Origin: a virus | Lineage: Duplodnaviria > Caudoviricetes | Strand: one strand, 5' to 3' | IMG/VR virus record: IMGVR_UViG_2931369376_000001 | Span: 1-64,000 of that record | DNA: 64,000 bases | Shown: in pieces, positions 1 through 64,000 of the stretch | Layout of the letters: the number at the start of each line of letters is the position of its first letter | Numbering within the stretch: the first letter of the stretch is position 1 | Program-made: the position numbers and the translations under genes | The notes under the pieces: generated by a model | What the model saw: the letters and a program-made list of their open reading frames with translations, nothing else | Databases searched by the model: none | Told to the model about the DNA's origin: nothing

Positions 1-14
1 ATGGCGCTATTTTG

Positions 15-25
15 GTCCGGGGATA
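15..25 (+). promoter_or_regulatory. 11-bp operator copy (GTCCGGGGATA)
   Basis: Exact reverse complement of the dispersed motif TATCCCCGGAC. Confidence 0.6.
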
Positions 26-86
26 CTTTAAAGCCGAGGTATTTCAACAAAAAGCCCCAAAATCGGGGCGATTGGATCAAGAAGCG

Positions 87-311
87 TCACAAGGCAACGA
101 GGTGCTGACCAGGCTGTCCATCAGGGACTGGACAGCCCAGCTCGGGGCGAACAGGCCAATCACCGCGAGCAGACATTTCACAATAGAACTCAGCACTGGC
201 TACCGCTTGCTGGTAATCCGATTCGCCGACCCAGCCAATGGCCCCAACCAGACAGCCAATCAGCAAACCCTTCCAGAACGGCTTGGGCACACACTCGATA
301 ATCTTGCGCAT
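87..311 (-). CDS. small phage protein with N-terminal hydrophobic helix
   Basis: 74-aa ORF with segment FWKGLLIGCLVGAIGWV; AT-rich promoter-like region upstream. Confidence 0.55.
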   Translation of the reverse strand: MRKIIECVPKPFWKGLLIGCLVGAIGWVGESDYQQAVASAEFYCEMSARGDWPVRPELGCPVPDGQPGQHLVAL

Positions 312-421
312 AACTTTTTCCCTTTCGTTTAGGCCGTAACCTTCGGCAAGAAAACGTTATAATTTTATTGTTTTATTCGCAAGCAAAACATTAGCGTTTT
401 ATTGGTTATTTGAGGGTTATC

Positions 422-865
422 ATGAAAATCATGGCTTCGATCAGTGGATACGCCGGCGAGAGCACCACGTTGGTGGGTCTACTCGACCCGGCTACCGGCG
501 TGCTTGCGATCGCGAAGTCGGTGCGCTTCCGGGAGGTTGGCGACGATGGATTTGCCTTTGTGACCAACACCAAGACGGAAGCCTATGACTGCCTATTCAG
601 CGAAGAACATTGGGAACAGGCCATTCGCGACTATCAGACGGCACAAGGCAACCAAACGATGGTGATGAGCGATGCGGCGAGCCGATTCACGCCAAGGCTG
701 GAAACCGATGGCGTAGACGAGAAGGGGCAAAAGTACCGATTCCACTCGGATTTGCAGAACGCGGAGATTGCCGTTTTGGCGATGGTGCACTTTCAGCAGC
801 GCCAGCTGGCGATTAACACCGCCGGCGCCGCCATGGATGAATGGTTTGATCTTGTGAGGATATGA
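422..865 (+). CDS. hypothetical phage protein
   Basis: ORF with GAGGG RBS before the ATG at 422; convergent with rep. Confidence 0.6.
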   Translation: MKIMASISGYAGESTTLVGLLDPATGVLAIAKSVRFREVGDDGFAFVTNTKTEAYDCLFSEEHWEQAIRDYQTAQGNQTMVMSDAASRFTPRLETDGVDEKGQKYRFHSDLQNAEIAVLAMVHFQQRQLAINTAGAAMDEWFDLVRI

Positions 866-871
866 AGCTGA

Positions 872-1432
872 TTACGACTCGTCGGGCTTGTGCCCAAGTG
901 GCAGCGAAGGCAGGTCCGGCTCAAACCCTTCCAGTAGACCCTGAGCGGGAGGCTCCATTCCCGGCCCAGCAGGAAGTTGCATATCACCCGGGCCAAGCGA
1001 CGGAGCTTGTCGCAGCGGTGCACTTCCAAGGTCTTGCTGATCCTCAGACGACACAATCACGCGAGCGCTGAACGATGCCAGCTTAAGATTTTCACGGCTC
1101 GATGCCCAGGCCACGCGACTGTTGACGATGTAGGCGAGACATCCGCCCCGGTCACCGCCAATACGGATTGCCTGAACCCAATTGTTATCGGTCAACACTT
1201 TCAAGGCGCGCTTAGTCGTGGCCACTGAAACGTTGTTGAGTTTGGCCAGCGTTGCATGACTGGCGACAAGCCCACCGGTTTCGTCCATATTCGCCACCAG
1301 ACGATGCAGCAGCTGGGCCGCTCGTGGGGCTTCGTCGATCAGTTGCGCCCATGCCTCGTGAGCAGCGCGTTCGGTTTGTACCCAAGTGCCGCGTGGTGCA
1401 GGCTGGTTGAGTTTGCGTATTTCTTCGGCCAT
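872..1432 (-). CDS. rep: pBBR1-type plasmid replication initiator (winged helix)
   Basis: WVQTERAAHEAWAQLI, AYIVNSRVAW and QLPAGPGMEPPAQ..EPDLPSL match pBBR1 Rep as recalled; iteron array directly upstream. Confidence 0.85.
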   Translation of the reverse strand: MAEEIRKLNQPAPRGTWVQTERAAHEAWAQLIDEAPRAAQLLHRLVANMDETGGLVASHATLAKLNNVSVATTKRALKVLTDNNWVQAIRIGGDRGGCLAYIVNSRVAWASSRENLKLASFSARVIVSSEDQQDLGSAPLRQAPSLGPGDMQLPAGPGMEPPAQGLLEGFEPDLPSLPLGHKPDES

Positions 1433-1512
1433 TCCGTGTAACCTCGACTACTTGGTAGTTACCTTACAAAAATGTCCGCTACGCATCAACCTTGTTCGTT
1501 ATCTCTCATGGA

Positions 1513-1740
1513 TGATCTAAGGGTAGTTCATGTGGAGGGGGTTTTAGGGGGTGGCTCATCGGGTGAGCTGGGTTAGCTCATTCGTGTTCGATATCTCTCA
1601 ATCTTGCACGATATCGAAACATAAATGATCTAGGGGTAGCTCACCAGCTATGACCTACCCCTAGCTCATGAACTGTGAGCTACCCTAGGTCATCAGTTAT
1701 GAGCTAGGGATGGGTCATTAAGGTGAGCTACCCCCACCTC
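1513..1740. repeat. candidate plasmid origin: palindromic iteron array
   Basis: TGA(g/c/t)CT-N-AG(c/g/t)TCA-type 17-18 bp units at 1513, 1564, 1626, 1651, 1676, 1700 and a half unit at 1724; the last five are spaced 24-25 bp. Confidence 0.8.
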
Positions 1741-1849
1741 TGGAGCCCTTGAAATACGGGGGGGTTTATTTCCTCCCTTCTCATGATCTACGGACTCCCT
1801 TTCTGCCGTTGAGCATGATTAAGTCGCCTGCGGCAGCGGCCAGTTGTGG

Positions 1850-1978
1850 CTACCGGGCAGACTTCGCTAGCCCGGCATCCACAACTGGCTTCGACTTTTG
1901 TTCGGTGGGGCGGCAACGATAGCACTTACAACCGCTAACGCGCTGGCCACTGGTACGACAGTAGATCGGGGCCTTCAT
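1850..1978 (-). CDS. 42-aa Cys-rich peptide
   Basis: MKAPIYCRTSGQRVSGCKCYRC; ATGA overlap with the ASCH gene stop. Confidence 0.45.
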   Translation of the reverse strand: MKAPIYCRTSGQRVSGCKCYRCRPTEQKSKPVVDAGLAKSAR

Positions 1979-2370
1979 ACCGTCGTCTCCTGGAGCGGCG
2001 CCAGCATGGTGCTGGGGACATTGAAAAAGCCCAGCCGCCCGGTAGCGCGAATGAATGGAACAGGCCTCGGGTCGCTCAACACGAGTGCTTTCTGCCCCAT
2101 GTACCACGGCGAGTCGCTGTTGTCTTGACTGTCGATCAGCTCCACGGACCCCACAATGCCCCCACGCAACAGCTGATCAGCCGGCGGCACTGTAACGCCA
2201 AGGCTCTTTGCAAACTCCGCAGCTTCAACATATTCAGCCTTGGTCATGCCTCCTGACGCGTGCACCAGGAAGCGCCCGCGAAATTTTGTGTGCCACGATC
2301 GATTCTCGACGTCCTTGCCGCCATGGATGATCAGCCAGGCCCATGGTTGGCGAATGCTCAGTGCTTTCAT
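1975..2370 (-). CDS. ASCH domain protein
   Basis: MKALSIRQPWAWLIIHGGKDVENRSW is the ASCH signature; start reassigned to 2370. Confidence 0.85.
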   Translation of the reverse strand: MKALSIRQPWAWLIIHGGKDVENRSWHTKFRGRFLVHASGGMTKAEYVEAAEFAKSLGVTVPPADQLLRGGIVGSVELIDSQDNSDSPWYMGQKALVLSDPRPVPFIRATGRLGFFNVPSTMLAPLQETTV

Positions 2371-2633
2371 GTGCTGCTCCCTACAGGTGGTTTCGTCAAT
2401 TCCTTCACCAGCTCCACATTCCTGGGATGCGTGAAGATGACTCCTTGAAACATAAATATCACCGGCGATTGAATCACCGTGAATCGTTGGTACCGACGCC
2501 ACATAACCCGGTGCGCCCACTTACGTTCTTTTCGATGCGCTTCCTGCCATTGGGGTAGGAACGGGTCAGCGCGAACGGGGGTTCCAATGAACGTTCGAAA
2601 CGCTTTCGGGCTGAGCCCTGACATATCGCTCAT
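2367..2633 (-). CDS. hypothetical protein
   Basis: 88-aa ORF translationally coupled on both sides. Confidence 0.6.
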   Translation of the reverse strand: MSDMSGLSPKAFRTFIGTPVRADPFLPQWQEAHRKERKWAHRVMWRRYQRFTVIQSPVIFMFQGVIFTHPRNVELVKELTKPPVGSST

Positions 2634-4378
2634 ACCAACTCCAATTGCTTTCGAAGTGGCGTTGCTGGCTCAGCCACCGGCAGCACCACGTTGTTGTCCC
2701 TGAGGTATTTTTCCGCCAGCGATCTCAAGTGGTTCTCGCCCACGTCCAGGCGTTGCAGAAGATCGTCCTGCGGGTTGCGCACGCCCTCGATTTGCTCGCG
2801 CTTGACCCCCAGCACGTCAGAAACGATCGGGTCGCTGCCTTCGTCGGAAAGCAGGTAGTACGCCATTACGGGATCAACCTGGCCGTCACGGTGTATGCGC
2901 CCCATGCATTGCTCATGGACTCCCGGCGACCAATCCAACTCACCGAATACCACCGTGCTGCATGCGTGCTGCAATCCATCGACACCCGCGCCAGCACGCA
3001 AGCTGATCAACATCACTCGGCTTTGACCATTTACAAAGGCTTCTTTGGCCGCCTGCTTCTGCGTGGGAGACTCGCTGCCCGTGTACATAACCGGATTGAA
3101 TTCGGCCAGTTTCTCTTTCCAGATTTCGTACACGTCGCGGTGCCATCCGAACAGCAACACGCGTTGCTCCGTCTCCAGCAGCAACTTCACGAACTCAGCC
3201 ACGTACGGTGCTTTGGCCACACCGGTCGCATGGCGCACCAGGACGTCCAGATCGCCCGCGGCTTTCATCTTCTGGCCACGGTGCTGCTCATTGGCGGCCA
3301 TGATGGTTTTTGCAAGCGCCACAGCGTCCCCGGTGATGCTTTCCATCACCGCGGCATCAAACTCAATCTCGTGCGCGATCTTCGACAGCGCTGGCAGCTC
3401 CCGACCTACCTCACGGCGAGTGCGGCGCAGCATCAGCCCTTCGCGGCGCAGGTATTCACCGAACGCTACGGAATCCTTGAGCCGTGGCTTGCCGTCGTCG
3501 CTGCGCTCGCACCATTCGCGCAGAAACTCGTCCCAACCGCCCAACGCATCGGGTGTCAGCACGTTCACGACAAAGAAGAATTCGCCCCCGTAGTTGTAGA
3601 TCGGCGTAGCCGTGAGCCCCATTCGCAGCTTGACCTTCTCAGCCAGGTACTTACACGCTGTGTAAATATCGCTGCCGGGGTTGCGCAACTGCTGACACTC
3701 TTCAAACACGGCATATTGCGCGATTTCGCCCAGGACTTCCGCCCACCCACGCAGCTTGTGGTAACTCACCAGAATGACGTCCGGCAATGTGTCCCACAGG
3801 TCTTTGCGGCGCTGGCCAGGCTTCTTGATCAGGTCGTAAGGCCTGCCGCTGTTGACGTGATGCACACGCAGGTTTGGCAGGAACTCGGCCATTTTCTCTG
3901 GCCAGTGGTTTGGCAGTGACGCCGGGTACACTACGACGGCGGGCAAGTTGCCCTCAGCTGCCATCAGACACATGGCGGTTACGGTCTTTCCCAACCCAAG
4001 GTCATCGGCGACCAGGAGCCCGCCGCGGATACCTGTCTGAACCGCGGCGAAGCGTTGGTAATCGCGCGCAGGTTTGGCCAGTTCGAACGGAGGCATATCC
4101 ATACGTCCGGCCAGCAGCTCGGCCAGGCTCGATTCCATCTGTACATGCTCTGACGCCAGCGCATCCAGCGTGCAGGCTGTCTCAGGCTCCATGGTCATCG
4201 GGTACCGTTGCAGAAACCACAACAGCTCACGGCTGTTTTCAGCGCTGGCCAGCAATTTGATGACTTCGGAGGCCTCTTGCGGCGCACGCGGAAACACCCG
4301 CTTGAGGCGAGCCCGAACCTGGGGCTCGCATTTGATGAACCAATAGCGCCCGACGAACTCAATTTGCCCATAGCTCAT
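2630..4378 (-). CDS. SNF2-family (SF2) helicase/ATPase
   Basis: ADDLGLGKT (motif I), VFEECQQLRN (II), GLTATP (III), SLRAGAGVDGLQ (V), QCMGRIHRDGQ (VI); start at MSYGQ, coupled to the upstream gene. Confidence 0.9.
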   Translation of the reverse strand: MSYGQIEFVGRYWFIKCEPQVRARLKRVFPRAPQEASEVIKLLASAENSRELLWFLQRYPMTMEPETACTLDALASEHVQMESSLAELLAGRMDMPPFELAKPARDYQRFAAVQTGIRGGLLVADDLGLGKTVTAMCLMAAEGNLPAVVVYPASLPNHWPEKMAEFLPNLRVHHVNSGRPYDLIKKPGQRRKDLWDTLPDVILVSYHKLRGWAEVLGEIAQYAVFEECQQLRNPGSDIYTACKYLAEKVKLRMGLTATPIYNYGGEFFFVVNVLTPDALGGWDEFLREWCERSDDGKPRLKDSVAFGEYLRREGLMLRRTRREVGRELPALSKIAHEIEFDAAVMESITGDAVALAKTIMAANEQHRGQKMKAAGDLDVLVRHATGVAKAPYVAEFVKLLLETEQRVLLFGWHRDVYEIWKEKLAEFNPVMYTGSESPTQKQAAKEAFVNGQSRVMLISLRAGAGVDGLQHACSTVVFGELDWSPGVHEQCMGRIHRDGQVDPVMAYYLLSDEGSDPIVSDVLGVKREQIEGVRNPQDDLLQRLDVGENHLRSLAEKYLRDNNVVLPVAEPATPLRKQLELV

Positions 4379-4752
4379 AGGGATTGCCTCGCCAGCCTGA
4401 CCATCTGAAATGGCTTGTCCAGCCAAACCGGTTTTGTGGTCAGCTCCTGGCCCGCCCACCGCGGCGTACCGGCAAGAACTACCCCAGTGACGCCAGGCAG
4501 GTTGATGTAGCGCCCGACTTGATGGAGAGCATCGGACAGGCTTCCGCCTACCTTGACTTCGATCACCACACCATCCAGCCAAAAGTCCGCACGATTCCGT
4601 GCATCCAGCACGCGCTCACGCTCAAACTCGAAGCCATACAGGGTCAGCACTTCGGCAATGCGCTGGTGCAGCTGGATCTCGTCGCCGTAGCGATAGGCGT
4701 AGCGGCTAAGGTGAGTAACCAGGGCGTTGAGGACAATCCGGGGCTCAGACAT
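4375..4752 (-). CDS. PD-(D/E)xK nuclease-fold protein
   Basis: E...RADFWLDGVVIEVK followed by QVGRY. Confidence 0.7.
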   Translation of the reverse strand: MSEPRIVLNALVTHLSRYAYRYGDEIQLHQRIAEVLTLYGFEFERERVLDARNRADFWLDGVVIEVKVGGSLSDALHQVGRYINLPGVTGVVLAGTPRWAGQELTTKPVWLDKPFQMVRLARQSL

Positions 4753-5089
4753 GGCAGGCCTCGATCGTCAGAGGGGTGGTGTTCCACAGGGTGACGATTC
4801 GCCCAAGGGACTGGCATTCATCCCTTGGGATTGGCACTTCTCGGTTACAGAGCTTGCATACCATTCGGCGCTGGAAAGCTCCCCGCACCAGCTTGACGTC
4901 GTACTCAGTGGTGTCATACGACGGGTCCTGGCCGCACCCGCGGCAAGCGTGCAACAACGAGAACAACAACTGACGCCTGGCGTCTACGCCCAAGAGTTTT
5001 GCCGCCTGATCGACGTCGACCTCAAACGCGGAGTCATCCCCGTAGAAGGCACGGCTCAAAACACGCTTACCCTGCATATTCACCTCCAA
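4745..5089 (-). CDS. Lar-like (restriction alleviation) zinc-ribbon protein
   Basis: CRGCG...VCKLCN...TLWN pattern typical of the Lar family. Confidence 0.5.
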   Translation of the reverse strand: MEVNMQGKRVLSRAFYGDDSAFEVDVDQAAKLLGVDARRQLLFSLLHACRGCGQDPSYDTTEYDVKLVRGAFQRRMVCKLCNREVPIPRDECQSLGRIVTLWNTTPLTIEACHV

Positions 5090-5125
5090 ACCCCACCTAA
5101 AACGCAGAATCCGGCATTCAAAAAC

Positions 5126-5136
5126 TATCCCCGGAC
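5126..5136 (-). promoter_or_regulatory. 11-bp operator copy
   Basis: TATCCCCGGAC in an AT-rich promoter region upstream of the Lar/nuclease/SNF2 operon. Confidence 0.7.
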
Positions 5137-5237
5137 ATATATAAAGAATATTACCATTTATTTGCTATTGTTTTATCAATAATTGGTGGCCAGTAACACA
5201 AACGGCGCCGAGAGGCGCCGTATCGATTGCGGAGCGA

Positions 5238-5576
5238 TCACGCCCGGGCTAAAAGTTCGTTCACCACCAGGCCGGAATCGACGAAATACCAGTCGCTATC
5301 GGTCAGATTGTTGATGAGGAACTGCGCGACCTCTGCTTTGGTGTGACGCTTGATGAAGCGCTGCATTTTGAGGGACGGGCCCCTCCACTCCGGCTCAAAG
5401 CCCAATAGCTTCGCGGCGGCCAGGTTGTGGTGTCCGTCCAGTAAAACGCGGTACAGGGTGCCGCCCAGCTCAATGGTCAGGGTGCTGACAATGAACGTTT
5501 TGAACGTCTCGGCCTTGCGCTGCACCTTCTTCGGGTTCAGGTAGCGCTGGGAGCTGATCAGGGGTGGCAGGTTCAT
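5238..5576 (-). CDS. small ParB-N/sulfiredoxin-like domain protein
   Basis: LYRVLLDGHHNLAAAKLLG; no HTH or dimerisation domain. Confidence 0.6.
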   Translation of the reverse strand: MNLPPLISSQRYLNPKKVQRKAETFKTFIVSTLTIELGGTLYRVLLDGHHNLAAAKLLGFEPEWRGPSLKMQRFIKRHTKAEVAQFLINNLTDSDWYFVDSGLVVNELLARA

Positions 5577-5767
5577 GGGTTCACCTTTTCTTCTGGATCA
5601 AGTTTGAACTCCCGGCACATGGCGTAAGCGGCCATTGAGCCAAGGCCAAAGGCATCGCGCACCAACGCCCACCGCACGCGCACCGGCTGATCCTTGGACG
5701 GACGCATATTGCGCACGGCCATTTCCAACAGCGATCGCTCGTCGAATTGCTGGCCGGCCAGGATCAT
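5573..5767 (-). CDS. hypothetical phage protein
   Basis: 64-aa ORF with coupled overlaps; RWALVRDAFGLGS. Confidence 0.6.
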   Translation of the reverse strand: MILAGQQFDERSLLEMAVRNMRPSKDQPVRVRWALVRDAFGLGSMAAYAMCREFKLDPEEKVNP

Positions 5768-6411
5768 TGTGCACCTCCTGCGCCGGCTGAGCGCACCAGG
5801 ACAGACTTGTGGGAACTCGTCCCAGCCAATGCCATGGTGGTGATGAAATAATGGTTCTGCCGGCGGTTGTAGACGACTTCCTCACGGTCGGTACCGGCGA
5901 AGAGCACCTGCTGAGCCTTCACACATAACGGCCTGCCGCCAACGGTGAAGCTGAGGTAATCACCCGGCTGGATTTGTCCTTGCTTGGCCAGTGGACGCCA
6001 GCCACTGCCGCTAACCTGGACTGCCTGCGCCAGCCTTGGGTGCAGCTTGAGTACGTCGGCGCCGGTATCCAACACCTCGTTGGCTGGATGAAGCAACGCA
6101 CGCACGCCTATAACAACCCTGCCGAAACTACCGCCGTCATCGATCTCAAGCAGCTTGCGCAGCACCCGCTGGCAGGCGTGCGCATCACCAATGTCGAAGA
6201 GTTCCAGCGGAATATCTTCAGCCTTGGGCTGACTGGTCAAGCTGTCCGGTAGGAACCCGCTGCGAACGGCCTCGAGGAAAGACATCATCTGCATGACGCA
6301 TTGCACGTCTTCAGTGCCAGCCCTAGCCACCCGCATTCCATAAAGCAGCGGCTCAAGCCGAGACGACGCCTGTGCGGTGTCATGTTCCATTTGACGATTG
6401 CGATCCGACAT
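5764..6411 (-). CDS. hypothetical phage protein
   Basis: Long ORF; start reassigned to MSDRNR, just downstream of an operator. Confidence 0.65.
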   Translation of the reverse strand: MSDRNRQMEHDTAQASSRLEPLLYGMRVARAGTEDVQCVMQMMSFLEAVRSGFLPDSLTSQPKAEDIPLELFDIGDAHACQRVLRKLLEIDDGGSFGRVVIGVRALLHPANEVLDTGADVLKLHPRLAQAVQVSGSGWRPLAKQGQIQPGDYLSFTVGGRPLCVKAQQVLFAGTDREEVVYNRRQNHYFITTMALAGTSSHKSVLVRSAGAGGAQ

Positions 6412-6416
6412 AAAAT

Positions 6417-6427
6417 TATCCCCGTAC
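6417..6427 (-). promoter_or_regulatory. 11-bp operator copy (1 mismatch)
   Basis: TATCCCCGTAC 6 nt upstream of the ATG at 6411. Confidence 0.55.
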
Positions 6428-6504
6428 AAGATAATAACCATTAAACAATAGTTTTATAATGTTTTCGAGGTATTTTTAAGGTCGTCTCGCGCCTCGACCA
6501 CCAG

Positions 6505-7695
6505 CTACTCGGCGAACGGCTCACCGTAGGCATCCATGCCATTGTCATTCAAGTGCTGACGGCCTTTCTCGGTCAAGAAGTAGATGCCTTCAGCAACATC
6601 GACCATGGCCAGCGCCAGCAGAGTCGCCAGCGCATCCTGGTCGCTGATTTCATCCTCAGAGGCAGCACTGACCTTCGCAATGGTGACCAACTGCTCCAGG
6701 GCTTTGTCATCCATTGGGCGCTCTTTGGCGCTGTCCAGCATGGCGAGAGCAGCCCGGAACGATTGAGCCATGCGCATTTCATGCAATGCCTGGTCGATCT
6801 TGCCTTCTGCCAGGTTGATAGGACCGTTGGTTTCGACAACCTCAAGCCCGATTTGCAGGTGGGCCACAGCGCCAGCGGTGGCGGAAGCGTCGAGCATGGT
6901 GCCGGTAGCGGCGATGATTTCCCGGGCAGCGACATAGGAGCTTGCCAGCGTCATCGCCGCCAACGGTTCGTCAGGCTCAACGCTGTCGAGTAGTGCCGCA
7001 CATGCCCGGCCCTTCGCATTGAGGACGTTATCCCCTTTGTCGGTGTAGCGATCAATAAGTCCCAGGTCAATCAGTGCGTCACGCCCGGCCTTACTGACCA
7101 CATCGCCATCTTCCAGCGCCTGGCCTTCAGCTTTCACCAACTGCTCCAGCACTTCGCGTCCGGCGTCGTCCAGTTCACTCAATTCTGGCAGAGCAGAATC
7201 CGTCATAGCGCCGCCAAGCTTGGATACCAGCTCAGCGATGGTGGTCTTACGCTCGCTGATTTGACTGTCCAGCTCCGCAACTTGCTGCGTGAGTGCGTCG
7301 ACCTGCTTAGGTTTTGGTGTCGTCATGCCTCGTGGCAGCGCCACAGCTTTGCGCGCCTGGGCTTTTTGGAACGCGGCCTGGTTCTTTTCAGCCATGGCGG
7401 CAATTTCGCCAACAGCCTTTTCGATATCCGTATGCTCTTTGAGTGGTTTAACCGAACCATTGAGCAGCACCTGGTAGATATCGCCGGTGCCGTTCACGCG
7501 TAAAGTGATGACCTGACCGCTCGCCAGCGTCAGGAATGCTTCGCGGTAGGTTGTATCGGAACTGCGACGAGGCTTCTGGTTGAATTCAGACGATGAAACG
7601 GTCTGACCCGCACGCCCCATCTGCTGGCTGATCAGTTTGATTGCTTTGTCAGCACCGGCAGGCGAAGAGAAGTCCAGGGAATTGGTTTTGGGCAT
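6505..7695 (-). CDS. hdf: P1 Hdf/DarA-N-like virion protein with C-terminal extension
   Basis: LASGQVITLRVNGTGDIYQVLLNG...AEKNQAAFQKAQ matches Hdf/DarA-N as recalled; late promoter upstream. Confidence 0.7.
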   Translation of the reverse strand: MPKTNSLDFSSPAGADKAIKLISQQMGRAGQTVSSSEFNQKPRRSSDTTYREAFLTLASGQVITLRVNGTGDIYQVLLNGSVKPLKEHTDIEKAVGEIAAMAEKNQAAFQKAQARKAVALPRGMTTPKPKQVDALTQQVAELDSQISERKTTIAELVSKLGGAMTDSALPELSELDDAGREVLEQLVKAEGQALEDGDVVSKAGRDALIDLGLIDRYTDKGDNVLNAKGRACAALLDSVEPDEPLAAMTLASSYVAAREIIAATGTMLDASATAGAVAHLQIGLEVVETNGPINLAEGKIDQALHEMRMAQSFRAALAMLDSAKERPMDDKALEQLVTIAKVSAASEDEISDQDALATLLALAMVDVAEGIYFLTEKGRQHLNDNGMDAYGEPFAE

Positions 7696-7730
7696 GGCGA
7701 ACGGCCTCAGCGAGTGTGGAAAGACACGCC

Positions 7731-7771
7731 ATTTTGAGGCGGAAAAGCCCGGGCGAAATGTGGCGCTTTGC
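7731..7771 (-). promoter_or_regulatory. late promoter (hdf)
   Basis: GCAAAG-N29-CAAAAT. Confidence 0.6.
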
Positions 7772-8019
7772 GCCGCAACCCCTCCCGCTTGCCTGTTTTT
7801 CCGCTGCGCTCCAAAACAGGCAAGCCCTCCCGCCACCGGTAAAGGTTTTGAGATGGATCGCCTTGCTACTCACTTTCGGAAGAATCGGCTGGATTCCTGC
7901 CCCCATTGCCCGCTGAGTAGACACTTCATAGGCCTGCTGCATTACCGAACCTTATCCTGCTGGACGGTTCCCGCGGCGTTTTTAACGTGGTGCCGGTCTA
8001 TTCCCCTTGCCCACATGGC

Positions 8020-8400
8020 AATGCCCCCAGGTTGCGAACCTGGGAAGGCGTGAAGCGCGTCGCACGGTCGGCCCTGTGCAATGTTTCCCCATTGGGCCGT
8101 ACAGTCGCAAAAGTGGGTAACAATCGCTTGATATCCAACCCCACAAATCGCATACGCTTACGTCCATTTCGGGCGCACGAAAACCACTCGGGCGCGCGAA
8201 AAAGCGCGACTGCTCGATGAGTGAGGGGGCTGAACTGTAGACAAGGGCGCTTGTTCGCGCCAGAATTGGCCTACAGAGTCGAGCTTCCCCGCCGCCACAG
8301 CAGAGATTCCCCTCGACTCCAGGCTATAGGGAGTTTGCACCTCCGCATTAGCCCTTCAAGACCCGCTCATAGCGGGTCTTGTCGTATCTGGCGCGCAGAA
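8020..8400 (-). ncRNA. candidate structured non-coding RNA
   Basis: No credible ORF; nested stems 8256-8264/8387-8395, 8276-8283/8312-8319, 8357-8367/8371-8381, 8026-8033/8037-8044, 8069-8074/8094-8099; stem extensions work as G-U pairs on the minus strand. Confidence 0.45.
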
Positions 8401-8474
8401 TAACCCCGAGAATTATCAATGCGCCATAGTGGCCATTTGTACAGCCTGTACAAACAGCCATGTCTATCCGTATT

Positions 8475-8485
8475 TATCCCCGGAC
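8475..8485 (-). promoter_or_regulatory. 11-bp operator copy
   Basis: TATCCCCGGAC upstream of the ncRNA candidate; palindrome TTTGTACA-GCC-TGTACAAA nearby. Confidence 0.7.
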
Positions 8486-8547
8486 AATCGGGGGGCCTGA
8501 AGCCCCCTAACTGCGCGCTTTCCCGACGAACGGTAGTACGATCCTTG

Positions 8548-9075
8548 TCAGCGCAATGGCGCCGTGGTGCGACCCCCCATGCTGTCGGTGTGGGGGTGCT
8601 GCTGCACGCTGATTCCGTCGCTGGTGATATCCCCGCCGGTCTGCGTTACCGGTCCTTGGACGGACAAGGCGGACGCTATTGCTGCAATGGAAGCCGGCGT
8701 GAGCACCAAACTGGTCCCGCCAACGATGAACTCAATCTTCGCGCCTGCGTTGATGGTAAACACCTGGTCGGTGTTGAACTCGAAGTTGTCGTGGTTCCAG
8801 CGCCTGGTCGATTGCTCGTTACCCGTGTTGACCGGGCGATTTCCCACGATGATCGGGTAGCGCCCGTCGCCATTACGGAACGCGAGCCACACAGGCATTC
8901 CCGGCAACATGCGGATCTCCGTATCGGTGGAGTCATCCCCCAGCGGGTTGCACAGCTCTGCCACTGGCCATTCACTTGCCCCATCGGTGTAGGGTGAAAA
9001 CGATACGCGGATTTCCCGACGCTGGCGGTTGTCCGTGACCTCTTCCACAAAGCCCGGCGTGTAGTTAGGTAGCAT
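8548..9075 (-). CDS. baseplate central spike (gpV-like)
   Basis: OB-fold-like N-terminus (GFVEEV, MPVWLAFRNGD..YPIIVG), beta-repeat body, C-terminal HxH (QHPHTD) tip motif. Confidence 0.8.
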   Translation of the reverse strand: MLPNYTPGFVEEVTDNRQRREIRVSFSPYTDGASEWPVAELCNPLGDDSTDTEIRMLPGMPVWLAFRNGDGRYPIIVGNRPVNTGNEQSTRRWNHDNFEFNTDQVFTINAGAKIEFIVGGTSLVLTPASIAAIASALSVQGPVTQTGGDITSDGISVQQHPHTDSMGGRTTAPLR

Positions 9076-9964
9076 TGACCAATTTCCCCATCCAGAGGCG
9101 ACTGTAGCTCTCCATCGCCCCGGTTTTCTGAATGGCCGCGTGGGCGGCGGTGATGACCACCAGATTCTCCCCGCCGACCGTCAGCACGTTCCCGGCCTGA
9201 ATCTGCTGGCACTGCTGGGAGTCGACGGTTTTGCTTCGCACCAGCACGCACGAGGCGTTGCGAAGTTGGCGCTGATCACCCCGCGGCATAAAGTTGATCA
9301 CCCGCGACTCTCCCATCTGGCCGGTAACGATCGCGCCTGAGTCGTTCACGCTGTACCAGCTTGGCACCTGCTGAAGCTCGAGGAATTCGCTGTCGACCTT
9401 CGCGCTTGCGTCAACCTGGCCAATGTCGTCGACTGGGGACTGCCTGGCCAGGTCGGTCAAGCGCATGACCTGTAACCTGCCCCCCACCAACACCAGGGCG
9501 GCGCCCTCTTCCTGAAGAACCGTCGCCACACCGTAGCTTGGCTGTGTGCCCCGAAGGCAGGTGAAGCGCGGTACCGAGAAGTCACTGCCTATGCGCAGGT
9601 AGGCACCGCAGCTGCGCAGTACGGCGGAGAACGGCGCATCGCGCATTACTACTGCCTGGGCGCTGGGTTCGGCCAGGGGCGCACAGCTGGCCAACAGCGC
9701 GATGACGCTCATCGCCTGTTGTTGCTCTTTGCCCTGCACCTCACCCAACGGCGGTGCCTTTTGTGTTTTCACGATCTTGTAGGGCAGGTTCTCCCGGCCC
9801 GACCAGATGGTGGCGCCCCGCTTGAGCTTGGCTTCAACACCGTCAATGAGCTTGACCGTGAACTCCAGGTTGCGCGGGATAGGGGTTAAGTCCGATCGAC
9901 TCACCCAGCGAACTACGACGTCGGTGGGCAGTTGATCACCGTTCTCACTCAGATATACGTTCAT
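9065..9964 (-). CDS. baseplate hub protein
   Basis: Position directly upstream of the spike; size. Confidence 0.55.
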   Translation of the reverse strand: MNVYLSENGDQLPTDVVVRWVSRSDLTPIPRNLEFTVKLIDGVEAKLKRGATIWSGRENLPYKIVKTQKAPPLGEVQGKEQQQAMSVIALLASCAPLAEPSAQAVVMRDAPFSAVLRSCGAYLRIGSDFSVPRFTCLRGTQPSYGVATVLQEEGAALVLVGGRLQVMRLTDLARQSPVDDIGQVDASAKVDSEFLELQQVPSWYSVNDSGAIVTGQMGESRVINFMPRGDQRQLRNASCVLVRSKTVDSQQCQQIQAGNVLTVGGENLVVITAAHAAIQKTGAMESYSRLWMGKLVNAT

Positions 9965-10706
9965 CGCCTTCCACCAGGTGTTCGCCGTCGTGGCCCACGC
10001 GCTGCTGAGCTCGCACTTGTTGAATCACTGGATAGCCTGGCGGTACGTTGGCACTGCCGTCGTTCGGCTCGCTCTCTCCAGGAGCCCGGAGAATAGGCAC
10101 AACGCATTTCAGCGCCACATCCGCGGCAAGGATCTTCACGTTCTTCAGGTCGGTATCGACCTTCATCCAGTCGATACGCTTTGTCTCCAGCTGCATCGCG
10201 CCCGACACCTTGTATTGCCCGAACGAGTACTTGGCATCCATGTAGCGCCGGTGGGGCTGCTGCATGAACGCGCTCAGCTGCGCCGCCAGTGATTTGGCTG
10301 TATCCCCATCGCTGGCAATGATCGCCACCTGGATACGCCGGTCGTGCATGTCCTGCCTGTAGTCGTACCAAGACCCTCCCTCATGGATCTGCACCCGCTC
10401 AAACCCTGTGTGGTGGCCACCCCAATCGGCGCCTGTACCCAAAAAGTCGTCGTCGGTGGCCAGCAGCACCACCGGCAGCTTGGTGGTTGCGCCTTTCGGA
10501 CCGTTCTCGTTCTTGCGGTACTGCGCGAGCATCGATTCCACCTGGTCGAGCATGCGCGACGGCGCCCATTGCATGGCCTGGGCCGGGCGCCTGGTGCTGA
10601 ATTCCTTCACCCCGGGTGTATCGGTGTACAGTTTGTTAAACCAGTCAAGCATGTACCAGCCGAAGGCCTCCTTTTGCTGGATGAAACTGCCGTTCGAGTC
10701 AGCCAT
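9945..10706 (-). CDS. P1 gp24-like tail completion/terminator protein
   Basis: IQVAIIASDGDTAKSLAAQL resembles P1 gp24 as recalled; position in the tail cluster. Confidence 0.45.
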   Translation of the reverse strand: MADSNGSFIQQKEAFGWYMLDWFNKLYTDTPGVKEFSTRRPAQAMQWAPSRMLDQVESMLAQYRKNENGPKGATTKLPVVLLATDDDFLGTGADWGGHHTGFERVQIHEGGSWYDYRQDMHDRRIQVAIIASDGDTAKSLAAQLSAFMQQPHRRYMDAKYSFGQYKVSGAMQLETKRIDWMKVDTDLKNVKILAADVALKCVVPILRAPGESEPNDGSANVPPGYPVIQQVRAQQRVGHDGEHLVEGDERISE

Positions 10707-10717
10707 TGGAGACCTCG

Positions 10718-11197
10718 TTAAGCCGCGTCGAGCAGCGTGATTGGATTGCCAGACGTCTGCGCGGCACTGGGCAGCATCCACAGGTGCTGTGGGGTGATTC
10801 GGGCGCCAATTTCAGCCCGCAGCAAAGGGGCCTTCGCCTGATTGAAGGCCCATGCCACGAACTCAGAACAGAAGAACCGCCTTTTGGATTCCCAACGATC
10901 GGAGCGGAACAAGATGCCAAGCAACCCAAGGTAGTCGTAGCCGGCACCGATTTGACTCATCGCGGCAGACTGCACGGCACATGCGTCGGGGCAGGGCATA
11001 TGGACAAGGGCGGCATAGCTGGACTGTTCCAGGCGCGCTTTGAGCGGCGCGAGAGTCACGCCCCCAAACATATTCGCCCCGATTACCTTATCGCCCACCA
11101 CGATTTCGACATGGCTGAACGCCGACCAGGTAACGCAACGAATCAGAAGGCTGCCAATCATACGGCGGCGGGTGAACAGAACTTGTACCGATTGCAT
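10718..11197 (-). CDS. permuted papain-like (YiiX/NlpC-P60) amidase
   Basis: FSHVEI...GAGYDY...FFCSEFVAWAF (His before Cys). Confidence 0.75.
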   Translation of the reverse strand: MQSVQVLFTRRRMIGSLLIRCVTWSAFSHVEIVVGDKVIGANMFGGVTLAPLKARLEQSSYAALVHMPCPDACAVQSAAMSQIGAGYDYLGLLGILFRSDRWESKRRFFCSEFVAWAFNQAKAPLLRAEIGARITPQHLWMLPSAAQTSGNPITLLDAA

Positions 11198-11802
11198 TAT
11201 TGCAGCTCCCCCTGTGCGGCGCCGGCGCTGTTACCGATGCCTTCTACGGCCTTCAGAATGGCTGCCACAGTCGCATCGGCGAGTGCCTGCGCCTCTTCCT
11301 GCTTCTCATCCGTCATGAGCGCCCGGATTTGTTCCTTGGCTCCCAGTCGCGTGGTGCGGATGCATACCAGAGCGTTATTGTAAGCCGCAGCCTCACCCAA
11401 AATGCTGTTTGCAGCTTGCTGAGCAGTGCGCCCACTGATTGCCCAAGCGGCCACCATAGGGGGCACCGCATCGTCCGGATATCCGGCATCTTTGAATGCC
11501 TGCGCTTCATCGGCAGCCCGTTGGTACTCAACTGCACGGAGCGGATCGCCGGCCACCGCTTTCCGCGCCATATCGGCGGCATCATCCACCTGAGCGCATA
11601 ATTCTGGGCAGGACGGTAGAACCACTGGCGGATCGACTAGGATCGGCAAGCCATCAGCGTCATGGCCGCGGACTTTCCCAGGTGCTGGGTTGGCAATCAC
11701 CTGGTCATAGCGGTCATCCGGAATGTTCACTGCATCGGCCGGAATTACCGTATGGAAGCCCACGATGTAACAGTTTCCGGTAGTTTTGCTGTATTTCCGC
11801 AT
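11197..11802 (-). CDS. tail fibre assembly chaperone
   Basis: MRKYSKTTGNCY...IPADAVNI; follows the tail fibre gene. Confidence 0.75.
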   Translation of the reverse strand: MRKYSKTTGNCYIVGFHTVIPADAVNIPDDRYDQVIANPAPGKVRGHDADGLPILVDPPVVLPSCPELCAQVDDAADMARKAVAGDPLRAVEYQRAADEAQAFKDAGYPDDAVPPMVAAWAISGRTAQQAANSILGEAAAYNNALVCIRTTRLGAKEQIRALMTDEKQEEAQALADATVAAILKAVEGIGNSAGAAQGELQ

Positions 11803-11804
11803 GA

Positions 11805-13856
11805 CTATTTCCCCACGCAAATAAAGGTGTATCCGACGATGCCGGCAGGAACTGCAATGGCCCCTGCGCTTACGGTACGCGCCAGAACGTCAATCCCATT
11901 AACGGACGCCCCTTGACAGCTCATAAACGTTGCGGAGCTTGATGTACTAATCGAGTAAGCCAGCAGCGAAGTATTAAAAGCCATCGCCAGATTTATATGG
12001 GCTGTACCTGCTCCCGCGGGAATTTGACCGTTTGCCCACTGGATAACAAAATTGCCGAGCCACGACGGGAAAGCGAGATAGCCGTTTGAACCAAAGCTAG
12101 CTGCAAACCCCCAACGCATTGTCTTTGGCGTGACCACAACGTTATCTAGAACGCCTGCGTCTACTTGCGCCTGCGTGGCTAACTGGTCGCTACTCAGTAA
12201 ATTGGACCAATACAAAACGCCGCCGGGCATGGTGTATTGACCTACCCAAAACCTCCGGTTACTGCTCGATGTTCCGGTTTCAAACACGTAGTAATAAGTG
12301 CAATCACTTCGTGGAGTGATTGCCAAAACGCCCAGTACCTTGTTGTCACTCTCGGGAGGCGCATTAGGTGTAGCAAGGTTTGGAACAAGTGCCCCGTAAG
12401 CCAGGTATAACCCCCCGGTGTTTATCGCCTTGAAGTCACCCAGGACGGGCGCGCCGACACCCCCAAGCCCAAATTGACCGATACTAATCTTTCCTGTCAT
12501 AAGGTCTTGCATGGCTGTCGACTGTACGTCGCGTACCGAGCCATCCTCGGCGTACCAGGCCGTGCCCCCGGCAGTCGACAAGGTGATAGTGTCGAACTGC
12601 TTAAGGATGATGGAGCCACCGTCCCCAACCCCAGGCATACCCGCGACGTAGTTGGTTGCCGGCAGCTTTATCGTAACTGCGCCGGTTGAAACGTTAGTGA
12701 AGTTGACGACACCCCCGTTAGGGCCAGTACTCCCCAAAGGCAACGTGACGGTGAACGGATTTACCGAGTTAAGTAAGTAGCCCATGCCAAACGTATTGAC
12801 TGCGGTCAGGGCTGTGTTAGCGCTCAAGCTACCAATTGCTGCGTGGTTACCCGAACTCTTTTTGACGAACTCTGTAGTGGACAACTTCGTTGTGTTATCA
12901 AACAGGGCTGGTGTTGGGGCCGAGGGCGAACCAGTTAGCGCCGGACTGGCCAATGGTGCCTTGAGCAACAGTCCTTTAATAAAACGCCGAACTGACACCC
13001 AACTAGTACTATCTACAGCCGTTGTTCCTGTGACCTCCGCCTCGGTGGCCTCGGCGCTCGCAAAGCCCGCACCAGCAGTAAGCTGGAACGTCGCGCCGTC
13101 GTAATACACGTCATAGACGCCGCCGGCCACAATGCTTCCAGCCGTGAGAGGGACCCCTCCGGTCTTAAGCACCTGCACCGGCCCGACGCCCTCAACATTG
13201 ATCGTGGTGTCGCCGGTATTACTGCTGAGTGCCTTGAAGCTAAAGCGGTTGCCCTTGATATATTGGGTGAGTTCCACAATATCCGGGAGGGTCAGTGTGA
13301 TGGCGTTGGCAGTCCCGCCCACGTCGCCCCACAGATGGCCCTGGTAGTCCGGAAACTTGGCACGGAGTACATACTGGGGGTGGGCGTTGTAAGCGCCTTC
13401 ATGGGCGGCCAGCGCGGCCAGCGCCACGCTTTCGTCGGGATCGATGACAAAGCTGATGCTGTTGGCAGGGACTGCGGAAAACGCCAGGTCATTGAACAGG
13501 ACGTAGGTCACGCCATTCGTCTTGTAAGACGCAACGGTACCGTCGGCCTTCGACCAGACGAAAGCCAGCGTATCGCCGGCCCAAAACGCGATCTCGCCAA
13601 TACCGACCTGGCCGACATCCTCGCGCCAGGCGCTGACCATACGGATTTGATAGGGCGTTGGGCGACTTGCTCCGGCGACCGGCACCTTGTTCCCCACAGG
13701 GGCTACAAGCTCCAGCTCTTCCCCGGTGGGGTCGTAATGCGCCGTGCCGAAGGAAACGTGCGTGATTTTGAGCTCAAGCCCGTCATTGCTGGCGTTGAAC
13801 GCGGCAGCCTGCCCCGCCAAAGTCAGTGTCGGGTTGATGATAATCGGGTCAGCCAT
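11805..13856 (-). CDS. tail fibre protein
   Basis: Baseplate-attachment N-terminus (TLTLAG..ITHVSFG), SPALTGSPSAPT..TTEFV repeat, C-terminal GYLAFPSWLGNFVIQW domain. Confidence 0.85.
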   Translation of the reverse strand: MADPIIINPTLTLAGQAAAFNASNDGLELKITHVSFGTAHYDPTGEELELVAPVGNKVPVAGASRPTPYQIRMVSAWREDVGQVGIGEIAFWAGDTLAFVWSKADGTVASYKTNGVTYVLFNDLAFSAVPANSISFVIDPDESVALAALAAHEGAYNAHPQYVLRAKFPDYQGHLWGDVGGTANAITLTLPDIVELTQYIKGNRFSFKALSSNTGDTTINVEGVGPVQVLKTGGVPLTAGSIVAGGVYDVYYDGATFQLTAGAGFASAEATEAEVTGTTAVDSTSWVSVRRFIKGLLLKAPLASPALTGSPSAPTPALFDNTTKLSTTEFVKKSSGNHAAIGSLSANTALTAVNTFGMGYLLNSVNPFTVTLPLGSTGPNGGVVNFTNVSTGAVTIKLPATNYVAGMPGVGDGGSIILKQFDTITLSTAGGTAWYAEDGSVRDVQSTAMQDLMTGKISIGQFGLGGVGAPVLGDFKAINTGGLYLAYGALVPNLATPNAPPESDNKVLGVLAITPRSDCTYYYVFETGTSSSNRRFWVGQYTMPGGVLYWSNLLSSDQLATQAQVDAGVLDNVVVTPKTMRWGFAASFGSNGYLAFPSWLGNFVIQWANGQIPAGAGTAHINLAMAFNTSLLAYSISTSSSATFMSCQGASVNGIDVLARTVSAGAIAVPAGIVGYTFICVGK

Positions 13857-13884
13857 AAATCCCCCATGAGGTGTATTTATGGCA

Positions 13885-13925
13885 AGCGTACAGGCCGAAA
13901 AAGGGGCTAATTTAGGTGACTTTGC
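13885..13925 (-). promoter_or_regulatory. late promoter (tail fibre)
   Basis: GCAAAG-N29-TACGCT. Confidence 0.6.
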
Positions 13926-14623
13926 GTCCCTTTTGCCCCCGCGCTGCTGTAGGTAAGGTTTGAGCCGCCCGCTACATGCGCCGGCCCAGTGGTAGCCGGA
14001 CTTTCAATCGGTGGCTGAAGGTATAACGCTGTTCCCGTTGTCCGGCAGACCAGGACAGAGTTTCCGGTGAACATGACGCCGTAGGTGGATTTCGTTGTTC
14101 TGGCCGATCGCAGCTCCAAGACAAAACGCGCCGCCACAGCGGTGCGCGCGGCCTTCAGGATTCGCTCCGGAACAATCTGCGTCTCGATATCCACGCGCAG
14201 GCGACTGGTCAGGAAAAAATCGGCCTCCTGCTCGCCAGCGGCCAGCATTTCAGCCTCAGACATGACGTCAACAGGATAGGTACCGGCCTTCCTGCACCAC
14301 AGTTGATCGATGGTGAAGACATCGCCGAACAACGCCCGCAAGTAGAACCTCAGGAAGTGCGTGCCGCGCTGTGGATTCAAGTACCGCCAGGCCTTGAACA
14401 GCATGCGGGTTTTGTCGCTTGCGGTATTGTTTAGCAGTGCCAGCCCGTCGTTGTTCAGCCCCAGGCTGATGAAGTTGTTCGGCCCAAGGTGCGGCATCCC
14501 AAGCGTATTGGCGTCGATCACATCGCCCGCCAGGTTCTTGCGGTAGAGACTGATGGCCAGGGCCTTGAGTTCCGATTCAATCTCATCGTACTCGGCGCTG
14601 CGCTGTAATGGCTTGAGTTCCAT
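13907..14623 (-). CDS. baseplate wedge protein (P1 gp16-like)
   Basis: Synteny between bplA and the tail fibre; RGTHFLRFYL motif. Confidence 0.6.
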   Translation of the reverse strand: MELKPLQRSAEYDEIESELKALAISLYRKNLAGDVIDANTLGMPHLGPNNFISLGLNNDGLALLNNTASDKTRMLFKAWRYLNPQRGTHFLRFYLRALFGDVFTIDQLWCRKAGTYPVDVMSEAEMLAAGEQEADFFLTSRLRVDIETQIVPERILKAARTAVAARFVLELRSARTTKSTYGVMFTGNSVLVCRTTGTALYLQPPIESPATTGPAHVAGGSNLTYSSAGAKGTQSHLN

Positions 14624-16008
14624 CAGTTGGCTGTCTCCGTGAGGATTTCCAAGCTCTCTTCAGTGACGTAGCGGAAATGTTCAGGAAAGTCCGCAGTGTC
14701 ATCGCCAATCATATCGACCGAGATATCCGCGACTCGCTGGGTCAGCGCTGGTACGTTCTGGCGCAGGAGGTCGTAGATGTCCTTTTTCAGCATCTTGGCT
14801 TCACCACGCTTGGCCCAATCCGAGTTGCGCCCGTAGCTCTCCAGGATCAGCGCTCGAACGGCCTGCTTGATCGCAGCTGAATCGTAGGTAGATGGCACGT
14901 AGAGGGTCAGCTTTAGCGGCACGCTCTTTTCGATCGCTTGGAGGAACTGAAGGCGATAGCTGTTATCGGCCAGCCTGATGATCTCGCGAATTTGGCTTTC
15001 CAGCGCAGCCTGTGCCACGCCCTCCTTGAGTACGGCCACAAACAGTTTGTTCATGTTGTCGACGGACGCGGGGCGCACGGCCTCTTCTTTCCGCTCGTTC
15101 CACACGTTAAGAAACGTGACCGCACCCAGCTTCCTGCGCACCAGAAAGTCGAAGTTAGACAGGTACACCGCGTTTTCATTGTAGATGCCTGGGAACGAAC
15201 AGATTTCTCGCATGGTTGGGACGCTCATTGGCCCCTCGCCGATCTGCGTCACTTCAGACAGCTGCATGGTCGCCTTTTCGGTTGCATCGCTGTATTCGAA
15301 GTAGAAGCCCATGCCTACGCTGGGACTGATGTCGCCCTCGGTGTCATAGATCGAAATATTGATTTTCGATCCGTTGGCCGGCTGCAACCCAGCCAGCCCA
15401 TTAACGCCGAACACCAGGCCGATAACCTGATTTTCATCCGTCTGGATGTGATAGGTCATGTCGCCATCGAGCACGTTGCAGAACTCGGGAGCGTACTCCC
15501 ACCCTGCCACCGATACCTCTGCAATGTGCCCGATCTCAGGCTCTGCGAGTTCGATCGTATAGAACGGCTGATTTTGCGCCACCGTATGGATAACGGTTCG
15601 AAGCTCAACCTGCCGCGCAACGATGCTGCCAGTGCCGCCGGCAAGTACCTGGGCGCCTGTCGATACCCGCCACATCCGCCCATTCTGGTCGCGCAGCACA
15701 CGCCCGGCCAGGATCTTCAGGACCTCGGCGCCGGTGTTTATGACGCTGATGACCGCAATACAGGGCCTGCCGAACGGCAAGACAGCCTTCACCGACGCAT
15801 CCGCCAACACAGTCACGTCACGAGCCTTCAGATACACCTCACCGGTGGTGACCTCCACTTGGTTGGCCACCTCCGCCAGCATCGTCGCTATGGACGCCAG
15901 GCCTTGCGTAATCAGGGGGTCGCCAATCTGGAAGCGCTTGGCCAGGGTCGGGTAGTTGGCGATCTCGTCCGCCGCGGCCTGAATGAGCTGATCTTTAGTA
16001 ATTGCCAC
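14623..16008 (-). CDS. bplA: baseplate wedge protein (BplA / baseplate J-like)
   Basis: 461 aa, between the pmgA-like and gp16-like genes; YLKARDVTVLADA, AVYLSNFDFLVR. Confidence 0.7.
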   Translation of the reverse strand: MAITKDQLIQAAADEIANYPTLAKRFQIGDPLITQGLASIATMLAEVANQVEVTTGEVYLKARDVTVLADASVKAVLPFGRPCIAVISVINTGAEVLKILAGRVLRDQNGRMWRVSTGAQVLAGGTGSIVARQVELRTVIHTVAQNQPFYTIELAEPEIGHIAEVSVAGWEYAPEFCNVLDGDMTYHIQTDENQVIGLVFGVNGLAGLQPANGSKINISIYDTEGDISPSVGMGFYFEYSDATEKATMQLSEVTQIGEGPMSVPTMREICSFPGIYNENAVYLSNFDFLVRRKLGAVTFLNVWNERKEEAVRPASVDNMNKLFVAVLKEGVAQAALESQIREIIRLADNSYRLQFLQAIEKSVPLKLTLYVPSTYDSAAIKQAVRALILESYGRNSDWAKRGEAKMLKKDIYDLLRQNVPALTQRVADISVDMIGDDTADFPEHFRYVTEESLEILTETAN

Positions 16009-16312
16009 GGGATACCTCTGTAAGATCCGAAAGGCTCAGCAACTGCCCGGCCACTTCGATATGAACGTTTTTGATGTCGACACCTTCAGACGTGGCGTAC
16101 AGGTTGACGGTCCCCGCCGGCAGGGCTTCCAGGACAGGGATATCCTTGAGCATTTTGGCCAGGAACCAGTCCGCCAGCGGAGAATTGAGAGGCTTTTGCT
16201 GCATTTCTTCTATCGGGTTGCCGTAGGTGCTGCCGTAGTAGGTGTTCGGCTTCGTCGCCCACCAATGCGCGATCATGCGGAAAATCAGGTCTGTGTTTAA
16301 CGTATCGGCCAT
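15995..16312 (-). CDS. PmgA / T4 gp25-like baseplate wedge protein
   Basis: YYGSTYGNPI motif; size and position. Confidence 0.65.
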   Translation of the reverse strand: MADTLNTDLIFRMIAHWWATKPNTYYGSTYGNPIEEMQQKPLNSPLADWFLAKMLKDIPVLEALPAGTVNLYATSEGVDIKNVHIEVAGQLLSLSDLTEVSRGNY

Positions 16313-16340
16313 GACGGGCACGCTCAGAATGCTTTGCAGC

Positions 16341-16381
16341 ATCTTGGCAAAGAAAACCGCCGCCCTTCGACAGCGGTTTGC
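16341..16381 (-). promoter_or_regulatory. late promoter (baseplate operon)
   Basis: GCAAAC-N29-CAAGAT. Confidence 0.6.
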
Positions 16382-16384
16382 GGG

Positions 16385-19036
16385 TCACATCGGCCACATG
16401 CCAATGCCGCCGGCGGACGCGTGGGCGATCCCCCGATCGTTCACGTTCTGCGACAGCGGCGTTTCGACATTGACCGTCGTCGAGCCTTCTTTGCCCCCGG
16501 CGCCAGCTGGCGGCGCCTTGACCTCGGCCACGCTCGGGATTTTGGTCTGACTGGCGTCCGCCGCGGCTGGCGCATAGTTCGCCATCTTGGGGGCCGCCAG
16601 GGTGGCCGGTATCGACGAATTGGCGACAGTCACCGGGCGCGGTTGGGTTGGCGCCATAACACCAATCGGGGTGACCGCCTGGGCACTGGCCAGGCTATTC
16701 GGTGGCGCCATCGCTGACATGGTGTTGGCCACCGCCGTGTCCACCGCCGCCGGCGCGTCGACCTTGAACTCATCCGCCCGTCGTGTAGGCGTCAGGTCAC
16801 CCGCCTGGGCCTGGGCCAGATAGGTTTCCTCGTACTTTTTCTTTACGTCCTCCAGGCCGTTGGTACCGCCGTTGGTGAGCCGGCGCGCCTTGTCCATGTC
16901 GCCAGCCTGGGCTGCCTTGTCGGCACCGGAACTTTTCCAGTGTTGCACCGCGATTTGTGCCGAGTACTTGGGGTCTGCCGCCAGCTCCGGGTTGTTCACC
17001 AGGTCAACACCCAGCTTCTTGCCCATTTCCTCGTATTGGGCTCGCCCGGTGAGTTGCAGCGCGCCACGCCCACGGAATTTGTAGCCGTCGCCTGGATCCT
17101 TGTTTCCCATGCGCCCGCCATAGACCTTGTTGGCGATCGCCTCGGGGTTGCCGGCGTCCGCGCGGGCGTCATCGGCGTTTTTGTAATACTTGGGGAACAC
17201 TTCCTGTAGGCGTTTGGCGCTGTAATTTAGGTTCTCTTCTGTTTTGGTGAAGCCCCCCGACTCATGGTCAACGTTAGCCATCAACATGGCCTTGGATTTG
17301 GGGTCTGTGATGCCACCCGCGTCCATGGCCTGGATCAGCTGGTCCTTAGCCGCGCTGGAGCCGCCCGAGCCATAGCGCCCGCCCGAGGCTTTGTAGAGGA
17401 TGTTTGAGCCAGCATCCGCGACTTCAGTAACCTTGTCGCCGGCGTAATCCTTGGTGTCCTGCCACGCGTCGGCGGCGGTGTCCTTCCATTCAGCCACTTT
17501 GTCCGTGACTGCCTTCCAGGTATCGCGTGCCCAGTCGGCCATACTGGTTATCGCGTCGGTGCCGGCGGTCACCAGGCCGGACCATCCCTCTTTGACGTAA
17601 TCGAATGCCGCGCCCGCTGCCTTTGATGCGGTGTCGGCCAGGCCCGTGAACGTCGAACTGATGGTGGACAACACAGAATCGAAGTCCACCGTTGCAAGCC
17701 ACTCGCCCACCATCCCGCCGAGCTTTTCGCCGATGAGGCCGCCAGCGATCGCGCCCGCCGGGCCGCCAAGCATGCCCAGTACGCCACCAACCAGGCCGCC
17801 TACCCCACCACCGACGCTGCCCCATTTGTTTGTCTTGTTGTCTTGCGCCGACATCTCTGGATCATCGTCGGCCATAACGTCAGAGGCGACCATCAGGCCG
17901 CCGATCAGCGCGCCGATAACAGGAATTTTGCGCAGCAGGCCTTTACCCATCCTGAGCGCGCCACCGCCTGCGCTCTTCGCCATGCCTTTGAGCCCACCTC
18001 CCTTGCCTTCCGCCCTGCCCGCGCGGCTGCCAGACGCCTTGCCGGGCTTTTCCTTTCCGTCAACGCCAGGCACCGCCTGATCCGCCATTGTTTTGCCTGA
18101 TCGCCTCGCGCTTCGACCTCTCCCTCCCCGGTCAGCCGCGTCACCGCCACGCCGAGCGGCACGACGGGAGCGCCCAGGCAAGAGGCTACCGGCTGCTTTC
18201 AGCAGACGCCCGGCACCCAGCAACCGGGCAAGCGCTTTGAATGGCGCCAGCACCGCGCCAACGAGCGCCAGCAACATCCCGAGCATGCCACCCAGTCCAC
18301 CACGCCCCTTGCCCTTGTTGGCGTCAGCCTGCGTGCGCCAAATGCGCCGCAGCCAGGTGACGTTCTCCCGGTGCTCTTTGGTCTGCTTGGCGTCCTGGCC
18401 ACGGCCAAACAACCGTCCCAATGGTTTAAACAGCGACATTGCCGGCGATAGAATACTGCTGACTTCCTTGGCCGCCTGGATAGTGGGGTCAACGTTGTCG
18501 ACGTCGGCGGTGAGCTTGCTGCCCATGTCCCGCGCCGCTTCGACGATTGAACCGCCGATAGCGCGAGCTGCGCCGGCATCCATGGAGCGCGCGCCGTCGC
18601 TTCCATTACCGCTATTTACCGCGGCCTTGGCGCTAAATCGTCCTGATGCGTCACGCTGGACGGTGTTAGGTACCTGCTCCTTTCCAGGGGCTGCCGTTGG
18701 GGCCTGTTCCTCCGCACGCCTTGCTCCTGGTTGCCGAGGCGTCACCGCCATTAGAGTGGTTGGCTCCGTTGCACGCTCGCTACGACTGGACCCTGCTCGG
18801 GAGCGTGGCTCTGGGTCGTTGGCCGCGCGCCCCACAGGAATTGCATGGCGGGCGCCAGTTGGCTCAGGTTGTACCGTGGCCAGGCCTCTGCTCAGCTGGC
18901 CAAGACGCTTGGCTATGTCGCTGGTGTTGCTTTCGATTTGGCGCAGCAGGCTCAGCTCTTGCGCCAGCTGCTCCACCTCGTCGGCGATGCTCTCACCACG
19001 CAGAAAACCCGTCGAAGCGTCATGTTCAAGTGCCAT
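16385..19036 (-). CDS. tape measure protein with GH19 lysozyme domain
   Basis: Ala/Gly-rich helical body with hydrophobic segments; HESGGF..EENLNYS, DGYKFRGRGALQLTGR, TNGGTNGL are GH19 motifs. Confidence 0.8.
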   Translation of the reverse strand: MALEHDASTGFLRGESIADEVEQLAQELSLLRQIESNTSDIAKRLGQLSRGLATVQPEPTGARHAIPVGRAANDPEPRSRAGSSRSERATEPTTLMAVTPRQPGARRAEEQAPTAAPGKEQVPNTVQRDASGRFSAKAAVNSGNGSDGARSMDAGAARAIGGSIVEAARDMGSKLTADVDNVDPTIQAAKEVSSILSPAMSLFKPLGRLFGRGQDAKQTKEHRENVTWLRRIWRTQADANKGKGRGGLGGMLGMLLALVGAVLAPFKALARLLGAGRLLKAAGSLLPGRSRRAARRGGDAADRGGRGRSARRSGKTMADQAVPGVDGKEKPGKASGSRAGRAEGKGGGLKGMAKSAGGGALRMGKGLLRKIPVIGALIGGLMVASDVMADDDPEMSAQDNKTNKWGSVGGGVGGLVGGVLGMLGGPAGAIAGGLIGEKLGGMVGEWLATVDFDSVLSTISSTFTGLADTASKAAGAAFDYVKEGWSGLVTAGTDAITSMADWARDTWKAVTDKVAEWKDTAADAWQDTKDYAGDKVTEVADAGSNILYKASGGRYGSGGSSAAKDQLIQAMDAGGITDPKSKAMLMANVDHESGGFTKTEENLNYSAKRLQEVFPKYYKNADDARADAGNPEAIANKVYGGRMGNKDPGDGYKFRGRGALQLTGRAQYEEMGKKLGVDLVNNPELAADPKYSAQIAVQHWKSSGADKAAQAGDMDKARRLTNGGTNGLEDVKKKYEETYLAQAQAGDLTPTRRADEFKVDAPAAVDTAVANTMSAMAPPNSLASAQAVTPIGVMAPTQPRPVTVANSSIPATLAAPKMANYAPAAADASQTKIPSVAEVKAPPAGAGGKEGSTTVNVETPLSQNVNDRGIAHASAGGIGMWPM

Positions 19037-19039
19037 GGC

Positions 19040-19948
19040 TTAGTGACCCCTGATCACGGAATCGACAACCGACAGCGCCTTTTTCACGCCGCTGGCCACG
19101 GCGGCGATCGCGCCCTTGTCCTCTTTTTCGGGTTCAGCCTGGTAGCCCGGCAGTTCGGGGGTCAACATGAACCGGTTGGCGCTGTCGAGCATATCGGCGC
19201 CGATGTTCATATTGATCCCGCGCTCCATCACCGCCGGCGCGCTGTCGAGCATAGGCGCCTCGATTTTGGCCTGGCGCAGACGCTCCAGTAGCCGCGCGTT
19301 GTGTTCCACCAGCTCATCGTTGATCTTGCACTGCGCCAGGTAGTCGGTGCTGATCGATGCGGCAAAGGCGTCCGATTCCTTGATCATCGAATCCACAGAG
19401 TCCAGCAATGCAGCGTTTTCCGACGCGAACGTGTCTACCGACGCAAAAACGCCTGGTGCCACGCTGTCGAGCATCACCGCATAGCCGCGGTTGTCGTCAT
19501 AGTTGGGAGCGCGCACCAGGTCCATGCCGAAGTACCCCTTGGGCACGCGCACACCGCCTTCCTCTGGCGCGTAGATGGCCGAACTGAAGCCATAGGCCTT
19601 GCTACCCCACAGGCGTTCGCCGACGCGGCCCGGGGCGGTATCCAGAAACTCTTGCTCGTGTTCTACGTCACCGTTGGGATAGCACTTGAGGTAGATCGTG
19701 CGCACCGCCGGCTCCAGCACCACCGGCTTGCCGTCAACAATCACCGTTTCAGGCACATCGAGTGTGTATTTCTCCCGGTACTGGTGACCGATATAACCCA
19801 CCACGTCGCCTTTCTGGATCGCTTCCTGGGTGGCAGCACCGTTGAACAGGCGCATGGCGGCGTCGATATCGATCTTGCGCGGCTGGCCGGTGAAGCTGCG
19901 CCCGATGTTGTTCAAGTTGTAGCGAATAACGCCCGTGCGCTTACCCAT
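19040..19948 (-). CDS. pro: prohead protease (P1 Pro-like)
   Basis: GYIGHQYR, VEHEQEFLDTAPG, GFSSA, GMDLVRAPNY match P1 Pro as recalled; follows the portal gene. Confidence 0.75.
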   Translation of the reverse strand: MGKRTGVIRYNLNNIGRSFTGQPRKIDIDAAMRLFNGAATQEAIQKGDVVGYIGHQYREKYTLDVPETVIVDGKPVVLEPAVRTIYLKCYPNGDVEHEQEFLDTAPGRVGERLWGSKAYGFSSAIYAPEEGGVRVPKGYFGMDLVRAPNYDDNRGYAVMLDSVAPGVFASVDTFASENAALLDSVDSMIKESDAFAASISTDYLAQCKINDELVEHNARLLERLRQAKIEAPMLDSAPAVMERGINMNIGADMLDSANRFMLTPELPGYQAEPEKEDKGAIAAVASGVKKALSVVDSVIRGH

Positions 19949-21563
19949 TCTTTCCGTCCTCTTCTTCGTTGTCGGCGCCAGCCACTGGGGGCAGATCGAT
20001 GTCGTTGTCTCCGCCGCCGAAGCCTGGTTGCGCCGGTGGCTTGGCGTTGGCCAGGCCCTTGGCGAACATGTCAGCCGCCTCCTGGTCGAGTTCTGCTGTC
20101 TTGGCCAGCATGTAGGCGTTGGTTTTTTCGTCCATGCCGATATCGCGCATCTGCGCCAGGATCTGGACCAGGATCGCGGCCTTGTTCATGGCCTTCTCGG
20201 AGCTGGCTTGCTTTTCAGCCTCCAGCGCCGCGATACCGCCGTAGAAATTGATCGTGTAGGGGCGTTCGGAGTCCGGCCAGCACTTGCCGTACTTGGCCAT
20301 CATGTGGCGGTCTATGGTGTCGTTGCAGGTCTTGGTGTAGCTGGTGCGCAGCATCCTGGCGCGCTCGGCGCCTTGGCTGCTAGTGCGGTTGAATCCGCCG
20401 TCACCCAGGCCACCCGACAGCTGATCGGCAAAGCCCAGCATGGAAATGTCGGTACCGAGGGTGCCCGCCAGCTTCTTGGCATGGAACAGCACATCCTCGA
20501 CGCCCAGGTTCTGGCCGTTGGCGCCTGATGCGATGGCGCTCACCTGGGTCAGCTGCTTTTCGTTCCAGACCGGCATGATGTTGAAGTTGCGCGACGTCGA
20601 GTAAACGCCCTCTTCCACCTGCTTGTGCGCCCGGGCCTTCATTTCCGTGAGCATCTTGGTGGTGTTTTCGAGAATCTTGGCGCGTTGCTCCTTGGTAGTG
20701 TCCGCCATGTTCATCGTCAGCAGCACTTCCTCGATGGAGCTGGCGATACGCTGCCCGACCAAACCGCGCAAGGCGGAATACAGGTTGTCGAAGTCCTGCT
20801 CTGCCGCTTCCAGCAGGGAGCCGCCCACCAGCGCCGGGAGCGGCATGATGTTGCGCAGGTCAGTGGCTTCGAGATTGATCTTCTGTGCGTTCTCGATGGC
20901 CTTCATCTGCGGCAGCATCAGCATGCGCGGCATCTTCAGGCGCACCATGTCCATATGGCTGACGCGGCTCTGTAGCTTCTCGCCCAGGCTCACGACATAG
21001 CCAACAGTCCGGCCCAGTTCCTCGTATGGCTGCACCAGGGGCGAAAAGAGTGATTCATGGTCGAACGCCACCAGGCCTTCGCCCTTGACGGTGTACAGCC
21101 GCGCATAGGCATCGCCAAACCCGCCGGCGTTAAAGCCCATGGAGTGCGCACTGTCGTTGAGCATTTTGATGACCGGCGCCAGCTCGTCGACCATCTTCTG
21201 GTCACCGCGGGAGATTCTTGGCTTTGCCTCCAGGAACACGGTTTCTCCTGTGGTTTCATGCCCGCCCAGCGCCATCTGGATGTTGTTGCGCAAGGCCGTG
21301 GAAATAAGGCCTTCCTGCATCATGAAGTGGTACTTCATGTAGATTTGCGAGCGGGTGCGCACTGGCTTGCCGGAGTTGCCCAGCAGCATTTCAATGCCGA
21401 CATAATCCGAATCGAACGTGTCCACCTGAGCCAAGCGGCTCATAGCCTGCTGATTGGCCTGGCTGGCGCTCATATCGGATAGTTGGCCGCCCAGGATTAG
21501 ATCCCGCGCACCGCCGACCAGACGCGCCACCAGGCCTTTTGGGGATTCAGTTGAATTGGCCAT
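19941..21563 (-). CDS. prt: portal protein (P1 Prt-like)
   Basis: LGFADQLSGGLGDGGF..T, HMMAKYGK..P..ERPY. Confidence 0.85.
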   Translation of the reverse strand: MANSTESPKGLVARLVGGARDLILGGQLSDMSASQANQQAMSRLAQVDTFDSDYVGIEMLLGNSGKPVRTRSQIYMKYHFMMQEGLISTALRNNIQMALGGHETTGETVFLEAKPRISRGDQKMVDELAPVIKMLNDSAHSMGFNAGGFGDAYARLYTVKGEGLVAFDHESLFSPLVQPYEELGRTVGYVVSLGEKLQSRVSHMDMVRLKMPRMLMLPQMKAIENAQKINLEATDLRNIMPLPALVGGSLLEAAEQDFDNLYSALRGLVGQRIASSIEEVLLTMNMADTTKEQRAKILENTTKMLTEMKARAHKQVEEGVYSTSRNFNIMPVWNEKQLTQVSAIASGANGQNLGVEDVLFHAKKLAGTLGTDISMLGFADQLSGGLGDGGFNRTSSQGAERARMLRTSYTKTCNDTIDRHMMAKYGKCWPDSERPYTINFYGGIAALEAEKQASSEKAMNKAAILVQILAQMRDIGMDEKTNAYMLAKTAELDQEAADMFAKGLANAKPPAQPGFGGGDNDIDLPPVAGADNEEEDGKNG

Positions 21564-21595
21564 TCACGTACACACAGAGGCTTGAGTTAACCTCC

Positions 21596-21636
21596 AGCGT
21601 ACAGGCGCCATCGGGCGCTTTGCGGTGCTGGTTTGC
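21596..21636 (-). promoter_or_regulatory. late promoter (portal operon)
   Basis: GCAAAC-N29-TACGCT. Confidence 0.6.
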
Positions 21637-21668
21637 CTGCCCTGGACGGCAAAGACCCGAGCGTTTGA

Positions 21669-22307
21669 TTAACTCACGGCGAGCCGATCAGCCGGGTACT
21701 GGCGCAGGAAATCGAAGCTTTCATGCGCTGGCGCCGTCAACCAGTCCCGATACAGGCCTTTGGGCAATATCACCACCATGCGCTTCTCGTCGTCGGGCTT
21801 GTGGTAGTTGCGCATAAATTCGTGGTCATCGGCGTTGACGGTCAACATGGTGTAGCTGTGCAACACCTGGCTCGACGCTGGATCGCGCCAGCGCTCCCAC
21901 AGGCCTGCAATACCCATCGGCTCACCGTCTGCCCGGACGATGCGCGTAGCGATGGCCTTACCCGTTCGCCAATCCGGCTCATAGATTGCCGCCGCCGGGA
22001 TAATGCAGTGCTGGGCCCGACGCCAGGCGTTTCTGTAGGAAGGCTTCTCGGCTACGGTTTCGGAGCGGGCGTTATACGTGCGCCGGGCAAGCTTGGTGTC
22101 TTTGCTCCAGGTCGGAATCAGGCCAAAGGAACCCGGCATTACCTCTGCCGCCTGCGTGGCGCCCTCCCCGTCCTGTTCGGGATCGATTGCGCGAATGAAT
22201 GGACCCAGGTACCCAGGCCACAGGTCTGTCTTGGTCTGCTCTGGCAGTGCCAGGCCGAACGCCATCCTCAGTTGCGCCGCTGTAGGCGCTTCGTAGTGGC
22301 TGCACAT
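21669..22307 (-). CDS. SOS response-associated peptidase (SRAP/YedK/HMCES)
   Basis: N-terminal MC (Cys2), TYNARSET, HCIIPA..IYE, KRMVVIL. Confidence 0.9.
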   Translation of the reverse strand: MCSHYEAPTAAQLRMAFGLALPEQTKTDLWPGYLGPFIRAIDPEQDGEGATQAAEVMPGSFGLIPTWSKDTKLARRTYNARSETVAEKPSYRNAWRRAQHCIIPAAAIYEPDWRTGKAIATRIVRADGEPMGIAGLWERWRDPASSQVLHSYTMLTVNADDHEFMRNYHKPDDEKRMVVILPKGLYRDWLTAPAHESFDFLRQYPADRLAVS

Positions 22308-22349
22308 AGTTCCCCCCTCTCGCTTACGCCCAGCCACGCCCACCAGGTG

Positions 22350-22859
22350 CTATTCGTCCAGATCCTCACTGGCCGCCTCATCTGGCCGCGGGTTGAGCAG
22401 GTACTTGCGAGTATACGGCGGGATATTCACGTTGCCGGTAACGTCGACGATCTCAAAATTGATAATTACCCCTTCACCCATGAGCACAGCCACCAGCATG
22501 CGCTTACCTGGTTGAACGTAGCCGCTGGTACCGGGCTCGGCCAGGGGCTCAATTGAGGCCTCAAGAACACCTTCAGCGTAGTCCAGGCGGCTGCTGTCAT
22601 CGGAGGTGTTGCCCAGCGGTGCGGCGTAGCCTTGTGAGAAGTGGATCATCGCTTCGCCAGTCTCAACCCACTCATAGGCTGCCTCATCCTCATCGCTCAT
22701 CACGCCAAGCGGGCCGATGGTTGGGTAGCCGTCCGCCGTCTGGTCATCGCTGGTGCGGGTCACTTTCTTGTCAAAGAGCACGCATGGGATGGCGTTGGGC
22801 TCGCGCAAGGTGCGCTGGCGATTCGCCCGGTTTATCTGGATGGCCACGTTGTTGAGCAT
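22350..22859 (-). CDS. head-tail connector-like protein (P1 gp7-like)
   Basis: Synteny with the gp25/gp26-like genes; weak recalled similarity. Confidence 0.4.
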   Translation of the reverse strand: MLNNVAIQINRANRQRTLREPNAIPCVLFDKKVTRTSDDQTADGYPTIGPLGVMSDEDEAAYEWVETGEAMIHFSQGYAAPLGNTSDDSSRLDYAEGVLEASIEPLAEPGTSGYVQPGKRMLVAVLMGEGVIINFEIVDVTGNVNIPPYTRKYLLNPRPDEAASEDLDE

Positions 22860-22862
22860 GTC

Positions 22863-23972
22863 TTACCCCTTTACCTTTTCCACTGCGCTGAGCGCTGCGG
22901 CGATCTGTTTCGCGCTGAAGCCTTGAGCCTGCATGGCTGCCATGAGCGCCTGGTGCTGGACGCTGGAGGCCTTCCTGTTCACCTGTGAGGCTTTACTGGC
23001 GCGCAGCCGGTCATTGGCCGCCTTCACCCTTCGCGCCTCCTGCTGGCGCTGGTACGACGGCTGTGCCTGGCGCTGTGCCTTCTGCTCTTCAGCCGTTTTG
23101 ATGACCGTCCCGCGCTTGGCCTTTTGGCGATCGCGCAGCGCCTGCTCAATGAATGCCTGCTGTTCGGCCACAGTGACGGGGGTTTGCTTATTGCTCAGGG
23201 TGCGCCGACCGGTTTCGATCATGCGCTTGGCGAACAGGTTGAATGTCGCCCCGGCGTTGATGGTGGCCATCACGCGAATGACGTGCTTGCAGGCAATCCC
23301 CATGAGTTTGGGGTTTCGGATGCGTGGGAAGCCGTCCTCAGGGCGTCCATAGTTGAAACTTCCGATGCTGGCGATATAGCGGTACCAATACGTGTGTCGC
23401 CCACAGTCACAATCGAATTTCAGCTTGCCCGCCAGCATTCGCCGCGCGGCCTCCAGGGCAGTGTTGCCATCCGCCAGCACCTTGTCGTAGTCCAGGAACT
23501 GCACCATGACGTGGTGGCGCGCTACGTCCGACTTCGCGCTGGCATTGGTCTGGATGTGCACGACACCGCCGCGGTTGCTGACGGGGATAACGGTATGGAT
23601 TTCACGGCTGGCGCGCCCACGGTCATCCGGTGATGACAGGTTGATCACCTGCTTGGCCAGGATCCCGCCGCCGGCACCGGAGACGGGCACGTTGCCCTTG
23701 CGCTGACCATGCCGACGCTGAATGTCGTGGACCGCGGCCCGGAACGCTATCAAATCGTCGCGCGTCAGCGGCCTGAACTCACCGCCGAGAGTCGTGAACA
23801 GCCCCCGCTTGGGGTCGTACAGGCCGGCCATATCGTCGGCGGACAGAATGGCGTTCTGGTCCCCGATCCGCTGCGCGCGGTCAGCCTCGAAACGTCTGCG
23901 GGCCTCCGCGCTCAGCTTGTTCGCAGCGACCACCAGCGTGTCGCGGGGGCGGGCTCCCTTCTTGGCAGCCAT
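22863..23972 (-). CDS. P1 gp25-like protein with SWIM-type Zn motif
   Basis: FDCDCGRHTYWYRY...FPRIRNPKLMGIACKHV nearly identical to P1 gp25 as recalled. Confidence 0.75.
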   Translation of the reverse strand: MAAKKGARPRDTLVVAANKLSAEARRRFEADRAQRIGDQNAILSADDMAGLYDPKRGLFTTLGGEFRPLTRDDLIAFRAAVHDIQRRHGQRKGNVPVSGAGGGILAKQVINLSSPDDRGRASREIHTVIPVSNRGGVVHIQTNASAKSDVARHHVMVQFLDYDKVLADGNTALEAARRMLAGKLKFDCDCGRHTYWYRYIASIGSFNYGRPEDGFPRIRNPKLMGIACKHVIRVMATINAGATFNLFAKRMIETGRRTLSNKQTPVTVAEQQAFIEQALRDRQKAKRGTVIKTAEEQKAQRQAQPSYQRQQEARRVKAANDRLRASKASQVNRKASSVQHQALMAAMQAQGFSAKQIAAALSAVEKVKG

Positions 23973-24268
23973 CAGCGGACCGACCTGGTAGCCGTGACGA
24001 TGCCGGCTTTTTGCTTGAGATAAGCCAGGTGTTCTTTGGTGGGCAGCACCACGTCTTGCTCCACCAGCTCGCTGTCTACCGTCGACAATCCAGCAGCGGC
24101 CATAACCACCAGCGTTTCAGTAGCATCACCGTAGACGCGCAGCGCCATCATCGGCAGGTGATAGCGCTCACTCGGGAAGCTGCGCACTACCTGGCGGCGG
24201 GACGAATAGGACGGCTCGGTCAGTGCGAACTTGCGCACCTCCAGATAAAACCGGGCTTCGGGGATCAT
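23972..24268 (-). CDS. P1 gp26-like baseplate (LysM/tail X-like) protein
   Basis: LPMMALRVYG....VVMAAAGL....VLP. Confidence 0.6.
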   Translation of the reverse strand: MIPEARFYLEVRKFALTEPSYSSRRQVVRSFPSERYHLPMMALRVYGDATETLVVMAAAGLSTVDSELVEQDVVLPTKEHLAYLKQKAGIVTATRSVR

Positions 24269-24294
24269 TGGGCGGCCTCTGTGAACACCCGGGA

Positions 24295-24335
24295 ATTATC
24301 CGGGCATCACCAGCGGCGCCGGCGAGGCACTTTGC
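24295..24335 (-). promoter_or_regulatory. late promoter (gp26-25-7 operon)
   Basis: GCAAAG-N29-GATAAT. Confidence 0.6.
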
Positions 24336-24362
24336 GCGACTCGAGGACTTTGAGACAGGCCG

Positions 24363-24393
24363 AAAAAAACCGCCCCAGCCGAAGCCAGGGCGG
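24363..24393 (-). terminator. rho-independent terminator of the small-peptide unit
   Basis: CCGCCCTGGC-TTCG-GCTGGGGCGG followed by a T run on the minus strand. Confidence 0.8.
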
Positions 24394-24409
24394 CCCCACC
24401 TATCAGACC

Positions 24410-24508
24410 TTACAGGCCATCAAAGTAGTCTCGCAGCAGTTCGTATGTGTGATGAACACGCACACAAACCACCACGAAGTCCCACGCACGTCTTAACAAC
24501 TTAGACAT
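24410..24508 (-). CDS. 32-aa peptide, candidate type I toxin
   Basis: MSKLLRRAWDFVVVCVRVHHTYELLRDYFDGL; AGGAGG 7 nt before the ATG; structured leader; own terminator. Confidence 0.65.
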   Translation of the reverse strand: MSKLLRRAWDFVVVCVRVHHTYELLRDYFDGL

Positions 24509-24939
24509 ACACGGCCCTCCTGTTGCTGGGCCGTCCTCCAGCACGCTTACCGGAACACGCGTGCCTTCGGGACACTTCACCAAGCGTTCCCTGTGAGGCG
24601 GCTGGGCTGATGGCCTCCCAAAACATCCTCCGGCACGGGTTCCTAATCCGTGAAGGGAGGGCCAAAATTCGCGCGCAGGCCCGGCCAACTCAAAGGTGAC
24701 GCACGCGGAACGGCCCCATCTTACCCCATAAATCTTCAGGTAATGCGCGGCGCCGTGGCTCATTTTGCTAGACTGCCCGCAAGGCTTCTTGGTGTTTTAT
24801 AAAACGTTATTTCCGGGCACCTATACCCGCCCAAGCCGATCACGGGAAAACGCCCCCTAAACGATGACAGGCGATTAACGGGAGTGAAGCAGCGTTATTC
24901 CCCATTGCGTCATTGATCAAATGTGAATAACATTATCTC

Positions 24940-25026
24940 CACACCAAGCGTTCCCTGTGAGCGAGCAAGCCCAACCCCTAATTGGATTTGCAAAGAAAGA
25001 CCGCCTCTCCTAAGGCGGTTTTTTTT
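24940..25026 (+). ncRNA. candidate antitoxin sRNA (~87 nt)
   Basis: TTGCGT-N17-TAACAT promoter (24905-24933); 5' 20 nt identical to 24578-24597; internal hairpin; terminator ACCGCC..GGCGGT plus T run. Confidence 0.65.
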
Positions 25027-25050
25027 CGCCTGCATTTTCCCCGGCCAGAC

Positions 25051-25075
25051 AAAACAAACCCCGCACAAGGCGGGG
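25051..25075 (-). terminator. rho-independent terminator
   Basis: CCCCGC/GCGGGG stem followed by TTTGTTTT on the minus strand. Confidence 0.6.
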
Positions 25076-25346
25076 CAATGTCCAACAGACGCGCTACTCC
25101 TGGTCCTGCCACTTCCTGTGCGGCCAGGTCTTATCGGTATATGCCATGGCGGCTTCCCTGCTGCTGAAGCGCCTGCGCATCACCTTGTCAGGGTGCCCTT
25201 TGTCCTTGGGATCGCCCGTGATGTAGGGCGCCCAGGCCAACCAATAGTCAGCTTCAGGCTCATCATTCCAGCCATGGGCTGCGAAGCCCCTGCGCCGTCA
25301 ACTCGCGTCCAGCTGCTTGGCCGGAACTCACTCCACAGCGACACCT

Positions 25347-26147
25347 CTAGCCCGCCATCAGGGTGGCGCCATCGGCACCTTTCAGTCGCTCACTCTCTTC
25401 GTCCAGGCATAGCAAGCACAGGGCCTCAAGCTCACGTTCTATCCGGTCGCCGGGCTTTGTCAGCGCGATGAGGCCCCGTCTATCCACATGAGGGGCCATA
25501 CGTGCCATTTGGCTCGCCAGCGTTTCAATGGGCGGGCACTTGATCGCCTTCATGATGGCGCCCTGCTTGTAGCGGTCGAACGTCAACGCGTAGCCGTCCA
25601 GGTACTGGGCGCGTAATGGTTCGCTTTCGGGGCGGCACTGAAGGTTAACGGAGTCCCAGGTAAAGCTGAGCGACGGCATGCGATTCAGCAAGCGCGGGAG
25701 GTCGCAGCACCACGAAAGCCCGTGAATCAAGACACGAGGTGACTCAAGCGCGGAGGCATAGACCGCCAGCTTTTGCACATAGGCTTCCTGCTTGTCGTAG
25801 TCCACGCTCCCGTTAACTGTTCGATCGCTCAGCAACACCGCCCGCCGGCGCCCGCCAGTGCTTCGAGCTGGGGCCACGATGAAGTGGAAGGCGTAGAACC
25901 GGTATCCGTCGCACAGCACGGTAATGAGGTGTTCGAACGCTTCCCCAGGCTTGATTGGACCGTCCGCCAGCGCGGCCTCTACCAATCCGGGCACGTCGCT
26001 TGGCTTCAGCGAAGGGCCCGCCGGGCGGTATTTCTTTCTGTAGCTGTCATATGGCGTGGCCGCTGGAACCTTGGAGTAAGGAACCTTGCTGAGTTGCCCC
26101 GTGCGCGCACGGAATGCCAGGTTATCGTCGTGCCGGCTGCGCTTCAT
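25347..26147 (-). CDS. hypothetical protein
   Basis: Start at MKRSRH, ATGA-coupled to the LytTR gene. Confidence 0.65.
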   Translation of the reverse strand: MKRSRHDDNLAFRARTGQLSKVPYSKVPAATPYDSYRKKYRPAGPSLKPSDVPGLVEAALADGPIKPGEAFEHLITVLCDGYRFYAFHFIVAPARSTGGRRRAVLLSDRTVNGSVDYDKQEAYVQKLAVYASALESPRVLIHGLSWCCDLPRLLNRMPSLSFTWDSVNLQCRPESEPLRAQYLDGYALTFDRYKQGAIMKAIKCPPIETLASQMARMAPHVDRRGLIALTKPGDRIERELEALCLLCLDEESERLKGADGATLMAG

Positions 26148-26536
26148 GCTGCCACCTGCTGCGCGTTGTCTTGCGCTGCGTGGAAATCGGCGTGGCGGGT
26201 GTAGGTCACTTTTTTGCACTTGCGGGAAACTGGGAACTCCCGCCCACCGACCCGGCAGAAATAATCCCGTGTGACGGCTCTCGGCTTGGTTCGCCGTTCA
26301 TTGCGAGCGCTCAGGCTCTCGATTGCGCCCACACGCACCAAGCTGGCGCGGTGTATCCGGACCAGGCCCTGGTCGCCGGCCTCGATCATCTTGAGCGCGT
26401 GATCGCCGGTAAGCATCCACTCCACACCGTCGACGTCCAGCGCCGACACGTATTTATCGTCAGCCCAAAAGGCGACGAACACCGAGGAATCCACCTTTTC
26501 GGGCCGACGGTGCCAGTTCTTCCTGAAGCGGCGCAC
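26144..26536 (-). CDS. stand-alone LytTR DNA-binding protein
   Basis: FWADDKYV...LVRIHRASLV...FPVSRK. Confidence 0.8.
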   Translation of the reverse strand: MRRFRKNWHRRPEKVDSSVFVAFWADDKYVSALDVDGVEWMLTGDHALKMIEAGDQGLVRIHRASLVRVGAIESLSARNERRTKPRAVTRDYFCRVGGREFPVSRKCKKVTYTRHADFHAAQDNAQQVAA

Positions 26537-26559
26537 TTCTATAGCGTTACCTCACAAAA

Positions 26560-26570
26560 TATCCCCGGAC
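26560..26570 (-). promoter_or_regulatory. 11-bp operator copy
   Basis: TATCCCCGGAC 24 nt upstream of the LytTR gene. Confidence 0.7.
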
Positions 26571-26667
26571 AATAGATCGCGCTTTTTTGCGCAAGAATGA
26601 CCAGAAGCACGGGGTTTGCTTCGTGTCTCCGAAGGAATATACACCAGCAAACAATAAAATGTATGTT

Positions 26668-28218
26668 TTATGCGACGTCGGCGAACATGTCGGCGGCTTT
26701 ACTCAGGGTTGCTTCGGCGCGCGAGGTCTGCGCCACCTCTGTCTCTTCGTTGCACGCGACATAGTTCACGTCCTCGAGGAAGGCCATGCATAGCGTGTCA
26801 AAAAGGTCCGGGGACGACAGGCCGTCAGCGGCCATGCTCTCTTTGCTGGCGATCTTGTACCGGCCCAGCTCGTCGAAGGCGTAGGGCAGGCGTGAGCCCT
26901 GGTCTATGAGGTCGCGCTTATATTTGGTCGACAGCTTGACCACGCCGTCCTTGATCGCCTCGGTAGCGTGCACGGTGCACTGCGCCCGCTGGTTGATGAA
27001 GCGCTTACGGTTCTCGTTGGAGTGCGGGCGGGCGCCCCATTGGACACCCTGGATGATCATGCTGCCCTCTTGCAGCTCCTGAAGCCGGCGCAGGAACTGC
27101 ATGCCCATGGCACTGACGTCGATAACGATGGTGACGTTCGGGAAACGCATTGCGTAGTCACGCAGCTTGACCGCCAGCGGCGTCCAGTCCTCGGATGCGC
27201 TGTAGATTGGGATGTCGACAACCTCAACCCGTCGGCGCCGCTCGTTCGCCATGCGATCGCCCTTGCCGCTGACGCGCAGATGGGTGGCCACCGTCTTGTC
27301 TCGCCCAACGCCCGCGGCGACGTCGACAACGATGAGGTGCCCCCACTCTTCTCCCGGAAGGATTGGACTGGCCAGGCCCATGGCCCGCTCGATCATGACC
27401 GAACTCAACAGGTACTTGCTGAGGTTGGTCGGGAACATCCCCCGCACTTTGATCTGATATTCCGGCTCGTCGACGCCGCCGTACTGGAGCCGCTTCTCCT
27501 TGATGAACTTGATGCCCACAATCGGGCTTTCTTCGGAGTTGAACACCAGCGGCACCCACGAGCCGCCGCGGTGGATCGACTGGCCGTGGTGGGTTTCCCA
27601 GAAGAACCCGGTCGAGCGCGTGGGCTGGCTGGCCATGATGAAGCGGTTGCGCTCATCAGTCATCGCGCCGCCAATCACGCCAAAGTTTTCGTCAGGGATC
27701 CCCGACGCTTCGTCCGCCAGCCAAAGCAGGTAGTCGGCGTGGGTACCGGCCAGGTTCTCAGGCGAGCCGCGCGGTGCGGTGCGGGTGGTGACGTACCAGG
27801 TGGCGCTGTGCCCGGCCACGTAGACTTTCTCGGCCTGAATCACAACGTAGTCAGCGATCCAGGCATGCGGGCCTTTGCGAATCTCGGCCAGCATGGTGGT
27901 GATTTCTTTCCACACACCCTCTCGCACCGTCTTGAGTTTCGGCGCGGTCACGTAGGTGTTGGAGTTGAAGTAGCACAGCAGGTGCCAAAGGCAGATGACG
28001 CCGAAGCTCCGGGTTTTACCAGTACCGTGGCCAGACGATACCGATACCCGGCAGCCATAGGCTGAGGACTCATCAAAAAGCTCTTGCTGTTGCGGTGTGA
28101 CATCCATCAAACACGCTTCAACCGCAAAGCCGTACAGGTTGAAGGCGTAACGCTCAATGAATTCGGGCCACCTCGGGTCTGCCTCTAATCGCAGACTCTT
28201 GGGTTTCGGCTTGGCCAT
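26668..28218 (-). CDS. terL: terminase large subunit (P1 PacB-like)
   Basis: Walker A SGHGTGKT, Walker B LWLADEASG, nuclease acidic motifs VDVAAGVGRD and SPDLFD. Confidence 0.92.
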   Translation of the reverse strand: MAKPKPKSLRLEADPRWPEFIERYAFNLYGFAVEACLMDVTPQQQELFDESSAYGCRVSVSSGHGTGKTRSFGVICLWHLLCYFNSNTYVTAPKLKTVREGVWKEITTMLAEIRKGPHAWIADYVVIQAEKVYVAGHSATWYVTTRTAPRGSPENLAGTHADYLLWLADEASGIPDENFGVIGGAMTDERNRFIMASQPTRSTGFFWETHHGQSIHRGGSWVPLVFNSEESPIVGIKFIKEKRLQYGGVDEPEYQIKVRGMFPTNLSKYLLSSVMIERAMGLASPILPGEEWGHLIVVDVAAGVGRDKTVATHLRVSGKGDRMANERRRRVEVVDIPIYSASEDWTPLAVKLRDYAMRFPNVTIVIDVSAMGMQFLRRLQELQEGSMIIQGVQWGARPHSNENRKRFINQRAQCTVHATEAIKDGVVKLSTKYKRDLIDQGSRLPYAFDELGRYKIASKESMAADGLSSPDLFDTLCMAFLEDVNYVACNEETEVAQTSRAEATLSKAADMFADVA

Positions 28219-28260
28219 AGGATCCTTAAACACAAAGGGGCCAGTTCCCCGGCCCCTATC

Positions 28261-28301
28261 ACTCTACGGCTACGCCAATCGGACTTTGAGCGACGGTTTG
28301 C
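28261..28301 (-). promoter_or_regulatory. late promoter (terL)
   Basis: GCAAAC-N29-TAGAGT, inside the 3' end of the pseudo-ATPase gene. Confidence 0.6.
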
Positions 28302-28992
28302 ATTCGTGCGTGGCGTTCAGCACGAAAGAATCCCAGTGGCCACCCGACGCCCAGCAACTGCTGCCCGTTGTTTGGGTGTCGCGGAAAAAGCCTTTGCGGA
28401 GTCCGCGGCCCGCGTGCAGCACCATGCCGCCGTCACCGCAGCAGGCCAGCCCTTCCCGCGCCACCTGAAAGCTCACCGCGGCCATGGCGTTGGCGTCCTC
28501 CATCAGCCACATCACGTCGTGCCCACAGAAGCCAGCCATGCGTTCAGGGTAGTGCTCGCTCGCAGCCATAAAGAGAACACCACGCCCGGAATACTGCTCC
28601 TGCTGGTTTAGCCTGATGCTTCTGATGGTGATTCGCAGGTAGTCGAGCAGCCATGCGTGCGGGCCGACGATGTTCTTGGCCAGCTTGCCGTATTGCTCAC
28701 AGCAGCGAAGCATGTCGCCGAAGGGCACGGCGACCATCGTCAGGGAGTCGGGCCGGCACAGAAGGCGCCACAGCGCGATAGGCGCCAGCGGGCTGACTAC
28801 CCCCATTTCCATTGGGTTCCGGTCAGAGGCAATCGACACCCGGCAGCCAGGCAGCCCCACGCACTCGAATGCCCGCGCCAGCCCCTTGTCCACTTCTACC
28901 CCGCACACCTCCCGAGCGAAGTCGGCCAGGTTGTTGGCGTAGCGGCGGGCGAATGCAGGCCACCGCTCATCCTCTTGAATCAGGCGGTTCAT
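28270..28992 (-). CDS. inactive paralog of the TerL ATPase domain
   Basis: Colinear with TerL residues ~1-235; Walker A replaced by SDRNPMEM. Confidence 0.8.
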   Translation of the reverse strand: MNRLIQEDERWPAFARRYANNLADFAREVCGVEVDKGLARAFECVGLPGCRVSIASDRNPMEMGVVSPLAPIALWRLLCRPDSLTMVAVPFGDMLRCCEQYGKLAKNIVGPHAWLLDYLRITIRSIRLNQQEQYSGRGVLFMAASEHYPERMAGFCGHDVMWLMEDANAMAAVSFQVAREGLACCGDGGMVLHAGRGLRKGFFRDTQTTGSSCWASGGHWDSFVLNATHECKPSLKVRLA

Positions 28993-29588
28993 GATGCGGA
29001 CTCAGCGGACAGCTGCGCCGATTCCCGCTCGTGCTCAGCGATCAGCAAAGCCGCGGCCTTCTCGATCGCCCGCAGTCGTGTTTCTTGTTTCATTGGCGCG
29101 TGCGGCCACGGCCACACCGTGGTGGCGTAATCCGGCACCAGCACCTGGAGAATGTAGCCGGCGGCGGCGCGCAGCAATTCGTCATTGCTGTAGCGCAGGT
29201 CGCGCTGCGGGTGATACCCCTTCACAACCAGCTGGCGCTGGCGCTCGCTCAGGATGGCGTTCTCGCTTGGGCCCGTCACCGGCATGGCTGGCCACAGCGC
29301 CAGCGGCTGCTCCCAACCATTCGCAGCCCTTTGCGCCCACTCGCTCGGCTGCATGCGGGCGTATGGGCGGGTCACCGATATACCCTGATCCCGGCCCCGA
29401 CGGACCAGGAGCCAGGCTTTAGGCTGCTGGGTTGCATGTTTGGACTGCGCCAGCGATTCCCACACCTGGTACGTCTTTTGTGTGTGGGCGTTCACGTATT
29501 CGCCGGCGTCGGCGTTGTACGCCAGGTCACTGATGCCAGCATGCCGGCAGGACCGCTCAAAGTGTTCGCGACTGAAGAACAAGGTCAT
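28989..29588 (-). CDS. conserved phage protein
   Basis: ILSERQRQL..GY..D...ELLRAAAGY...WPW...KAAALLIAE.ER; start reassigned to MTLFF. Confidence 0.7.
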   Translation of the reverse strand: MTLFFSREHFERSCRHAGISDLAYNADAGEYVNAHTQKTYQVWESLAQSKHATQQPKAWLLVRRGRDQGISVTRPYARMQPSEWAQRAANGWEQPLALWPAMPVTGPSENAILSERQRQLVVKGYHPQRDLRYSNDELLRAAAGYILQVLVPDYATTVWPWPHAPMKQETRLRAIEKAAALLIAEHERESAQLSAESAS

Positions 29589-29824
29589 GACGGGCTCTCT
29601 GCCGAATTGGAAAACTGAATCGCCGTTGACGCTGGCATGGCCCCACAATCGTGGCCCCAGGCAGCCAGGCCGGTGTCCTGGAAGGCCCACCGGTCGCCCG
29701 GGAGCTGGTCGCGTTGTACGTGCTCGATCTCGCCCGCGGCATTGCACAACCACAGCTCGTCCCCAAGCTCCAGGTATACCGTCAGCGACTCGCCGGTCAG
29801 GCGATTGGTCACGATTTGGCTCAC
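29585..29824 (-). CDS. hypothetical protein
   Basis: 79 aa, coupled overlaps on both sides. Confidence 0.55.
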   Translation of the reverse strand: MSQIVTNRLTGESLTVYLELGDELWLCNAAGEIEHVQRDQLPGDRWAFQDTGLAAWGHDCGAMPASTAIQFSNSAESPS

Positions 29825-30312
29825 TTCATTTCCCCGGTCCTGCGATTGATCTCCGTTGGTTTCGTGAAAGCCCGGGAGAACCGGAACTCCTGGATTACCT
29901 GGTTGAAATTGGTTTCCACCCGGTCGAAGTACTGGTTACCGTCGGCCATCAGCGCTTGCGCCAGCATGGCCGCGCCTACGCTGCGCCCCTCCATCACGTA
30001 GGTGGCCAAGCACCGCACCAGGCGCTGTTCGGCATAGGTCCCGCTGAAGCCCGGCAGCAAGCGGCCTGTACCACGCACAGACGTCTCCAAATTAACTGGA
30101 CGCGCATCTGCCGTCGGCGGCATGAAATAGAAACCACCGAGTCGCTTGGGCTCCAACCGCGCCAGCTGTCCGTCCTTGCCAAAAATGTGCATTCCGCACG
30201 CGGCCAGGGACTTGAAGATCAAGTTGGCCGTCTCCAGCCGGTATTGCTGGCGTGCGCTCAGCTTCAATGCGGCAGGCGCCGCCGGTACCGCAGTTGCTGT
30301 TTGCATGTGCAT
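29821..30312 (-). CDS. hypothetical protein
   Basis: 163-aa ORF in the operon. Confidence 0.6.
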   Translation of the reverse strand: MHMQTATAVPAAPAALKLSARQQYRLETANLIFKSLAACGMHIFGKDGQLARLEPKRLGGFYFMPPTADARPVNLETSVRGTGRLLPGFSGTYAEQRLVRCLATYVMEGRSVGAAMLAQALMADGNQYFDRVETNFNQVIQEFRFSRAFTKPTEINRRTGEMK

Positions 30313-30315
30313 CCC

Positions 30316-30486
30316 TTAAATCTTGAGCCGCAGCTGGGCGCGGTCACATTCGTTTTCACCGTGTGGGAGCTTGTGGGCCTGGGCCTCACAGTTCCGGCGC
30401 CCGCAATCACGGCAGTAGGTGTAGGCGGGGGCGTTTCGTGGCCTCCGCCAGATGACGCGATCGCTTTCGCAAAAACGGCAGTCCAT
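30316..30486 (-). CDS. 56-aa zinc-ribbon peptide (below the ORF-track cutoff)
   Basis: MDCRFCES...YCRDCGR; AGGA RBS; operator 17 nt upstream. Confidence 0.55.
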   Translation of the reverse strand: MDCRFCESDRVIWRRPRNAPAYTYCRDCGRRNCEAQAHKLPHGENECDRAQLRLKI

Positions 30487-30502
30487 CGGTCCTGTCCCGG
30501 TT

Positions 30503-30513
30503 TATCCCCGGAC
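30503..30513 (-). promoter_or_regulatory. 11-bp operator copy
   Basis: TATCCCCGGAC. Confidence 0.7.
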
Positions 30514-31808
30514 TACACGGGGCGTTGGTCGATCATCGCTTGCGCGTACACCCATCGGCGATTAGCAAAGGCGGTTAGGCTTTCGCCCTCTGCCTGCACC
30601 AGCGGACACGTCACTGCGAAATCATCGCGCAGGTCTACCAGGTACGCGTCCAGGGGTTTGCTGGTTACCTTGGGTGCCTGGGCCGGGTCGGATTGCATTT
30701 GTGCGGATTTCTCCACGACGGTGGGCAACTTGACGCTATGGAAAGCCAGGCAGATAGCCTCAAACAAATCGGCGGAACTGTTTGCCCGCGGGCTCCCTTC
30801 AGGGGCGCCCACCCGATAGCGGGCCTCAGCCGTGAAATGGAATGGAAGCTTTGCCCCGAACAGCTCAAGCGCGGTTTCGTGGTTTCGGTAGGTGGGCCAG
30901 CAGTGTTTCAGCTTCAAGGCACCGTCTTTGATCGCCTCAGCAGCGCGAACACTGCATTCCGCGCGCCGGTTGAAGAACCGAGCGCCGCCAGCCTTCTTGG
31001 ACAAGGGATTACCCATGGTCATGCCGTACCGCTTCACCGTTGGGCTCGACATCGCTTCCAGGCAGCGCAGAAACTCCAGGCCATGACCGAGTACGTCTAC
31101 CAAGATCGTGGCATCTGGCAGCGCCGACGCACACTGGAACAGGTGTTTGGCCTGTTGCTCGATGTCTCCAGGGTCGCCATGAATTGGGTAATCCACCACT
31201 TCAACAAACCGCTGGCAGCGCCCTACCTGCGTCGGGCTGTCATAGACCCTCATGTGGGCGGCTACCGTGAGGCCTGGGCGGATACCGCCACCCACACGCA
31301 CACCGAAGACATCCTTGGCCACAACGCCATCAGGGATAGGGCTGTCGATGTCCAGCGCTCGCTCGATGTCGGTGCCAGCGACGAGGTACATGCCGGGATC
31401 GCGTGGAGCTGCCTGGAGAATTGCAGGCACGTCGCTGTTGGTGGCCTGGGCGGGGGGCTGTACTTTCCCACTGACAACGATTTGCAGCGGGCCGGGCTTC
31501 TGGACACGGACCACATCCTTGATGGCGCTGGCCATAGGCGACGTAAGGAAGCTGTTCAGCAGCTGCCGCAGGCGGTAATGGGTCTGTGCATAGCGCGCCT
31601 TGCGGCCAAAGCCTTCCTGCACCGATACAGGCTTGCACCCTGGGATCTCAACCCAGTAGTGCACGCCCCGATCAGCGTTCAGTCTATCGGGCTCCGTCAC
31701 TTTGACGCCCTGGGTGATGAGCCATTGCTTGAACACCGATACATTGCTGGCCAGCAGCAGGTCCGTGTCGTGCTTTTGTCCTTTCGCTTTTGCTGCGGTG
31801 TTCGACAT
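30513..31808 (-). CDS. mosaic protein carrying an inactive TerL nuclease-domain paralog
   Basis: aa ~140-356 colinear with the TerL C-terminal domain; catalytic Asp lost. Confidence 0.8.
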   Translation of the reverse strand: MSNTAAKAKGQKHDTDLLLASNVSVFKQWLITQGVKVTEPDRLNADRGVHYWVEIPGCKPVSVQEGFGRKARYAQTHYRLRQLLNSFLTSPMASAIKDVVRVQKPGPLQIVVSGKVQPPAQATNSDVPAILQAAPRDPGMYLVAGTDIERALDIDSPIPDGVVAKDVFGVRVGGGIRPGLTVAAHMRVYDSPTQVGRCQRFVEVVDYPIHGDPGDIEQQAKHLFQCASALPDATILVDVLGHGLEFLRCLEAMSSPTVKRYGMTMGNPLSKKAGGARFFNRRAECSVRAAEAIKDGALKLKHCWPTYRNHETALELFGAKLPFHFTAEARYRVGAPEGSPRANSSADLFEAICLAFHSVKLPTVVEKSAQMQSDPAQAPKVTSKPLDAYLVDLRDDFAVTCPLVQAEGESLTAFANRRWVYAQAMIDQRPV

Positions 31809-32098
31809 CAGTCAGCTCCTAACGGGTTGGCCGTGAATGGCCTCAGGTTCTCGGGGCGCCCGCGGCGAATGGCCTTGGGACGCTTTTCAACGACAGGCTT
31901 GAGCCACAGCTGTCCGGTTTTGAACAGGAACAGCTCCCACAGCCCAAGCTTGATTTTGGTAGCGCCCTTCTCGTACAGCCGCCAGGACTCGCGACTCACG
32001 TAGATCAGCTCACCCGCGGCGGTTTCGCTCAGGTTCACGTTCTTGCGGGCCTTCCGGATGTTTTGCGGGGTCGGCTGGCGATCGGCGGCGAGCGTCAT
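31808..32098 (-). CDS. XRE/KorC-like HTH protein
   Basis: PTPQNIRKARKNVNLSETAAGELIYVSRESWRLYEKG...LWELF. Confidence 0.75.
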   Translation of the reverse strand: MTLAADRQPTPQNIRKARKNVNLSETAAGELIYVSRESWRLYEKGATKIKLGLWELFLFKTGQLWLKPVVEKRPKAIRRGRPENLRPFTANPLGAD

Positions 32099-33216
32099 GC
32101 GTCACCGCCGCTGTCCAGGGCATCGATCTCGGCCCGGCGCTTGGCCATGGCTTCACGCTGGGCGGTGGTTTTTTCCTGGCCGCTGGCATAAATGGCGTCC
32201 AGTACGTCTTTACTCACGGTGGCCACGACTGGCTGCGCCGGCTCGATGTTCATATTGAAAATCCGCCCCAGCATTTCCAGGTATGGGCGTTGATCGGCGA
32301 TCCTCATTTTGAGCCCGTCCTTGGTTTCCTCCACGCCGCCGTACAGCGCCAGCGCGCCCGGGGAAAGGTGACGGGTATCCTTGAGCACCAGGTGCCCTAC
32401 ACCGTTGCCGTTGCACTCCGGGCAATCCGGGTGCGGGTCAAGGTTGGCATCAAAGCCCAGGCCGCCCAGCTCGTCGAACTCCGGGGCCTTGCGCTTTTCG
32501 CGCTTCGCTTCTGCTACGGCCTGGTCGTGGCGAGCCTTGCGCTCAGTCATCTGGTTCGGCGTCATCTGGTACCGAAAGTCCTTCCCATGGCACCACCGGC
32601 AGCACTTATAGACGTATTCCACCAGCTCACGAGGGTCGGCCAGAGCGGCGCCGTAGACACGTTCAATCACGCGACCGGTGATTTCCTCTGTCTTGGCAAA
32701 CAGCTCCGCGCGCTTGGCCAGCGTGTATGGGTGCTCCTTAACCTTCCTTAACAGGCGACTGGCCGCGGCAGCCGCCACAGCGTCCGATTTGCACTCGAAC
32801 CCCGCATCCAGATAGGACTGTGTGCCGTTTTGCGTGACCAGCCAAAGGTCGACGAACTTGGCCTGGCGCGCATCGAGATCGTGAAGACTCCCGGCCTGCA
32901 AGGCTTCCAGCTCTTTCGGCTTCAGCTTTACGGCTTTCTTGACGCGGGTGCTCCCTCCGGTTTTACGCGTCGGTTTTGCTGGCGCTGGGGTGGTGCTTGC
33001 AGTGGACGCCGGCTTTGCCGCGGGAGGTTTTGGTGCCTTTGTGGCTGGCTTTTTCGTAGCCTTTGGCGGTGCCGTTTTTACAACGCGACCGCTCTTCACC
33101 TTAACCACTGGCGGTTTAGGGGGAGTAAATACACGTCCAGGAGCCTTGTCCGGGGATTGTTTATCCTCGGCTGGCTTGGTCTGCGCTTCGGTACTCTCGA
33201 TCTTCTTCCGTGCCAC
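32095..33216 (-). CDS. terS: terminase small subunit with Zn finger
   Basis: RQAKFV...NGTQSYLDAGF...ASRLL; CRWC...CPECNG. Confidence 0.8.
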   Translation of the reverse strand: MARKKIESTEAQTKPAEDKQSPDKAPGRVFTPPKPPVVKVKSGRVVKTAPPKATKKPATKAPKPPAAKPASTASTTPAPAKPTRKTGGSTRVKKAVKLKPKELEALQAGSLHDLDARQAKFVDLWLVTQNGTQSYLDAGFECKSDAVAAAAASRLLRKVKEHPYTLAKRAELFAKTEEITGRVIERVYGAALADPRELVEYVYKCCRWCHGKDFRYQMTPNQMTERKARHDQAVAEAKREKRKAPEFDELGGLGFDANLDPHPDCPECNGNGVGHLVLKDTRHLSPGALALYGGVEETKDGLKMRIADQRPYLEMLGRIFNMNIEPAQPVVATVSKDVLDAIYASGQEKTTAQREAMAKRRAEIDALDSGGDA

Positions 33217-33567
33217 GGGTCAGCAACCTTAAATGCAAAGTTCTTTGGCTATCAGCCACGTAAACAACGCCAACCTTCTGCGCGCCTGGCGTAAAAAAAC
33301 CCGCAACTGCGGGCCGGATCCTGAAAGGATTAGCCCGCCGAAACGGGCTCCCCAATACCGTATAGGGGCCGCCACGGCTGGCGCTGCAATGGTGTCGATA
33401 CCATTTCCCCAATTTTGACGTTATCCAACATCGAATACCTGATGGCGACTCCCTGTCGAAAGCCGCCACAAGCGCGGAACCGTGTGAACAATCCCATCGC
33501 CCCAGTACCTAGCGCACGACGCCCCGCATGGCCACCCTATGCCGGGTGGCTGGCTTACAAACCGGTG

Positions 33568-34320
33568 TTAGAACAGGGCTTGCTGTACTGCTTCGCTGAC
33601 CTGCTGCACCGTGCATACAGGATGATCGAATTCGATAAGGGCAGATTCGCGCTGTTTGCTCGCAATTCGCTCTTTTACGGACACTGACAGTTCGGAAATC
33701 AAGCGCTCCAGCTTTCCGCCGCCGCGCAGCTCTTCGAAAGCAGCGCCGTGATGCTTGCGGATGACCGCCAGTGACGCGCTCAGCTCGATGGAAATGTCTG
33801 CAACCTTGCCCAGTAGGACACGATCCATGCTGGCGCCTTCGACGCTGATGGCCGTCACCTGGGCCAAGCCTTCCAGGTAGCGCTGGTTGTATTTGCTCAG
33901 GACTGCGGTCAACACGCCGGTGATCAATGCCTGGTTGCCCTCTTCGGGAGCCAGGCCCAGGCTGTCGGTGCGACCCAACAGGTAGTCCGTGGTCACGCTG
34001 TAGAGGTCTGCCAGCAGTTGAAGGTTTCGCAGGCTTGGCGATCGGTGACCATTTTCAAACAGGCTGATCATGGTCAGGTTGGAGTGGCCAAGGCGCTTGG
34101 CCACTTCAAGATCCTTGAGGCCAGCGGCGCGGCGAGCTTTTACCAGTCGGCTGGCGACGATATCCCGCAGTGCCTGCTCTTCGTCCTTGGCACGACTGGC
34201 AGGGCTCATGCCCTCCCCGCAGTCCTTGGATTCGAACATCGCCAAGCTTTCGGCGGCGGCTTCAACCTGCCCTCCGTCTGCCAGCTCTACCCCTTTCCCG
34301 CTATCACCGTTTGCAGACAC
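33568..34320 (-). CDS. XRE-family HTH regulator
   Basis: RLVKARRAAGL..LEVAKRLG....ISLFENGHRSPS....LADLYSVTTDYLLG; GTG start with AAGGTGA RBS. Confidence 0.8.
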   Translation of the reverse strand: MSANGDSGKGVELADGGQVEAAAESLAMFESKDCGEGMSPASRAKDEEQALRDIVASRLVKARRAAGLKDLEVAKRLGHSNLTMISLFENGHRSPSLRNLQLLADLYSVTTDYLLGRTDSLGLAPEEGNQALITGVLTAVLSKYNQRYLEGLAQVTAISVEGASMDRVLLGKVADISIELSASLAVIRKHHGAAFEELRGGGKLERLISELSVSVKERIASKQRESALIEFDHPVCTVQQVSEAVQQALF

Positions 34321-34368
34321 TTTGACGTCACCTTTACGACCAACCCTGTCAGTGGCGCCATTAAATTG

Positions 34369-34379
34369 TATCCCCGTAC
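34369..34379 (-). promoter_or_regulatory. 11-bp operator copy (1 mismatch)
   Basis: TATCCCCGTAC upstream of the XRE gene. Confidence 0.5.
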
Positions 34380-34589
34380 CATTCGCAACCCCGCAATGCC
34401 TAAAAAGTTCCCATGGCACCGTGGTTTTTTTGCCAATGTTCTATTTTTTGGATCCGGTTTGATTGGGATATAGGCGTCTTTTTAACGACAATCGCAGGCG
34501 GATCAAATCAAATTGCCATCATCGACCGCCCGTCCGGCCAATACCGCTGAATATGCCGGCAAAGCCACTGATAAAGCGGCTTTCCTACG

Positions 34590-34856
34590 CTATGCGGCGT
34601 TCTTCTCGCTCTCATGTATCTCCAGTAGCAGCGTCTTCAGAGCCTCACAACGCGTCGGGTCGACGGGTTCAAGGCGTGCCAGGTACGTCCGGCGGGTGTG
34701 CAAGTCCTCGCTCATCAGGAAATGCGCCAGGTAGCGATCGTGAAGCCCTGAACCATCATAACAATAGCGTTTTGTTGGTGGATAACATGAGGTGCAGCGC
34801 AGCACATGATTCAGGTACTGGTCATGCGCTCGATAGGTGGCTTCATTCAGCTGCAT
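34590..34856 (-). CDS. hypothetical Cys/His-containing protein
   Basis: 88-aa coupled ORF; CTSC...C. Confidence 0.55.
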   Translation of the reverse strand: MQLNEATYRAHDQYLNHVLRCTSCYPPTKRYCYDGSGLHDRYLAHFLMSEDLHTRRTYLARLEPVDPTRCEALKTLLLEIHESEKNAA

Positions 34857-35365
34857 TAGAATTCCTCCCGCTTCCAGGAGGTCGCCGCGCCCTTCTTCCC
34901 ACCCTCTTTTTTCACCGCTATAAACTTGAAAATTGGGAATTTGTCGGCGGCGACTTTGATCTTTACCCTGGCGTCATCCGTCCAGAAGCCTTTCACTTCG
35001 TGCACCTCCAGGTAGCCATTGGCCAACTGCACGAGAAAGTCCGGCGCGTACGTCGTTTTGGGCGCCAGCACAAGCCGGAACGGTTCGAACTGATACCACG
35101 CAATCTCCCCAGCGATGCGGCGTTGCTCAAGGTGGTCCTGGTAGGCTTCCTCGGTTTTGTTGAGAGTGCCCGTCTCGAGCCGCCCCAACGCCTGCATGGC
35201 CCTCATACCGCCTTTGCTGGCTGGCTTTTGTTCCTCGGCGCCGAGCATGCGCATGTGCTCCGGCTCAGCTTTCTTGCGCGATGCCGGCTTGCTTGCGAAC
35301 GCTCGACGGGTCATTTCCGGCGGCAGGCTGGCCAGGTACTCTTCTGAGAACACTCGCTTGCTCAT
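34856..35365 (-). CDS. PD-(D/E)xK endonuclease (DUF1064-like)
   Basis: YAPDFLV...VHEVKGFWTDDARVKIK. Confidence 0.75.
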   Translation of the reverse strand: MSKRVFSEEYLASLPPEMTRRAFASKPASRKKAEPEHMRMLGAEEQKPASKGGMRAMQALGRLETGTLNKTEEAYQDHLEQRRIAGEIAWYQFEPFRLVLAPKTTYAPDFLVQLANGYLEVHEVKGFWTDDARVKIKVAADKFPIFKFIAVKKEGGKKGAATSWKREEF

Positions 35366-35565
35366 CGCTGCACCGCGCCGCCACAGCAGTGGCAGGACCG
35401 GACAGAACCACGAGCACGCAGCCAGATCATGTATTCCCGCTGGACCTGGGGCTCCTTGTATTCGTCCAGGTCGCGCCCCATCGGGCCTTTCTTTCGATCA
35501 AATGGGCCTTCGTGGTCACACTCGAAATCACTGCGGGCCTCATCAGCCACTTCAAACACGCTCAC
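35362..35565 (-). CDS. hypothetical protein
   Basis: 67-aa coupled ORF. Confidence 0.5.
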   Translation of the reverse strand: MSVFEVADEARSDFECDHEGPFDRKKGPMGRDLDEYKEPQVQREYMIWLRARGSVRSCHCCGGAVQR

Positions 35566-35698
35566 TTCACAGCCTCCAGACGTTTGGACGGGATCGGTAC
35601 AGCTCCCCGCATAGCGCCATCAAATTTAATGGCGTGCACGGCTTCGCCACCCACAGGGTTTGCAGGTGTTCGAACCATTCAGGGGGTAGCGCCGGATA

Positions 35699-36496
35699 TC
35701 AGGCTTGCAGCTGCTCGGGCTGCCTGTCGGCCTGGTGGCGCAGGTAGAACGCGGCCAGGTCCATCGGGAACAGCGATCGCTCACCGGCCTCGATGGCGGT
35801 GTCGAAGGTCCACTGGCGAGTCTCCGAACTCAGCCGGTGCCAACCAGTGTTTGGAAAGTATCCAAAGTAGGACAGCTCTTCAGTGGCGTCACATAGTTGG
35901 AAGTGAGTGGCCATGGCCTCTTCGCCCATCATTCGCTGGATCTCATCCAGGTGGTACGGGCGCAGCCCACCAGGCAGCGCATGACCGTTGTAGGCTATAG
36001 GGGGTTCCAGCCCCATGGTTTCGCTACGTTCCAGGTGAAACGCCAGCGATCGAACCGGACCGGCGTCATCGTTCACTGCATAGGCTGCATGCTTGAACAA
36101 GCGTCTCGCCCTCGGCATGCCCTCTTCCACGGGCGCTTCCACCGGTACCCGTGGCCTTGCTACCAACTTCGGGTGAACAGCGCCCAGGGCTACAGTGGGG
36201 GCTTCCTGCGGCTGATCGCCGGCGTCAGGTGCAGCCGATGGCCTGGACCTGGAAGGCTTCAGCAGCTCAGGACGTTCACGCAGCGGCAGAAATCCGTCTT
36301 CGCCGAGGATCACGCTACCCACCTCGCGCCCCAGCTCGGCCTGGTCCAACACGAACTCAACCAACGCCAGGCCGCGCGCCAGCAATAGGTTCAGGTTCTT
36401 GTGGCCGCAACGCTTCAACAGCCCCTCAACGCGCGCCATGCTGTCGGGCGCCATAGTAAAAACGATCTCGTGACGCTGTGGTGCCTGGGCAGTCAT
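35699..36496 (-). CDS. hypothetical protein, possible N-terminal ribbon-helix-helix
   Basis: Start MTAQA below a 37-bp promoter element. Confidence 0.6.
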   Translation of the reverse strand: MTAQAPQRHEIVFTMAPDSMARVEGLLKRCGHKNLNLLLARGLALVEFVLDQAELGREVGSVILGEDGFLPLRERPELLKPSRSRPSAAPDAGDQPQEAPTVALGAVHPKLVARPRVPVEAPVEEGMPRARRLFKHAAYAVNDDAGPVRSLAFHLERSETMGLEPPIAYNGHALPGGLRPYHLDEIQRMMGEEAMATHFQLCDATEELSYFGYFPNTGWHRLSSETRQWTFDTAIEAGERSLFPMDLAAFYLRHQADRQPEQLQA

Positions 36497-36529
36497 GGTG
36501 GCCTCTGCGTGTCTTAATTTAGCTTGCGT

Positions 36530-36566
36530 CATAATGACATAAAAACACCTTATCACAATAGCGTTT
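36530..36566 (-). promoter_or_regulatory. 37-bp conserved early promoter element
   Basis: CATAATGACA-yAA-N9-ATCAyAATAGCGTTT on the plus strand; copy 1 of 3. Confidence 0.7.
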
Positions 36567-36609
36567 GTGTGTTTTTTGTTCGGTTTGCCGGGCGCCAACC
36601 TCCAGACAC

Positions 36610-36633
36610 AAAAAAGCCCGCACGCGGCGGGCT
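36610..36633 (-). terminator. rho-independent terminator
   Basis: AGCCCGC/GCGGGCT stem plus T run. Confidence 0.75.
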
Positions 36634-36655
36634 ACTGGGTAATCGATGGCGTTAG

Positions 36656-36919
36656 CTACCCCGCCGCCTCGGCTTCTGCATCCTGCACCAACTTGTTCAC
36701 CCCTCCTATCAACTCGCCAACGGCCACGTTATAGGCTTCCTCTGCCCTGGCACACTCGCGCAGCACTTTGGCACGCTGCCTGGCGGTTAGGTCATTCAAC
36801 TGCTCCAGCGGCTGCATTGCCTTGCGGTGTTCCACCTGGGCTTCATTCACAGGATCAAGGAAGCGGCGCAGGTAGACGGTTTCAATCTTTGCCATGACGG
36901 GTCTGTCCTGGTTCATCAA
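36656..36919 (-). CDS. hypothetical protein
   Basis: 87-aa ORF ending at the terminator. Confidence 0.55.
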   Translation of the reverse strand: MMNQDRPVMAKIETVYLRRFLDPVNEAQVEHRKAMQPLEQLNDLTARQRAKVLRECARAEEAYNVAVGELIGGVNKLVQDAEAEAAG

Positions 36920-37133
36920 ATTTGTGGGTCTTTACGTACTGTACGAGTGCCACACAGCCCTGGCAGTCCACGAGAGCGTCAGTGGGCAGCGCCTGGTCGA
37001 GATCGGACTGCTTGAGGCCACAGAGGGTGGCAAGCAGTCCACGACCTACGTAATGCGTTTGGTCACGACCAGGGTCATAGACCTTCTCTGCCAGTGGCTT
37101 GTGTTTGGTCATTCTGCTTGCCTCATCGGACAT
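36882..37133 (-). CDS. hypothetical protein
   Basis: CGL...CQGC motif. Confidence 0.5.
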   Translation of the reverse strand: MSDEASRMTKHKPLAEKVYDPGRDQTHYVGRGLLATLCGLKQSDLDQALPTDALVDCQGCVALVQYVKTHKFDEPGQTRHGKD

Positions 37134-37158
37134 GGCGTTGGATCGAACATAAACGGCG

Positions 37159-37416
37159 TTACTCGCTCGCGGTGGCCACCTGAAACACTCGCGCGCCTTC
37201 CTCAGTCATCACCGACGCCCAGTGCCCCCAGTTTCGATACGGCGCCGCCCAACCTTTGCGGTATAGCGCACGGATGGCGGGCACGTGCCGTTGCGCCGTG
37301 ATGACTTCCGGGTGCTGCTGACTGAACTGATCCAGTTCGTTCAGCAGGCAGGCATAGGGATAGCTGCGTGCCAGAAATCGCATCACTTCAATCTGACGCG
37401 GGGTCGGCTTGGTCAT
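37159..37416 (-). CDS. hypothetical protein (wHTH-like)
   Basis: Preceded by the repeated ACTGAAAGGAACCC RBS element. Confidence 0.6.
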   Translation of the reverse strand: MTKPTPRQIEVMRFLARSYPYACLLNELDQFSQQHPEVITAQRHVPAIRALYRKGWAAPYRNWGHWASVMTEEGARVFQVATASE

Positions 37417-37430
37417 GACGGGGGTTCCTT

Positions 37431-37670
37431 TCAGTACTTGACCGGGTCGCCTTTGTACCGCCAGCGCTCGACCAGTTGTGCGGTCCAGCTCTCGCCCAGC
37501 CGGGCCAGCGCCTCAGCTATGGTGTCATTGCCCGCGGCCAGCAAGTCGGCACGGTTCGCGGCCAGCACCACATACAGGTACTCGCCACGGCTCAGCACGC
37601 CCAGGCTCGTTTCATCGCCCTTGGCCACGCGCAGCGCCAGGGCGTCCAGATGATCCAGTTGTTCACTCAT
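37431..37670 (-). CDS. hypothetical phage protein
   Basis: 79 aa with GAAAGGAA RBS. Confidence 0.6.
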   Translation of the reverse strand: MSEQLDHLDALALRVAKGDETSLGVLSRGEYLYVVLAANRADLLAAGNDTIAEALARLGESWTAQLVERWRYKGDPVKY

Positions 37671-37729
37671 GGTTGAATTCCTTTCTGTTCGTTATGGGTA
37701 TTCGAACGACGCCATGGCGCGGGTTCCTT

Positions 37730-38029
37730 TCAGTTATGACGCTCGGCCGCATCGACCTCTATTTGCGCGGCTTTACTGGCCCGCGACTCGGCGTCAGCGG
37801 TACGGTGTGCCGCTTCCATTTCAGGGGCCTTGGCTTGCTGATACAGCGCCTCGCGCTCTTGCTCGCTGATTACCTGAGCATCCAGCAGGCCCAGCAAGTA
37901 ACCCTCAATGCGGACCATGGCGCGAGCCACGTCACGTTGCGTTTCGGCAGTGTCGAATGCCGCTCGCAGCCAGAACAAGCGGTCAAGTTGTACGGCGTTC
38001 AGTTTCCTTTCAGCGGCAATCGTAGTCAT
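37730..38029 (-). CDS. hypothetical phage protein
   Basis: Start MTTIAA after the ACTGAAAGGAACCC element. Confidence 0.6.
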   Translation of the reverse strand: MTTIAAERKLNAVQLDRLFWLRAAFDTAETQRDVARAMVRIEGYLLGLLDAQVISEQEREALYQQAKAPEMEAAHRTADAESRASKAAQIEVDAAERHN

Positions 38030-38066
38030 AGAACGGGTTCCTTTCAGTTGGCTTGAGGTGTGCGGG

Positions 38067-38291
38067 CTATTCGCCTTGGGCGGCGCCCCAGTCCAGCGGC
38101 TCGCCCACAATCCGCGCTGCCGCAAGTTTGGCACCGCGCACGGTGTCGTAACGGCGCGGCAGCTCCAGCCAGGCCATGTCGCCCTTGTACCCGGTGTTGC
38201 ACGTCAGCACGATGCCCTTGTGCGAGCTGTTTACGGCCTCAATACGCATTTCATTGATCCCCACCTTGGCGGTGAACAGAACCTGACTCAT
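38067..38291 (-). CDS. hypothetical protein
   Basis: ELPRRYDTVRGAKLAA, paralogous to the N-terminal half of 38870..39376. Confidence 0.6.
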   Translation of the reverse strand: MSQVLFTAKVGINEMRIEAVNSSHKGIVLTCNTGYKGDMAWLELPRRYDTVRGAKLAAARIVGEPLDWGAAQGE

Positions 38292-38346
38292 GGCGGCTTC
38301 CTTACAAGATTGCCGGTAGTAGCCACATCATGCTGATGACAGCATA

Positions 38347-38362
38347 CTGGTTATACATACAG
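38347..38362. promoter_or_regulatory. LexA (SOS) box
   Basis: taCTGGTTATACATACAGtt = CTG-N10-CAG, 15 nt upstream of 38378. Confidence 0.75.
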
Positions 38363-38377
38363 TTTTAGGTGTAAGCC

Positions 38378-38638
38378 ATGCCCCGTGAACTACCGACATT
38401 CAGGCCGGTCACGCTGGACGAATTGCGTTCGATCTGGTCCCAGTATCCTGACCCCGATATCCGCCGCTTGGTGCTTGAGGTCGAGCGGTACCGGCGTGTT
38501 ATCAAAGAGATCGACCAACTGTACAAAACCACGCACCAGGCCTGGCGCGATACGGTTGGCGGCAATCTCACCGCGCTGCACTTGCTTCAGAAACTCATGT
38601 TCCTGGAAATTGGACGCCTGCCCTACACACCGGACTGA
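38378..38638 (+). CDS. small SOS-regulated phage protein
   Basis: RPVTLDELRSIW...DIRRLVLEVERYR; LexA box upstream. Confidence 0.65.
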   Translation: MPRELPTFRPVTLDELRSIWSQYPDPDIRRLVLEVERYRRVIKEIDQLYKTTHQAWRDTVGGNLTALHLLQKLMFLEIGRLPYTPD

Positions 38639-38868
38639 TTCAGCTCGCGGGTTATCGCTTCTTCCAGGTGATGGCTGTAGGCAGCATCGGCCAGCTCTCG
38701 CATGTCATGGGCCTCCAGGGGATCCACCAGGCCATCGGCTTTCAACTGGTCCACCTCGCCGCGCAGGTCCGCGTGCCATGTATCGAGCGGACCAGCGGGA
38801 GGGCGTTCTAACTGGTCCTGCCAGTCCGCCAGGCGACGGGCTTTTTCGGTGGGTAGGCTCTCGGTCAT
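38623..38868 (-). CDS. hypothetical protein
   Basis: RLADW...GLVD..E...MRELADAAYSH. Confidence 0.55.
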   Translation of the reverse strand: MTESLPTEKARRLADWQDQLERPPAGPLDTWHADLRGEVDQLKADGLVDPLEAHDMRELADAAYSHHLEEAITRELNQSGV

Positions 38869-38869
38869 G

Positions 38870-39376
38870 TCAACCTCCATCAAATTTTGGGGCGTCGGTG
38901 TCTTCATCCCACCGTGCGATCGGCATGCGGCAGTTGCTGCAATACGCCGTCCTGCCAACGGTGTGGTTCAGCCCGTCGTACATGCCGGTGTTGTCGGCCC
39001 ATGCGCCAGAGAAGGACCGGTGATAGCCGCCGACCCCCTTGTAACGCTGAACCACATGGAATGTATCGCTTCCACAATGGGGGCAGGCTTTCAAATCACT
39101 GATCGGTGGCAGCCCTGCTTTCTTCTTCGGCAGGTCCGCCGGCGCTTCGCCCGGTCTTACCCACACCAGCTTTTCACCTGCCAACAACCCCGCCGCCTGC
39201 TTGGCGCCTCGCTCAGTGCGGTAGATGCGCGGCAACTCGTCGAATACCTTGAAACCTGATCGCGTGAACCCACAGTCAAGGAAAAACAGTGCAGGCTCGT
39301 CGGTGTCGGCCAGGCTGATGTACAGGGATTCCCCGCTTTTCAGTTTGGCCTCTAACAGCAGCTTTTCCATCAGCAA
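38870..39376 (-). CDS. two-domain protein with C-terminal zinc ribbon
   Basis: CPHCGS...CSNC; downstream of a 37-bp promoter element. Confidence 0.6.
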   Translation of the reverse strand: MLMEKLLLEAKLKSGESLYISLADTDEPALFFLDCGFTRSGFKVFDELPRIYRTERGAKQAAGLLAGEKLVWVRPGEAPADLPKKKAGLPPISDLKACPHCGSDTFHVVQRYKGVGGYHRSFSGAWADNTGMYDGLNHTVGRTAYCSNCRMPIARWDEDTDAPKFDGG

Positions 39377-39405
39377 TCCTCAACTATCCGACCAGTCCAC
39401 ACTGA

Positions 39406-39442
39406 CATAATGACACAAAGACGCCACATCATAATAGCGTTT
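39406..39442 (-). promoter_or_regulatory. 37-bp conserved early promoter element
   Basis: Copy 2 of 3. Confidence 0.7.
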
Positions 39443-39475
39443 TAATGTTTATCTATTGATGTCTGCCCTTGCTTA

Positions 39476-40126
39476 TCAGAACGATTCGTCTGTTTGGCCG
39501 CCGGCATGCGCATAGCTGATGTTAGGCAATTCAAACCGGACGATCAGGCTGGATGACTGGCCCTCGCTCAACAGCCTCACAGCTGCTCGTCTGACGTCTT
39601 CTTGGGCCGCTTTCTGAATTGCTTCGACATTTGCGTAGCCAACAGTATCCGGCACTTCCAGGTAGGTGTACGTGATGTCACCGGTGGCGAGCGCTGCCTT
39701 CTCAAAGGCCTGGAACTTCTGCACGTAGTCGGCCTGGTCTTTCGCTGTGTTCCTCAGCGTCACCATGTCGATAAACGACTTCTCGTTTTCCATGGAAATG
39801 ATATTGAAGGACTTGACCAGCGCGTTGGACACCTTCTGATAAAGGCTCTGCTGGTATGGCGCGACCAGCGCAACCGCATCCAACTTGTTCTCCCTGAAGA
39901 ACAGGGCGACGGTGAACTTCTGCCCGACAAACTCAAAATTGTCGGTGCACCGGCCTGTGTGCTCGCTGTTCGAACAGTCGTAATAGCCCGCCGACCGGGT
40001 GTATTTCGCAATGGGGGTGCCGTAGGTGTAGTCCTTGAACAGACTCACGCCAGCGGACGCGGTGGGCATGCCAGAAAGCAGGCCAAGGCCAGTGGTGAGC
40101 GCGATCGCGAGTAGCTTTTTCGACAT
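39476..40126 (-). CDS. exported protein (moron-like)
   Basis: Signal peptide MSKKLLAIALTTGLGLLSGMPTASA; hairpin CCGCCGC-TTCG upstream. Confidence 0.7.
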   Translation of the reverse strand: MSKKLLAIALTTGLGLLSGMPTASAGVSLFKDYTYGTPIAKYTRSAGYYDCSNSEHTGRCTDNFEFVGQKFTVALFFRENKLDAVALVAPYQQSLYQKVSNALVKSFNIISMENEKSFIDMVTLRNTAKDQADYVQKFQAFEKAALATGDITYTYLEVPDTVGYANVEAIQKAAQEDVRRAAVRLLSEGQSSSLIVRFELPNISYAHAGGQTDESF

Positions 40127-40224
40127 CGAGGAAAGTCCCTTTAGCATTGGATTATTGGCGTTGTGCCAGCAAACAATACTATGAAAGGGACACCGCCGCT
40201 TCGGTGCGGCGGGTTCAGTGGTTA

Positions 40225-40593
40225 TCAGGCGCCAGCGATGGGGGTTTTGCGCTTTTTGATGATTTTGAGCCGGTAGTTCGCACAGCACGCGGTGCAAAAC
40301 ACGCGCATGGAGCCAGACCGGTTTTGTTTGAACTGGCCACCGCATTCACACCTTGCCGTCTCCAGGTGCTTGGCCACCAGGGTGTTGATCGCCGCATTGT
40401 TGTTTCGCCGCGGGGCAGTGATGCCCAGCGCCTTGCAGACGCGCCGATATTCCGTCTTGATCCATGCTTCATCTGGTTCATGGCCCAAGCCGTCGCCAAG
40501 CATGTCCCCCAGCTGGACCAACTGCCGATACAGCCCCGCCTTGGGATCCTCCGGTGGCTTGGGCTTGTGCTCTTCAAACAGGTCCGCTTGCAT
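40225..40593 (-). CDS. hypothetical zinc-ribbon protein
   Basis: CECGG...CTAC. Confidence 0.6.
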   Translation of the reverse strand: MQADLFEEHKPKPPEDPKAGLYRQLVQLGDMLGDGLGHEPDEAWIKTEYRRVCKALGITAPRRNNNAAINTLVAKHLETARCECGGQFKQNRSGSMRVFCTACCANYRLKIIKKRKTPIAGA

Positions 40594-41047
40594 TGCCTGC
40601 CCCCCTACCCGCTTGTGCTAACACCTCAGGTACCAGCACCGAGTCGCCACGATGGGCCAATACGATCGACCGGCACGCTGCAACCCGAATGTTGGGCCCG
40701 GCGCCGAGGCGCGAAAACTTTGGAAAGCCATCGGCCTCAAGCTTGTAACCGTGGGCACGGATACGCACCTGGTCCGCGGTGCGTGGCTGCTCGGGAGTGC
40801 AGACCGCGCCAAAGGTCACAAAAAAGCGCTCCAGCAGCGGCCCGCACTGGCCCCAGTCAACAGTTGGCCGGTAAGCGCAGCCCGTGGCGACCTGGAACAC
40901 CCGCCAGCCGGTGCCGTAGTGTGGTGGCGCCAGATCAACCGGCACGCCTTCAATTTGCGCCACAACCCAATGCAGCGCCGGGCCGTCCAATTCCGCCGTC
41001 TTGACCTCAACCATGTTCAACGCACCAGTAACCGGCCCTTTACTCAT
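40574..41047 (-). CDS. NinX/DUF2591-like phage protein
   Basis: VKTAELDGPALHWVVA...YRPTVDWGQCGPLLE...AACRSIV. Confidence 0.7.
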   Translation of the reverse strand: MSKGPVTGALNMVEVKTAELDGPALHWVVAQIEGVPVDLAPPHYGTGWRVFQVATGCAYRPTVDWGQCGPLLERFFVTFGAVCTPEQPRTADQVRIRAHGYKLEADGFPKFSRLGAGPNIRVAACRSIVLAHRGDSVLVPEVLAQAGRGAGNASGPV

Positions 41048-41613
41048 GCCGCCGCCCTCTGGCCGACCATCACATCAGCGACGATTTCCCACAGCTGGGC
41101 CGGTGACCATTGGAACCGGTCAAAATCTCCATCTGGCGTCACACCGACACGGCACGTCGAGTGGGCGCCTTTCTGGCCCTCGTATGTCTTCTGCATAATC
41201 GTCGCCACCTTGCCGTCACCCTGAGGCTCTGTGCGGTGGTATTTGTAGGCGCTCTGGTGGTAGCTCTGGCCAGCGCTGATAACGTTGTCACACATGGCAA
41301 TCATGTCCGTCCGGCCATCCGGCACCCAAGGGCGCCCGCCTTTCTCCGTTCGGGCGCCTTCATGCAGGTACATCACAAATTCGCCGTCATCGCTCCACAC
41401 ATCAGCGAATTCGATGTTGCGCTGAGCGCCCACCAGCACACGTGATGTGAAATCAAAGCGGTGGTCATGGATCGCCGAGTGCTCGAAACAAGTCCGCCGC
41501 GGCAACTCCGGGTGCCAGACATGCAACCGCTGATTCCCCTGGAGCTGGACCTGAACAAAGCCCAGGCCATGCAGGGTGATTTTGTCCGTCATTACGTCGT
41601 CAATGATGCTCAT
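41044..41613 (-). CDS. conserved phage protein (cupin-like)
   Basis: IHDHRFDFTSRVLVG...YHRT. Confidence 0.6.
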   Translation of the reverse strand: MSIIDDVMTDKITLHGLGFVQVQLQGNQRLHVWHPELPRRTCFEHSAIHDHRFDFTSRVLVGAQRNIEFADVWSDDGEFVMYLHEGARTEKGGRPWVPDGRTDMIAMCDNVISAGQSYHQSAYKYHRTEPQGDGKVATIMQKTYEGQKGAHSTCRVGVTPDGDFDRFQWSPAQLWEIVADVMVGQRAAA

Positions 41614-42077
41614 ACCTGCTCCCCCTGGGTCATGGCTGCGGTTGCAATCGATTCAATCTGGTCGCAGTGGCTGTAGATGTCCTGGACGTCATCGCGCCCA
41701 TTCACGCAATCACGGACGGTTGGGCGGATATTTCCATCGACCTCAGCGGCAATGTCCTGGAGTGCCTGTCGCAAACGCTGGTTCTCGGCGATTAGCGCCT
41801 TAACAGCGGTCGAGACGTTCAGGTGCCCGAGGTCCACGGTAATGGCCTGGGCTTCATCGAACAGCTTGACCTTTTGATCACGCTCTTCAGCCGCTTGCCT
41901 GGCCTCTTCCTGATCACGAATCTTCAAGCACCGCTTACAAGTGACGTAACGCCAGTCGTTGGTCAGCTGTTCGTCCGTCATGTCGCCTTCGGTACCGCAA
42001 TAGACATGTTCTGGCATGTCCTGGTCCGCCTCGGTGCCCCCGTCCCACGGGTAGAGGTGAATCACACGCTTGCTCAC
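41610..42077 (-). CDS. hypothetical protein
   Basis: YCG...VTCKRC plus coiled coil. Confidence 0.6.
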   Translation of the reverse strand: MSKRVIHLYPWDGGTEADQDMPEHVYCGTEGDMTDEQLTNDWRYVTCKRCLKIRDQEEARQAAEERDQKVKLFDEAQAITVDLGHLNVSTAVKALIAENQRLRQALQDIAAEVDGNIRPTVRDCVNGRDDVQDIYSHCDQIESIATAAMTQGEQV

Positions 42078-43297
42078 GGCGTCTCTCCCTTGCTCCTGGC
42101 AGCGTCGATCACAGCGTCGACGTCAGTGAACTCCGCGTCACTCGGGAACCAGTCTTGAATCAACCAGATGAAGGTCTGCTTTTCTCGAAGCCACAGGTAC
42201 CGATCGGCATTCTTGCGTACTGCCGATAGGCCCCGCTTCACTTGGGCGACGAGATCACACAGCTTGGCTTGAGGCGCGGCACCTTCGCCGTTGAGTAATA
42301 CGTCCAGTTCACGCACCAGGGCATCAATGTCCGCGGCGGCATACCAACTTTCGACAGCCGAAGCCGGTGCACCGTCAAGTGCCTGATTGAGGCGTTTCAG
42401 CTCGGCCTCGTATCCGGCCCAGCCATCGGCATAGCCTTCATCCCAATCGTGACTGTTGTGAGGGTTACCGACCTTCCGCTCCGGCAAAACCATCGCTACC
42501 GGCGCGGGCTGATCGGGAACAAGGAACGGAACCCACACATACCCGCCGCGTTCCGCCTGCTCAATTGCCTTGGTATCCGGGGATCGCGATTGATGACCTA
42601 TGACGAACCCATCATGCTTTCGCGTCAGGTTCCAGCCTTGCGACAGGCCGGTGGGCTTTGGCTCGCCCTGGGCCTCATCGGCTGGTACGGGTTGGCTTGA
42701 GAGGAAAGCGTTACGAGCAGCCCACCAAGCGGGCGTTACGTGCCAGGCGTTGCGTAACAGCTCCTGCGCCTTCGCCAATTCGGATTTCATGGCGTCCTGT
42801 TTGTGGCAAAGGTGGGTGGTGCGCCCCTTCCACAGCTTGACCTCTGCTCGTAGCGCCGTGCCAGTTTCCTCGGCCGCTTCCATGTAGTCGTTCTTGTGCT
42901 GGCGCAGTTGGCGTACCTCAGCCTGCAACCGGGTGACGTGGGCGCGGTCTACCAACTCCACAAGCACGGGACCGGTATAGTTTTCGGACAGTTCCAATAG
43001 TTCGTCCTTGGTCAACCGAATGGCGTAGCGGTTGCCCTTGACGCTATAGCCCAGCACTTCCACATCCCCGCCAGCAGGCGGCACAGGGTCAGCCCCGTTC
43101 ATGCGGCGTTCGATCATCTGCCAGGCGGGCTCGTACTCGGGCCAGTCGCTTTCAACGACCAGGCACTCGCGATGGGGCAGATGAGACAGCAGGGATAGCA
43201 TCGGGTCCACTAGGTGACCACGGTACGCCACAGGCACCTTTTTCAGGTCGCTGCGCTTGATGACGATATAGCGGTTTTCGCGTTCGAAGTTACTCAT
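42074..43297 (-). CDS. mosaic hypothetical phage protein
   Basis: FERENRYIVIKRSD N-terminus; coiled-coil middle. Confidence 0.65.
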   Translation of the reverse strand: MSNFERENRYIVIKRSDLKKVPVAYRGHLVDPMLSLLSHLPHRECLVVESDWPEYEPAWQMIERRMNGADPVPPAGGDVEVLGYSVKGNRYAIRLTKDELLELSENYTGPVLVELVDRAHVTRLQAEVRQLRQHKNDYMEAAEETGTALRAEVKLWKGRTTHLCHKQDAMKSELAKAQELLRNAWHVTPAWWAARNAFLSSQPVPADEAQGEPKPTGLSQGWNLTRKHDGFVIGHQSRSPDTKAIEQAERGGYVWVPFLVPDQPAPVAMVLPERKVGNPHNSHDWDEGYADGWAGYEAELKRLNQALDGAPASAVESWYAAADIDALVRELDVLLNGEGAAPQAKLCDLVAQVKRGLSAVRKNADRYLWLREKQTFIWLIQDWFPSDAEFTDVDAVIDAARSKGETP

Positions 43298-43730
43298 GGC
43301 TTTGAGCCTCGGCGGTTGAATTGAGGGCCGCGTCGATCCTGGAAAGGAGTGCGTAGAGTTCGTCACCGTCACCCAGGCCCTTCATCCCGGCGTGATATTC
43401 AACACTTCGACGGGCTTCCAGCAGCAAATTCAACAATCCATCCCTCCGCTGGTGCTGTGCTTTGAGGCGCTTTTGGAGGGAGTCACGCTGTAGGCCTGAG
43501 CGCGCCAGCAACCGGTCATAGTTCTGGTTGTCCTGGCGCAGACGATCGACTTGCAGGACCAGACTCTCGCGATCATCGGCACCCGCACAGGCTGAATCCG
43601 GCTTGAAGATAGGCATCGTGAGCGGTGTAGGCCCCTTGCCGGAGCCAGACCGCCCAGGGCAGTCCGGCGCGTGGCGTTCCGGGGCAGCCTTGAAGCCAGC
43701 AGGGCAATTGCAAAACGTGAATCGGCTCAT
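43290..43730 (-). CDS. hypothetical protein
   Basis: Coupled ORF; coiled coil. Confidence 0.55.
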   Translation of the reverse strand: MSRFTFCNCPAGFKAAPERHAPDCPGRSGSGKGPTPLTMPIFKPDSACAGADDRESLVLQVDRLRQDNQNYDRLLARSGLQRDSLQKRLKAQHQRRDGLLNLLLEARRSVEYHAGMKGLGDGDELYALLSRIDAALNSTAEAQSHE

Positions 43731-44044
43731 ATCGCCCCCCGGGACGCCTGACCAGCTTCGTTCTGGCCCGCCGGCGGATGGTCATGCCCAGGGCAGCCAC
43801 CACCTGCGTAGTCAAAGCCTTCGCAGGGCGCACCGACGGGAAGGACCTCCCGGCCTTGGGCCAGGCACTCCAGCAGACGGTCTTTTGCCTGGTCGGCAGT
43901 ACAGGGCCGTCCATCTTCAAGCTTGAATAGCCCCTTGAGCTGACGCTTGCTGAAATCGCGGATGGCGCCACGAACGCTCAGGTGGACGTGAAAGGTGCGC
44001 CCGGTCGGGCCGAAAGGCTCGGTAGGCTTCTGTTCTGCGAGCAT
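43727..44044 (-). CDS. hypothetical protein
   Basis: CEGFDY..GGCPGH motif. Confidence 0.6.
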   Translation of the reverse strand: MLAEQKPTEPFGPTGRTFHVHLSVRGAIRDFSKRQLKGLFKLEDGRPCTADQAKDRLLECLAQGREVLPVGAPCEGFDYAGGGCPGHDHPPAGQNEAGQASRGAI

Positions 44045-44088
44045 GATGAGTCCTATGCCGGGATATCCCCCGGCGGTGGGTTCTGGAG

Positions 44089-46002
44089 TTATGCCGCTAG
44101 GCGCTTGTAAAGCTCAATGATGTCCGCTGCGTTGGCGCCCACCAGCTGTTCGGGCTCTTCCGGACAGACGCTATTGCCGATCAGTCGAACCTGGTCGGTC
44201 TTATTGATAGGCAGCCATTGCTCAGCGCCAGTCACTGGATCAACGAACAGTCCGCGGTCAATGATGTAGTCCTTGCCGAAGCCCTGCGCCGCCTTCAGTT
44301 CCGGCGGTTGCAGCATGCGAAGCGTGATGTCCACCAGCACGTAGCCGCCGACCATCACCATGTCTGCGGGGTCCTTGAAGTGCTCCGGCAGATACTTGTG
44401 CATGAATGCTGCGCAGCGCTGGGCCCCCTCCAACTGCTCGGGCGTCAACGTGTTCGGCACCTGGGTCACCTCAACCAACGCCACCCGATCCTTCGTCGGC
44501 AGGGTATGCATTGGCTCTGTCAGTGAAATTCCATCCTTCTCGCTGCCGTAGTACTTCACCAGGTAGGCGCTCACCAGCCGTTGGTTGGCGCCGGACTGGC
44601 AGACAGTGGAAAGCGGCGCGTCAGCTGCGCGGCCATCCCCGTCATAAAATCCGCCGTTGGCCTGCTCGAAAAACGCGGCTGATATCGCATGATGCCCGCT
44701 GCTGGTGGCGACAACCCCGAGTGGGTTTGCAACGTCAGCCCCTACCGATCCTTTACGCAGAGTGACCATGTTTGCGGCGACCAGCGCTTGCTCACCGCGG
44801 TTAGCGCCGGTGACAGTGCGGAAAGGATCGTTCGGTGAGTACCCGCTGCGCTCACCATGATGCGTTAGGTGAGTCAGATGGCAGGCCGCCAATGCAAAGT
44901 GACCACCTTTGACCTGGGCGACCTGCGTGCGCAAAGGTTCCTGGACATCGAAGTTGCGTTGAACCGAGCCATTGGCACACTCGGTAAGGAACGACGCGGC
45001 AACCGGCTGCACCAACGCGTGATGTGTGCCGCCGGCACTGATAGTGGAAAGCGGTTCATCCGAGCTGTGGGTGCTGGTGTGGGCCGCCGACGTGCCACGC
45101 ATCGGGACGATGAAGGGCTTCGCGCTGGTCAGCACATGCCGCCAGCAGCCCTTGGCCACGCGGCGCATCGTGTTCTCAGCCATTGGCTTCTCACGGAAGA
45201 TGGTGCGACCGAGTAGGCTCCAATCTATGCACTCCGCGGCTGCTCTCCATGGCAACTGATTTGCGGTCGGGTTCTTATGGCGCTTTGGCGCGGGCCAAAC
45301 GATTGGCTTACCGTCGCTGCGGGCAACCAGGTACAGACGTTTGCGGATAGTCGGCGTGCCGGCGTTGGCCGCGATGCGCTCCCGCCATTCAACGTTGTAA
45401 CCCAGTCCGCGCACCAGTGCCTCCATGGGCACGAACTCGCCAATCGCTTGCATGATCTCCGGCATATCCGGGTGATCGGCGGGAAGCCCCGTGCTGAGTG
45501 CGGCAATGAATGCCTTGAACGTGCGGCCCCGCTCTGCCTTGATCGGCTGACCTTCATCGTCGATCGGCCCCCAATCGCAAAATTCCTCGACGTTCTCCAG
45601 GAACATCAGCCGCGGTCTGGTGGCATGCGCCCAGCGCACAACGACCCAGGCCAGTCCACGGACGCCACGATCGCGCGGCGCACCGCCCTTGGCTTTGCTG
45701 TGATGCCGGCAATCTGGCGATGCCCAAAGGATGCCAACCGGCTGGCCCCCCGTAGCCTGTACTGGGTCAACCTCGAACACGTCAGCGACGTAGTGCGCCG
45801 TCTTTGGGTGGTTGGCACGGTGCACCGCGAGGGCGATTGGGTTGTGGTTTACAGCCACATCAGGCTCACGGTACGCCCGGGCGATGCCGGTACTGGCGCC
45901 GCCACCGCCGGCGAACAGGTCAACCACCAGCTCTTGCTCAAAAGGCAGGCCCATGCTCGGCTGGCGGGCGTTGATCTTTGGAAATTTCTGTTGTGCGGAC
46001 AT
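44089..46002 (-). CDS. orphan C5 DNA cytosine methyltransferase
   Basis: VVDLFAGGGG, ASPDC, LENVEEF, RKRLYLVAR, RMLQP.EL..AQGF, IGNSVCP. Confidence 0.92.
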   Translation of the reverse strand: MSAQQKFPKINARQPSMGLPFEQELVVDLFAGGGGASTGIARAYREPDVAVNHNPIALAVHRANHPKTAHYVADVFEVDPVQATGGQPVGILWASPDCRHHSKAKGGAPRDRGVRGLAWVVVRWAHATRPRLMFLENVEEFCDWGPIDDEGQPIKAERGRTFKAFIAALSTGLPADHPDMPEIMQAIGEFVPMEALVRGLGYNVEWRERIAANAGTPTIRKRLYLVARSDGKPIVWPAPKRHKNPTANQLPWRAAAECIDWSLLGRTIFREKPMAENTMRRVAKGCWRHVLTSAKPFIVPMRGTSAAHTSTHSSDEPLSTISAGGTHHALVQPVAASFLTECANGSVQRNFDVQEPLRTQVAQVKGGHFALAACHLTHLTHHGERSGYSPNDPFRTVTGANRGEQALVAANMVTLRKGSVGADVANPLGVVATSSGHHAISAAFFEQANGGFYDGDGRAADAPLSTVCQSGANQRLVSAYLVKYYGSEKDGISLTEPMHTLPTKDRVALVEVTQVPNTLTPEQLEGAQRCAAFMHKYLPEHFKDPADMVMVGGYVLVDITLRMLQPPELKAAQGFGKDYIIDRGLFVDPVTGAEQWLPINKTDQVRLIGNSVCPEEPEQLVGANAADIIELYKRLAA

Positions 46003-46068
46003 ACGGATCCTCGCCGGTTGGCGTAATTCAAGTTCTGTGACGATTGTTTGGTGACTGTCGGTGGCGGG

Positions 46069-46275
46069 TTACAAGTGCAACCGGTCCTTGATCTCGGTGT
46101 ACTGGTCAGCACTCAGCCTGTTGGCGTTCATGGCTTCGCGGAGCAACGTTTGAGCGGCGGCCAGGTGCTTTTTGGTACCGGCGCCAGCGAAGCTCTCAAT
46201 GGTGTTCTCAAGGTGGGCCCGGGTACGGAACGTGAGGCCGTTCGACGTCCAGGGGAATTTCTGCTGTCCAGTCAT
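46069..46275 (-). CDS. hypothetical protein
   Basis: 68-aa coupled ORF. Confidence 0.5.
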   Translation of the reverse strand: MTGQQKFPWTSNGLTFRTRAHLENTIESFAGAGTKKHLAAAQTLLREAMNANRLSADQYTEIKDRLHL

Positions 46276-46694
46276 AAAGCACCTTCGGCCTGGTTGGCGT
46301 TGCGGAATTCGACAAAGCAGCGCGCCAGGTCCTCGGCGCCGTTCTGCACAAGATCGGGGGTATCGGTGAGGTATGGCAGGGCCAGCTCCATCAGGCGCAA
46401 GGCTTCGGCCAGCGTGCTTTGCAGGGCAGCTTCCCGGGGCTGAGAGGTGGCCACCACCTCAGGGGTTTGGTTGGGGATGTGGTTGATAAGCCCCATCGCC
46501 TGGACACAGCGCAGTGCTTCACGCACCGGCATACGGCTGACGCCGTAATGGTCTGCGATTTCCTGCTGAATCAGCCGCGTGCCCATCGGCAGCTGGCCGG
46601 TGGTGATGGCTTCGGCGAGCTGCGCGGCAATGAACAGTCCGTCTACGGGATGTGCCGGGGCCGGGCCCAGCGCTTTCAGCAGGACTTCGCTCAT
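46272..46694 (-). CDS. GntR-family HTH protein
   Basis: AITTGQLPMGTRL.QQEIA.HYGVSRMPVREAL. Confidence 0.8.
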   Translation of the reverse strand: MSEVLLKALGPAPAHPVDGLFIAAQLAEAITTGQLPMGTRLIQQEIADHYGVSRMPVREALRCVQAMGLINHIPNQTPEVVATSQPREAALQSTLAEALRLMELALPYLTDTPDLVQNGAEDLARCFVEFRNANQAEGAL

Positions 46695-47452
46695 TTTGCG
46701 GGCTCCTGCGGTGCGTTCTGCGCCACGATCGCCTTTGCTGCGTGGTTGATCATGTACAGGCACTGCATCAAGCCGTGGGCCGGCTCATCGACGCGGTGCT
46801 CATACCATTCATCACCCAGGCAAAGCACCTCTGAGTTATCACGCATGAACAGCTGCGCTTCTTCGGCGAAGCCGATCTCCGTGGCGGTATCGAGTAAGTC
46901 ATCCCATTGCAACCAACGGTCATCGGCGTGGGACGTATCGCGGCGCTTCGCCAACACGACTTCGCGGAACTCCATCCAATGCTTGCCTTCGACCTGATCA
47001 GGGTCTTGCAGCCATGCAGGCAGAGAGTCGAACAGTTCCTCGGCGCAGGTGCTTTGCAACTCCTGGGCGATGCTGCGCATCAGCACTTCGCGGAATAGCT
47101 CTTCACTAAAATCACGCTTCTTGCACCTCTCATCGAGCTTGGTGTGGAGGTAGTAAGAAACGTCATCGCCGGCGAGAAAATTCAGGCCGTAGCCGAGCCC
47201 GACCGAAAAGGTCAAATTGTCGATATCGCCAACTACAGCGATGCCGAAGCGGGTCATCATGATGTCGAAGGCATAGGCGTTGGTCTGCGGTGCTTTGCAG
47301 CGCCAGACAACAACGTTTTCCTGCTGCACGAGACAGGTGTATTGGTGCTGAGCCAAGTACTCGGCGGCACGGGCCTGATATTCCTGCTCAGTCTTTTTGC
47401 GTTTGGCTATAAAGGCCTGGCGAAATTGTTCGGTATCCATGGGAATTTCCAT
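46691..47452 (-). CDS. hypothetical phage protein
   Basis: Long coupled ORF. Confidence 0.65.
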   Translation of the reverse strand: MEIPMDTEQFRQAFIAKRKKTEQEYQARAAEYLAQHQYTCLVQQENVVVWRCKAPQTNAYAFDIMMTRFGIAVVGDIDNLTFSVGLGYGLNFLAGDDVSYYLHTKLDERCKKRDFSEELFREVLMRSIAQELQSTCAEELFDSLPAWLQDPDQVEGKHWMEFREVVLAKRRDTSHADDRWLQWDDLLDTATEIGFAEEAQLFMRDNSEVLCLGDEWYEHRVDEPAHGLMQCLYMINHAAKAIVAQNAPQEPAK

Positions 47453-47495
47453 TGCAGGCACCACCGCCCTGACCAGGCGGCAGCGCATCCTTGTT

Positions 47496-48503
47496 TCAGG
47501 CCTTGGCCCGCTTCAGTTGGTCTACCAGCGCCATCGGCAGCCCGCGCAAGGTCAGCGTGCCGCCCTCGGCATCGAACTCAATCTTGGAGCCCAGCAGGTG
47601 TGCTTCGAAGCTGATCGACATACCTTCGGCGCGGCCAGTGAAGCGGCGGAACTGGTTGAGGGTGCGTTTGTCAGCTGGGATCTCCGGCGACAAGCCATAG
47701 TCCTTGTTGCGGATGAAGTCGTAGAAGGCTTTCGGTCGGTCATCGTCGATCGCTTCAGACAGCTCTTCGAGTCCCATCGGCTCGCCAAGCTTGGCCTGGC
47801 TGCTGGCGTAGCACACCAGGGCGTGGGTTTTCTCCCGGGCAGAGTCCTCCGGCAGTTCCTCGCTCGCCACGTAGTCTGCAAAGGCTTTGAGCAACGTGCG
47901 CGTTTCACCCGGGGCGTCGATTCCCTCCTGGCAACCGATAAAATCGCGGAAGTACTCGTTGACCTTCCGGCCCTGCTTGCCCTTGATGTACGAAATGTAC
48001 TGACGCGATTTTGGGTTGTTTTTCCACTCGGTGACGTTGATGCGCGCTGCCAGACGGATGTGGTCCAGGTCCAGGCGCTTGATCGTCATCAGGCTCAGCT
48101 CTTCGGTCATGGTCACCGCTTCGGTTTCCTGGACCAGCGCGATGGCCAGGTATTCGGTCAGGCCCTGCTGGTAATGGCAGAAAAGCGCATGACCACCGGT
48201 GATCAGGTTCGATTCCTCCATCAGCTTGACCAGGTGCTCCACAGCGATGGTGCTGAACTCAAGGAAGTCGCTCCCGCCAGCCAAGTACTTGTCCAGCCAG
48301 CCACTGAGCGGATAGGCACCTGATTCCGCATGGAAGAGCCCCCAGGCCTTGCCGGTGGTGGCGTTGTAGCTTTCGTTGAACTGACTCATGAGGTCATCAC
48401 GGGCCTGGCTCTCGACTTGCTCAGCACTGCCGAGGAACAGGACCGCGGGGGTGCCGTCGGGCTTTTTGTCGATCTTATGGATTGCGGTGTGGCGAATGGG
48501 CAT
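47496..48503 (-). CDS. ndpA: nucleoid-associated protein NdpA/YejK
   Basis: [53 protein letters not shown]. Confidence 0.9.
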
Positions 48504-48559
48504 TTTCGTTTTCCTTGAGAGGGGACTGGCTCGCCACCCGCGGCGAGCCGGCGCAGGGG

Positions 48560-49333
48560 TTACAGGCCGTAGGAGTGGTCCCCTTCACGGCAGTCGATAA
48601 TCAGCTTCGCAGCCCCGAAATACAGGGCCGCAATCTGCCGTTTCCATTTGGAAGTCATGCCGAAATGGCGCCCGATAGGCTCGCCCTCCAGCAATGCGCT
48701 ATACACCTCGCCGTACTCATGCCCCCGGTCGGTGTGCCCGGTGATGCGTACACTGATGCGATTGGCATAATCGATTTCTGAGCGAGTACGCTCCCGCATT
48801 TCGTGGCGGTCGCGGTAGCTGGTTTCGGGCTCGGGATCGAAGAGGATGTGCACGTAGCGCTGACGTATGCCGTCGGCTTCGCTGATGGTCACATGTGGGA
48901 AATGCCAGCCCTTTTCGGCGGCTTTTTCCTGGTGAACTTCAACAAAAGACTCGAGCAGATGGTTCAGGCTGATGAACTCGGGAATCATGTCGTCGTGCAG
49001 GACTTCATCGATTGCCTTTTCTGCCCTGCGGAGCATGTCACCGGTGACACCTGCGTCCATCCAGCGGTCTTTGAGCGCTGTAATGATCAGGTCGTTGTAG
49101 CGCGGCAGCTCGATCACGTTGCTGATATTCGATGGCAGCGCCTTGGCGATCTCTTCACGGACCTTGCCGCTGAAGGAACCGTGGGGGCTGAAGGCGTCCT
49201 TCAGGGCTTCGGTAAACAAACGCTCCACACAGGCACTGATGACCTCGCCCGGGCGGGTACTGTTGGAGAACGCGACGACATGCTCTGTCAGTACGTCCTC
49301 CAATGATTTCTTTCTCGCAGCAGCTGCACACAT
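48560..49333 (-). CDS. conserved phage protein
   Basis: Start MCAAAAR; ELPRYNDLI. Confidence 0.6.
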
Positions 49334-49364
49334 AGTGTTACTCCCTTCTTCACACTCGTGAAAA

Positions 49365-49721
49365 TCAGTCGATGGCGTGAGCAACATCCAGCATCACCCG
49401 ACGCCCAATGAACGGCTCAAGCCGGCGCGCCAGCAGAGAGGCCAATTCCAGCCACCCCGCCTTTGCCAATCCGATCCTGCTGCCCTCCAGCGCCTCAACC
49501 AGAATCACCGTGTTCGTGCGGTCCATTTCCACCGCCAGACCCGCTTCCAGTCGCTGCGCCAGTTCAGCGGCAGCGCGCGCCCAAACGTCGGCGCAGAACG
49601 ACGGCTCTTCAGCCGCCTGGAAGGTTTCAAGCATCACCTGGGTGGCGGACAGGAACCGGAGCCGGTCGAGCAGGAAGCCCGCTGCAACACGGCTGATAAG
49701 CATTGGTGAATTCATCGTCAA
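49365..49721 (-). CDS. hypothetical protein
   Basis: First gene after 37-bp element copy 3. Confidence 0.55.
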   Translation of the reverse strand: MTMNSPMLISRVAAGFLLDRLRFLSATQVMLETFQAAEEPSFCADVWARAAAELAQRLEAGLAVEMDRTNTVILVEALEGSRIGLAKAGWLELASLLARRLEPFIGRRVMLDVAHAID

Positions 49722-49747
49722 AGCCCTGGATGGCTAACCGTCCATGA

Positions 49748-49784
49748 CATAATGACACAACATCACAATATCACAATAGCGTTT
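49748..49784 (-). promoter_or_regulatory. 37-bp conserved early promoter element
   Basis: Copy 3 of 3. Confidence 0.7.
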
Positions 49785-49816
49785 TTGTGTTATTGCGTTT
49801 CGCCATCCTCACTGGC

Positions 49817-50242
49817 CTATGCCGCGCCACGGTGTTCATGTTCATGGTCCTGGTACTGCTGGCTGCTGTACCAACGCGCCAGAAGGGCCCGGACTTCTTC
49901 AGGTACGTCTCGCCCCGCCACCTCGACCATTTGCACGCAGGCCTCAAGCAGCACGATCTCCCGGGCGTATTCGGCGATAAAGTCGGCCTTGTTGCCGTGT
50001 ACCGCCTTCATCGACTTGATAGGGCCGGTACCGGGCTGGTGGTGGCCGGCACAGAGCGGCAGCACGTACCAATGCGCGTGCTTTTTCGTGCGGCCATCGC
50101 AGTGATGGATTGACACATAGGCGTGCTCTTCGTAATTGCGCGGCCTCCCGTCCAGGATGCAGCAGATGCAACCGCACACGTCCGCCACGGTGTCATGCCA
50201 CCGCTGCTCGCCCATCGTCTTGGTTCTTCCGTCCATTGCCAT
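49817..50242 (-). CDS. Ref-like HNH nuclease (recombination enhancement)
   Basis: GCICC...IHHCDGR...VLPLCAGHH. Confidence 0.7.
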   Translation of the reverse strand: MAMDGRTKTMGEQRWHDTVADVCGCICCILDGRPRNYEEHAYVSIHHCDGRTKKHAHWYVLPLCAGHHQPGTGPIKSMKAVHGNKADFIAEYAREIVLLEACVQMVEVAGRDVPEEVRALLARWYSSQQYQDHEHEHRGAA

Positions 50243-50253
50243 GCTCACCACCC

Positions 50254-51345
50254 CTACGCGGTCAGTCGGTCTTTCATAGAGCCGCCCACAATCCGCCCGA
50301 GCTGAGCCCTGGCTTGTTTGGCGACTTCGGTTATCTCGGGCCTTGCGCCGGCCTTTGGTGCGGGCGCTGCTGTCACGGGCACGGCCTTGGCGGCGGCCTC
50401 CACGACCTTTTCGGTATCGGCCCTGCGGGCGCGCTGTTTCTCGTGCGCCTGGGCCTTCACCACGTAGGATTCGCAGTGACGGAGCAATGAGCTGATGGGG
50501 TGGCAATTGTCGGCAATAGCGGGAGTCTTCACCGCTTCGACGTAGTAGCGCGCTGTGAGGGGGGCAATGTCCTGCCCAATCCGCTCGACCAACTTCGCCA
50601 TCTGCCCGCCTATGGTGGCGTTGTAGATGGGCCACTGGTGATACCTGGTGTTGAATGCGATGGCATAGGCCAGCCAGGCGGCAAAGGTTTTGCTGGCCGG
50701 GCTCTGCGGATAGTTGTCTGGCGCCAGCGATAACGCTTTGCGCTCGTCGTCATCAAGCGAGTCTTGAGGGCTAGCTCCCACAGTGCCGCCCAATGAAATA
50801 GGGATGTTTGCCGCTGTTTGAGCCGACTTCGCTCCCACAGAGCCATCGGTGAGATTCTTTACTGCTTTTTCAATGCTAACTGCTTGTTTATTAATAACTA
50901 AAGCGTCGGGATTTGCCGGGTCCGGCTGAGCCGTATTCGGTGAATCCGCTACCGGCGCGACCGTTTCCGTGTTTTCCGTAAACGGTTGGCTCTTGCTCTT
51001 TTTCTGGCTGGCCATGAAAGCCGCACCGGCATCCAGGTCCGGGTTTTCCGACACTTCGTAGGTCATTCCCTGGAAGGCACCGCCCTGCCGGTCGTACTGG
51101 CGAACCACGTACCCGGCCATTTGCAGCTCCTTGAGAATGCCGTACACCTTGTCACGGCCAGAACGCCGCCCCAGGCAGTTGCGGGTACGCGCCAACAGAT
51201 CCTCGATGCGGACTTCCCAGTGGTCTGGCTTGCTCAGCAGGTACACCAGCATCCCCCGAGCTTCCCAGCTCAGGCGGTTGTCTTCGATGGTGGTGGTTGG
51301 AAGGACGTAGAATTGGCTTTTGCGGGCAGCGCGAATGATGCTCAT
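50254..51345 (-). CDS. lytic replication initiator (lambda O-like, HTH)
   Basis: IEDNRLSWEARGMLVYLLSKPDHW; internal iterons. Confidence 0.8.
   Translation of the reverse strand: MSIIRAARKSQFYVLPTTTIEDNRLSWEARGMLVYLLSKPDHWEVRIEDLLARTRNCLGRRSGRDKVYGILKELQMAGYVVRQYDRQGGAFQGMTYEVSENPDLDAGAAFMASQKKSKSQPFTENTETVAPVADSPNTAQPDPANPDALVINKQAVSIEKAVKNLTDGSVGAKSAQTAANIPISLGGTVGASPQDSLDDDERKALSLAPDNYPQSPASKTFAAWLAYAIAFNTRYHQWPIYNATIGGQMAKLVERIGQDIAPLTARYYVEAVKTPAIADNCHPISSLLRHCESYVVKAQAHEKQRARRADTEKVVEAAAKAVPVTAAPAPKAGARPEITEVAKQARAQLGRIVGGSMKDRLTA
50884..50985. repeat. candidate lytic origin inside the initiator gene
   Basis: Five CCG-N4-CGG-type 10-mers at 50916, 50931, 50946, 50961, 50976 (exact 15-bp phase; the 50961 copy ends CGT), next to the AT-rich tract TTGTTTATTAATAACTAAA. 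Confidence 0.7.
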
Positions 51346-51620
51346 AGGCACCCACCGTGGAGGCAGGAAGCACGGGCAACAGTCTGATTTGCTGCGTTGG
51401 AAAGGCGGGAATGCCTCTCAAAAATCGCAAAAAGAAGGATTGCAAAGCGCAGTGAGGCTTTGCTATGGAAGCAATTATGGTAAAGTCGGAACACGGTGCT
51501 CGACATCTCCTGAGGTTATTGGGCGATGGAGCGGTTCCCACGGCTGACAGCTTTGATAAAAAGCAGGCCTAAAGCATGGAAGGCTTGGTGGTGCAAAAGG
51601 TTTAAGCATCGTATGCGTTT

Positions 51621-51665
51621 AAAAAAAGAACCTTCGCTTGCCGGCGGACCAGGTTCTTTTTTTTT
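51621..51665. terminator. bidirectional terminator
   Basis: A7-GAACCT...AGGTTC-T9. Confidence 0.7.
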
Positions 51666-51740
51666 GCCTCTAATTCAGTGGATCACGGATAAGCAGGGCG
51701 CTGTATACCATACAGGCGCATTGCCATCCAATTAATCCCT

Positions 51741-51751
51741 TATCCCCGGAC
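51741..51751 (-). promoter_or_regulatory. 11-bp operator copy
   Basis: TATCCCCGGAC upstream of the replication operon. Confidence 0.7.
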
Positions 51752-51761
51752 ATTGTAAATA

Positions 51762-51777
51762 CTGTTCTTTTGAACAG
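51762..51777. promoter_or_regulatory. LexA-box-like palindrome
   Basis: aCTGTTCTTTTGAACAGt = CTGT-N8-ACAG, 10 nt from the operator. Confidence 0.6.
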
Positions 51778-51788
51778 TCCCGCCCAGT

Positions 51789-52265
51789 TCAAGATTGCAG
51801 AGGCAGCTTTTTCAGCTTCAGTCTCGCCTTCTGGTAGAACGTTTCCGACACCCCACGCAACCCGAAACAAGCTTGCTCAAGCTGTTCAAAATTGCGCTTT
51901 CCAACTGCTCCCGCAGCCGCCTCACCCCGCACATCGGCCATACGCTTCAAACGCTTGGCACGGCAAAGCGATGCCCGTAGCTCAGGGTATGGATAGGGCT
52001 GGTCAAGGTAGCCAAACGGCAGCCCCGCGGCCTCTTCGACCTTTCTAGCCAGGAACTCAGGGAACCCACCCCGGTCTTGCATCGCCTGAGTGATCTGGTT
52101 CGCAAGGGCATGGCATTCCGCATCAGGCAGATGCGTGAACAACGCGCGAATGCCCCTCGGACTATGCAGGTCTGAGTACAGGCTAAAGCGCTGTTGTCGT
52201 GCCCGCTTCCCGGCGTCCACCGCTTCCCTCGCGGTACTGGCGCCTTCAAACACTTCTAGGTTCAT
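51789..52265 (-). CDS. repressor-like HTH protein
   Basis: LARKVEEAAGLPFGYLD is typical of the end of phage repressor HTH domains; divergent from rdgC. Confidence 0.5.
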   Translation of the reverse strand: MNLEVFEGASTAREAVDAGKRARQQRFSLYSDLHSPRGIRALFTHLPDAECHALANQITQAMQDRGGFPEFLARKVEEAAGLPFGYLDQPYPYPELRASLCRAKRLKRMADVRGEAAAGAVGKRNFEQLEQACFGLRGVSETFYQKARLKLKKLPLQS

Positions 52266-52384
52266 GCTCAAGATTCCATTAGAAAACCGTGGGTAATTTA
52301 CGCGCAACCCCATAAAAACGCTATTAAACTTTGGAAAACCTGTTTACTCTTCTCGATCTGGAAAAGCGAGCCGCAAACATACCT

Positions 52385-52395
52385 GTCCGGGGATC
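52385..52395 (+). promoter_or_regulatory. 11-bp operator copy (1 mismatch)
   Basis: GTCCGGGGATC upstream of rdgC. Confidence 0.55.
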
Positions 52396-52500
52396 TTTAG
52401 GGACAGGACACAATAAGAACGGCTCCTATTGAGGGGGCAATTCCCAGTTCAGCAAATGTGCGGCTCATGGCCTTGCAGCCACCATCAGTAAGGAAACAGT

Positions 52501-53628
52501 ATGTTTTTCACGAATCTCACGCTCTACCGCATCACCCAGGACATCGACCTTTCAGCCCACAGGCTGGAAACGGCTCTGGCATCCAAGAAGGCCCGCCCCT
52601 GCGCTACGCAAGAAATGACCACCTATGGTTTTGTGGCGCCCTTCGGCAAAGGCGAAGAAGCCCCCTTGGTGCACGTCAGTGGCGATTTCCTCCTGGTGAG
52701 CACCCGCAAGGAAGAACGCATCTTGCCGGGCAGCGTGGTGCGCGATGCACTGAGGGAAAAAGTCGAAGAGATCGAGGCCGAGCAACTGCGCAAGGTCTAC
52801 AAAAAAGAGCGCGACCAGATCAAGGACGAGATCATCCAGGCCTTTCTGCCCCGGGCTTTCATTCGCCGCAGCACCACCTTCGCCGCAATCGCCCCGAAAC
52901 TGGGCCTGGTGATCGTCAATACGCCAAGCGCCAAACGCGCGGAGGATTTGCTATCAACGCTGCGTGAGGTGTTGGGCTCTCTGCCGGTACGCCCGGTAAC
53001 GGTGAAGATCGCGCCAACCGCAAGCCTCACCGATTGGGTGAGAGCTCAAGAGGCCCCTGATGATTTCTTCGTGCTTGATGACTGCGAGCTGCGCGACACC
53101 CACGAGGATGGCGGCAGCGTGCGGTGCAAGCGCCAGGACATGACCGGCGAAGAGGTGCAACTGCACGTCAGCACCGGGAAGGTCATCACCCAGCTGTCGC
53201 TAGCCTGGCAGGACAAACTCTCGTTCGTGCTTGACGACAAAATGGTCATCAAGCGCCTGAAATTCGAAGCCTTGCTGACCGATCAGGCCCAACAGGACGG
53301 TGGCGACGATGCACTGGGGCAGTTGGACGCCAGCTTTACCCTGATGATGCTCACCTTCGCGAGTTTCCTTCCCGCACTACTGGACGCACTCGGCGGCGAA
53401 GAGCGTCCACAAGAGTTTGCGGCTGCCCCAGCGGCACCTCCCGCCGGCACCGACGACGAACTGCTGCCCAAGGCGATCGCCTACGTTCGCGAATCACGCC
53501 AGGCCTCAACCAGCGCTATACAGCGCCACCTACGGATTGGCGTCAACCGCGCTTCGCGCCTTCTGGAAAGGATGCAAGCGGACGGCATCGTGAGCCCTCT
53601 CGACAACGGTGTCAGAACCGTTCTGTGA
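52501..53628 (+). CDS. rdgC: RdgC fused to an FtsK gamma domain
   Basis: [24 protein letters not shown]; C-terminal [11 protein letters not shown]...[19 protein letters not shown]. Confidence 0.92.
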
Positions 53629-53945
53629 CTGCACTGCCCGACGAGCCCCCACGCTCGCCGAATACGCCAAGGATTAGCGAAATGATCGTAACTTTTGATG
53701 GCCGCCGTGAAACCAACAGCGGCGATAAGCCAAACAAACCAGTGAAATGGACAGGCAGTTTTGTCGTAACAGACCAGTCGGGGAATTCCCTGGAGGCGAC
53801 ATGGGAGCCGAACGGGGTACCCCGCATGAATTACCAGGGCGCCCGCAACAACGCGACGTCGCTCATTGAAAGTTTGAAGGCTCGACTCTTCGAACAACAC
53901 AAACAGCCGATCCGGAAGGCGGCTTATACATTGACATCCAGATGA
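53625..53945 (+). CDS. hypothetical protein
   Basis: Coupled ORF. Confidence 0.55.
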
Positions 53946-54421
53946 GATATTACGAGATCGAGGGCGCCGACTTGCGGTTGCCGCAGTTCCTGGTTTCCCC
54001 CCAGGTCAGCACGCGCATACAGAGCGGGAAGGCCCGCTTGATGATTCTCCCCTTCCGTCCTCAGCCGTCCGTTTGTACGGGCGCGCTGGAGCGGTTCGGC
54101 CTGGATTCTTTTACCGATGACGACCTGTTGGCAGCCGCTCGCCTGGCATTCAACTGGGGGCTGATCCCACCCCCAATCCCGGTCGGTTATGCGTTCGAGC
54201 TCAAACATGAATTCGTACCAGAAAAGAGCCGCAAATTTGGTACGGGGATAGTGCGACAAATGGGCATAACTCGGCTTCTTGATATAACCGCCAAGCATTG
54301 GAAGCTTGGAGGGTACACAAGCCGGAACGACTTCCATTCATATTGGCACCAGGCTGCCGCTGACCTCAGCGAGCATCCAAACCCATGGTGCTGGCTGATC
54401 GAATTCACCTTCAAGGGGTAA
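53942..54421 (+). CDS. ASCH/PUA-like phage protein
   Basis: RLLDIT...GGY...F..YW...NPWCWLIEF. Confidence 0.6.
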   Translation: MRYYEIEGADLRLPQFLVSPQVSTRIQSGKARLMILPFRPQPSVCTGALERFGLDSFTDDDLLAAARLAFNWGLIPPPIPVGYAFELKHEFVPEKSRKFGTGIVRQMGITRLLDITAKHWKLGGYTSRNDFHSYWHQAAADLSEHPNPWCWLIEFTFKG

Positions 54422-54424
54422 ACC

Positions 54425-54718
54425 GTGGAAATACCTGTGATCGCAGCGCTACTCCTGCACGTCATCTGGCTTGCGCGTTCCTACCAGCATGCGAAACCTG
54501 AAATGATGCAACGGGTTCGGACTGCCAGTGCCCTCAGCTCGCTGATTCTGACAACTTGGCTATTCTGTTTGATCTACAGCCGTGTGAGCGATTTGGCAGA
54601 CCTAAATTTTAAATTCAGCGCACAACCTGGTGGTCGTGAGGTTGTGCGCGTCATATCTTCCCCCGACAATTCAGTTTGTTACGCTGAAATCGGCACTTTT
54701 GACGATTTCCTGAAATGA
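54425..54718 (+). CDS. small membrane protein
   Basis: Two hydrophobic segments. Confidence 0.5.
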   Translation: MEIPVIAALLLHVIWLARSYQHAKPEMMQRVRTASALSSLILTTWLFCLIYSRVSDLADLNFKFSAQPGGREVVRVISSPDNSVCYAEIGTFDDFLK

Positions 54719-54783
54719 CAACTACCGTCCGTCGTTGAATCTGTGTGCTATTGGAACTTAGCTTCCTACTTGCTACCTTAGCG

Positions 54784-54945
54784 AGTGTGGGGCGCAGTGT
54801 GGGATCGGTTTTTTCAGCTCGCTGAGAAACCCTTATGCCACAAGGCCTGGAGGCCAATTGAACCGGGGATACACCATCCCCGTAGCTTTCGTTAAAATCT
54901 GCGCCCCTTTACCCCAATGAAGTACGGACTGGGAAAGCTCCCACA
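54784..54945. other. candidate attP region
   Basis: AGTGTGGG direct repeats (54784, 54796), inverted CCCACA (54940), central CGGGGAT-ACACC-ATCCCCG inverted repeat; directly upstream of int. Confidence 0.35.
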
Positions 54946-55027
54946 ACCCCCTGTCACCTAGTCCGAGAATGGAAGCTGCAAGCAATGCGAACCCAAGCCG
55001 TTACACCCTGCAAAAAGGTCGAAAACT

Positions 55028-56239
55028 ATGTCGCTCAATCAAAAAGTTATCGAGAAGATAACAGTCCCAGGCGTCTATTCCGATAAGAACGGATTGAGCC
55101 TGAAGGTCAGACCCACGGGCACCAAGTCGTGGATCCTGCGCTATCAATTCAACGGTAAACGCCATGACATTGGCCTGGGCTCGTTCCCGGAGATCAGTCT
55201 GGCCGACGCACGCAAAAGCACGATGGAATATCGTGTACTAATCAACAAAGGGATTGATCCTCTGGAACAACGCAAGGAAGCGTTCAGCGCCGCGGTTACC
55301 GTTGAAGATGAGGCATTGGCCTACATTGAGCGACATAGAGCAGGGTGGTCGGACAAGCACGGTACACAGTGGCTTAACTCCCTCACTGAGTACGTGTTTC
55401 CTGTGATCGGCACCATGCCGATCGGGTCCGTAGAAACCCCCGACATCATGAAGGTGCTCGATCCTATCTGGCATGAAAAGCCGGAGACAGCTCGGCGCGT
55501 GCGCAACCGCCTGGAGCGGGTTTTTGACCACGCGAAAGCCCACGGGCACCGCCAGGGCGAAAACCCGGCGCGCTGGAAAGGCCACCTGCAGAACCTCATG
55601 CCGAACAACCAGAACAGCGTCACGCAGTTGGACAGCATGGAGTTCACCCGCATCCCGTACTTCATGTACATGCTCGATGGCGAGGACTCCCGGACCGCAC
55701 GCTGCTTGCAGTTCCTGATCCTGACGGCCTGCCGCACCAGTGAAGCCCTGGGAGCGAAGTGGGAAGAGATCGACATGATCAATCGCGTGTGGACGATTCC
55801 CGCCACGCGCATGAAAAACAAGGTCGAACACCAGGTCCCGCTGAGCGAAGAGGCAATCCAGGTGCTGAGGGACACTGGATCGCGCGGGAGAAGCGATTAT
55901 GTGTTCCACGGCCCACGCTCGACGACAATGCTCCCGGATAACTCCCTGCGCCGCCTCTTGCGCAAGATGGGTGAAAAGCACTGCACCCCACATGGGTTCC
56001 GGGCAACGTTCCGCACCTGGGCCAACGAGAAAACCGCCTTTTCGTATGAGCTGTGTGAAATCGCGCTGGCTCACGTCGTGGGTAACGTGACCTCCCGGGC
56101 CTATGTCCGAGGTAACCAGTTGGAAAAACGTCGGCCTTTGATGGCCAAGTGGTCGAAGTTTGTGATGGAACGGGTAACCCCGCATCACCCAGTCATGGCG
56201 AAACAGGCTGTACCTGAGCAGACCCTGACGTTCCTGTAA
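55028..56239 (+). CDS. int: tyrosine integrase (P4-like, with arm-binding domain)
   Basis: GLSLKVRPTGTKSWILRY; catalytic R (ACRTSE), K, HGFR, H (LAH), Y (RAY). Confidence 0.93.
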   Translation: MSLNQKVIEKITVPGVYSDKNGLSLKVRPTGTKSWILRYQFNGKRHDIGLGSFPEISLADARKSTMEYRVLINKGIDPLEQRKEAFSAAVTVEDEALAYIERHRAGWSDKHGTQWLNSLTEYVFPVIGTMPIGSVETPDIMKVLDPIWHEKPETARRVRNRLERVFDHAKAHGHRQGENPARWKGHLQNLMPNNQNSVTQLDSMEFTRIPYFMYMLDGEDSRTARCLQFLILTACRTSEALGAKWEEIDMINRVWTIPATRMKNKVEHQVPLSEEAIQVLRDTGSRGRSDYVFHGPRSTTMLPDNSLRRLLRKMGEKHCTPHGFRATFRTWANEKTAFSYELCEIALAHVVGNVTSRAYVRGNQLEKRRPLMAKWSKFVMERVTPHHPVMAKQAVPEQTLTFL

Positions 56240-56255
56240 CCTGGTTGAAGCTTTA

Positions 56256-56279
56256 CCGGTGGGCGCCCTCGCCCACCGG
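56256..56279. terminator. perfect 10-bp hairpin between int and the lysis genes
   Basis: CCGGTGGGCG-CCCT-CGCCCACCGG. Confidence 0.55.
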
Positions 56280-56371
56280 GCTTTCCCCTAGACCCCGCTC
56301 CATTCCCTCATGCCAAACCATAAAAATACCCGTTTTTGGGCGTTTTACTGGCATTTTGCCACCTAAAAAAC

Positions 56372-56382
56372 TATCCCCGGAC
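56372..56382 (-). promoter_or_regulatory. 11-bp operator copy
   Basis: TATCCCCGGAC, oriented toward the int 3' end (antisense). Confidence 0.65.
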
Positions 56383-56410
56383 AAGTTTTGTCATGAACTG
56401 ACGTTTTGCG

Positions 56411-56725
56411 TCACTTACCGGCCCCCACTGCGAGTGGCAGCGCCTTTTGCTTCTGAGTTTCCTGCTCAGCGGCCTGCTTCTTGATGCAGTCGATAACCTG
56501 GGTAGCGCATTCCGTCAGCGCGCCTTCTACTTCATCAAGCGCTCGATACGGATCCTCATTGAGCTTCAGCGCTGGTCGGCCCGGCAGGCGACACGGCACC
56601 AGGCTCAGGCAGACCGGTGGAGCCTGCTCGATAAGCAACGGGGTCGGTGGTTTCTGGTCGTGCGTAGCGCACCCCGAGATCAACAGGGACAGGCTGGCGC
56701 AGGTAATCAGCAATAGCTTTGTCAT
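56411..56725 (-). CDS. o-spanin lipoprotein (Rz1/LysC-like)
   Basis: Lipobox LISGC, Pro-rich, C..VPC.LP; overlaps the i-spanin. Confidence 0.8.
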   Translation of the reverse strand: MTKLLLITCASLSLLISGCATHDQKPPTPLLIEQAPPVCLSLVPCRLPGRPALKLNEDPYRALDEVEGALTECATQVIDCIKKQAAEQETQKQKALPLAVGAGK

Positions 56726-57011
56726 TGCGTTTCAACTCATCAAAGTTGCGGTTGATTTGGGCCGACTGGGTGGCCAAGGTACTGTTCATCTGCCTGGTCG
56801 CCTTGCCAACCTCGGCCAGCTGCTCTTGCAATGCCGTGCGATCGGCCAGGGCCTGTGTCAGCGTTGCGGCGTTGGCCGCCAGCGTGTCGACGTCTCCCTT
56901 CAGACTTTCCACCTGCTGCTGAGCGGCGTCGGCGCTCTGCCGGTAATGGTCCGCGGCCCACAATGCCAGGACCGCCAGAATTGCCCCGGCAAACCATCCA
57001 TATGCGTTCAT
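56556..57011 (-). CDS. i-spanin (Rz/LysB-like)
   Basis: N-terminal TM, coiled coil, YLRQPVP. Confidence 0.8.
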   Translation of the reverse strand: MNAYGWFAGAILAVLALWAADHYRQSADAAQQQVESLKGDVDTLAANAATLTQALADRTALQEQLAEVGKATRQMNSTLATQSAQINRNFDELKRNDKAIADYLRQPVPVDLGVRYARPETTDPVAYRAGSTGLPEPGAVSPAGPTSAEAQ

Positions 57012-57038
57012 TCCTACCTCCCGCGCCTCAGCGCACAG

Positions 57039-57359
57039 TTATGCCTTGTCGGGCTCATCCTGAGCTTGCAGCTCCTTACGGGGACGCTCCACCGCCTTGC
57101 CGGCGACGTAGCCTGTAGTGACGGCCCCCAGCACCAGCCCGGAAATAACCTCCAGGGAGCCGGCGATGATCCTCACCAGCTCGACGGCCTGGGGACTGCC
57201 GTGCGCCATCCACACCACGCCCCCCATCACACCGCCGAACAGGCCGATGATTGCCGACAGCACAGTCACGCACAGCGCAAAACCGAAGCGCTTTACTGAC
57301 GGCCTGCCGGTGGTGCCCTCTTCGACGAAACGCCCCATCCAACGCAGGAAATTGTTCAT
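57039..57359 (-). CDS. holin-like two-TM protein
   Basis: Two hydrophobic helices, charged C-terminus, in the lysis cassette. Confidence 0.65.
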   Translation of the reverse strand: MNNFLRWMGRFVEEGTTGRPSVKRFGFALCVTVLSAIIGLFGGVMGGVVWMAHGSPQAVELVRIIAGSLEVISGLVLGAVTTGYVAGKAVERPRKELQAQDEPDKA

Positions 57360-58051
57360 GTCTGCATCGCCTTCTGCGCCCGCACCAGGTACGCCTCGCG
57401 CGACTGGGCGCCGATTTGGCCGCCATTGATCTTCTCGGTGATCATCGTGAAGTTACCGACGTCCGCCAGCTCATTGAGGCCGCGCGTCTCCCAGTACCAG
57501 GCCGCAGACAGGGCGGCACCTTCAGGCAGCCGCAGATAATCGGGCACCAGCGCCAGCTCCAGCCCGATGGCCTTACCGAACTCCAGGTGGTTGGCTTTGA
57601 ACGTCAGCTGCTTCAACCCAGCACCCCGGTACCGCCAACCATCACCACTTTCCTCCGGGCCATTGCCGAACCGGTTGGCGTAGACGTTATTGGCGATCGC
57701 TTCCGGGTTTCGTTCCAGCTTCAGGGCCTGGGCGTTTGGTTTGTTGCGTGGCCTGCCGTTTACCAGAGTCTTGACGTAGCCACCCTTCCCATCCGGAACG
57801 GCGAAACGCTTGGGCCAGGTGTTGGCCAACCCGTCGGCGCTGTAGTTCAAGCCCTCCGTAACCCGGGTGAAGTCACCCGACTCATGTGCCACCTGGGCCA
57901 GAAATGCCGTGATGCGCGGGTAGGTGTTGATCCTCCGCAACTGCATCGCGGCATTCAGGGGTTCGACGTACTGGGCGCATGCCTCGCGCCCTTTCTGCGT
58001 GATGCAGACTGCTTGCAGCTGCGCCAGTGTCACCAGTTCATTACCGGCCAT
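57356..58051 (-). CDS. GH19 endolysin
   Basis: AFLAQVAHESG, EGLNYS, GDGWRYRG, INGG. Confidence 0.9.
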   Translation of the reverse strand: MAGNELVTLAQLQAVCITQKGREACAQYVEPLNAAMQLRRINTYPRITAFLAQVAHESGDFTRVTEGLNYSADGLANTWPKRFAVPDGKGGYVKTLVNGRPRNKPNAQALKLERNPEAIANNVYANRFGNGPEESGDGWRYRGAGLKQLTFKANHLEFGKAIGLELALVPDYLRLPEGAALSAAWYWETRGLNELADVGNFTMITEKINGGQIGAQSREAYLVRAQKAMQT

Positions 58052-58355
58052 TGCCACGCTCCCGCTCCAGTTGTTCAACCTTGAAGCCGAGGCGAGCTAC
58101 CAGCTGCTCCAGCGTTTCGTTTTTGCCTTCCAGCCGGCCAACCCGCTGCGTCAACGCGACGACATCACGGTCTTGTAGGGCCTGCTTGGCGGCGATATCT
58201 GCGATGGACTTCACCACCCCATCCAGCTTGTTGCTGAACGACGTCACTGAAGTGATGATGTTGCTGCCTAACCAGATGATGAAGGCGGTGAACAGCACCT
58301 GAGAGCAGCCCATCACCCACTTCACCACCGGGTTTTCCCAAACCTGAGAGGTCAT
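58041..58355 (-). CDS. holin/antiholin-like single-TM protein
   Basis: One TM plus coiled coil; first gene of the lysis cassette. Confidence 0.6.
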   Translation of the reverse strand: MTSQVWENPVVKWVMGCSQVLFTAFIIWLGSNIITSVTSFSNKLDGVVKSIADIAAKQALQDRDVVALTQRVGRLEGKNETLEQLVARLGFKVEQLERERGNGR

Positions 58356-58390
58356 ATCCGGATCCCATTCCCCATAAGCACATGGCCATC

Positions 58391-58431
58391 ATTTTCCGAT
58401 GGCCATGCGGGGTTTCAGGTGGGAGGTTTGC
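58391..58431 (-). promoter_or_regulatory. late promoter (lysis cassette)
   Basis: GCAAAC-N29-GAAAAT. Confidence 0.6.
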
Positions 58432-58432
58432 G

Positions 58433-58684
58433 CTATCGGCGCCGGCGGCCACCCAACACGCCGCCCAGCATGTTTAGGCCCTTGATGATGTTGTTGATGC
58501 CGCCGATGACCGCTGATAAGCCTTTGTTGTGGTTTTCCTGGCTTTTCTTCCAGTTCTGATAACTTGGGCATTCAAACAAGGCGATGACCTCGCTCTGGCT
58601 GAGCCGGCCCGCGGTGATCAGGTCCTGATTGAAGTACAGCGCCAGGTCAGCCTTGGTGTTCGTCATCTGCTTCCAGTAATTCAC
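58433..58684 (-). CDS. small ORF overlapping the pmgB-like gene (possible recoded extension)
   Basis: +1 frame relative to 58647..59447. Confidence 0.55.
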   Translation of the reverse strand: MNYWKQMTNTKADLALYFNQDLITAGRLSQSEVIALFECPSYQNWKKSQENHNKGLSAVIGGINNIIKGLNMLGGVLGGRRRR

Positions 58685-59447
58685 ACGCCCTTCTGCTGAT
58701 TCCGGAACGGGGGTGAAATCGGGCAGGACCCAGCTCGGGCACCCCCTTCACGCCGTCGACGTCAGGTGTCGGCTCAGTTACCTGGGCCGCCAGGACGCCC
58801 TGGGCGTTGAATACGGCGTGCACGAAATGCTGAAGCCGCTGCGAGGCCTCCAGGTACGAATCAAAAAGCTGCATGAACTCCGTCTCTGGCGCGCTGCGCA
58901 GCACCTCGATACGGGCCTTCAGCGCTTTCCCATAGGACACGGGGTTGTCGTATTCCAGGGGAGCTTCGTCCACGCCACGGATACACGCAGACATTACGGC
59001 GAGTTGCCAACTGAAGTAAGTTTTCGGCAGTGCCCCCGTCTCAACCAGCGTTTCAATAGCTTCAGCCTGGTAGCCGTGCAACGGGGTGCAGAGGTGGGGA
59101 ACGCCGCCATGGTCAAACTCGACGGACTCCACATAATCGGTGTTGGCCAGCAGGTAGTCGTGCAGATGCCCTTCGCCCAGCTTGAAGTCGGGGCCATCCT
59201 CGAGCATGGCCGCCAGGTAAAAGATGACGACGTTCATGCGCTCGTTTACCGACCAAAACAGGGGATCGGTCACCGAAAGTTTGCCCGCCGGGCGGGGAAT
59301 TTGCTCGCACACCGCATTGAGAAAGGCAGTGATTGTGCGCTGCGCAAAGCGGTAAGGGATGGCACACAGATCCTGTATCTGCCCGATCGACAGTTCACGA
59401 GGTTGCACCGAAATACGCAGCGTGTGAACGGGTTGGATCGCCTTCAT
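58647..59447 (-). CDS. PmgB-like tail assembly chaperone
   Basis: DPLFWSVNER, PLHGYQAE resemble P1 PmgB as recalled; follows the tub-like gene. Confidence 0.6.
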   Translation of the reverse strand: MKAIQPVHTLRISVQPRELSIGQIQDLCAIPYRFAQRTITAFLNAVCEQIPRPAGKLSVTDPLFWSVNERMNVVIFYLAAMLEDGPDFKLGEGHLHDYLLANTDYVESVEFDHGGVPHLCTPLHGYQAEAIETLVETGALPKTYFSWQLAVMSACIRGVDEAPLEYDNPVSYGKALKARIEVLRSAPETEFMQLFDSYLEASQRLQHFVHAVFNAQGVLAAQVTEPTPDVDGVKGVPELGPARFHPRSGISRRACELLEADDEHQG

Positions 59448-60148
59448 AAAGCCCCAAACGATTCGTACTGAGTGAAAGTCAGGTTCAGTGCCGAAAACTC
59501 TTCGACGCCACGGTTCTGCGCCACTTGGCAGCTCACCGGGACCAGAACCCACGAGTTTGCATACCCCCGGCCTTCTTCAATGGCTCCATGGGTGATGGTG
59601 AAGGTGTTGGCGTAATCGCCAGGCAAGCCAAACGTGCCGTCAGGGTGCGCGTGCTGGCTCTTCAGCTCTTCGAACCAGGTCTTGATCTCACCGTCGACGT
59701 CGTAACACGTCAGGGTCAGCTCTACCGGGTCAGAGCCAGCCGGTACCTGGACGAACCCGGAACCGATTTTTTTCGTCTCATACCCCAGCTGCACGCCGTT
59801 GTAGCTGAACTCCGTCGCCAGCAAGTTCACCCGCGGCGCGTTGACTTTGCCGATCGGCTCCACGAGCACATGCCACAAATTGGACCGCTCGCGCATAACC
59901 CCCATGGACTCTTCGTACATTGCGTACAAAGTGGCCCAGCTCGTGCCCGCCAACGCTACGTTACCGCCGCCGTACGAGCTGGAGGGGCCCAGGAAATTGT
60001 CCATCAGCCCGTTGGCCGCCGCCGATAGATTCCCGTTGAGCAGGTTCCCGGCAATTTTGGTGAACTTCACCACCGGCGCCGAGGCGCTAAGAGCCCCCGC
60101 CGCCTTGCCCAGCGCCTGGTAGCCGAGACGTTCGAAAATGCTGGCCAT
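59444..60148 (-). CDS. P1 Tub-like tube/baseplate initiator
   Basis: LGYETKKIGSG...LTCYD...WF...PDGT. Confidence 0.7.
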   Translation of the reverse strand: MASIFERLGYQALGKAAGALSASAPVVKFTKIAGNLLNGNLSAAANGLMDNFLGPSSSYGGGNVALAGTSWATLYAMYEESMGVMRERSNLWHVLVEPIGKVNAPRVNLLATEFSYNGVQLGYETKKIGSGFVQVPAGSDPVELTLTCYDVDGEIKTWFEELKSQHAHPDGTFGLPGDYANTFTITHGAIEEGRGYANSWVLVPVSCQVAQNRGVEEFSALNLTFTQYESFGAL

Positions 60149-60537
60149 CAGATGCTTATCCAGTCTTCACAGAACGCCAGTTCCGGCAGCCGCAGCTCGT
60201 AGTCCTGGATTGCTGGCTGCACCTCCGCGACGGCTCGCCCAAACAGCTCAGCCCCCTGCGAACGTGACGCCTCCAGCGCCATGCTGTTTTCTTTCTCCAG
60301 GTACAGCAGCCACAGCGGACGAATAAGCGACAGCTCGCCAGCGGTCAGGTCGACGTCCTGTGTCGGGTCGGCCCCGATCAGCGCCTGGGCATTCACGACC
60401 TGGCCGCTTTTCAGATCGGCACAGCCGCAGTACTGCCGCGTGGCATCACGCAGGCTGCGCTCGACCTGTTCACTGGTGAGAACGCAGCCGATCGGCAATT
60501 CGGCCATGTGCTGCGCGGCCAGCTCGCTGATCTTCAT
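60148..60537 (-). CDS. head-tail adaptor-like protein (PmgC-like)
   Basis: Position upstream of the tub-like gene; helical. Confidence 0.4.
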   Translation of the reverse strand: MKISELAAQHMAELPIGCVLTSEQVERSLRDATRQYCGCADLKSGQVVNAQALIGADPTQDVDLTAGELSLIRPLWLLYLEKENSMALEASRSQGAELFGRAVAEVQPAIQDYELRLPELAFCEDWISI

Positions 60538-60546
60538 GCTGGCCCC

Positions 60547-61017
60547 TTACTTGTTGGCGAACCAATGGAAGTGCAGGGTTCCCGCGAACAGCAGCGGCGT
60601 ATCATTTTCCCAGTCGCGGTCTGGCGTATCCATGACCAGGAACGCGCCCTTGATGTCTTCGCTGTACGTCGAGTCTTCTGGACGACCGGCATAGGCCGTG
60701 GCGTCGAACACCGCGCCGGACTCGATCATCTTGACGAACTCCTTGCCAACGGTACCCGCAACAACTTCGTAGAACGCCACCGGGCCTTCGAACTTGGTCT
60801 TGTTGTTCTGTGGCTGCGCCATCGCCTGGCCATTCGGGCCGAAGAACTCCATGGCGTCCTTCACGGTCGCGACGGGCCAAGGAAACTGTTTACACAACAG
60901 CTGGATGCCCTCCATGCCGTTAATAACCAGCACCGCATCGGCGGTAGAGGCCTTGCGCCCCAGGTCGTTGATGTTCTGGAAGGTGCTGGAAAGCACCTGA
61001 TGTGTATTGACCGTCAT
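60547..61017 (-). CDS. BplB-like tail tube protein
   Basis: MEFFGPNG..QP...EGPVAFYE. Confidence 0.7.
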   Translation of the reverse strand: MTVNTHQVLSSTFQNINDLGRKASTADAVLVINGMEGIQLLCKQFPWPVATVKDAMEFFGPNGQAMAQPQNNKTKFEGPVAFYEVVAGTVGKEFVKMIESGAVFDATAYAGRPEDSTYSEDIKGAFLVMDTPDRDWENDTPLLFAGTLHFHWFANK

Positions 61018-61049
61018 CGGGACACCCCTGAGTGTGTGTATTCAGGGTA

Positions 61050-61090
61050 ATGATCGGACATAAAAAACCCCGCTCAATGACGGGGTTTGC
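61050..61090 (-). promoter_or_regulatory. late promoter (bplB) overlapping a terminator hairpin
   Basis: GCAAAC-N29-GATCAT; AAACCCCG/CGGGGTTT stem in the spacer. Confidence 0.6.
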
Positions 61091-61105
61091 ATGGTTTGAT
61101 GGCCG

Positions 61106-62266
61106 TTATCTGGTGAAGAAGCGCTTGATGTCAGGACGATCCAGGGCGGTGAGCGTGGCCATACTGAGCTGAACCGTCAGGGCAATGAAATTGCCCCTCG
61201 AATCCTTGGGCCCGTGCAACGGGTAGCTGATCGTCTCAAGCACCATGGGTGAGTAGGTCTGCCCTGCATAGGTCAGCCCCAGCAGCTTCGGTGCGAACGA
61301 TGGAAATAGCGCCTTGATGAAGCTGTCCACGTCACGCGAAGTCTGCAACACCTCCGACAAAATGCCCTCTTCTGCCAGCTCTTGTGGGAACACCCACTCC
61401 AGCAGCCGCTGAAGCGGCGCCATCACTTCCCTGGCCGCATCCGTGGTCGCGCGAAACTCCATGCTGAAGTTGATCCGTGTCGGCGGCGCCCCACTGAACA
61501 CCTGGCGCGAATTCAGCTTGGTCATGCCTGTACGACCTTCCAGCTCTTTCACCGCCGCTTTGAGCTTGTCGGCGCCGGCGTCTAGCATCCCACCAACCTT
61601 GCCGTTGGGGTCCGGGTTTACCGCCTGCAAGGCATTGAGCACAGGCACCAACGACCCGCTTTGAATCATCGCCGTGAGCGCGGGCGCCTTTGTTTCCGGC
61701 CCCATGTTTTCAAAGGGACTCTGCCAGTTGAAGGTCGCTTCGAACGAGCCCTCTTCCAGCGCGCCATAGACGCCTTCGTATTCCCGGATATCCGCCACGC
61801 CTTTGGCGTCGCACACGAACACACGCGCCAGCAGAAGCGGCGACAGGTTCCCCCAGTCGCTACCCAGGTCATTGCTGGCCGCCCGCATCCCCAACAACGA
61901 GTCGATGGCGCCCCCCATTGCTAAACCAGCAGTATCACCATCGAGCAAGGCCGACACGGACCCACTGATCTTGTCACCGACTGCCGAAAAGGTAGTTTCA
62001 CCATTCCAAAGCGCCGAAACGGTACCGGTGACCGACTGGGCACCGCTCTTGAGCAGGTTCAGGTTTTCCTTACCACCGACAAACCCGGCAAGCGTGTTTT
62101 CCGCCTGCTTGGCAGCGCCGGTGATAAGCCCTTCCCCTATGCGCCCGGTAGCGGTGGCAGCTGACCCCAGCAGCTTGTTCGACGTGCTCCCCGCCAGGGT
62201 GCCGGTGACACCCTTCAGGGAGCTGGAAGCGTATGCCGCTGCCTTGTCGATACTGAAGTCAGCCAC
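61106..62266 (-). CDS. PmgG-like baseplate/tube protein with N-terminal extension
   Basis: NWQSPFENM, VFSGAPPT, PKDSRGNF, DIKRFF. Confidence 0.7.
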   Translation of the reverse strand: MADFSIDKAAAYASSSLKGVTGTLAGSTSNKLLGSAATATGRIGEGLITGAAKQAENTLAGFVGGKENLNLLKSGAQSVTGTVSALWNGETTFSAVGDKISGSVSALLDGDTAGLAMGGAIDSLLGMRAASNDLGSDWGNLSPLLLARVFVCDAKGVADIREYEGVYGALEEGSFEATFNWQSPFENMGPETKAPALTAMIQSGSLVPVLNALQAVNPDPNGKVGGMLDAGADKLKAAVKELEGRTGMTKLNSRQVFSGAPPTRINFSMEFRATTDAAREVMAPLQRLLEWVFPQELAEEGILSEVLQTSRDVDSFIKALFPSFAPKLLGLTYAGQTYSPMVLETISYPLHGPKDSRGNFIALTVQLSMATLTALDRPDIKRFFTR

Positions 62267-62269
62267 GGC

Positions 62270-62998
62270 TTACAGGCCCATTTTCCGGCGCAGACGCATG
62301 GACTTGGCGCGGCGGATCTTCGCGGCGCCGCTGAAGGCCTTGCGCTGCATCTTGCGTACCGCGGCCTTCTGCGCGGCGTTGAGCCGGATGGTGCCTGCAA
62401 TGCGCTTGTTGATGCGCACCTTCTTGCCACCGCGAACGACGATCTTCTTGCGGTAGGTTGCATCCAGCATGTCGTCGTCGCCGCCGTCAACAAAGCGACC
62501 GGCATCGTCCAGCATGGCTTCTTCGCCGTCGGGAAGCTTGTCCAGCAGCGCTTCATGCACGCGCTCGGCCACATCGTTGTCGAAGGACGCATCGCCGATC
62601 AGTGCGTCGATATCGTCCTCAGGAATGCCCTTGTCCTCCAGGTAGTCGCCCACCACCTCCGCGACCATGCCCGCATATTCAACTTCGTCTTCGGTCAGGT
62701 CATTTTCGCTGTGAGCCGCGGTGCCCACGACCAGCGCCAGGAGCCGGTCGCCGTAGCCCTCACCCTCGGCCAAGTCATCGGTCTGCGCCCACTCGGCGAT
62801 CACCCGGGTAGCATCCAGGCGCACGTCCTCGGTGTACACGACGTCTGGCACTTCCTCGGCGCCCTTGTTGTCGTTGTTTTCGGTGTTGGCGTTGTCGAGC
62901 ATGTTGCCCGCATCGTTTTCGGTGCTGCCAGCAGCGGCCTTTTGCACGGCCAGCGCAACGGCAGAAGCGTTTTTCATGATGTCGCTGATCATGTTCAT
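62270..62998 (-). CDS. P1 gp21-like virion protein
   Basis: Acidic body plus very basic tail AAQKAAVRK...AAKIRRAKSMRLRRK. Confidence 0.75.
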   Translation of the reverse strand: MNMISDIMKNASAVALAVQKAAAGSTENDAGNMLDNANTENNDNKGAEEVPDVVYTEDVRLDATRVIAEWAQTDDLAEGEGYGDRLLALVVGTAAHSENDLTEDEVEYAGMVAEVVGDYLEDKGIPEDDIDALIGDASFDNDVAERVHEALLDKLPDGEEAMLDDAGRFVDGGDDDMLDATYRKKIVVRGGKKVRINKRIAGTIRLNAAQKAAVRKMQRKAFSGAAKIRRAKSMRLRRKMGL

Positions 62999-64000
62999 TT
63001 ATGCCCCCTTGGTTTGACGCACAATGGTCTGTTGAGCTTTGGTGATTCGGTTGGTGCCCTGGTAGCACACGTCGTAGAGCACGGACATGACGTCATAGGG
63101 CGCGGATTCGTCCGGCTGCACCAGGCTTTGCCAGGCAGCACCGTTCAACTCGGCGGTACCGTTGAACCAGCCAGCCGACTCGCAAGCTGGGAGCAGGCTC
63201 TTGCCCAAGAAGCGAGTCATCATCGTGACCGCCTCGTTCATGGGTTTTTGCAAGGTTTCCTGGGCATAAGCCGCTACCTTGTCGTCCAGGAAGGTCGCCA
63301 TTTCAGCCACCGCAATCAATTTGGTGGCCCCGGTGGTTTGTTTGCCGGTCAGCGAATCGACCCAGGCGTACTTCCCGCCGCTGGTTGGATAGTCCCTGTA
63401 GATGCAGGGGTTGATCTGGTTTTCGGCCAGCAACTCCAGGTCATCGACTTCGTTCACTTCATAGGTCTGCGTGATGTTGGTGCCCTTGAGCCCGTAATCA
63501 CTGCCCGCAATTACACGGTTGCGCGGCGCAATACCCTTGGCGTTCACCTGGGCGTTACGCGCGCAGCGCAGGCCAATTTGCTGGCCAGAGGTGCCAAAGT
63601 GCGCCTTGCCGCCGGCGATTGGATTGTCGCGCTTGAGCGGCGCCCAATATGCATGAGCATATTCGGTTTTGACGCTCGCCCCGATCGATTGAACGAACGC
63701 AGCAGCTGCCTCCGGAGACAGTCGTCCGGGAATGTCGTATGGGAACTGCTTATTCAGTTCCCGGCCCAGGTCAGCCATCAGCGACAAAAGCGCAACGTTC
63801 TCGGTACCGCCGGCGTTCAAGTACGTAAAGTTCGGCTTGGCGCGGCGCAGGCGATCAGCAGCCGCAGCCATTTCCGCAGAGGTGTACACCATGCGGCCTT
63901 CGGTAAAGTAATCCAGCCGAGACGAAACAAACTTGTCCTGGTTATTGGCCTTACCGTAGAAACCGCACGTTACTGGCACTTCAGCATTTTCCGCGACCTC
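62999..64000 (-). CDS. tail sheath protein (P1 gp22-like), 5' end beyond the window
   Basis: Frame open to the window edge; ENQINPC, WVDSLTG; synteny 22-21-pmgG-bplB. Confidence 0.75.
   Translation of the reverse strand, partial: EVAENAEVPVTCGFYGKANNQDKFVSSRLDYFTEGRMVYTSAEMAAAADRLRRAKPNFTYLNAGGTENVALLSLMADLGRELNKQFPYDIPGRLSPEAAAAFVQSIGASVKTEYAHAYWAPLKRDNPIAGGKAHFGTSGQQIGLRCARNAQVNAKGIAPRNRVIAGSDYGLKGTNITQTYEVNEVDDLELLAENQINPCIYRDYPTSGGKYAWVDSLTGKQTTGATKLIAVAEMATFLDDKVAAYAQETLQKPMNEAVTMMTRFLGKSLLPACESAGWFNGTAELNGAAWQSLVQPDESAPYDVMSVLYDVCYQGTNRITKAQQTIVRQTKGA

Follow-up and report, generated by a model that had tools for sequence, protein, structure and literature searches.

The window analysed here, a 64,000-nucleotide stretch of viral DNA, very probably carries at positions 872-1870 a complete iteron-type theta replicon, consisting of an origin (oriV) and an initiator gene (rep) of the pBBR1/IncP-9 family, which most likely allows a temperate myovirus, distantly related to P1, to persist as a circular plasmid prophage of low copy number. 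The window is identical in sequence to bases 1-64,000 of CP048608.1, an 80,993-bp circular record named 'plasmid unnamed' from Pseudomonas fluorescens DR133, isolated from the soybean rhizosphere. In this complete genome, CP048608.1 is a replicon of its own, apart from the chromosome. Circularity, for which the original prediction had proposed a check, was borne out by this record, whereas the copy held as a virus in IMG/VR (CheckV completeness estimate of 95%) is listed as linear. PLSDB assigns no replicon type to CP048608.1 and describes it as non-mobilizable. The present analysis would place this Pseudomonas phage-plasmid in a known replicon family and give a function to rep, whose product is named only 'helix-turn-helix domain-containing protein' in GenBank.

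The rep gene and the adjoining origin

The rep gene (872-1432, minus strand) is an intact ORF which, according to homology, encodes a 186-aa replication initiator. In a BLASTP comparison, the search that had been proposed in the original prediction, pBBR1 Rep (NC_025015.1, 1781-2455) indeed aligned with the protein over 175 aa, with 49% identity (E 3e-53). Identity to the IncP-9 Rep of pWW0 was 62% (E 1e-81). The similarity to pBBR1 Rep spanned an N-terminal WVQTER.AHEAWA block, the winged helix-turn-helix (wHTH) and a Pro-rich C-terminal tail, which is conserved (QLPxGPGxEPPxQ...EPDLP). These alignments assign the protein to the pBBR1/IncP-9 Rep family.

The AlphaFold model of Rep (AF2, 65 homologues, pLDDT 77) was characterized by a single winged-helix domain, approximately from residue 20 to 105, followed by a mostly non-regular tail. 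A Foldseek search with this model returned generic winged-helix regulators only, and no two-domain initiator of the RepE, pi or RepA type. Rep also scored below the curated threshold of every Pfam and NCBIfam family, its winged-helix matches being sub-threshold; with Pfam RepL (PF05732), it reached 14.4 bits for a cut-off of 20.3 (E 0.027). A remote kinship between Rep and RepL is plausible, since more distant Rep homologues are annotated as RepL by NCBI.

Using tblastn, 212 records with Rep homologues were found among 72,556 plasmids. The best of these matches were Pseudomonas plasmids (60-69% identity), followed by small alphaproteobacterial plasmids (43-53%) and then by small plasmids with a 'RepL' annotation (approximately 30%). 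The closest Rep relatives were located on 57 Pseudomonas plasmids, and the top match, P. migulae CP043572, is a MOBF/MPF_T conjugative plasmid, as IncP-9 plasmids are. Only one of the 212 records was also recovered by a search for P1-type portal proteins, and this was CP048608.1 itself. Among 50,697 phage records, the sole Rep homologue was an ORF of the temperate Burkholderia phage FLC5 (29.5% identical).

Upstream of rep, at 1513-1740, approximately eight units of a 17-18-bp palindrome-like iteron, TGAnCTA-N3/4-TAGnTCA, were observed. The iteron array described in the original prediction is thus present and exceeds chance, and its binding by Rep is predicted. The 18-bp form of the unit (TGAnCTA-N4-TAGnTCA) was found at 1513, 1626, 1651 and 1700, with 0-1 mismatch, and matched the window five times versus 0.61 expected by shuffling. 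The 10-mer half-site GGGTAGCTCA had 12 matches in the 64 kb (3.1 expected by shuffling), seven of which fell within 1521-1733. Variant units were located at 1547-1558, 1564-1580, 1676-1692 and 1724-1735.

Overall, two iteron clusters were distinguished: a rep-proximal cluster (1513-1580) with three units (1513-1530, a half unit at 1547-1558, and 1564-1580), which aligned with the iterons of pWW0 and pNAH20; and a rep-distal cluster (1626-1740) with five units (at 1626, 1651, 1676, 1700 and 1724) and the core TGAGCTACCCC, exhibiting a spacing of 24-25 bp and alternating orientation. The two clusters were separated by an A+T-rich spacer (1575-1625), a local G+C minimum (38% GC versus approximately 60% around it) and a candidate DNA-unwinding region. 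This spacer holds two GATATCGnnCAnGnnTG repeats (1579-1595 and 1599-1615), which are also kept in the oriV of the IncP-9 plasmids pWW0 and pNAH20, and a third GATAWCG-type repeat was located in the rep leader (1487-1503). The pattern of this second repeat family, GATAWCGnnCAnGnnTG, had three matches in the window, all of them in the rep-oriV region, versus 0.41 expected.

The rep leader and putative promoter region (1433-1512, minus strand) contained a GAGG ribosome-binding site approximately 9 nt before the ATG and a weak candidate promoter, TTGATG-17-TAAGGT, which was kept in the sibling phage-plasmids described below. The rep promoter is regarded as putative, since a consensus sigma-70 scan gave no match. 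A search for DnaA boxes returned none better than chance, and the only Rfam match was a spurious, sub-threshold miRNA hit on the palindromic iterons.

The original prediction had ended the replicon at position 1740. The iterons do end within this limit, but homology to IncP-9 oriV extends to approximately 1870. This distal oriV segment (1741-1870), defined by the five-way alignment presented below, exhibited many invariant columns across three phage-plasmids and two IncP-9 plasmids; its conserved blocks were GGGCTCCAGAG, GAGATCATGAGAA and a G+C-rich stretch, CTAGCGAAGTCTG...GGCCGCTGCCGCAGGC.

Upstream of oriV, we also observed a 42-aa Cys-rich ORF (CX9CXCX2C; 1850-1978, minus strand), beginning with MKAPIYCRTSGQRVSGCKCYRC, which overlaps the end of an ASCH gene and whose 3' end falls inside the oriV homology. 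This ORF, unannotated in GenBank and without a match to any Pfam family, was kept in both IMG/VR siblings (L011 and L012).

Comparison with IncP-9 and pBBR1 replicons

To describe the relationship between the DR133 cassette and IncP-9 replicons, the origins of DR133, two siblings, pWW0 and pNAH20 were aligned. Pairwise identity between DR133 oriV and IncP-9 oriV was 68-72% over approximately 385 nt, and blocks of invariant columns were found across approximately 450 nt of the five-way alignment. The iteron core TGAGCTACCCC was common to all five origins. Moreover, the iterons and GATATCG-type repeats were in register and in the same order in DR133 and IncP-9 oriV. In both, oriV lies directly upstream of rep, and in pWW0 and pNAH20 the Rep homologue occupies the IncP-9 res-oriV-rep position. 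The Rep proteins of IncP-9 plasmids (pWW0/TOL, pM3/pMT2, NAH7, pDTG1, pNAH20, pUTK21) were 61-62% identical to DR133 Rep, with a length of 184-189 aa. Like IncP-9 replicons, the closest Rep homologues are carried by MOBF/MPF_T conjugative Pseudomonas plasmids.

At the DNA level, DR133 rep was 63-69% identical to the rep genes of pWW0, pNAH20 and pUTK21, while those of pWW0 and pNAH20 were 74% identical to each other. Between IncP-9 subgroups, the reported identities are 74-92% for rep and 64-93% for oriV (PMC2885752, Sevastsyanovich et al. 2008). DR133 rep falls below this range, whereas its oriV homology and shared iterons are those of an IncP-9 origin. In the Rep tree, the phage-plasmid Reps formed their own clade (99/99 support), outside the pWW0/pNAH20 clade (100/100); this tree is read for its unrooted clades only, its midpoint root being set by the discarded Thiobacillus_L034 row (wrong frame).

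The DR133 element differs from IncP-9 plasmids in that the carrier of the replicon is a phage and the IncP-9 backbone (res resolvase, parA-parB-korA and MOBF/MPF_T transfer genes) is absent. No resolvase or transfer genes were present in the annotation of CP048608.1, and the match between DR133 ParA and IncP-9 ParA was limited to a 46-aa Walker region. Judged from these sequence comparisons, the cassette is a divergent IncP-9-like replicon in the pBBR1/IncP-9 Rep family, and not IncP-9 proper. We use this label because the origin aligns with IncP-9 oriV and not with pBBR1 oriV.

With pBBR1 itself (Bordetella bronchiseptica, NC_025015/X66730), the DR133 cassette shares the features of Rep given above (49% identity, WVQTER.AHEAWA block, wHTH and C-terminal tail), and pBBR1 rep is also preceded by repeats, which contain AGCTCA. 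However, pBBR1, a mobilisable plasmid of 2.7 kb, has a Rep approximately 35 aa longer and repeats that differ from those of DR133 in sequence and number. No meaningful alignment was obtained between the two oriV sequences. The small-plasmid, pBBR1-type label of the original prediction could not be retained, with an origin that aligns at 68-72% with IncP-9 oriV and not with that of pBBR1. Rep, the iteron core and approximately 385 nt of oriV all match IncP-9, a replicon carried by large conjugative Pseudomonas plasmids, and this rules out a small broad-host-range replicon of the pBBR1 type. The pBBR1 rep-oriV has been described as distantly related to IncP-9 yet compatible with it (PMC2885752). 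Stable coexistence has been reported for pBBR1 and pMT2.

The same prediction held that a broad-host-range replicon could change the copy number and host range of the prophage. A change of host range was not supported, since Pseudomonas plasmids are the natural carriers of this replicon type. With the closest relatives of Rep on the 57 Pseudomonas plasmids, there is no reason to expect a wider host range. IncP-9 is not a broad-host-range group. Its tabulated hosts are Pseudomonas and Escherichia (PMC6312765), and the title of a 2005 paper cited in the same source states that replication of pM3 in E. coli needs both rep and par.

Catabolic and resistance plasmids of the IncP-9 group may be unable to coexist with this phage-plasmid, although we put such incompatibility forward tentatively, as somewhat less probable than compatibility. 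It is considered because the DR133 origin has the very iteron core of pWW0 and pNAH20, and its oriV is as similar to IncP-9 as that of the iota subgroup. Plasmids of this subgroup have been reported to remain incompatible with IncP-9 plasmids at an oriV identity of only 64-67% (PMC2885752). The prediction would set a temperate phage against environmentally important IncP-9 degradative and resistance plasmids. If it is true, TOL/NAH-type plasmids could be lost when the phage lysogenizes their host, or an IncP-9 plasmid already present could prevent lysogeny, and phages and plasmids of soil pseudomonads would be in conflict purely through replicon incompatibility.

Maintenance of the phage-plasmid

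Using PHROG searches, a complete myovirus gene set was identified in CP048608.1. The portal (19941-21563), the large terminase (26668-28218), baseplate, tail fibre, tail-associated lysin and Hdf-like genes were located inside the window, and PmgG-like, sheath, gp23-like capsid and DarB-like genes just past its end. Among the P1-type accessory genes, we found homologues of the Ref-family recombination-enhancement nuclease (49817-50236, minus strand; named from its homologues in two related plasmids, W01 and W02, see below) and of RdgC/HrdC (52501-53628, plus strand; 38% identical to P1 HrdC). The DR133 portal was 27-28% identical to P1 Prt and 39% identical to the portal of Xanthomonas phage Rb1, and identity to P1 gp23 was 25%.

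The view that this element is a phage-plasmid was upheld by its separate circular replicon and its P1-type virion genes (portal, sheath, gp23-like capsid, and PmgG-, Hdf- and DarB-like genes). The description 'P1-like' was correct with respect to the types of virion and accessory genes, but the relationship is only distant, with 25-28% identity in hallmark proteins. From its gene content, the DR133 element is best named a phage-plasmid, for which kinship to P1 is true but distant.

As in P1, an iteron-controlled replicon and an active partition locus are predicted, from the genes present, to keep a temperate myovirus as a plasmid, and the P1-type virion, Hdf, DarB, PmgG, RdgC/HrdC and Ref genes are part of this likeness. 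In contrast, for the maintenance system of P1 (RepA/oriR/incA-incC, ParAB/parS and RepL/oriL), a tblastn search with RepA, RepL, ParA and ParB gave no homologue at E <= 0.01 in the 81-kb element, and the hallmark proteins have diverged to 25-28% identity (38% for HrdC). A second initiator was likewise not detected in it: P1 RepA, RepL and the RPA initiators of its relatives were all without a match, and ten large hypothetical proteins of the element matched no replication family in Pfam.

The original prediction was correct in seeing no parA/parB pair in the window. The same record does encode a 231-aa ParA (VirC1/CbiA-type) and a 121-aa partner ('stability/partitioning determinant') at 73,380-74,437 of CP048608.1, past the window end and, across the record start, approximately 7.5 kb from rep. 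This locus is common to pKF715C (69% and 43%) and is unrelated to IncP-9 par. Its ATPase, a small type-Ib-like ParA, and 121-aa partner also distinguish it from the partition system of P1.

At 55028-56239 (plus strand), the element encodes a tyrosine integrase of the P4 type, which has an arm-binding domain and is 57-59% identical to its homologues in W01 and W02. It may serve integration or dimer resolution. With this enzyme, the element could also exist in integrated form.

A dispersed asymmetric 11-mer, TATCCCCGGAC, was present in 12 copies (≤1 mismatch) versus 0.67 expected, located at 15-25, 5126, 6417, 8475, 26560, 30503, 33148, 34369, 51741, 52385, 54240 and 56372. This putative prophage operator is reminiscent of the C1 operators that are scattered over the P1 genome, where C1 governs the lytic replicon and not the plasmid replicon. 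No copy of the 11-mer was found in 26-5125, which spans rep-oriV, so this region would lie outside the putative repressor regulon. By analogy with P1, an operator-free rep-oriV favours a maintenance role at the time of lysogeny.

Two viral contigs of IMG/VR carry the same rep (85-87% amino-acid identity) and oriV, and are syntenic with DR133 on both flanks (73-80% nucleotide identity). A fourth Rep, 84% identical, was found on an 82-kb contig, and the four phage-plasmid Reps make up the 99/99-supported clade. A scan of genome contigs yielded no additional siblings, its sole matches being pUTK21 (IncP-9) and a fragment of a Thiobacillus MAG. Among the three siblings, the dN/dS of rep ranged from 0.03 to 0.065 with dS >1, a level near saturation at which these figures are rough. 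Judged from these substitutions, rep is under strong purifying selection. The divergence of rep (85-87% amino-acid identity) was similar to that of neighbouring backbone genes, and the association between rep and the phage backbone appears to be old, since dS exceeds 1 between siblings. The iterons and the spacer were kept in all three siblings and in IncP-9 plasmids.

Based on the protein family and on the anatomy of the region, we propose that the single-winged-helix Rep binds the approximately eight 17-18-bp palindrome-like iterons, and that the 38%-GC spacer between them melts so that the host replisome can be loaded. Copy-number control (handcuffing) and autoregulation would result from surplus iterons and from binding of Rep beside the rep promoter, and segregation would be ensured by the separate locus of ParA and its small partner approximately 7.5 kb away. 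Statements on the working of the IncP-9 origin rest on PMC2885752 and on inference.

Three other explanations were considered. Rep and oriV could form a lytic origin like P1 RepL/oriL, fired on induction, with maintenance of the prophage left to another system or to integration. We regard this as unlikely: all characterised relatives of Rep belong to plasmid-maintenance replicons, iterons flanking an A+T-rich spacer are the architecture of a copy-controlled plasmid origin, and P1 RepL has no similarity to Rep. Moreover, no dispersed prophage operator lies near rep, and in the assembly the element is a free circle, which has a par locus. On the other side, a tyrosine integrase is present, the only Rep homologue of the phage database sits in a temperate Burkholderia phage, and, no second initiator having been found, one replicon may serve both modes.

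Compared with plasmid maintenance, it is very unlikely that the cassette is an inactive passenger, left behind when the phage once recombined with an IncP-9-like plasmid, and has ceased to drive replication. Such a history would fit the lack of rep-oriV in the nearest backbone relatives and its location in a 5.6-kb mosaic block, whose two flanking genes are direct neighbours in these relatives. However, the rep ORF is intact and its dN/dS is low (0.03-0.065, with dS >1, across three siblings), the iterons and spacer have been kept in these siblings as in IncP-9 plasmids, and no alternative initiator was detected. Finally, Rep could be a mere helix-turn-helix transcription regulator and the repeats its operators, in line with the generic wHTH regulators returned by Pfam, NCBIfam and Foldseek and with the GenBank name. 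This is highly improbable for a protein whose homology to pBBR1 Rep and IncP-9 Rep covers its full length, including the C-terminal tail, and whose adjoining DNA is homologous to the mapped IncP-9 oriV. Repressor activity would in any case not exclude an initiator function, since autoregulation is expected of such initiators.

Replicons on related phage backbones

A portal search among plasmids identified four closer relatives of the phage backbone. A Rep of the DR133 type was found neither in these four nor in phage Rb1. Two of the relatives, the P. atacamensis SM1 plasmid NZ_CP070504.1 (W01) and P. putida pKF715C (W02), had most phage genes in common with DR133 in a gene-by-gene comparison, with 50-70% identity and a similar order. 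For 12 core proteins, largely in the same order, identity to DR133 was 60-61% in W01 and W02 and 43% in B. vietnamiensis pBVIE05. The initiators, in contrast, differed. W01 and W02 encode a Pfam RPA 'replication initiator protein A' (E 1e-62) at another locus, next to a homologue of DR133 23972-24268, and pBVIE05 carries an 'initiator RepB protein'. Related phage backbones thus bear at least three non-homologous initiator types, in addition to P1 RepA.

The left junction of the replicon block in DR133 is marked by a phage-backbone ORF (422-865, plus strand), convergent with rep and with 6 bp between the two stops. Homologues of this ORF were present in W01, W02 and a further relative, W03 (35-47% identity). 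In W01 (12574-13402) and W02 (26292-27168), an Hdf-like gene lies immediately beside the homologue of ORF 422-865, and rep is absent from this junction. In DR133, these two genes are separated by a 5.6-kb block (872-6411), absent from this position in W01 and W02, which comprises rep, oriV, the small Cys-rich ORF, the ASCH gene, an SNF2 helicase gene and others. The block seems to be mosaic, since the ASCH and SNF2-helicase genes have homologues elsewhere in W01 and W02. The Hdf-like protein was shorter in DR133 (396 aa) than in the relatives (510-523 aa).

No remnant of an RPA gene was detected in DR133, at the syntenic slot (24269-25346) or elsewhere. This slot consists of 1.08 kb without annotated genes and adjoins the DR133 counterpart of the gene beside which the relatives carry their RPA-type repA. 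Since no decayed RPA gene was detected in DR133, a replacement within one and the same locus was not demonstrable.

The tree of 12 backbone proteins had the topology (pBVIE05,(DR133,(W01,W02))), with full support. From this comparison of genomes, replicons have been exchanged within this phage-plasmid lineage. The direction of exchange is not readable from these taxa, because the two RPA-bearing plasmids are sister to DR133 and the replicon of the outgroup is of a third type. Hence, of the original statement that the replicon had been 'swapped in', exchange agrees with the RPA or RepB-type initiators of the nearest relatives, but the direction does not follow from an outgroup of a third type. 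In the history that we propose, the oriV-rep cassette was derived from, or is co-ancestral with, the replicon of IncP-9-like conjugative Pseudomonas plasmids, and would then have been inherited vertically in a small phage-plasmid clade whose sister lineages have non-homologous initiators.

In phage-plasmids, the repertoire of phage genes has been described as conserved and that of plasmid genes as variable (Pfeifer et al. 2021, PMC7969092), and exchanges of replicons between such elements and plasmids have been published before. What is new here is the pairing of an IncP-9-like replicon with this phage backbone; our literature search found no paper tying phage-plasmids to IncP-9 replicons, and two reviews name both separately. 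The four-way modularity on one phage backbone (IncP-9-like, RPA, RepB-type and P1 RepA) fits the published rule that phage-plasmids keep their phage genes and exchange their plasmid genes (PMC7969092, PMC10879196).

Among the relatives, W01 (NZ_CP070504.1) also exhibited an unusual large terminase gene (68468-70744), 2.3 kb long and annotated as 'Hint domain-containing homing endonuclease'. This annotation, together with the alignment of DR133 TerL on both sides, suggests the insertion of an intein in the W01 terminase.

Follow-up and report, generated by a model that had tools for sequence, protein, structure and literature searches.

The window analysed here, a stretch of 64,000 nucleotides of viral DNA, is colinear with the 80,993-bp record CP048608.1, a plasmid of Pseudomonas fluorescens DR133 from the soybean rhizosphere. 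In that record the interval 24268-25347 holds zero annotated features, and we asked what this gap encodes and what it might do for the DNA that carries it. A first-pass annotation, made from the letters alone, had placed here an unannotated type I toxin-antitoxin-like module, in which a divergent sRNA would pair with the leader of an mRNA for a 32-residue peptide.

Two divergent transcription units between terminators

The unit that we delimited, 24363-25026 (about 660 bp), has a terminator at either end and comprises a leftward mRNA and a divergent sRNA. The predicted mRNA is a small-protein message of ~349 nt on the minus strand (24363-24711), with its +1 at 24711, the G of GUUCCGCG, and its 3' end at an intrinsic terminator (24363-24393, minus strand) that consists of a GC stem, a UUCG loop and a U-run (T-run 24363-24369). 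Its 32-codon ORF with stop, MSKLLRRAWDFVVVCVRVHHTYELLRDYFDGL, occupies 24410-24508 on the same strand (codons 24413-24508, stop 24410-24412), and AGGAGG stands 7 nt 5' of the ATG. On the plus strand, a promoter at 24905-24933 (TTGCGT at 24905-24910, 17 nt, TAACAT at 24928-24933) precedes a predicted sRNA of ~87 nt (24940-25026), which is composed of a single-stranded 5' seed (24942-24961), a hairpin (24965-24991), an A-rich linker and an intrinsic terminator (24993-25026) with a GC-rich stem and eight T, the last at 25026. Between the divergent promoters lies a variable spacer (24712-24904), and the predicted starts are 228 nt apart in the window (195-246 nt among 14 close modules).

The two units share a 20-mer, CACCAAGCGTTCCCTGTGAG, of which the window contains exactly two copies (24578-24597 and 24942-24961), each on the plus strand. 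No third site with up to 3 mismatches was found in the window, two matches arose in 0 of 100 shuffles, and the rest of the 80,993-bp record has no further copy. The first-pass annotation had noticed this pair, and the searches bear it out; the second copy can indeed be read as the head of a plus-strand unit with the promoter, hairpin, T-run and length that it had listed, and the first copy falls, as it had said, 70-89 nt 5' of the minus-strand ORF.

To place these elements in an evolutionary frame we turned to homologues. By blastn the stretch 24363-25043 was found in four more Pseudomonas plasmids (from P. lurida, P. fragi pAd12, pD4A-46 and pSDM007), where the neighbouring genes are entirely different and no annotation lies beneath the match. 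Alignment of the plasmids gave two conserved blocks, mRNA and sRNA, each of which stops at its own terminator, with a spacer between them in which the modules cannot be aligned. By pattern scans the cassette was also located in contigs from genomes, viruses and metagenomes, and further members were found in P. syringae pPT14-32 and in a faecal virome contig; a search of a phage collection by DNA gave no match. Two loci were set aside: L006, from a Burkholderiales MAG, matched the pattern and is not homologous, and L035 is a junction at a contig edge in which the 5' part of the ORF is joined to spacer and sRNA, probably an assembly chimera.

The promoters keep their places in these homologues. 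Every sRNA is preceded by TTGnnn, 17-18 nt and TAnnnT, ending 7-8 nt before the seed, in a position conserved throughout. At every mRNA a TAnnAT box lies 6-7 nt 5' of the invariant GUUCCGCG, surrounded by DNA with no other conservation, so that a -10-like hexamer is held in place in 14 homologues despite the unalignable spacer; in the window it reads TAAGAT (24718-24723, minus strand), with a weak or unclear -35. Since the conserved mRNA block starts exactly at GTTCC in all homologues, with the TAnnAT box just upstream, it would begin at the predicted +1, 24711. The two promoters thus differ: that of the sRNA has a clear TTGnnn -35 box, whereas that of the mRNA has a -10 box only and a poor -35. 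No LexA box (CTG-N10-CAG) was seen by eye in the window spacer, 24712-24904.

RNA libraries from three studies yielded short whole contigs that span 24479/24485 to 24622/24638/24700, that is, the leader only. They end at 24479-24485, in the 3' strand of a long-range helix described below, and they come without strand information; we take them as a weak hint of leader transcription. The first-pass annotation had named RNA-seq as a check on both transcripts, and to the extent of this hint the leader is covered, with the sRNA outside the contig cover. The gap over the sRNA and the 3' half of the ORF is uninformative, as these are contig data and libraries of this kind usually lose small RNAs.

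Pairing of the sRNA with a structured leader

In the window, the 5' 20 nt of the sRNA are perfectly complementary to the leader site (24578-24597, minus strand), with a predicted duplex energy of -47 kcal/mol. The 87-nt sRNA itself folds at -29.8 kcal/mol (z -4.2). One half of the target site lies within a stem and the other, variable half within a 14-nt hairpin loop. The seeds of the 14 close modules fall into four classes, and within a module both copies always belong to the same class: 8 seed positions changed on both partners with Watson-Crick pairing kept, and the duplexes have sharp ends and a length of 20-22 bp. Across 21 positions in 14 modules (294 cells) we counted 284 Watson-Crick pairs, 7 wobbles and 3 mismatches, as compared with a mean of 48.6 mismatches after shuffling of partners, which gave 3 or fewer in 0 of 10,000 trials. 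Cognate duplexes were also the most stable ones, at -42 to -51 kcal/mol versus -22 to -40 kcal/mol across seed classes. When all loci were passed through one uniform pipeline, 29 distinct modules with 27 distinct targets were obtained, and in each of the 29 the module's own sRNA carries the matching sequence. Distant members, which were found via the peptide, are built in the same way around new seeds, and in some of them the otherwise constant core CUCACAGGGA is altered on both partners.

Repeats that change together could also be DNA-level sites, either operators in direct repeat that a protein of the host or the plasmid would bind, or the product of gene conversion, and the 20-mers are indeed direct repeats on one DNA strand, identical within each module. 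The differences that do occur between copies speak for RNA. Over all modules, single-position differences amount to 9 G-U wobbles versus 3 mismatches, and the transitions among them to 9 wobbles versus 1 mismatch, where a repeat maintained at the DNA level would give about half. For the 14 close modules, reading the strands the other way round turns the 7 wobbles versus 3 mismatches of the proposed orientation into 1 versus 9. This bias towards wobbles in one strand assignment only supports RNA-RNA pairing in that orientation and argues against DNA sites. Moreover, the module encodes no DNA-binding protein, the second copy always stands at the 5' end of a promoter-hairpin-terminator unit, and the sequence differs in 27 of the 29 modules, so that no common host protein could read it. 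We consider DNA-level sites scarcely credible. Type I systems are recognised by an antitoxin RNA that base-pairs with the toxin mRNA, and at the computational level such a pairing was found here.

We also considered whether the variable half of the seed is the most variable part of the leader. Conservation is lower in the target's variable half than in the rest of the leader (65% versus 83%), but leader columns 87-104 vary more. The data therefore give no support for diversifying selection on the seed.

The mRNA that bears the target is itself highly structured. In the window its minimum free energy is -163.3 kcal/mol (z -4.1), and an RNAalifold consensus of 14 sequences contains 87 pairs. Pairs changed on both sides number 13, versus 6.3 in shuffles (0 of 500 reached the observed value) and 2-5 in structures with slid partners, and 96.8% of cells are paired, versus 32-49% with slid partners. 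The 5' terminus of the transcript (24698-24711, minus strand) forms a long-range helix with the ORF (24479-24492), which in the window comprises 14 bp and codons 6-10; its 8-bp core, GUUCCGCG/CGUGGGAC, at codons 7-10, is invariant in 13 sequences. A hairpin at 24511-24534 (minus strand; stem 24511-24517/24528-24534, ACGGCCC/GGGCCGT) partly covers the Shine-Dalgarno (SD) sequence AGGAGGG at 24515-24521. In this hairpin (helix 8) the closing pair changes from CG to UA in 4 of 13 distinct sequences (5 of 14 alignment rows), and the module L018 has a compensated variant of this hairpin, GGCUC/GAGCC. A second hairpin covers the AUG, and the mRNA terminator (helix 14) shows compensatory changes at 4 pairs. 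With the SD and AUG locked in hairpins and the 5' end paired to codons 6-10, the primary transcript is probably poorly translatable.

A closed translation start is a feature of type I toxin mRNAs such as those of hok, tisB, zorO and aapA1, and on the predicted structures the start of the present mRNA appears to be closed in a similar way. A structured mRNA with a closed start, combined with a stronger promoter for the sRNA, is a further type I characteristic, and both parts were found here, in the SD and AUG hairpins, the 5'-end/ORF helix and the -35 box. On the RNA side the first-pass annotation has thus held up well. Its SD sequence 7 nt before the ATG, partly in a stem at 24511-24517/24528-24534, its UUCG terminator and its highly structured leader were all found again, the last with a covarying consensus, and the complementarity it had proposed between sRNA and leader is matched by seeds that covary in 29 modules and by a wobble bias that fits its strands.

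Some leaders carry an additional small frame. An upstream GGAGG, which pairs with a CCUC in the target region, is followed by an AUG in six leaders (L008, L011, L013, L014, L016 and L017; A2 columns 182-200), and this AUG opens a 12-codon uORF, MAQLREGQVCLS. Other modules have ACG at the position of the uORF start, so the uORF is not conserved, and no overlapping leader ORF conserved across modules was found.

The 32-residue protein

Given so much structure, the ~350-nt RNA could itself be the product, for instance by acting as a sponge or decoy that binds the sRNA, or as a riboregulator of another kind, with an incidental ORF. The leader is more conserved than the ORF (83% versus 77%), the RNA is highly structured, and it is the leader, not the ORF, that the RNA-library contigs span, all of which suits a functional RNA. 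The ORF, however, has the marks of selection on a protein. Its start, its stop and a strong SD are conserved in every module; variation at the three codon positions is 22/21/37, the third being the most variable; and indels come as whole codons in the ORF versus 1-2 nt in the UTR. The motifs M-x-K...R-x-W and Y-E-[FL]-L-R-D are retained in spite of divergence at the nucleotide level, leaving RAW near the N-terminus and YE[LF]LRD near the C-terminus as terminal signatures. By these signatures the ORF is evolving as a coding sequence, and we regard an RNA product with an incidental ORF as very unlikely.

Searching with a peptide profile extended the family. Among 1.84 billion representatives, 25 clusters (50% identity) were found, mostly of 32-33 aa, some of them mis-called with N-terminal extensions; two long matches, P0018 and P0028 (572 and 654 aa), are low-complexity and repeat-like and were set aside. 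A peptide-homologue search with a covarying seed had been proposed as a check in the first-pass annotation, and the profile did lead to distant members whose new seeds are matched on both partners. The peptide has no family in Pfam, NCBIfam, PHROGs or PADLOC, and a search of the ESM Atlas returned low-scoring, nameless clusters only.

Structure prediction with AlphaFold gave one helix, residues 3-31, with a pLDDT of 84. The GRAVY of the peptide is ~0, and its best 15-residue Kyte-Doolittle window scores 0.1-1.5, versus 2.6-3.2 for TisB, ZorO, ShoB, DinQ, Fst and IbsC (indicative values only). An amphipathic, coiled-coil-like helix was considered and rejected, as the hydrophobic moment was not above that of shuffled sequences. 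The peptide therefore does not have the character of the small hydrophobic or membrane toxins of type I systems. Such a toxin is typical of type I and not universal, SymE and RalR being exceptions. Lacking hydrophobicity and a significant hydrophobic moment, and predicted to be a soluble single helix, the peptide is unlikely to act by the usual membrane-toxin mechanism. Of the proposal in the first-pass annotation, a type I toxin-antitoxin pair with a layout like that of tisB/istR, the RNA part stood, and the hydrophobic or transmembrane character seen in the tisB, zorO and shoB toxins did not.

Taking the RNA and protein analyses together, the cassette is very probably an sRNA-controlled small-protein module. 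We infer repression by the sRNA, and its manner, as follows. A weak leftward promoter would produce the ~349-nt mRNA (24711 to 24363) for the conserved 32-aa helical protein, and the stronger divergent promoter the ~87-nt sRNA (24940-25026). The unstructured 5' end of the sRNA would nucleate on the loop of the leader hairpin and extend into a duplex of 20-22 bp, which, 70-89 nt 5' of the AUG, would block synthesis of the protein, either by leading to RNase III cleavage or by masking a site for ribosome standby or activation. If the sRNA were lost along with the DNA, the protein would be made and the cell harmed, and the carrier replicon or island would thereby be stabilised.

Spread, relatives and possible function

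Whether the protein is indeed harmful may be judged in part from where the cassette is found. A Pseudomonas census by blastn with the 349-nt mRNA, centred on a module-carrying Pseudomonas genome, covered 401 sampled species genomes and matched 58 of them (~14%); together with the plasmids and the phage-plasmid this is a considerable range for a family that is unannotated. Many of the matches lie at megabase positions on large contigs, some genomes have two copies, and the chromosomal copies include intergenic sites amid housekeeping-type genes. Two genomes contain chromosomal tandem arrays of two modules with an own sRNA for each copy (L053 at G182:C42:42600-45600 and L058 at G071:C1:803700-805900), in which one hairpin terminates both the first mRNA and, on the opposite strand, the second sRNA. 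In L058 the two seeds are clearly different; in L053 the second leader resembles a recent duplicate of the first and is a better match to sRNA 1 than to the sRNA of its own module, which suggests gene conversion. The sRNA was absent from two examined loci only, L026, where the 5' part of the mRNA has been replaced, and L036, where it has been deleted. These data are best explained by a self-contained and, judging from its contexts, horizontally mobile two-gene RNA module.

In the lineage of the window the cassette comes and goes. In the related phage-plasmids pKF715C and P. atacamensis SM1 plasmid the genes on the left side are retained and repA occupies the site of the cassette, so that the cassette is accessory here. 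The first-pass annotation had proposed it as the addiction module of the plasmid prophage or as a means of abortive infection; the former role fits poorly, as the cassette is not part of the lineage core, its site being empty of it in those two plasmids, and as most members of the family across Pseudomonas are chromosomal or accessory. In both plasmids (loci L019 and L020, respectively) a gene for 'replication initiator protein A' stands to the right of the homologue of a 98-aa gene. In the window, 25100-25344 (minus strand) contains an unannotated, frameshifted copy of a gene for a hypothetical protein of ~85 aa, with residues 4-26 and 27-85 in different frames, followed by a minus-strand terminator at 25058-25076; at ~71% conservation the DNA of 25100-25344 recurs in over 100 megaplasmids of Pseudomonas, among them P. 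koreensis p2, P. putida S12 pTTS12 and megaplasmids of P. aeruginosa. As repA is found where the window has the cassette and this decayed small gene, the replication region of the lineage seems to have been exchanged here.

The main rival to a toxin is the same RNA circuit with a non-toxic small protein, an establishment, anti-defence or regulatory peptide, which would be made in a burst on entry into a cell before the sRNA accumulates, or under stress that lowers the sRNA. The RNA-level results fit this equally well, the peptide resembles a soluble single helix rather than a membrane toxin, and in conjugative plasmids the cassette sits amid small genes of the leading-region type, including those for ArdR antirestriction, ParB and DUF932. 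What such a helper peptide explains less easily is that the cassette travels alone, terminator to terminator, into varied contexts that include chromosomal intergenic sites, and that it forms tandem arrays with separate sRNAs, behaviour that is typical of selfish type I loci. In addition, the sRNA is missing only where the 5' part of the mRNA had already been destroyed (n=2 in this sample). Solo mobility, multiple and tandem copies with their own sRNAs, and loss of the sRNA only beside a damaged mRNA are suggestive of a selfish or toxic nature and are not proof of it. Against a toxin-antitoxin pair counts that some chromosomal copies have 2-3 mismatches to their own sRNA. On balance we rate a non-toxic peptide as rather unlikely and lean, by a narrow degree, towards a true toxin-antitoxin pair of the type I kind with a putatively toxic protein.

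Among known type I systems, tisB/istR-1 is similar in having a divergent, separate sRNA, a 5' seed of ~20 nt that pairs 70-100 nt 5' of the RBS, a long structured leader, a toxin ORF of ~30 codons and a primary transcript that is translationally inert (as predicted here). It differs in that there is no sequence or Rfam similarity, that the present peptide is not a hydrophobic transmembrane helix, and that tisB/istR-1 is a single SOS-regulated locus whereas the locus here is mobile and multi-copy. The pairs zorO/orzO, shoB/ohsC and dinQ/agrB likewise have a divergent sRNA with ~18-20 nt of complementarity to the 5' UTR; their toxins are hydrophobic and their reports enterobacterial, in contrast to the cassette family in Pseudomonas. 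Post-segregational killing is the role of hok/sok, found in plasmid R1 and its relatives, which resembles the cassette in plasmid carriage, a highly structured mRNA, a long-distance interaction of the 5' end and a sequestered SD. Sok, however, is encoded in cis, as an antisense RNA overlapping the mok/hok leader, whereas ~230 nt separate the sRNA gene here from the start of the mRNA, with no overlap; Hok is a membrane protein of ~50 aa made via mok coupling, and the cassette has neither feature and no Rfam match to this system. RalR is a DNase about twice as long as the 32-aa peptide. According to PMC4041452, ralR/ralA of the rac prophage is a type I system with a trans-encoded sRNA, a complementarity of 16 nt and a non-membrane toxin, which makes type I control compatible with a non-hydrophobic toxin; the two peptides are dissimilar, and the pairing site here is in the 5' leader. 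Duplication also has a parallel, since zorO-orzO/zorP-orzP is, according to PMC3919570, a duplicated locus and in this resembles the tandem arrays.

No Rfam family was found in the whole window at gathering scores. Sub-threshold matches to Thr_leader, ohsC and RNAI were rejected as terminator look-alikes; the ohsC model, for example, matched a terminator hairpin with 20 bits (gathering score 50) and E = 4.3. In a survey of 339 P. syringae genomes known type I families were undetected, bar a doubtful hok-like match (PMC8790059). The literature searches, which extended to peptide motifs, turned up neither a characterised type I system from Pseudomonas nor a description of the cassette family. 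As Rfam, Pfam and the literature gave no match, this looks like a new family, as the first-pass annotation had supposed; on its sequence features it is a strong candidate for a new type I toxin-antitoxin-like family, a variant with a non-membrane peptide whose toxicity is presumed. A fuller proposal, which we put forward tentatively, is that of a Pseudomonas-wide type I family in which a predicted soluble 32-residue helix would act on an intracellular target rather than the membrane, under dozens of diversified, mutually insulated sRNA/leader addresses. If true, these addresses would set paralogues and competing replicons apart by an RNA-based incompatibility code, and the soluble 32-aa helix, if toxic, would define a new class among the type I toxins, one with an intracellular target. 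The family further offers at least 27 co-evolved sRNA/target pairs, a natural series of compensatory mutations for the study of sRNA specificity and cross-talk, and it could be used for annotation models of a missed gene pair and as a compact cassette under RNA control for stabilisation or counter-selection in Pseudomonas.

Two neighbours recur beside the cassette. A conserved small ORF beginning MSITLDL..., just past the sRNA terminator and on the sRNA strand, is found in many of the plasmid and viral contigs, namely L004, L005, L007-L009, L011, L013 and L014, and corresponds to the 64-aa hypothetical protein WP_099168934.1 in pSDM007. It is missing downstream of the cassette in the window, L002, L003 and L012, and may be a frequent neighbour rather than a part of the module. 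A gene for an SRAP (SOS response-associated peptidase) lies within 1-2 kb of the cassette in the window (21669-22307) and in the distant members L028 and L029, a proximity that may reflect coincidence or shared phage-plasmid ancestry.

What the first reader, a model, noticed from the sequence alone, without database searches (positions are those of the whole stretch)
28270..28992. Intact but catalytically dead copy of the phage's own terminase ATPase domain
Seen: the 240-aa ORF directly upstream of terL aligns along its length with the TerL N-terminal domain. Paralog vs TerL: EDERWPAFARRYANNLADFAREVC / ADPRWPEFIERYAFNLYGFAVEAC; GCRVSIASDRNPMEM / GCRVSVSSGHGTGKT; IALWRLLC / ICLWHLLC; GPHAWLLDY / GPHAWIADY; PERMAG..VMWLMEDA / PENLAG..LLWLADEA; GFFRDT..GGHW / GFFWET..GGSW. 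Walker A is destroyed and the Walker B DE is inverted to ED, yet the frame is open, is ATGA-coupled to its upstream neighbour and stops at the domain boundary. Known: antiviral STAND sensors (Avs) recognise TerL, and phage satellites target terminase. Inference: a retained pseudo-ATPase made before terL (which has its own late promoter) could be a decoy for terminase-sensing immunity or a dominant-negative packaging regulator.
Basis: partly seen in the sequence, partly recalled or inferred. Interest (0 to 1): 0.9.

Follow-up and report, generated by a model that had tools for sequence, protein, structure and literature searches.

The report
Dead terminase-ATPase copy beside terL
A P1-like phage-plasmid of Pseudomonas fluorescens keeps an intact but enzymatically dead copy of the motor half of its DNA-packaging enzyme directly in front of that enzyme's gene. 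Selection preserves the copy, yet it is optional and changes fast, so it probably acts by binding or mimicry, possibly in phage-host conflict, and not by packaging DNA.

Summary
ORF 28270-28992 (minus strand, 240 aa) is homologous to residues 11-232 of the phage's own PacB-type TerL (31% identity, E 3e-23; profile probability 99.6%). It has lost the Q motif, Walker A, the catalytic Glu and the C motif.

It is not a decaying duplicate. About 30 sequence clusters of 185-262 aa share these losses, family dN/dS is 0.25, and the gene sits at the same place in a conserved terS-to-terL block in roughly 80-95 kb Pseudomonas phage-plasmids.

It is not a core motor part either. Five of 20 relatives found through TerL lack it by a clean 689-bp indel, next to near-identical TerLs. 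Its C-terminal half has been swapped by recombination, and its history is uncoupled from its neighbours. Dead copies of the TerL nuclease domain also occur in this clade, at three different positions.

My best reading (about 40%) is an accessory, binding-only TerL mimic used in conflict with TerL-sensing immunity or rival elements. A non-essential modulator of the phage's own terminase is nearly as likely (about 33%). No binding partner was tested.

This scan has already noted dead terminase-ATPase copies on other DNA (P1/D6-like plasmids, jumbo phages). The literature mentions "truncated" terminases only briefly.

The parts
28270..28992 (-). Pseudo-ATPase gene (240 aa): a stand-alone, catalytically dead copy of the PacB-type TerL ATPase domain
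   Evidence: AF2 model pLDDT 91 with top PDB matches to TerL ATPase domains. dN/dS 0.25.
26668..28218 (-). terL, a P1 PacB-type large terminase (516 aa) with an intact Q motif, Walker A/B, C motif and nuclease aspartates
   Evidence: phrog_2 hit, E 4.6e-33. 34-36% identity to P1 PacB. Invariant catalytic residues listed.
28219..28269 (-). Gap between the pseudo-ATPase gene and terL: conserved GTAGAGTG-like motif (28260-28267), GC hairpin (28236-28257) with a T-rich tail, then an AAGGA ribosome-binding site
   Evidence: The same layout is kept in relatives that lack the pseudo-ATPase gene.
28989..29588 (-). Upstream 199-aa gene of unknown function, whose stop overlaps the pseudo-ATPase start (ATGA). 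It is present in every relative, including those without the pseudo-ATPase
   Evidence: The C-terminal domain matches several PHROGs of unknown function.
30513..31808 (-). 431-aa gene whose middle part (aa 135-353, nt about 30750-31406) is a dead copy of the TerL nuclease domain; the first catalytic Asp is an invariant Arg
   Evidence: Distant relatives keep only the N-terminal and C-terminal parts of this protein.
32095..33216 (-). terS (small terminase, Terminase_2 domain), the first gene of the block
31808..32098 (-). 96-aa helix-turn-helix gene, conserved in the block
29585..30486 (-). Three small conserved genes of unknown function (56, 163 and 79 aa) between the 431-aa gene and the 199-aa gene

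Best explanation
The gene encodes a folded, nucleotide-blind mimic of the TerL ATPase domain. It arose by duplication of the 5' half of a PacB-type terL and is made from the packaging operon just before TerL. It is an accessory gene that works by binding alone. Most likely it stands in for, or covers, the TerL ATPase domain against factors that target that domain, such as host TerL-sensing immunity (Avs1-3 or Upx type) or rival mobile elements that exploit the terminase. Shown: homology, fold, loss of all catalytic motifs, purifying selection, dispensability, recombination, and repeated origin of such copies. Inferred: that it binds anything, and that the partner is a conflict factor.
For: (1) It is dispensable. 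When relatives are found through TerL, 15 of 20 carry the gene and 5 lack it. The 5 are nested among carriers with near-identical TerL. The difference is a clean 689-bp indel. (2) It changes fast. dN is five times that of terL (0.215 against 0.043). In the closest genome TerL is 98.6% identical but this protein only 65%. (3) It has recombined. Against that genome the N-terminal half has dS 0.25, the same as background, while the C-terminal half has dS 1.19. The distance matrix of the C-terminal half correlates only 0.10-0.26 with terL, the 199-aa gene and the 431-aa gene, whereas the other block genes correlate 0.6-0.88 with one another. (4) It is still under purifying selection, with dN/dS 0.25 and about 30 clusters of intact 185-262 aa members. 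(5) Such copies have arisen repeatedly. Two further groups of short degenerate copies nest in other PacB-type TerL lineages. Dead nuclease-domain copies occur at three positions in this clade. (6) Both TerL domains are known targets of immune sensors: EcAvs2 and Upx bind the ATPase domain and SeAvs3 also binds the nuclease domain. (7) A terminator-like hairpin lies between this gene and terL, so the mimic could be made in excess over TerL. This last point is inference.
Against: No partner was tested. The gene sits at a fixed place inside the packaging operon, not in an accessory island. PADLOC, Pfam and NCBIfam give no hint. EcAvs2 recognition uses terminase-bound ATP plus a bridging ATP, and the ATPase-like T4 protein vs.8 activates the sensor. 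A Walker-A-less copy may therefore simply not be bound, and any copy that is bound might trigger the sensor instead of blocking it. The recombination and correlation analyses rest on 9-10 related genomes. dN/dS is below 0.5 in every 50-codon window, so positive selection is not shown.
Confidence: 0.4

Rival explanations
1. It is a non-essential modulator of the phage's own terminase. The dead ATPase domain keeps the conserved N-terminal helical module of TerL and binds TerS or TerL. In this way it tunes the timing or frequency of pac cleavage or motor assembly, as a mild dominant-negative or a chaperone.
For: The gene sits at a fixed position directly upstream of terL in the terS-to-terL operon across relatives whose TerL has diverged to 66% identity. 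It is translationally coupled to the conserved 199-aa gene. The N-terminal half is the best conserved part (dN/dS 0.13-0.17), and the N-terminal motif is shared with TerL. The N-terminal half's distances correlate 0.60 with terL. From general knowledge of lambda gpA and gpNu1, the N-terminus of TerL is often the TerS-binding part.
Against: Phages with near-identical TerL and TerS lack the gene. The C-terminal half is exchanged independently of TerL. The candidate trans-acting Arg (R96) is conserved only in the close family, not in the wider one.
Confidence: 0.33
2. It is one half of a two-gene 'split pseudo-terminase'. The dead ATPase protein and the dead nuclease domain in the 431-aa protein would associate into a TerL-like heterodimer with a function of its own.
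For: The two proteins together cover TerL residues 11-482, with the break at the interdomain linker. Both lie in the same operon, and both have dN/dS of about 0.25.
Against: Distant relatives have the pseudo-ATPase but no nuclease-like domain in the 431-aa homolog. Other relatives carry the nuclease-like copy downstream of terL, with or without the pseudo-ATPase. The distance matrices of the two are uncorrelated (0.10-0.21).
Confidence: 0.08
3. It is a functionless remnant of a tandem terL duplication that has not yet decayed.
For: The gene is dispensable in nature. All catalytic motifs are lost. The C-terminal tail is relaxed (dN/dS 0.48).
Against: The frame is open and the length is kept in about 30 clusters down to roughly 25% identity. 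dN/dS is 0.25 overall and 0.13-0.17 in the N-terminal half. New family-specific conserved motifs replace the P-loop. Start-stop coupling is kept in all lineages.
Confidence: 0.04

Closest known systems
PacB, the large terminase of phage P1 (PacB-type TerL), N-terminal ATPase domain
   Same: Clear sequence homology to the phage's own PacB-type TerL. Same predicted ASCE ATPase fold, and the shared N-terminal helical motif and core strands.
   Different: No Q motif, Walker A, catalytic Glu or C motif, and no nuclease domain. It is 240 aa against 516 aa, evolves five times faster and is optional.
T4 vs.8, a stand-alone protein homologous to the T4 terminase ATPase domain (Evans et al. 2026, bioRxiv 10.64898/2026.04.30.721860)
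   Same: A separate phage gene that encodes only a TerL-ATPase-like domain, with unknown function.
   Different: vs.8 keeps Walker A and B and is toxic with EcAvs2, so it activates the sensor. It derives from a T4-type TerL, not a PacB-type one. The protein here has lost all nucleotide-binding motifs.
'Truncated large terminase' genes next to terL in Rak2-like jumbo phages (CBB_274) and Sinorhizobium phages phiM12 and phiN3 (Buttimer et al. 2017, PMC5259590)
   Same: A second, incomplete terminase-domain gene beside the real terL, noted as unusual and left unexplained.
   Different: Those come from the T4 gp17 lineage in virulent jumbo or T4-like phages. This one is an independent derivative of PacB-type TerL in temperate phage-plasmids. 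No selection, polymorphism or motif analysis was published for them.
Dead PacB-type ATPase paralogs in P1/D6-like enterobacterial phage-plasmids
   Same: Short, Walker-degenerate copies of the PacB ATPase domain in P1-like elements.
   Different: They branch from other TerL lineages, so their origins are separate. They keep the Q motif. The one context I looked at is not adjacent to terL but about 2.5 kb upstream, beyond a parM module.

Membership tests
Large terminase subunit, PacB/P1 type (active enzyme) | Sequence homology to the ATPase domain | tested here: met
   E 3e-23 by BLASTP and 99.6% probability by hhalign. The family profile finds full-length PacB-type TerLs.
Large terminase subunit, PacB/P1 type (active enzyme) | Walker A (SGHGTGK[TS]) and the Q motif for ATP binding | tested here: not met
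   Both are absent in all members of the short family. They are invariant in 41 diverse TerLs.
Large terminase subunit, PacB/P1 type (active enzyme) | Walker B Asp-Glu and the C motif (SQPTR) | tested here: not met
   The Asp position is Glu, the Glu position is variable, and the C motif is lost.
Large terminase subunit, PacB/P1 type (active enzyme) | C-terminal RNase H-like nuclease domain in the same chain | tested here: not met
   The ORF stops at the domain boundary.
Large terminase subunit, PacB/P1 type (active enzyme) | TerL ATPase-domain fold | tested here: met
   AF2 model pLDDT 91.3. Top PDB matches are the P74-26, T4, Sf6, D6E and HK97 TerL ATPase domains. Caveat: the input alignment contained TerLs.
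Stand-alone TerL-ATPase-like paralogs ('truncated large terminase', T4 vs.8) | A separate gene encoding only an ATPase-like domain, in a genome that also has a complete terL | tested here: met
Stand-alone TerL-ATPase-like paralogs ('truncated large terminase', T4 vs.8) | Common descent with the T4-type examples | tested here: not met
   No Pfam Terminase_6N hit. The family nests among PacB-type TerLs. This is a parallel origin, not the same family.
Anti-defence decoy or inhibitor of TerL-sensing immunity (Avs1-3, Upx) | Binds the sensor and prevents its activation | not testable with these tools
Accessory (non-core) phage gene | Presence/absence variation among close relatives | tested here: met
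   Five of 20 TerL-ascertained relatives lack it through a clean 689-bp indel, and they are nested among carriers.

The most novel reading that the evidence does not exclude
Phages repeatedly turn dead copies of each half of their own terminase into mimics that blunt immune sensors aimed at the terminase (Avs1-3, Upx). The Walker-less ATPase copy here, and the Asp-less nuclease copies nearby, would be the first anti-defence proteins derived from the sensed protein itself. Loss of ATP binding would be what stops them from activating the sensor.
Probability: 0.2. Interest if true: 0.85.

Novelty: new variant of a known kind. Interest (0 to 1): 0.6.

Why it matters
TerL is the most conserved protein of tailed phages and a main target of bacterial pattern-recognition immunity. 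A family of selection-maintained, optional, fast-recombining dead copies of its domains has arisen several times independently. That points to an unrecognised layer of either terminase regulation or immune evasion. This case offers tractable material. The carriers are complete circular phage-plasmids in cultivable Pseudomonas strains (P. fluorescens DR133; P. putida KF715 pKF715C), and natural relatives with and without the gene exist. The question 'what are truncated terminases for?' therefore becomes directly testable.

Tried and rejected
- AF2 on the 12 close homologs alone gave an unusable model (pLDDT 46). It was replaced by a deep alignment.
Binding and expression therefore remain untested.
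- The search for related loci with the divergent family alignment failed because it had no conserved stretch.
- Sequence searches of the PDB with the TerL and pseudo-ATPase profiles found nothing significant.
- Pfam, NCBIfam and PADLOC gave no family for the gene or for most of its neighbours. The ESM Atlas search on the 199-aa neighbour was uninformative.
- I rejected the idea that the N-terminus of the 431-aa protein keeps a vestige of Walker A. hhalign aligns only residues 135-353 to TerL.
- I rejected a retained trans-acting arginine finger (R96). It is invariant only in the close family and not in the wide family.
- I found no support for the motif before terL being a repeated late-promoter box. 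It occurs once in the window. RNAalifold found no shared structure across the divergent gaps, although each gap folds into its own hairpin.
- Viral-contig searches with two members of the other short groups returned either nothing or only full-length TerLs.
- GenBank phages hold no homolog of the pseudo-ATPase apart from TerLs.

Full report
**What is there.**
The window is part of CP048608.1, an 80,993-bp circular 'plasmid' of Pseudomonas fluorescens DR133. It is in fact a P1-like phage-plasmid. Its TerL is 34-36% identical to P1 PacB, and a Terminase_2 small subunit lies upstream.

All genes in this region are on the minus strand. Their order is:
- terS (32095-33216)
- a 96-aa helix-turn-helix gene
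- a 431-aa gene (30513-31808)
- three small genes
- a 199-aa gene (28989-29588)
- the 240-aa ORF of the finding (28270-28992)
- terL (26668-28218)

Every one of these is annotated 'hypothetical protein' in the record.

**The observation.**
- The 240-aa protein aligns with TerL residues 16-243 at 31% identity, E 3e-23. Profile against profile gives 99.6% probability over TerL residues 11-232.
- In 41 diverse PacB-type TerLs the Q motif, Walker A, a His after the PE-LAG loop, Walker B Asp-Glu and the nuclease aspartates are invariant.
- In the 240-aa protein and all its relatives the Q motif, Walker A, that His, the catalytic Glu and the C motif are gone. The Walker B Asp position is a conserved Glu.
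- The stop of the 199-aa gene overlaps the start codon as ATGA.
- With a deep alignment AlphaFold gives a confident model (pLDDT 91.3). Its best PDB matches are TerL ATPase domains of P74-26, T4, Sf6, D6E and HK97. The alignment contained TerLs, so this confirms the homology but does not add independent evidence.

**Not a decaying duplicate.**
- A word-index search found 12 clusters of 236-240 aa at 53-77% identity, all intact.
- An exhaustive profile search found about 30 clusters (at 50% identity) of 185-262 aa proteins with the same losses, besides full-length and intein-bearing TerLs.
- In ten closely related genomes Nei-Gojobori dN/dS is 0.25 for this gene. It is 0.08 for terL, 0.16 for terS and 0.12 for the 199-aa gene.
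- The same block (terS, HTH gene, a homolog of the 431-aa gene, small genes, a roughly 198-aa gene, the pseudo-ATPase, terL) recurs in elements whose TerL is only 66-78% identical and whose pseudo-ATPase is 30-41% identical. These include pKF715C of P. putida KF715.
- In a tree of N-terminal domains the family is one clade (SH-aLRT 86), in an unresolved polytomy with its cognate TerLs. This is compatible with one old duplication of the 5' half of terL.

**Not a core part of the motor.**
- I re-ascertained relatives through TerL, which avoids choosing only genomes that carry the gene. Of the 20 loci from those two searches that belong to the clade and have upstream sequence, 15 carry the pseudo-ATPase directly before terL and 5 do not.
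- The five are nested among carriers with almost identical TerL.
- A DNA comparison shows a flush 689-bp indel that removes exactly this gene and leaves the 199-aa gene next to terL.
- The gene also evolves oddly. In the closest genome TerL is 98.6% identical and the 199-aa protein 93%, but this protein only 65%. Its N-terminal half has dS 0.25, like the background, while the C-terminal half has dS 1.19, so that half was replaced by recombination.
- Across nine genomes the C-terminal half's distances correlate only 0.10-0.26 with those of terL, the 199-aa gene or the 431-aa gene. The other block genes correlate 0.6-0.88 with each other. The sample is small and the pairs are not independent, so this is suggestive only.

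**Copies of the other TerL half.**
- Residues 135-353 of the 431-aa protein are homologous to TerL residues 263-482 (33% identity, E 3e-32; 99.9% by hhalign). The first catalytic Asp is an invariant Arg.
- Distant relatives keep only the N-terminal roughly 100 aa and the C-terminal roughly 55 aa of this protein. The nuclease-like part is therefore either a lineage-specific insertion or was lost in the other lineages.
- In three other relatives a nuclease-like ORF lies just downstream of terL, with the same Asp changed to Val. A fourth relative has one elsewhere.
- The pseudo-ATPase and these copies occur independently of each other and their distances do not correlate. A dedicated 'split pseudo-terminase' pair is therefore unlikely.

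**How it probably works.**
The protein cannot bind or hydrolyse ATP as a TerL does, so it must act by binding. It is optional, fast-changing and recombining. Dead copies of both TerL domains keep arising: there are two further independent short groups among PacB-type TerLs, earlier scan notes on P1/D6-like plasmids and jumbo phages, and 'truncated' terminases in Rak2-like phages.

Both TerL domains are direct targets of immune sensors. EcAvs2 and Upx bind the ATPase domain, and SeAvs3 also binds the nuclease domain.

I therefore favour a conflict role as a TerL mimic or shield (about 40%). The main caveats are published. EcAvs2 reads the terminase-bound ATP together with a bridging ATP, and the Walker-intact T4 protein vs.8 activates the sensor. 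A Walker-less copy might thus go unrecognised, or its ATP-blindness might be what keeps it from triggering the sensor. These tools cannot decide between the two.

The fixed position in the packaging operon, the coupling to the 199-aa gene and the well-conserved N-terminal module shared with TerL keep a non-essential modulator of the phage's own terminase almost as likely (about 33%).

**The gap before terL.**
The 51-nt gap holds a motif conserved across all lineages (it reads as TAnnnT), then a GC-rich hairpin with a T-rich tail, then the ribosome-binding site. Relatives without the pseudo-ATPase keep this layout. It could be a terminator or attenuator for the terS operon, a promoter with a 5' stem-loop, or both.

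**Novelty.**
The general kind, a partial terminase gene beside terL, has been noted in passing in the literature, and this scan has seen it several times. New here are:
- an independent PacB-derived family in Pseudomonas phage-plasmids;
- its selection and recombination pattern;
- its natural presence/absence polymorphism;
- the parallel dead nuclease-domain copies.

The function remains untested.

Noticed in passing
window 30513-31808 (-), domain at about 30750-31406: The 431-aa gene carries a dead copy of the TerL nuclease domain (first catalytic Asp is an invariant Arg) between a conserved N-terminal part and a very conserved C-terminal tail. Distant relatives have the two flanks without the nuclease-like middle.
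   Followed up: yes
L075:8589-9473, L077:8590-9312, L081:8555-9442 (+); also L079:2-739: Separate nuclease-domain-like ORFs lie just downstream of terL in related phage-plasmids, with the first catalytic Asp replaced by Val. This is a second and third genomic position for dead TerL nuclease copies.
   Followed up: partly
window 28219-28269 (-): A conserved GTAGAGTG-like motif, a 9-bp GC hairpin with a T-rich tail and an AAGGA ribosome-binding site lie just before terL. The layout is kept across lineages and in relatives that lack the pseudo-ATPase. Whether it is a terminator, an attenuator or a promoter is undecided.
   Followed up: partly
proteins P0076, P0089, P0106, P0135 and P0066, P0088, P0091, P0124; locus L064:7001-7759: Two further groups of 228-279 aa PacB-type ATPase-domain copies have degenerate Walker A and B but an intact Q motif. 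Each nests in a different TerL lineage. One (P0106) lies in a P7-C1-type element about 2.5 kb upstream of pacA-pacB, beyond a parM module.
   Followed up: partly
proteins P0028, P0033, P0044, P0050, P0054, P0061, P0067, P0086, P0090, P0132; L085:6959-9280, L086:6983-9295: Many PacB-type TerLs of 640-870 aa appear to carry an intein inserted inside Walker A (the motif breaks after SGHG and continues with Cys). One plasmid hit is annotated as a Hint-domain homing endonuclease (NZ_CP070504.1).
   Followed up: no
window 29585-29824 (-): The 79-aa gene is also an exchanged allele between the window and its closest relative (dS 1.88 against a background of about 0.25), independently of the unchanged 199-aa gene that lies between it and the pseudo-ATPase.
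   Followed up: no
window 30316-30486 (-): A 56-aa ORF with CxxC...CxxC spacing (weak Lar-like and zinc-ribbon hints) is 48% identical to a called gene in the distant relative L013. It is not annotated in CP048608.1.
   Followed up: no
window 33298-33315 (-) and 32095-33216: A terminator-like hairpin with a T7 run lies about 80 nt upstream of terS. The record annotates terS from a later start (32095-32901), while relatives support the 373-aa form with a Lys/Pro/Ala-rich N-terminal region.
   Followed up: no

Follow-up and report, generated by a model that had tools for sequence, protein, structure and literature searches.

The stretch of DNA analysed here (the window) covers the initial 64 kb of CP048608.1, a circular 80,993-bp plasmid of Pseudomonas fluorescens DR133, which is a phage-plasmid. 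All genes considered below are on the minus strand and, wherever the GenBank record annotates them, they are called "hypothetical protein", including T431, the 431-aa protein on which this work is centered. Their order is terS, a 96-aa HTH protein, T431, a 56-aa zinc ribbon, three small proteins of 163, 79 and 199 aa, a 240-aa paralog of the TerL ATPase domain (the pseudo-ATPase), terL, and two further proteins of 112 and 266 aa (Table 1). Several stop and start codons overlap along the terS-terL genes, among them the stop of the 96-aa HTH gene and the start of T431 (TGATG), and no promoter-like site was found inside the terS-terL interval. No gene seen in the locus looked related to satellites. 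The window was compared with 13 related loci obtained from 80-kb Pseudomonas contigs and from IMG/VR, 12 of which show an identical gene order from terS to terL. Among 401 Pseudomonas species genomes surveyed, only 2-3 carry the TerL family of the window, too few for wide statistics.

The terL open reading frame spans positions 26668-28233, with the start most likely at the ATG at 28218, as judged from the start codon context. Its product is 34% identical to the protein of P1, 36% to that of SJ46 and 42% to that of Acinetobacter phage ABMM1, over about 95% of the length, and matches only phrog_2 and phrog_5902, with no family found in Pfam or NCBIfam. The GC-rich hairpin that precedes terL is present in all 14 loci, and the changes found in its stem preserve the pairing. 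The 56-aa zinc-ribbon frame has counterparts, 57% identical, in two more distant loci, L017 and L018.

Table 1. Features of the terS-terL locus and of related proteins (positions refer to the window)
Feature	Position or members	Strand	Basis
TerS, small terminase	32095..33216	-	Pfam Terminase_2 E 1.4e-11; phrog_51
96-aa HTH protein	31808..32098	-	weak MqsA/HTH_31 matches
T431, 431-aa protein	30513..31808	-	ORF list; homologs; alignment; AF2 model
T431 N-terminal alpha/beta domain, aa 1-100	31509..31808	-	invariant columns; pLDDT 80-92
T431 TerL nuclease-like (RNase H-fold) pseudo-domain, aa 135-360	30729..31406	-	BLASTP; fold; catalytic columns; pN/pS
T431 Arg171 codon, at the end of strand beta-1 in place of the first catalytic Asp	31296..31298	-	translation check
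T431 C-terminal helical hairpin, aa 384-431 (LRDDFA...RRWxYAQAM), plus stop	30513..30659	-	near-invariant block
56-aa CxxC...CxxC zinc-ribbon ORF	30316..30486	-	sequence; not annotated in the GenBank record
Three small translationally coupled genes (163, 79, 199 aa) between T431 and the pseudo-ATPase	28989..30312	-	translations; synteny in 12/13 relatives
Pseudo-ATPase, 240 aa, directly upstream of terL	28270..28992	-	BLASTP E 3e-23; phrog_5902
GC-rich hairpin and T-rich tract, lying past the pseudo-ATPase stop and ahead of the terL ribosome-binding site	28226..28257	-	terminator-like
TerL, PacB type, working	26668..28218	-	phrog_2; intact Walker A (GTGKT); all nuclease Asp
266-aa TerL-nuclease-like paralog, two genes downstream of terL	25347..26147	-	BLASTP E 8e-4; hhalign
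Stand-alone dead TerL-nuclease proteins	P0044, P0046, P0048-50, P0053, P0055, P0056, P0061, P0064; loci L017, L018, L022, L023

The TerL nuclease-like domain of T431 and its host protein

T431 is built from an N-terminal domain, a linker, a dead TerL-nuclease-like domain, a second linker and a C-terminal helical hairpin. BLASTP against the resident TerL pairs residues 135-389 with its residues 268-517 at 33% identity (E 3e-32), and the alignment recovers the peptide pairs on which the original prediction of a TerL nuclease homolog in this frame was based. An AF2 model, computed with 25 homologs, reaches a pLDDT of about 90 across residues 140-360. The structure comparison with TerL nuclease domains that had been proposed as a check agrees with the sequence: in a VIA search, residues 137-366 of the model superimpose on Sf6 gp2 with Z 18.9 and an rmsd of 3.1 A over 207 residues, and on the TerL of Pseudomonas phage E217 with Z 18.8 (Foldseek E 5.7e-8). 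Z values above 10 were obtained for 36 terminase entries, against at most 7.8 for RuvC and other RNase H-like folds. Hence residues 135-360 of T431 are a true paralog of the resident TerL nuclease domain. Over the solved TerL nucleases, i.e. Sf6 gp2 (4IEI, 5C12), E217 (8DKR), G20c and T4/RB49 gp17, Z ranges from 18.9 to 13.7 with 164-208 aligned residues and only 11-17% identity, and these enzymes are active and metal-dependent, whereas T431 lacks the Asp of strand beta-1. The same RNase H-like terminase fold is shared with the homologous PacB-type TerLs (the resident one, P1 PacB, SJ46 and ABMM1). Unlike them, T431 has no ATPase domain in its chain, with no ATPase-like segment (Walker A/B) found in it, and its nuclease copy is set between two unrelated domains.

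Concerning the catalytic residues, 75 nuclease-type domains were aligned, including 32 rows of fused orthologs and 32 rows of TerL. Every full-length TerL compared carries Asp at all five conserved positions. The first of these is Arg in 32 of the 32 fused orthologs, and equally invariant in the alignment of 25 orthologs, and the next one is Gly in all fused orthologs but one, which has Ser (n=32). In the window the codons confirm Arg171 and Gly179 at these two positions, so that the exchange of the first catalytic Asp for Arg and of the following one for Gly, as originally read, holds across the fused orthologs apart from the single Ser. Of the other acidic positions, the second, Asp238, is invariant in the T431 orthologs and the third, Asp347, is kept in at least 90% of the sequences. 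The helix with the RFxNxRA...AIK motif and the beta-hairpin are common to the T431 domain and TerL, and the TerL C-terminal tail is missing. Judged by these residues, the T431 nuclease copy is almost certainly non-cutting; with two of the three classical acidic positions retained, there would be a small chance of residual metal binding.

T431 has no family match in Pfam, NCBIfam, PHROGs or PADLOC, and no DNA or protein match among the INPHARED phages. In PLSDB the full protein retrieves only CP048608.1 itself, and sequence searches of the PDB with the T431 profile and with TerL gave nothing meaningful.

The two domains that flank the nuclease copy are the best-conserved parts of T431, above the insert itself, and the N domain contains many invariant polar residues. 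The linkers that join the copy to the N domain and to the C hairpin are modeled with low confidence. The ortholog in L013 has only 196 aa, in which the N domain (73% identical) is joined directly to the C hairpin (68% identical), and the insert is also absent from the counterparts in L018 and L017, of 235 aa and 275 aa respectively, where the C hairpin is still 54-63% identical although these loci are distant (their TerLs are 75% and 67% identical to that of the window, respectively). This bears out the claim that a nuclease domain was grafted into a second protein, since the N and C domains exist insert-less in three loci. In the TerL tree L013 is nested in a clade whose remaining members all carry the insert, and for this reason the insert was most likely lost secondarily there; it is therefore dispensable in at least one lineage. 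On the other hand, L017 and L018 suggest that the insert-less host protein is the ancestral form.

The folds of the N and C domains were searched with a model of the natural insert-less L013 protein. Foldseek gave nothing at E<0.7 and the ESM Atlas search nothing above 0.78. The N domain resembles the N-terminal duplex-binding domain of RNase H3 only weakly (Z 5.8), tied with similarly weak matches to KA1, RnlA/LsoA and METTL16 domains. A GIY-YIG-like reading of a motif in the N domain gained no support.

Other TerL-derived copies, their selection and their exchange

An exhaustive HMMER scan of 1.84 billion representative sequences with the T431 nuclease domain yielded only 38 hits, which fall into three groups: fused orthologs, TerLs of the family, several of them bearing inteins, and stand-alone proteins. 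The latter are 211-304 aa long and start right at the domain boundary. They resemble the T431 copy in belonging to the same TerL lineage, in having lost the first catalytic Asp and in lying near terL, but differ in being separate genes, mostly downstream of terL, in forming separate clades and in carrying Val (once Met) instead of Arg at the first Asp position, with the next Asp position being variable. The stand-alone gene lies directly downstream of terL in L017, L022 and L023, five genes downstream in L018 and elsewhere in L019, where none of its neighbours has an assigned function. In L017 and L022 the arrangement is thus TerL followed by the solo copy, and in L023 pseudo-ATPase, TerL and solo copy follow one another. 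Both orders point to partial tandem duplication, and the one in L023 would be expected if such duplication had happened at both ends of terL.

The tree recovers the fused group as monophyletic (SH-aLRT 99) and places it, with two clades of solo copies, beside the clade of the resident TerL, all inside the more distant PacB-like TerLs. This position indicates that the copies arose within the phage lineage and not from a foreign terminase. The branches are long, and the tree is compatible with a single origin of the copies as well as with several.

A third TerL-derived domain is encoded downstream of terL. The pairwise match of the 266-aa protein to the TerL nuclease domain is weak (Table 1), and hhalign gives a probability of 94.7% (E 5.9e-8) for 188 columns that extend across the whole nuclease domain. 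It has lost every catalytic Asp position, being more degenerate than the T431 copy, and is found in all 12 clade relatives whose locus, as covered here, reaches this position, at 33-90% identity. Neither this protein nor most of the small neighbours have a family in Pfam, NCBIfam, PHROGs or PADLOC. According to these comparisons, three TerL-derived domains, all predicted to be dead, surround one working terL in CP048608.1. The original prediction, that both halves of TerL exist as inactive copies between terS and terL, is right about those two and is incomplete, as the third copy lies beyond terL.

The dead ATPase paralog had been placed 1.5 kb from T431, within the terS-terL interval, and it is indeed there: the pseudo-ATPase aligns with TerL residues 16-243 at 31% identity (BLASTP E 3e-23). 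Walker A (the P-loop) is absent from it and from 17 of 17 relatives, and the Walker B DE of TerL is replaced by ED in the window and by ED, HD, PD or EG among the relatives. Its invariant blocks are limited to the N-terminal RY....FA..V motif of the TerL family and three short motifs. It belongs to no Pfam, NCBIfam or PADLOC family, the PHROGs match being phrog_5902. The pseudo-ATPase is real and under selection.

Neither the T431 copy nor the pseudo-ATPase is decaying. T431 has 24 homolog clusters, all of them full length, at 39-93% identity, and its frame is intact in 13 of the 14 loci of the clade of the window. Across four pairs that differ little or moderately, pN/pS is 0.10-0.32 for the nuclease-like domain (binomial p 3e-3 to 5e-17); for the pseudo-ATPase it is 0.12-0.44, and non-synonymous changes are significantly deficient in every pair tested. 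Since the dN/dS of TerL is 0.02-0.1, the constraint on the dead copies is real but weaker. Where the TerLs are 82-99% identical, the nuclease copies are 29-91% and the pseudo-ATPases 23-96% identical, and the nuclease copy evolves several times faster than TerL. The dead nuclease copy is under purifying selection; the neutral decay against which the original prediction was to be judged was seen for neither pseudo-domain (pN/pS 0.1-0.44, p<=3e-3).

Both pseudo-domains are present in 13 of the 14 loci of the clade and additionally in L023 and L027, which at first sight agrees with the expectation that they co-occur. They are also found singly, the pseudo-ATPase without the dead nuclease in L013 and the dead nuclease without the pseudo-ATPase in L017, L018 and L022. 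L024 and L026 carry the pseudo-ATPase and no dead nuclease within the sequence stretch examined, and neither pseudo-domain is found within 9 kb of terL in L029, L030, L032 and L033. Between L007 and L011 the flanking DNA is 94-99% identical, and identity falls to 56-74% precisely over T431; the nuclease copies of the two loci are 50% and the pseudo-ATPases 96% identical, the insert being swapped as a cassette between near-identical genomes. The opposite case is that of the window and L014, where the DNA, otherwise 91-99% identical, reaches just 64-76% over the 3' half of the pseudo-ATPase gene, with nuclease copies 91% and pseudo-ATPases 67% identical. Alleles of the two pseudo-domains are shuffled independently between near-identical genomes. 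Once TerL distance is controlled, the two show no co-variation (partial Mantel r -0.25).

The pseudo-ATPase co-varies with TerS, with a partial Mantel r of 0.72 in 11 loci and 0.71 in 16 loci (p<=6e-4). TerS lies about 3 kb and seven genes away, and the neighbour adjacent to the pseudo-ATPase co-varies less (r 0.26-0.44). This should be taken as a lead, not a proof, that the pseudo-ATPase may work with TerS, and a shared recombination history of the operon could contribute in part to the signal.

Possible roles of the dead copies

The reading we tentatively prefer, at a probability of roughly 0.45, is that T431 is a packaging-linked binding module with a non-catalytic TerL-nuclease insert. A partial duplication of terL within the phage-plasmid lineage would have yielded the nuclease copy, which would then have lost two Asp, the one on strand beta-1 and the following one (Arg and Gly in the window). 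In one sub-lineage this dead copy would have fused into the flexible linker of a neighbouring protein of the packaging operon. The insert now probably binds without cutting; at the packaging complex, to which the N and C domains of the host protein would tether it, the ligand is most likely DNA or a TerL partner. DNA is suggested as the ligand by the positively charged Arg in the former metal site together with the helix and hairpin common with TerL, and action at the packaging complex by the place of T431 in the terS-terL operon. The insert would be an accessory, fast-evolving and exchangeable module, not a core subunit, and would be independent of the dead ATPase paralog. Of this picture, the comparisons above establish the homology and fold, the residue losses, the selection, the insertion into a host protein, the origin within the lineage and the missing coupling to the pseudo-ATPase, and the binding function and the tie to packaging are inferred. 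Against it, cassette exchange and fast divergence fit a role in conflict better than that of a partner of the conserved TerL.

Such a role in conflict is the essence of the main rival reading, that the copies act as an immune decoy or shield, in which the fused nuclease copy, the pseudo-ATPase and the 266-aa protein would be made together with TerL and occupy or mislead host sensors of the terminase fold (Avs1-3, Upx) without triggering them. Terminase sensing by Avs1-3 and Upx is established (PMC13601566; PMC13581612). The copies mimic both TerL domains and are predicted to be enzymatically harmless, and their fast evolution, their number of 0-3 per locus and the cassette swaps are like those of accessory conflict genes; in addition, the fused nuclease copy and the pseudo-ATPase are encoded upstream of terL, putatively in the same operon, where the conserved hairpin could raise their expression over that of terL. 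However, the features that SeAvs3 and EcAvs2 are reported to read (PMC13601566), active-site residues and bound ATP, are exactly those missing from the copies. A STAND sensor is also normally activated by binding. No defence-related profile match and no precedent in the literature searched were found, and the fusion of the nuclease copy to a conserved packaging-operon protein would be left unexplained. We therefore regard the decoy as unlikely, and hold the same opinion of its generalization, namely that PacB-type phage-plasmids maintain a variable, quickly exchanged repertoire of enzymatically dead mimics, as many as three per genome and covering both TerL domains, that would be co-expressed with terL and act as decoys or shields against immune receptors for the terminase fold. 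Interference with rivals is a related idea, and a poorly probable one: ring ATPases can be poisoned by pseudo-subunits, and dominant-negative copies, which are fast-evolving and mosaic, might disable the terminases of phages or satellites that share the cell and would hijack packaging, with the resident TerL left unharmed. Nothing points to a target, satellite-related genes were not seen in the locus as noted above, and because it is the resident TerL that the copies most resemble, they would have to avoid poisoning it.

The original prediction favoured a two-component decoy or regulator system in which the dead nuclease and the dead ATPase are the halves of one split pseudo-terminase. Its foundation stands, as both paralogs are real and selected, both lie between terS and terL in most loci of the clade, and jointly they cover the whole TerL fold. 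What does not stand is the coupling: strict co-occurrence and co-variation were not found, given the loci with a single pseudo-domain, the discordant allele identities and the independent exchange, while the pseudo-ATPase co-varies with TerS instead and a third pseudo-domain exists. The two halves are probably not one unit, and an obligate pair is quite improbable. Split functional terminases, with ATPase and nuclease on separate polypeptides, are annotated in some actinobacteriophages. The present case is similar in having TerL domains as separate genes, but here an intact TerL is encoded next door and the copies are devoid of catalytic motifs, with Walker A absent and the first Asp lost. That the T431 domain is still a nuclease, through other residues or an Asp supplied by a partner, is very improbable: the invariant Asp238, the nearly invariant Asp347 and the conserved Lys-bearing helix would speak for it, but the beta-1 Asp, a metal ligand that every TerL compared retains, is Arg in every fused ortholog, all solo copies have Val or Met there, and the following Asp is lost as well. 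An Arg at such a site is typical of pseudo-enzymes. At the other extreme, a duplication remnant drifting to loss and kept open by chance in GC-rich DNA would account for a divergence far faster than that of TerL and for the loss in L013; the non-synonymous deficit in every pair, the frames intact across 39-93% identity, the invariant residues and the confident fold leave it hardly any credibility.

The arrangement had been put forward as undescribed, and literature searches on dead or paralogous terminases and on terminase decoys retrieved no description of dead TerL paralogs. New in this work are the fusion into a host protein, the Arg in place of the first Asp, a third TerL-derived copy and the finding that the two halves are uncoupled.

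No enzyme of tailed phages is more conserved than TerL, which is also a main target of the pattern-recognition immunity of bacteria. Within one phage-plasmid lineage, dead copies of it occur in several architectures, fused and stand-alone, upstream and downstream, the fused form being the insertion of a whole domain into a disordered linker of another protein. These recurring architectures provide a natural series for probing what a non-catalytic terminase domain does. The copies may regulate packaging, hold DNA without cutting it, or mask the terminase from immune sensors; the last of these, if true, would represent a new class of counter-defence, made by duplicating the very protein that is sensed.

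Dead nuclease domains and an insert-free T431

Besides T431, the 431-aa protein carrying a dead TerL-nuclease-like insert, the window encodes a second TerL-nuclease-like paralog of 266 aa, two genes downstream of terL and annotated as 'hypothetical protein'. It is highly degenerate, with every catalytic Asp gone, and is conserved clade-wide at 33-90% identity. A dead domain of the Val type also occurs in the 424-aa protein P0059 (residues 87-305), where it is flanked by unrelated N- and C-terminal segments that differ from those of T431, a separate architecture. In the clade locus L013, a natural T431 ortholog lacks the entire nuclease-like insert; the 163-aa and 79-aa genes are absent there as well, while the 199-aa gene and the pseudo-ATPase, the dead TerL ATPase-domain paralog, are retained.

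Features in the terS-terL region of the window and in related loci
Feature	Position	Strand	Remarks
266-aa second TerL-nuclease-like paralog	25347-26147	minus	hhalign probability 94.7%, E 5.9e-8
GC-rich hairpin and T-rich tract	28226-28257	minus	between pseudo-ATPase stop and terL ribosome-binding site
Pseudo-ATPase gene	28270-28992	minus	240 aa
199-aa protein gene	28989-29588	minus	
56-aa ORF, two CxxC pairs (zinc ribbon)	30316-30486	minus	without annotation in CP048608.1
Insert-free T431 ortholog, 196 aa	L013:7986-8576		IMGVR_UViG_3300031088_000796
Intein-bearing TerL orthologs	L016:10437-13019; L028		proteins P0043, P0060, P0062, P0063, P0069, P0071

Small genes and the terL and terS starts

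The 56-aa zinc-ribbon ORF has 57% identical counterparts in L017 and L018; in L004, gene calling gives a 56-aa gene at the corresponding position. Over its C-terminal ~80 residues, the 199-aa protein matches eight PHROG families at their very C-terminal ends; these families, of unknown function, vary widely in length (186-685 aa). The pattern suggests a mobile C-terminal domain.

The hairpin and T-rich tract ahead of terL, preceded by a TAGAGTGA box, are present in 14/14 loci (the window and, at the same place, L004-L016), and the stem substitutions among them maintain pairing. As a possible attenuator or terminator, this element could separate terL from the upstream accessory genes. For terL itself (frame 26668-28233, minus strand), the ATG at 28218 is a likelier start codon than the GTG at 28233. 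The GenBank record labels both terS and terL 'hypothetical protein' and places the terS start at 32901; the longer terS (32095-33216, minus strand; 373 aa) is favoured by relatives and by a Pfam match to its residues 115-322. In some TerL orthologs, 639-869 aa long, an intein (Hom_end_hint, LAGLIDADG_3) interrupts the ATPase domain near the Walker A region.

Co-variation and allele replacement

TerS and pseudo-ATPase distances co-vary when TerL is controlled for (partial Mantel r 0.71-0.72, p<=6e-4), and the pseudo-ATPase co-varies more strongly with TerS than with its adjoining gene. Nucleotide identity drops sharply and locally in T431 between L007 and L011, and, between the window and L014, in the 79-aa gene and the 3' half of the pseudo-ATPase. 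Since these drops, to 56-76%, are limited to single accessory genes in phage-plasmids otherwise 91-99% identical, the sequence comparison indicates cassette-like allele replacement at these sites.
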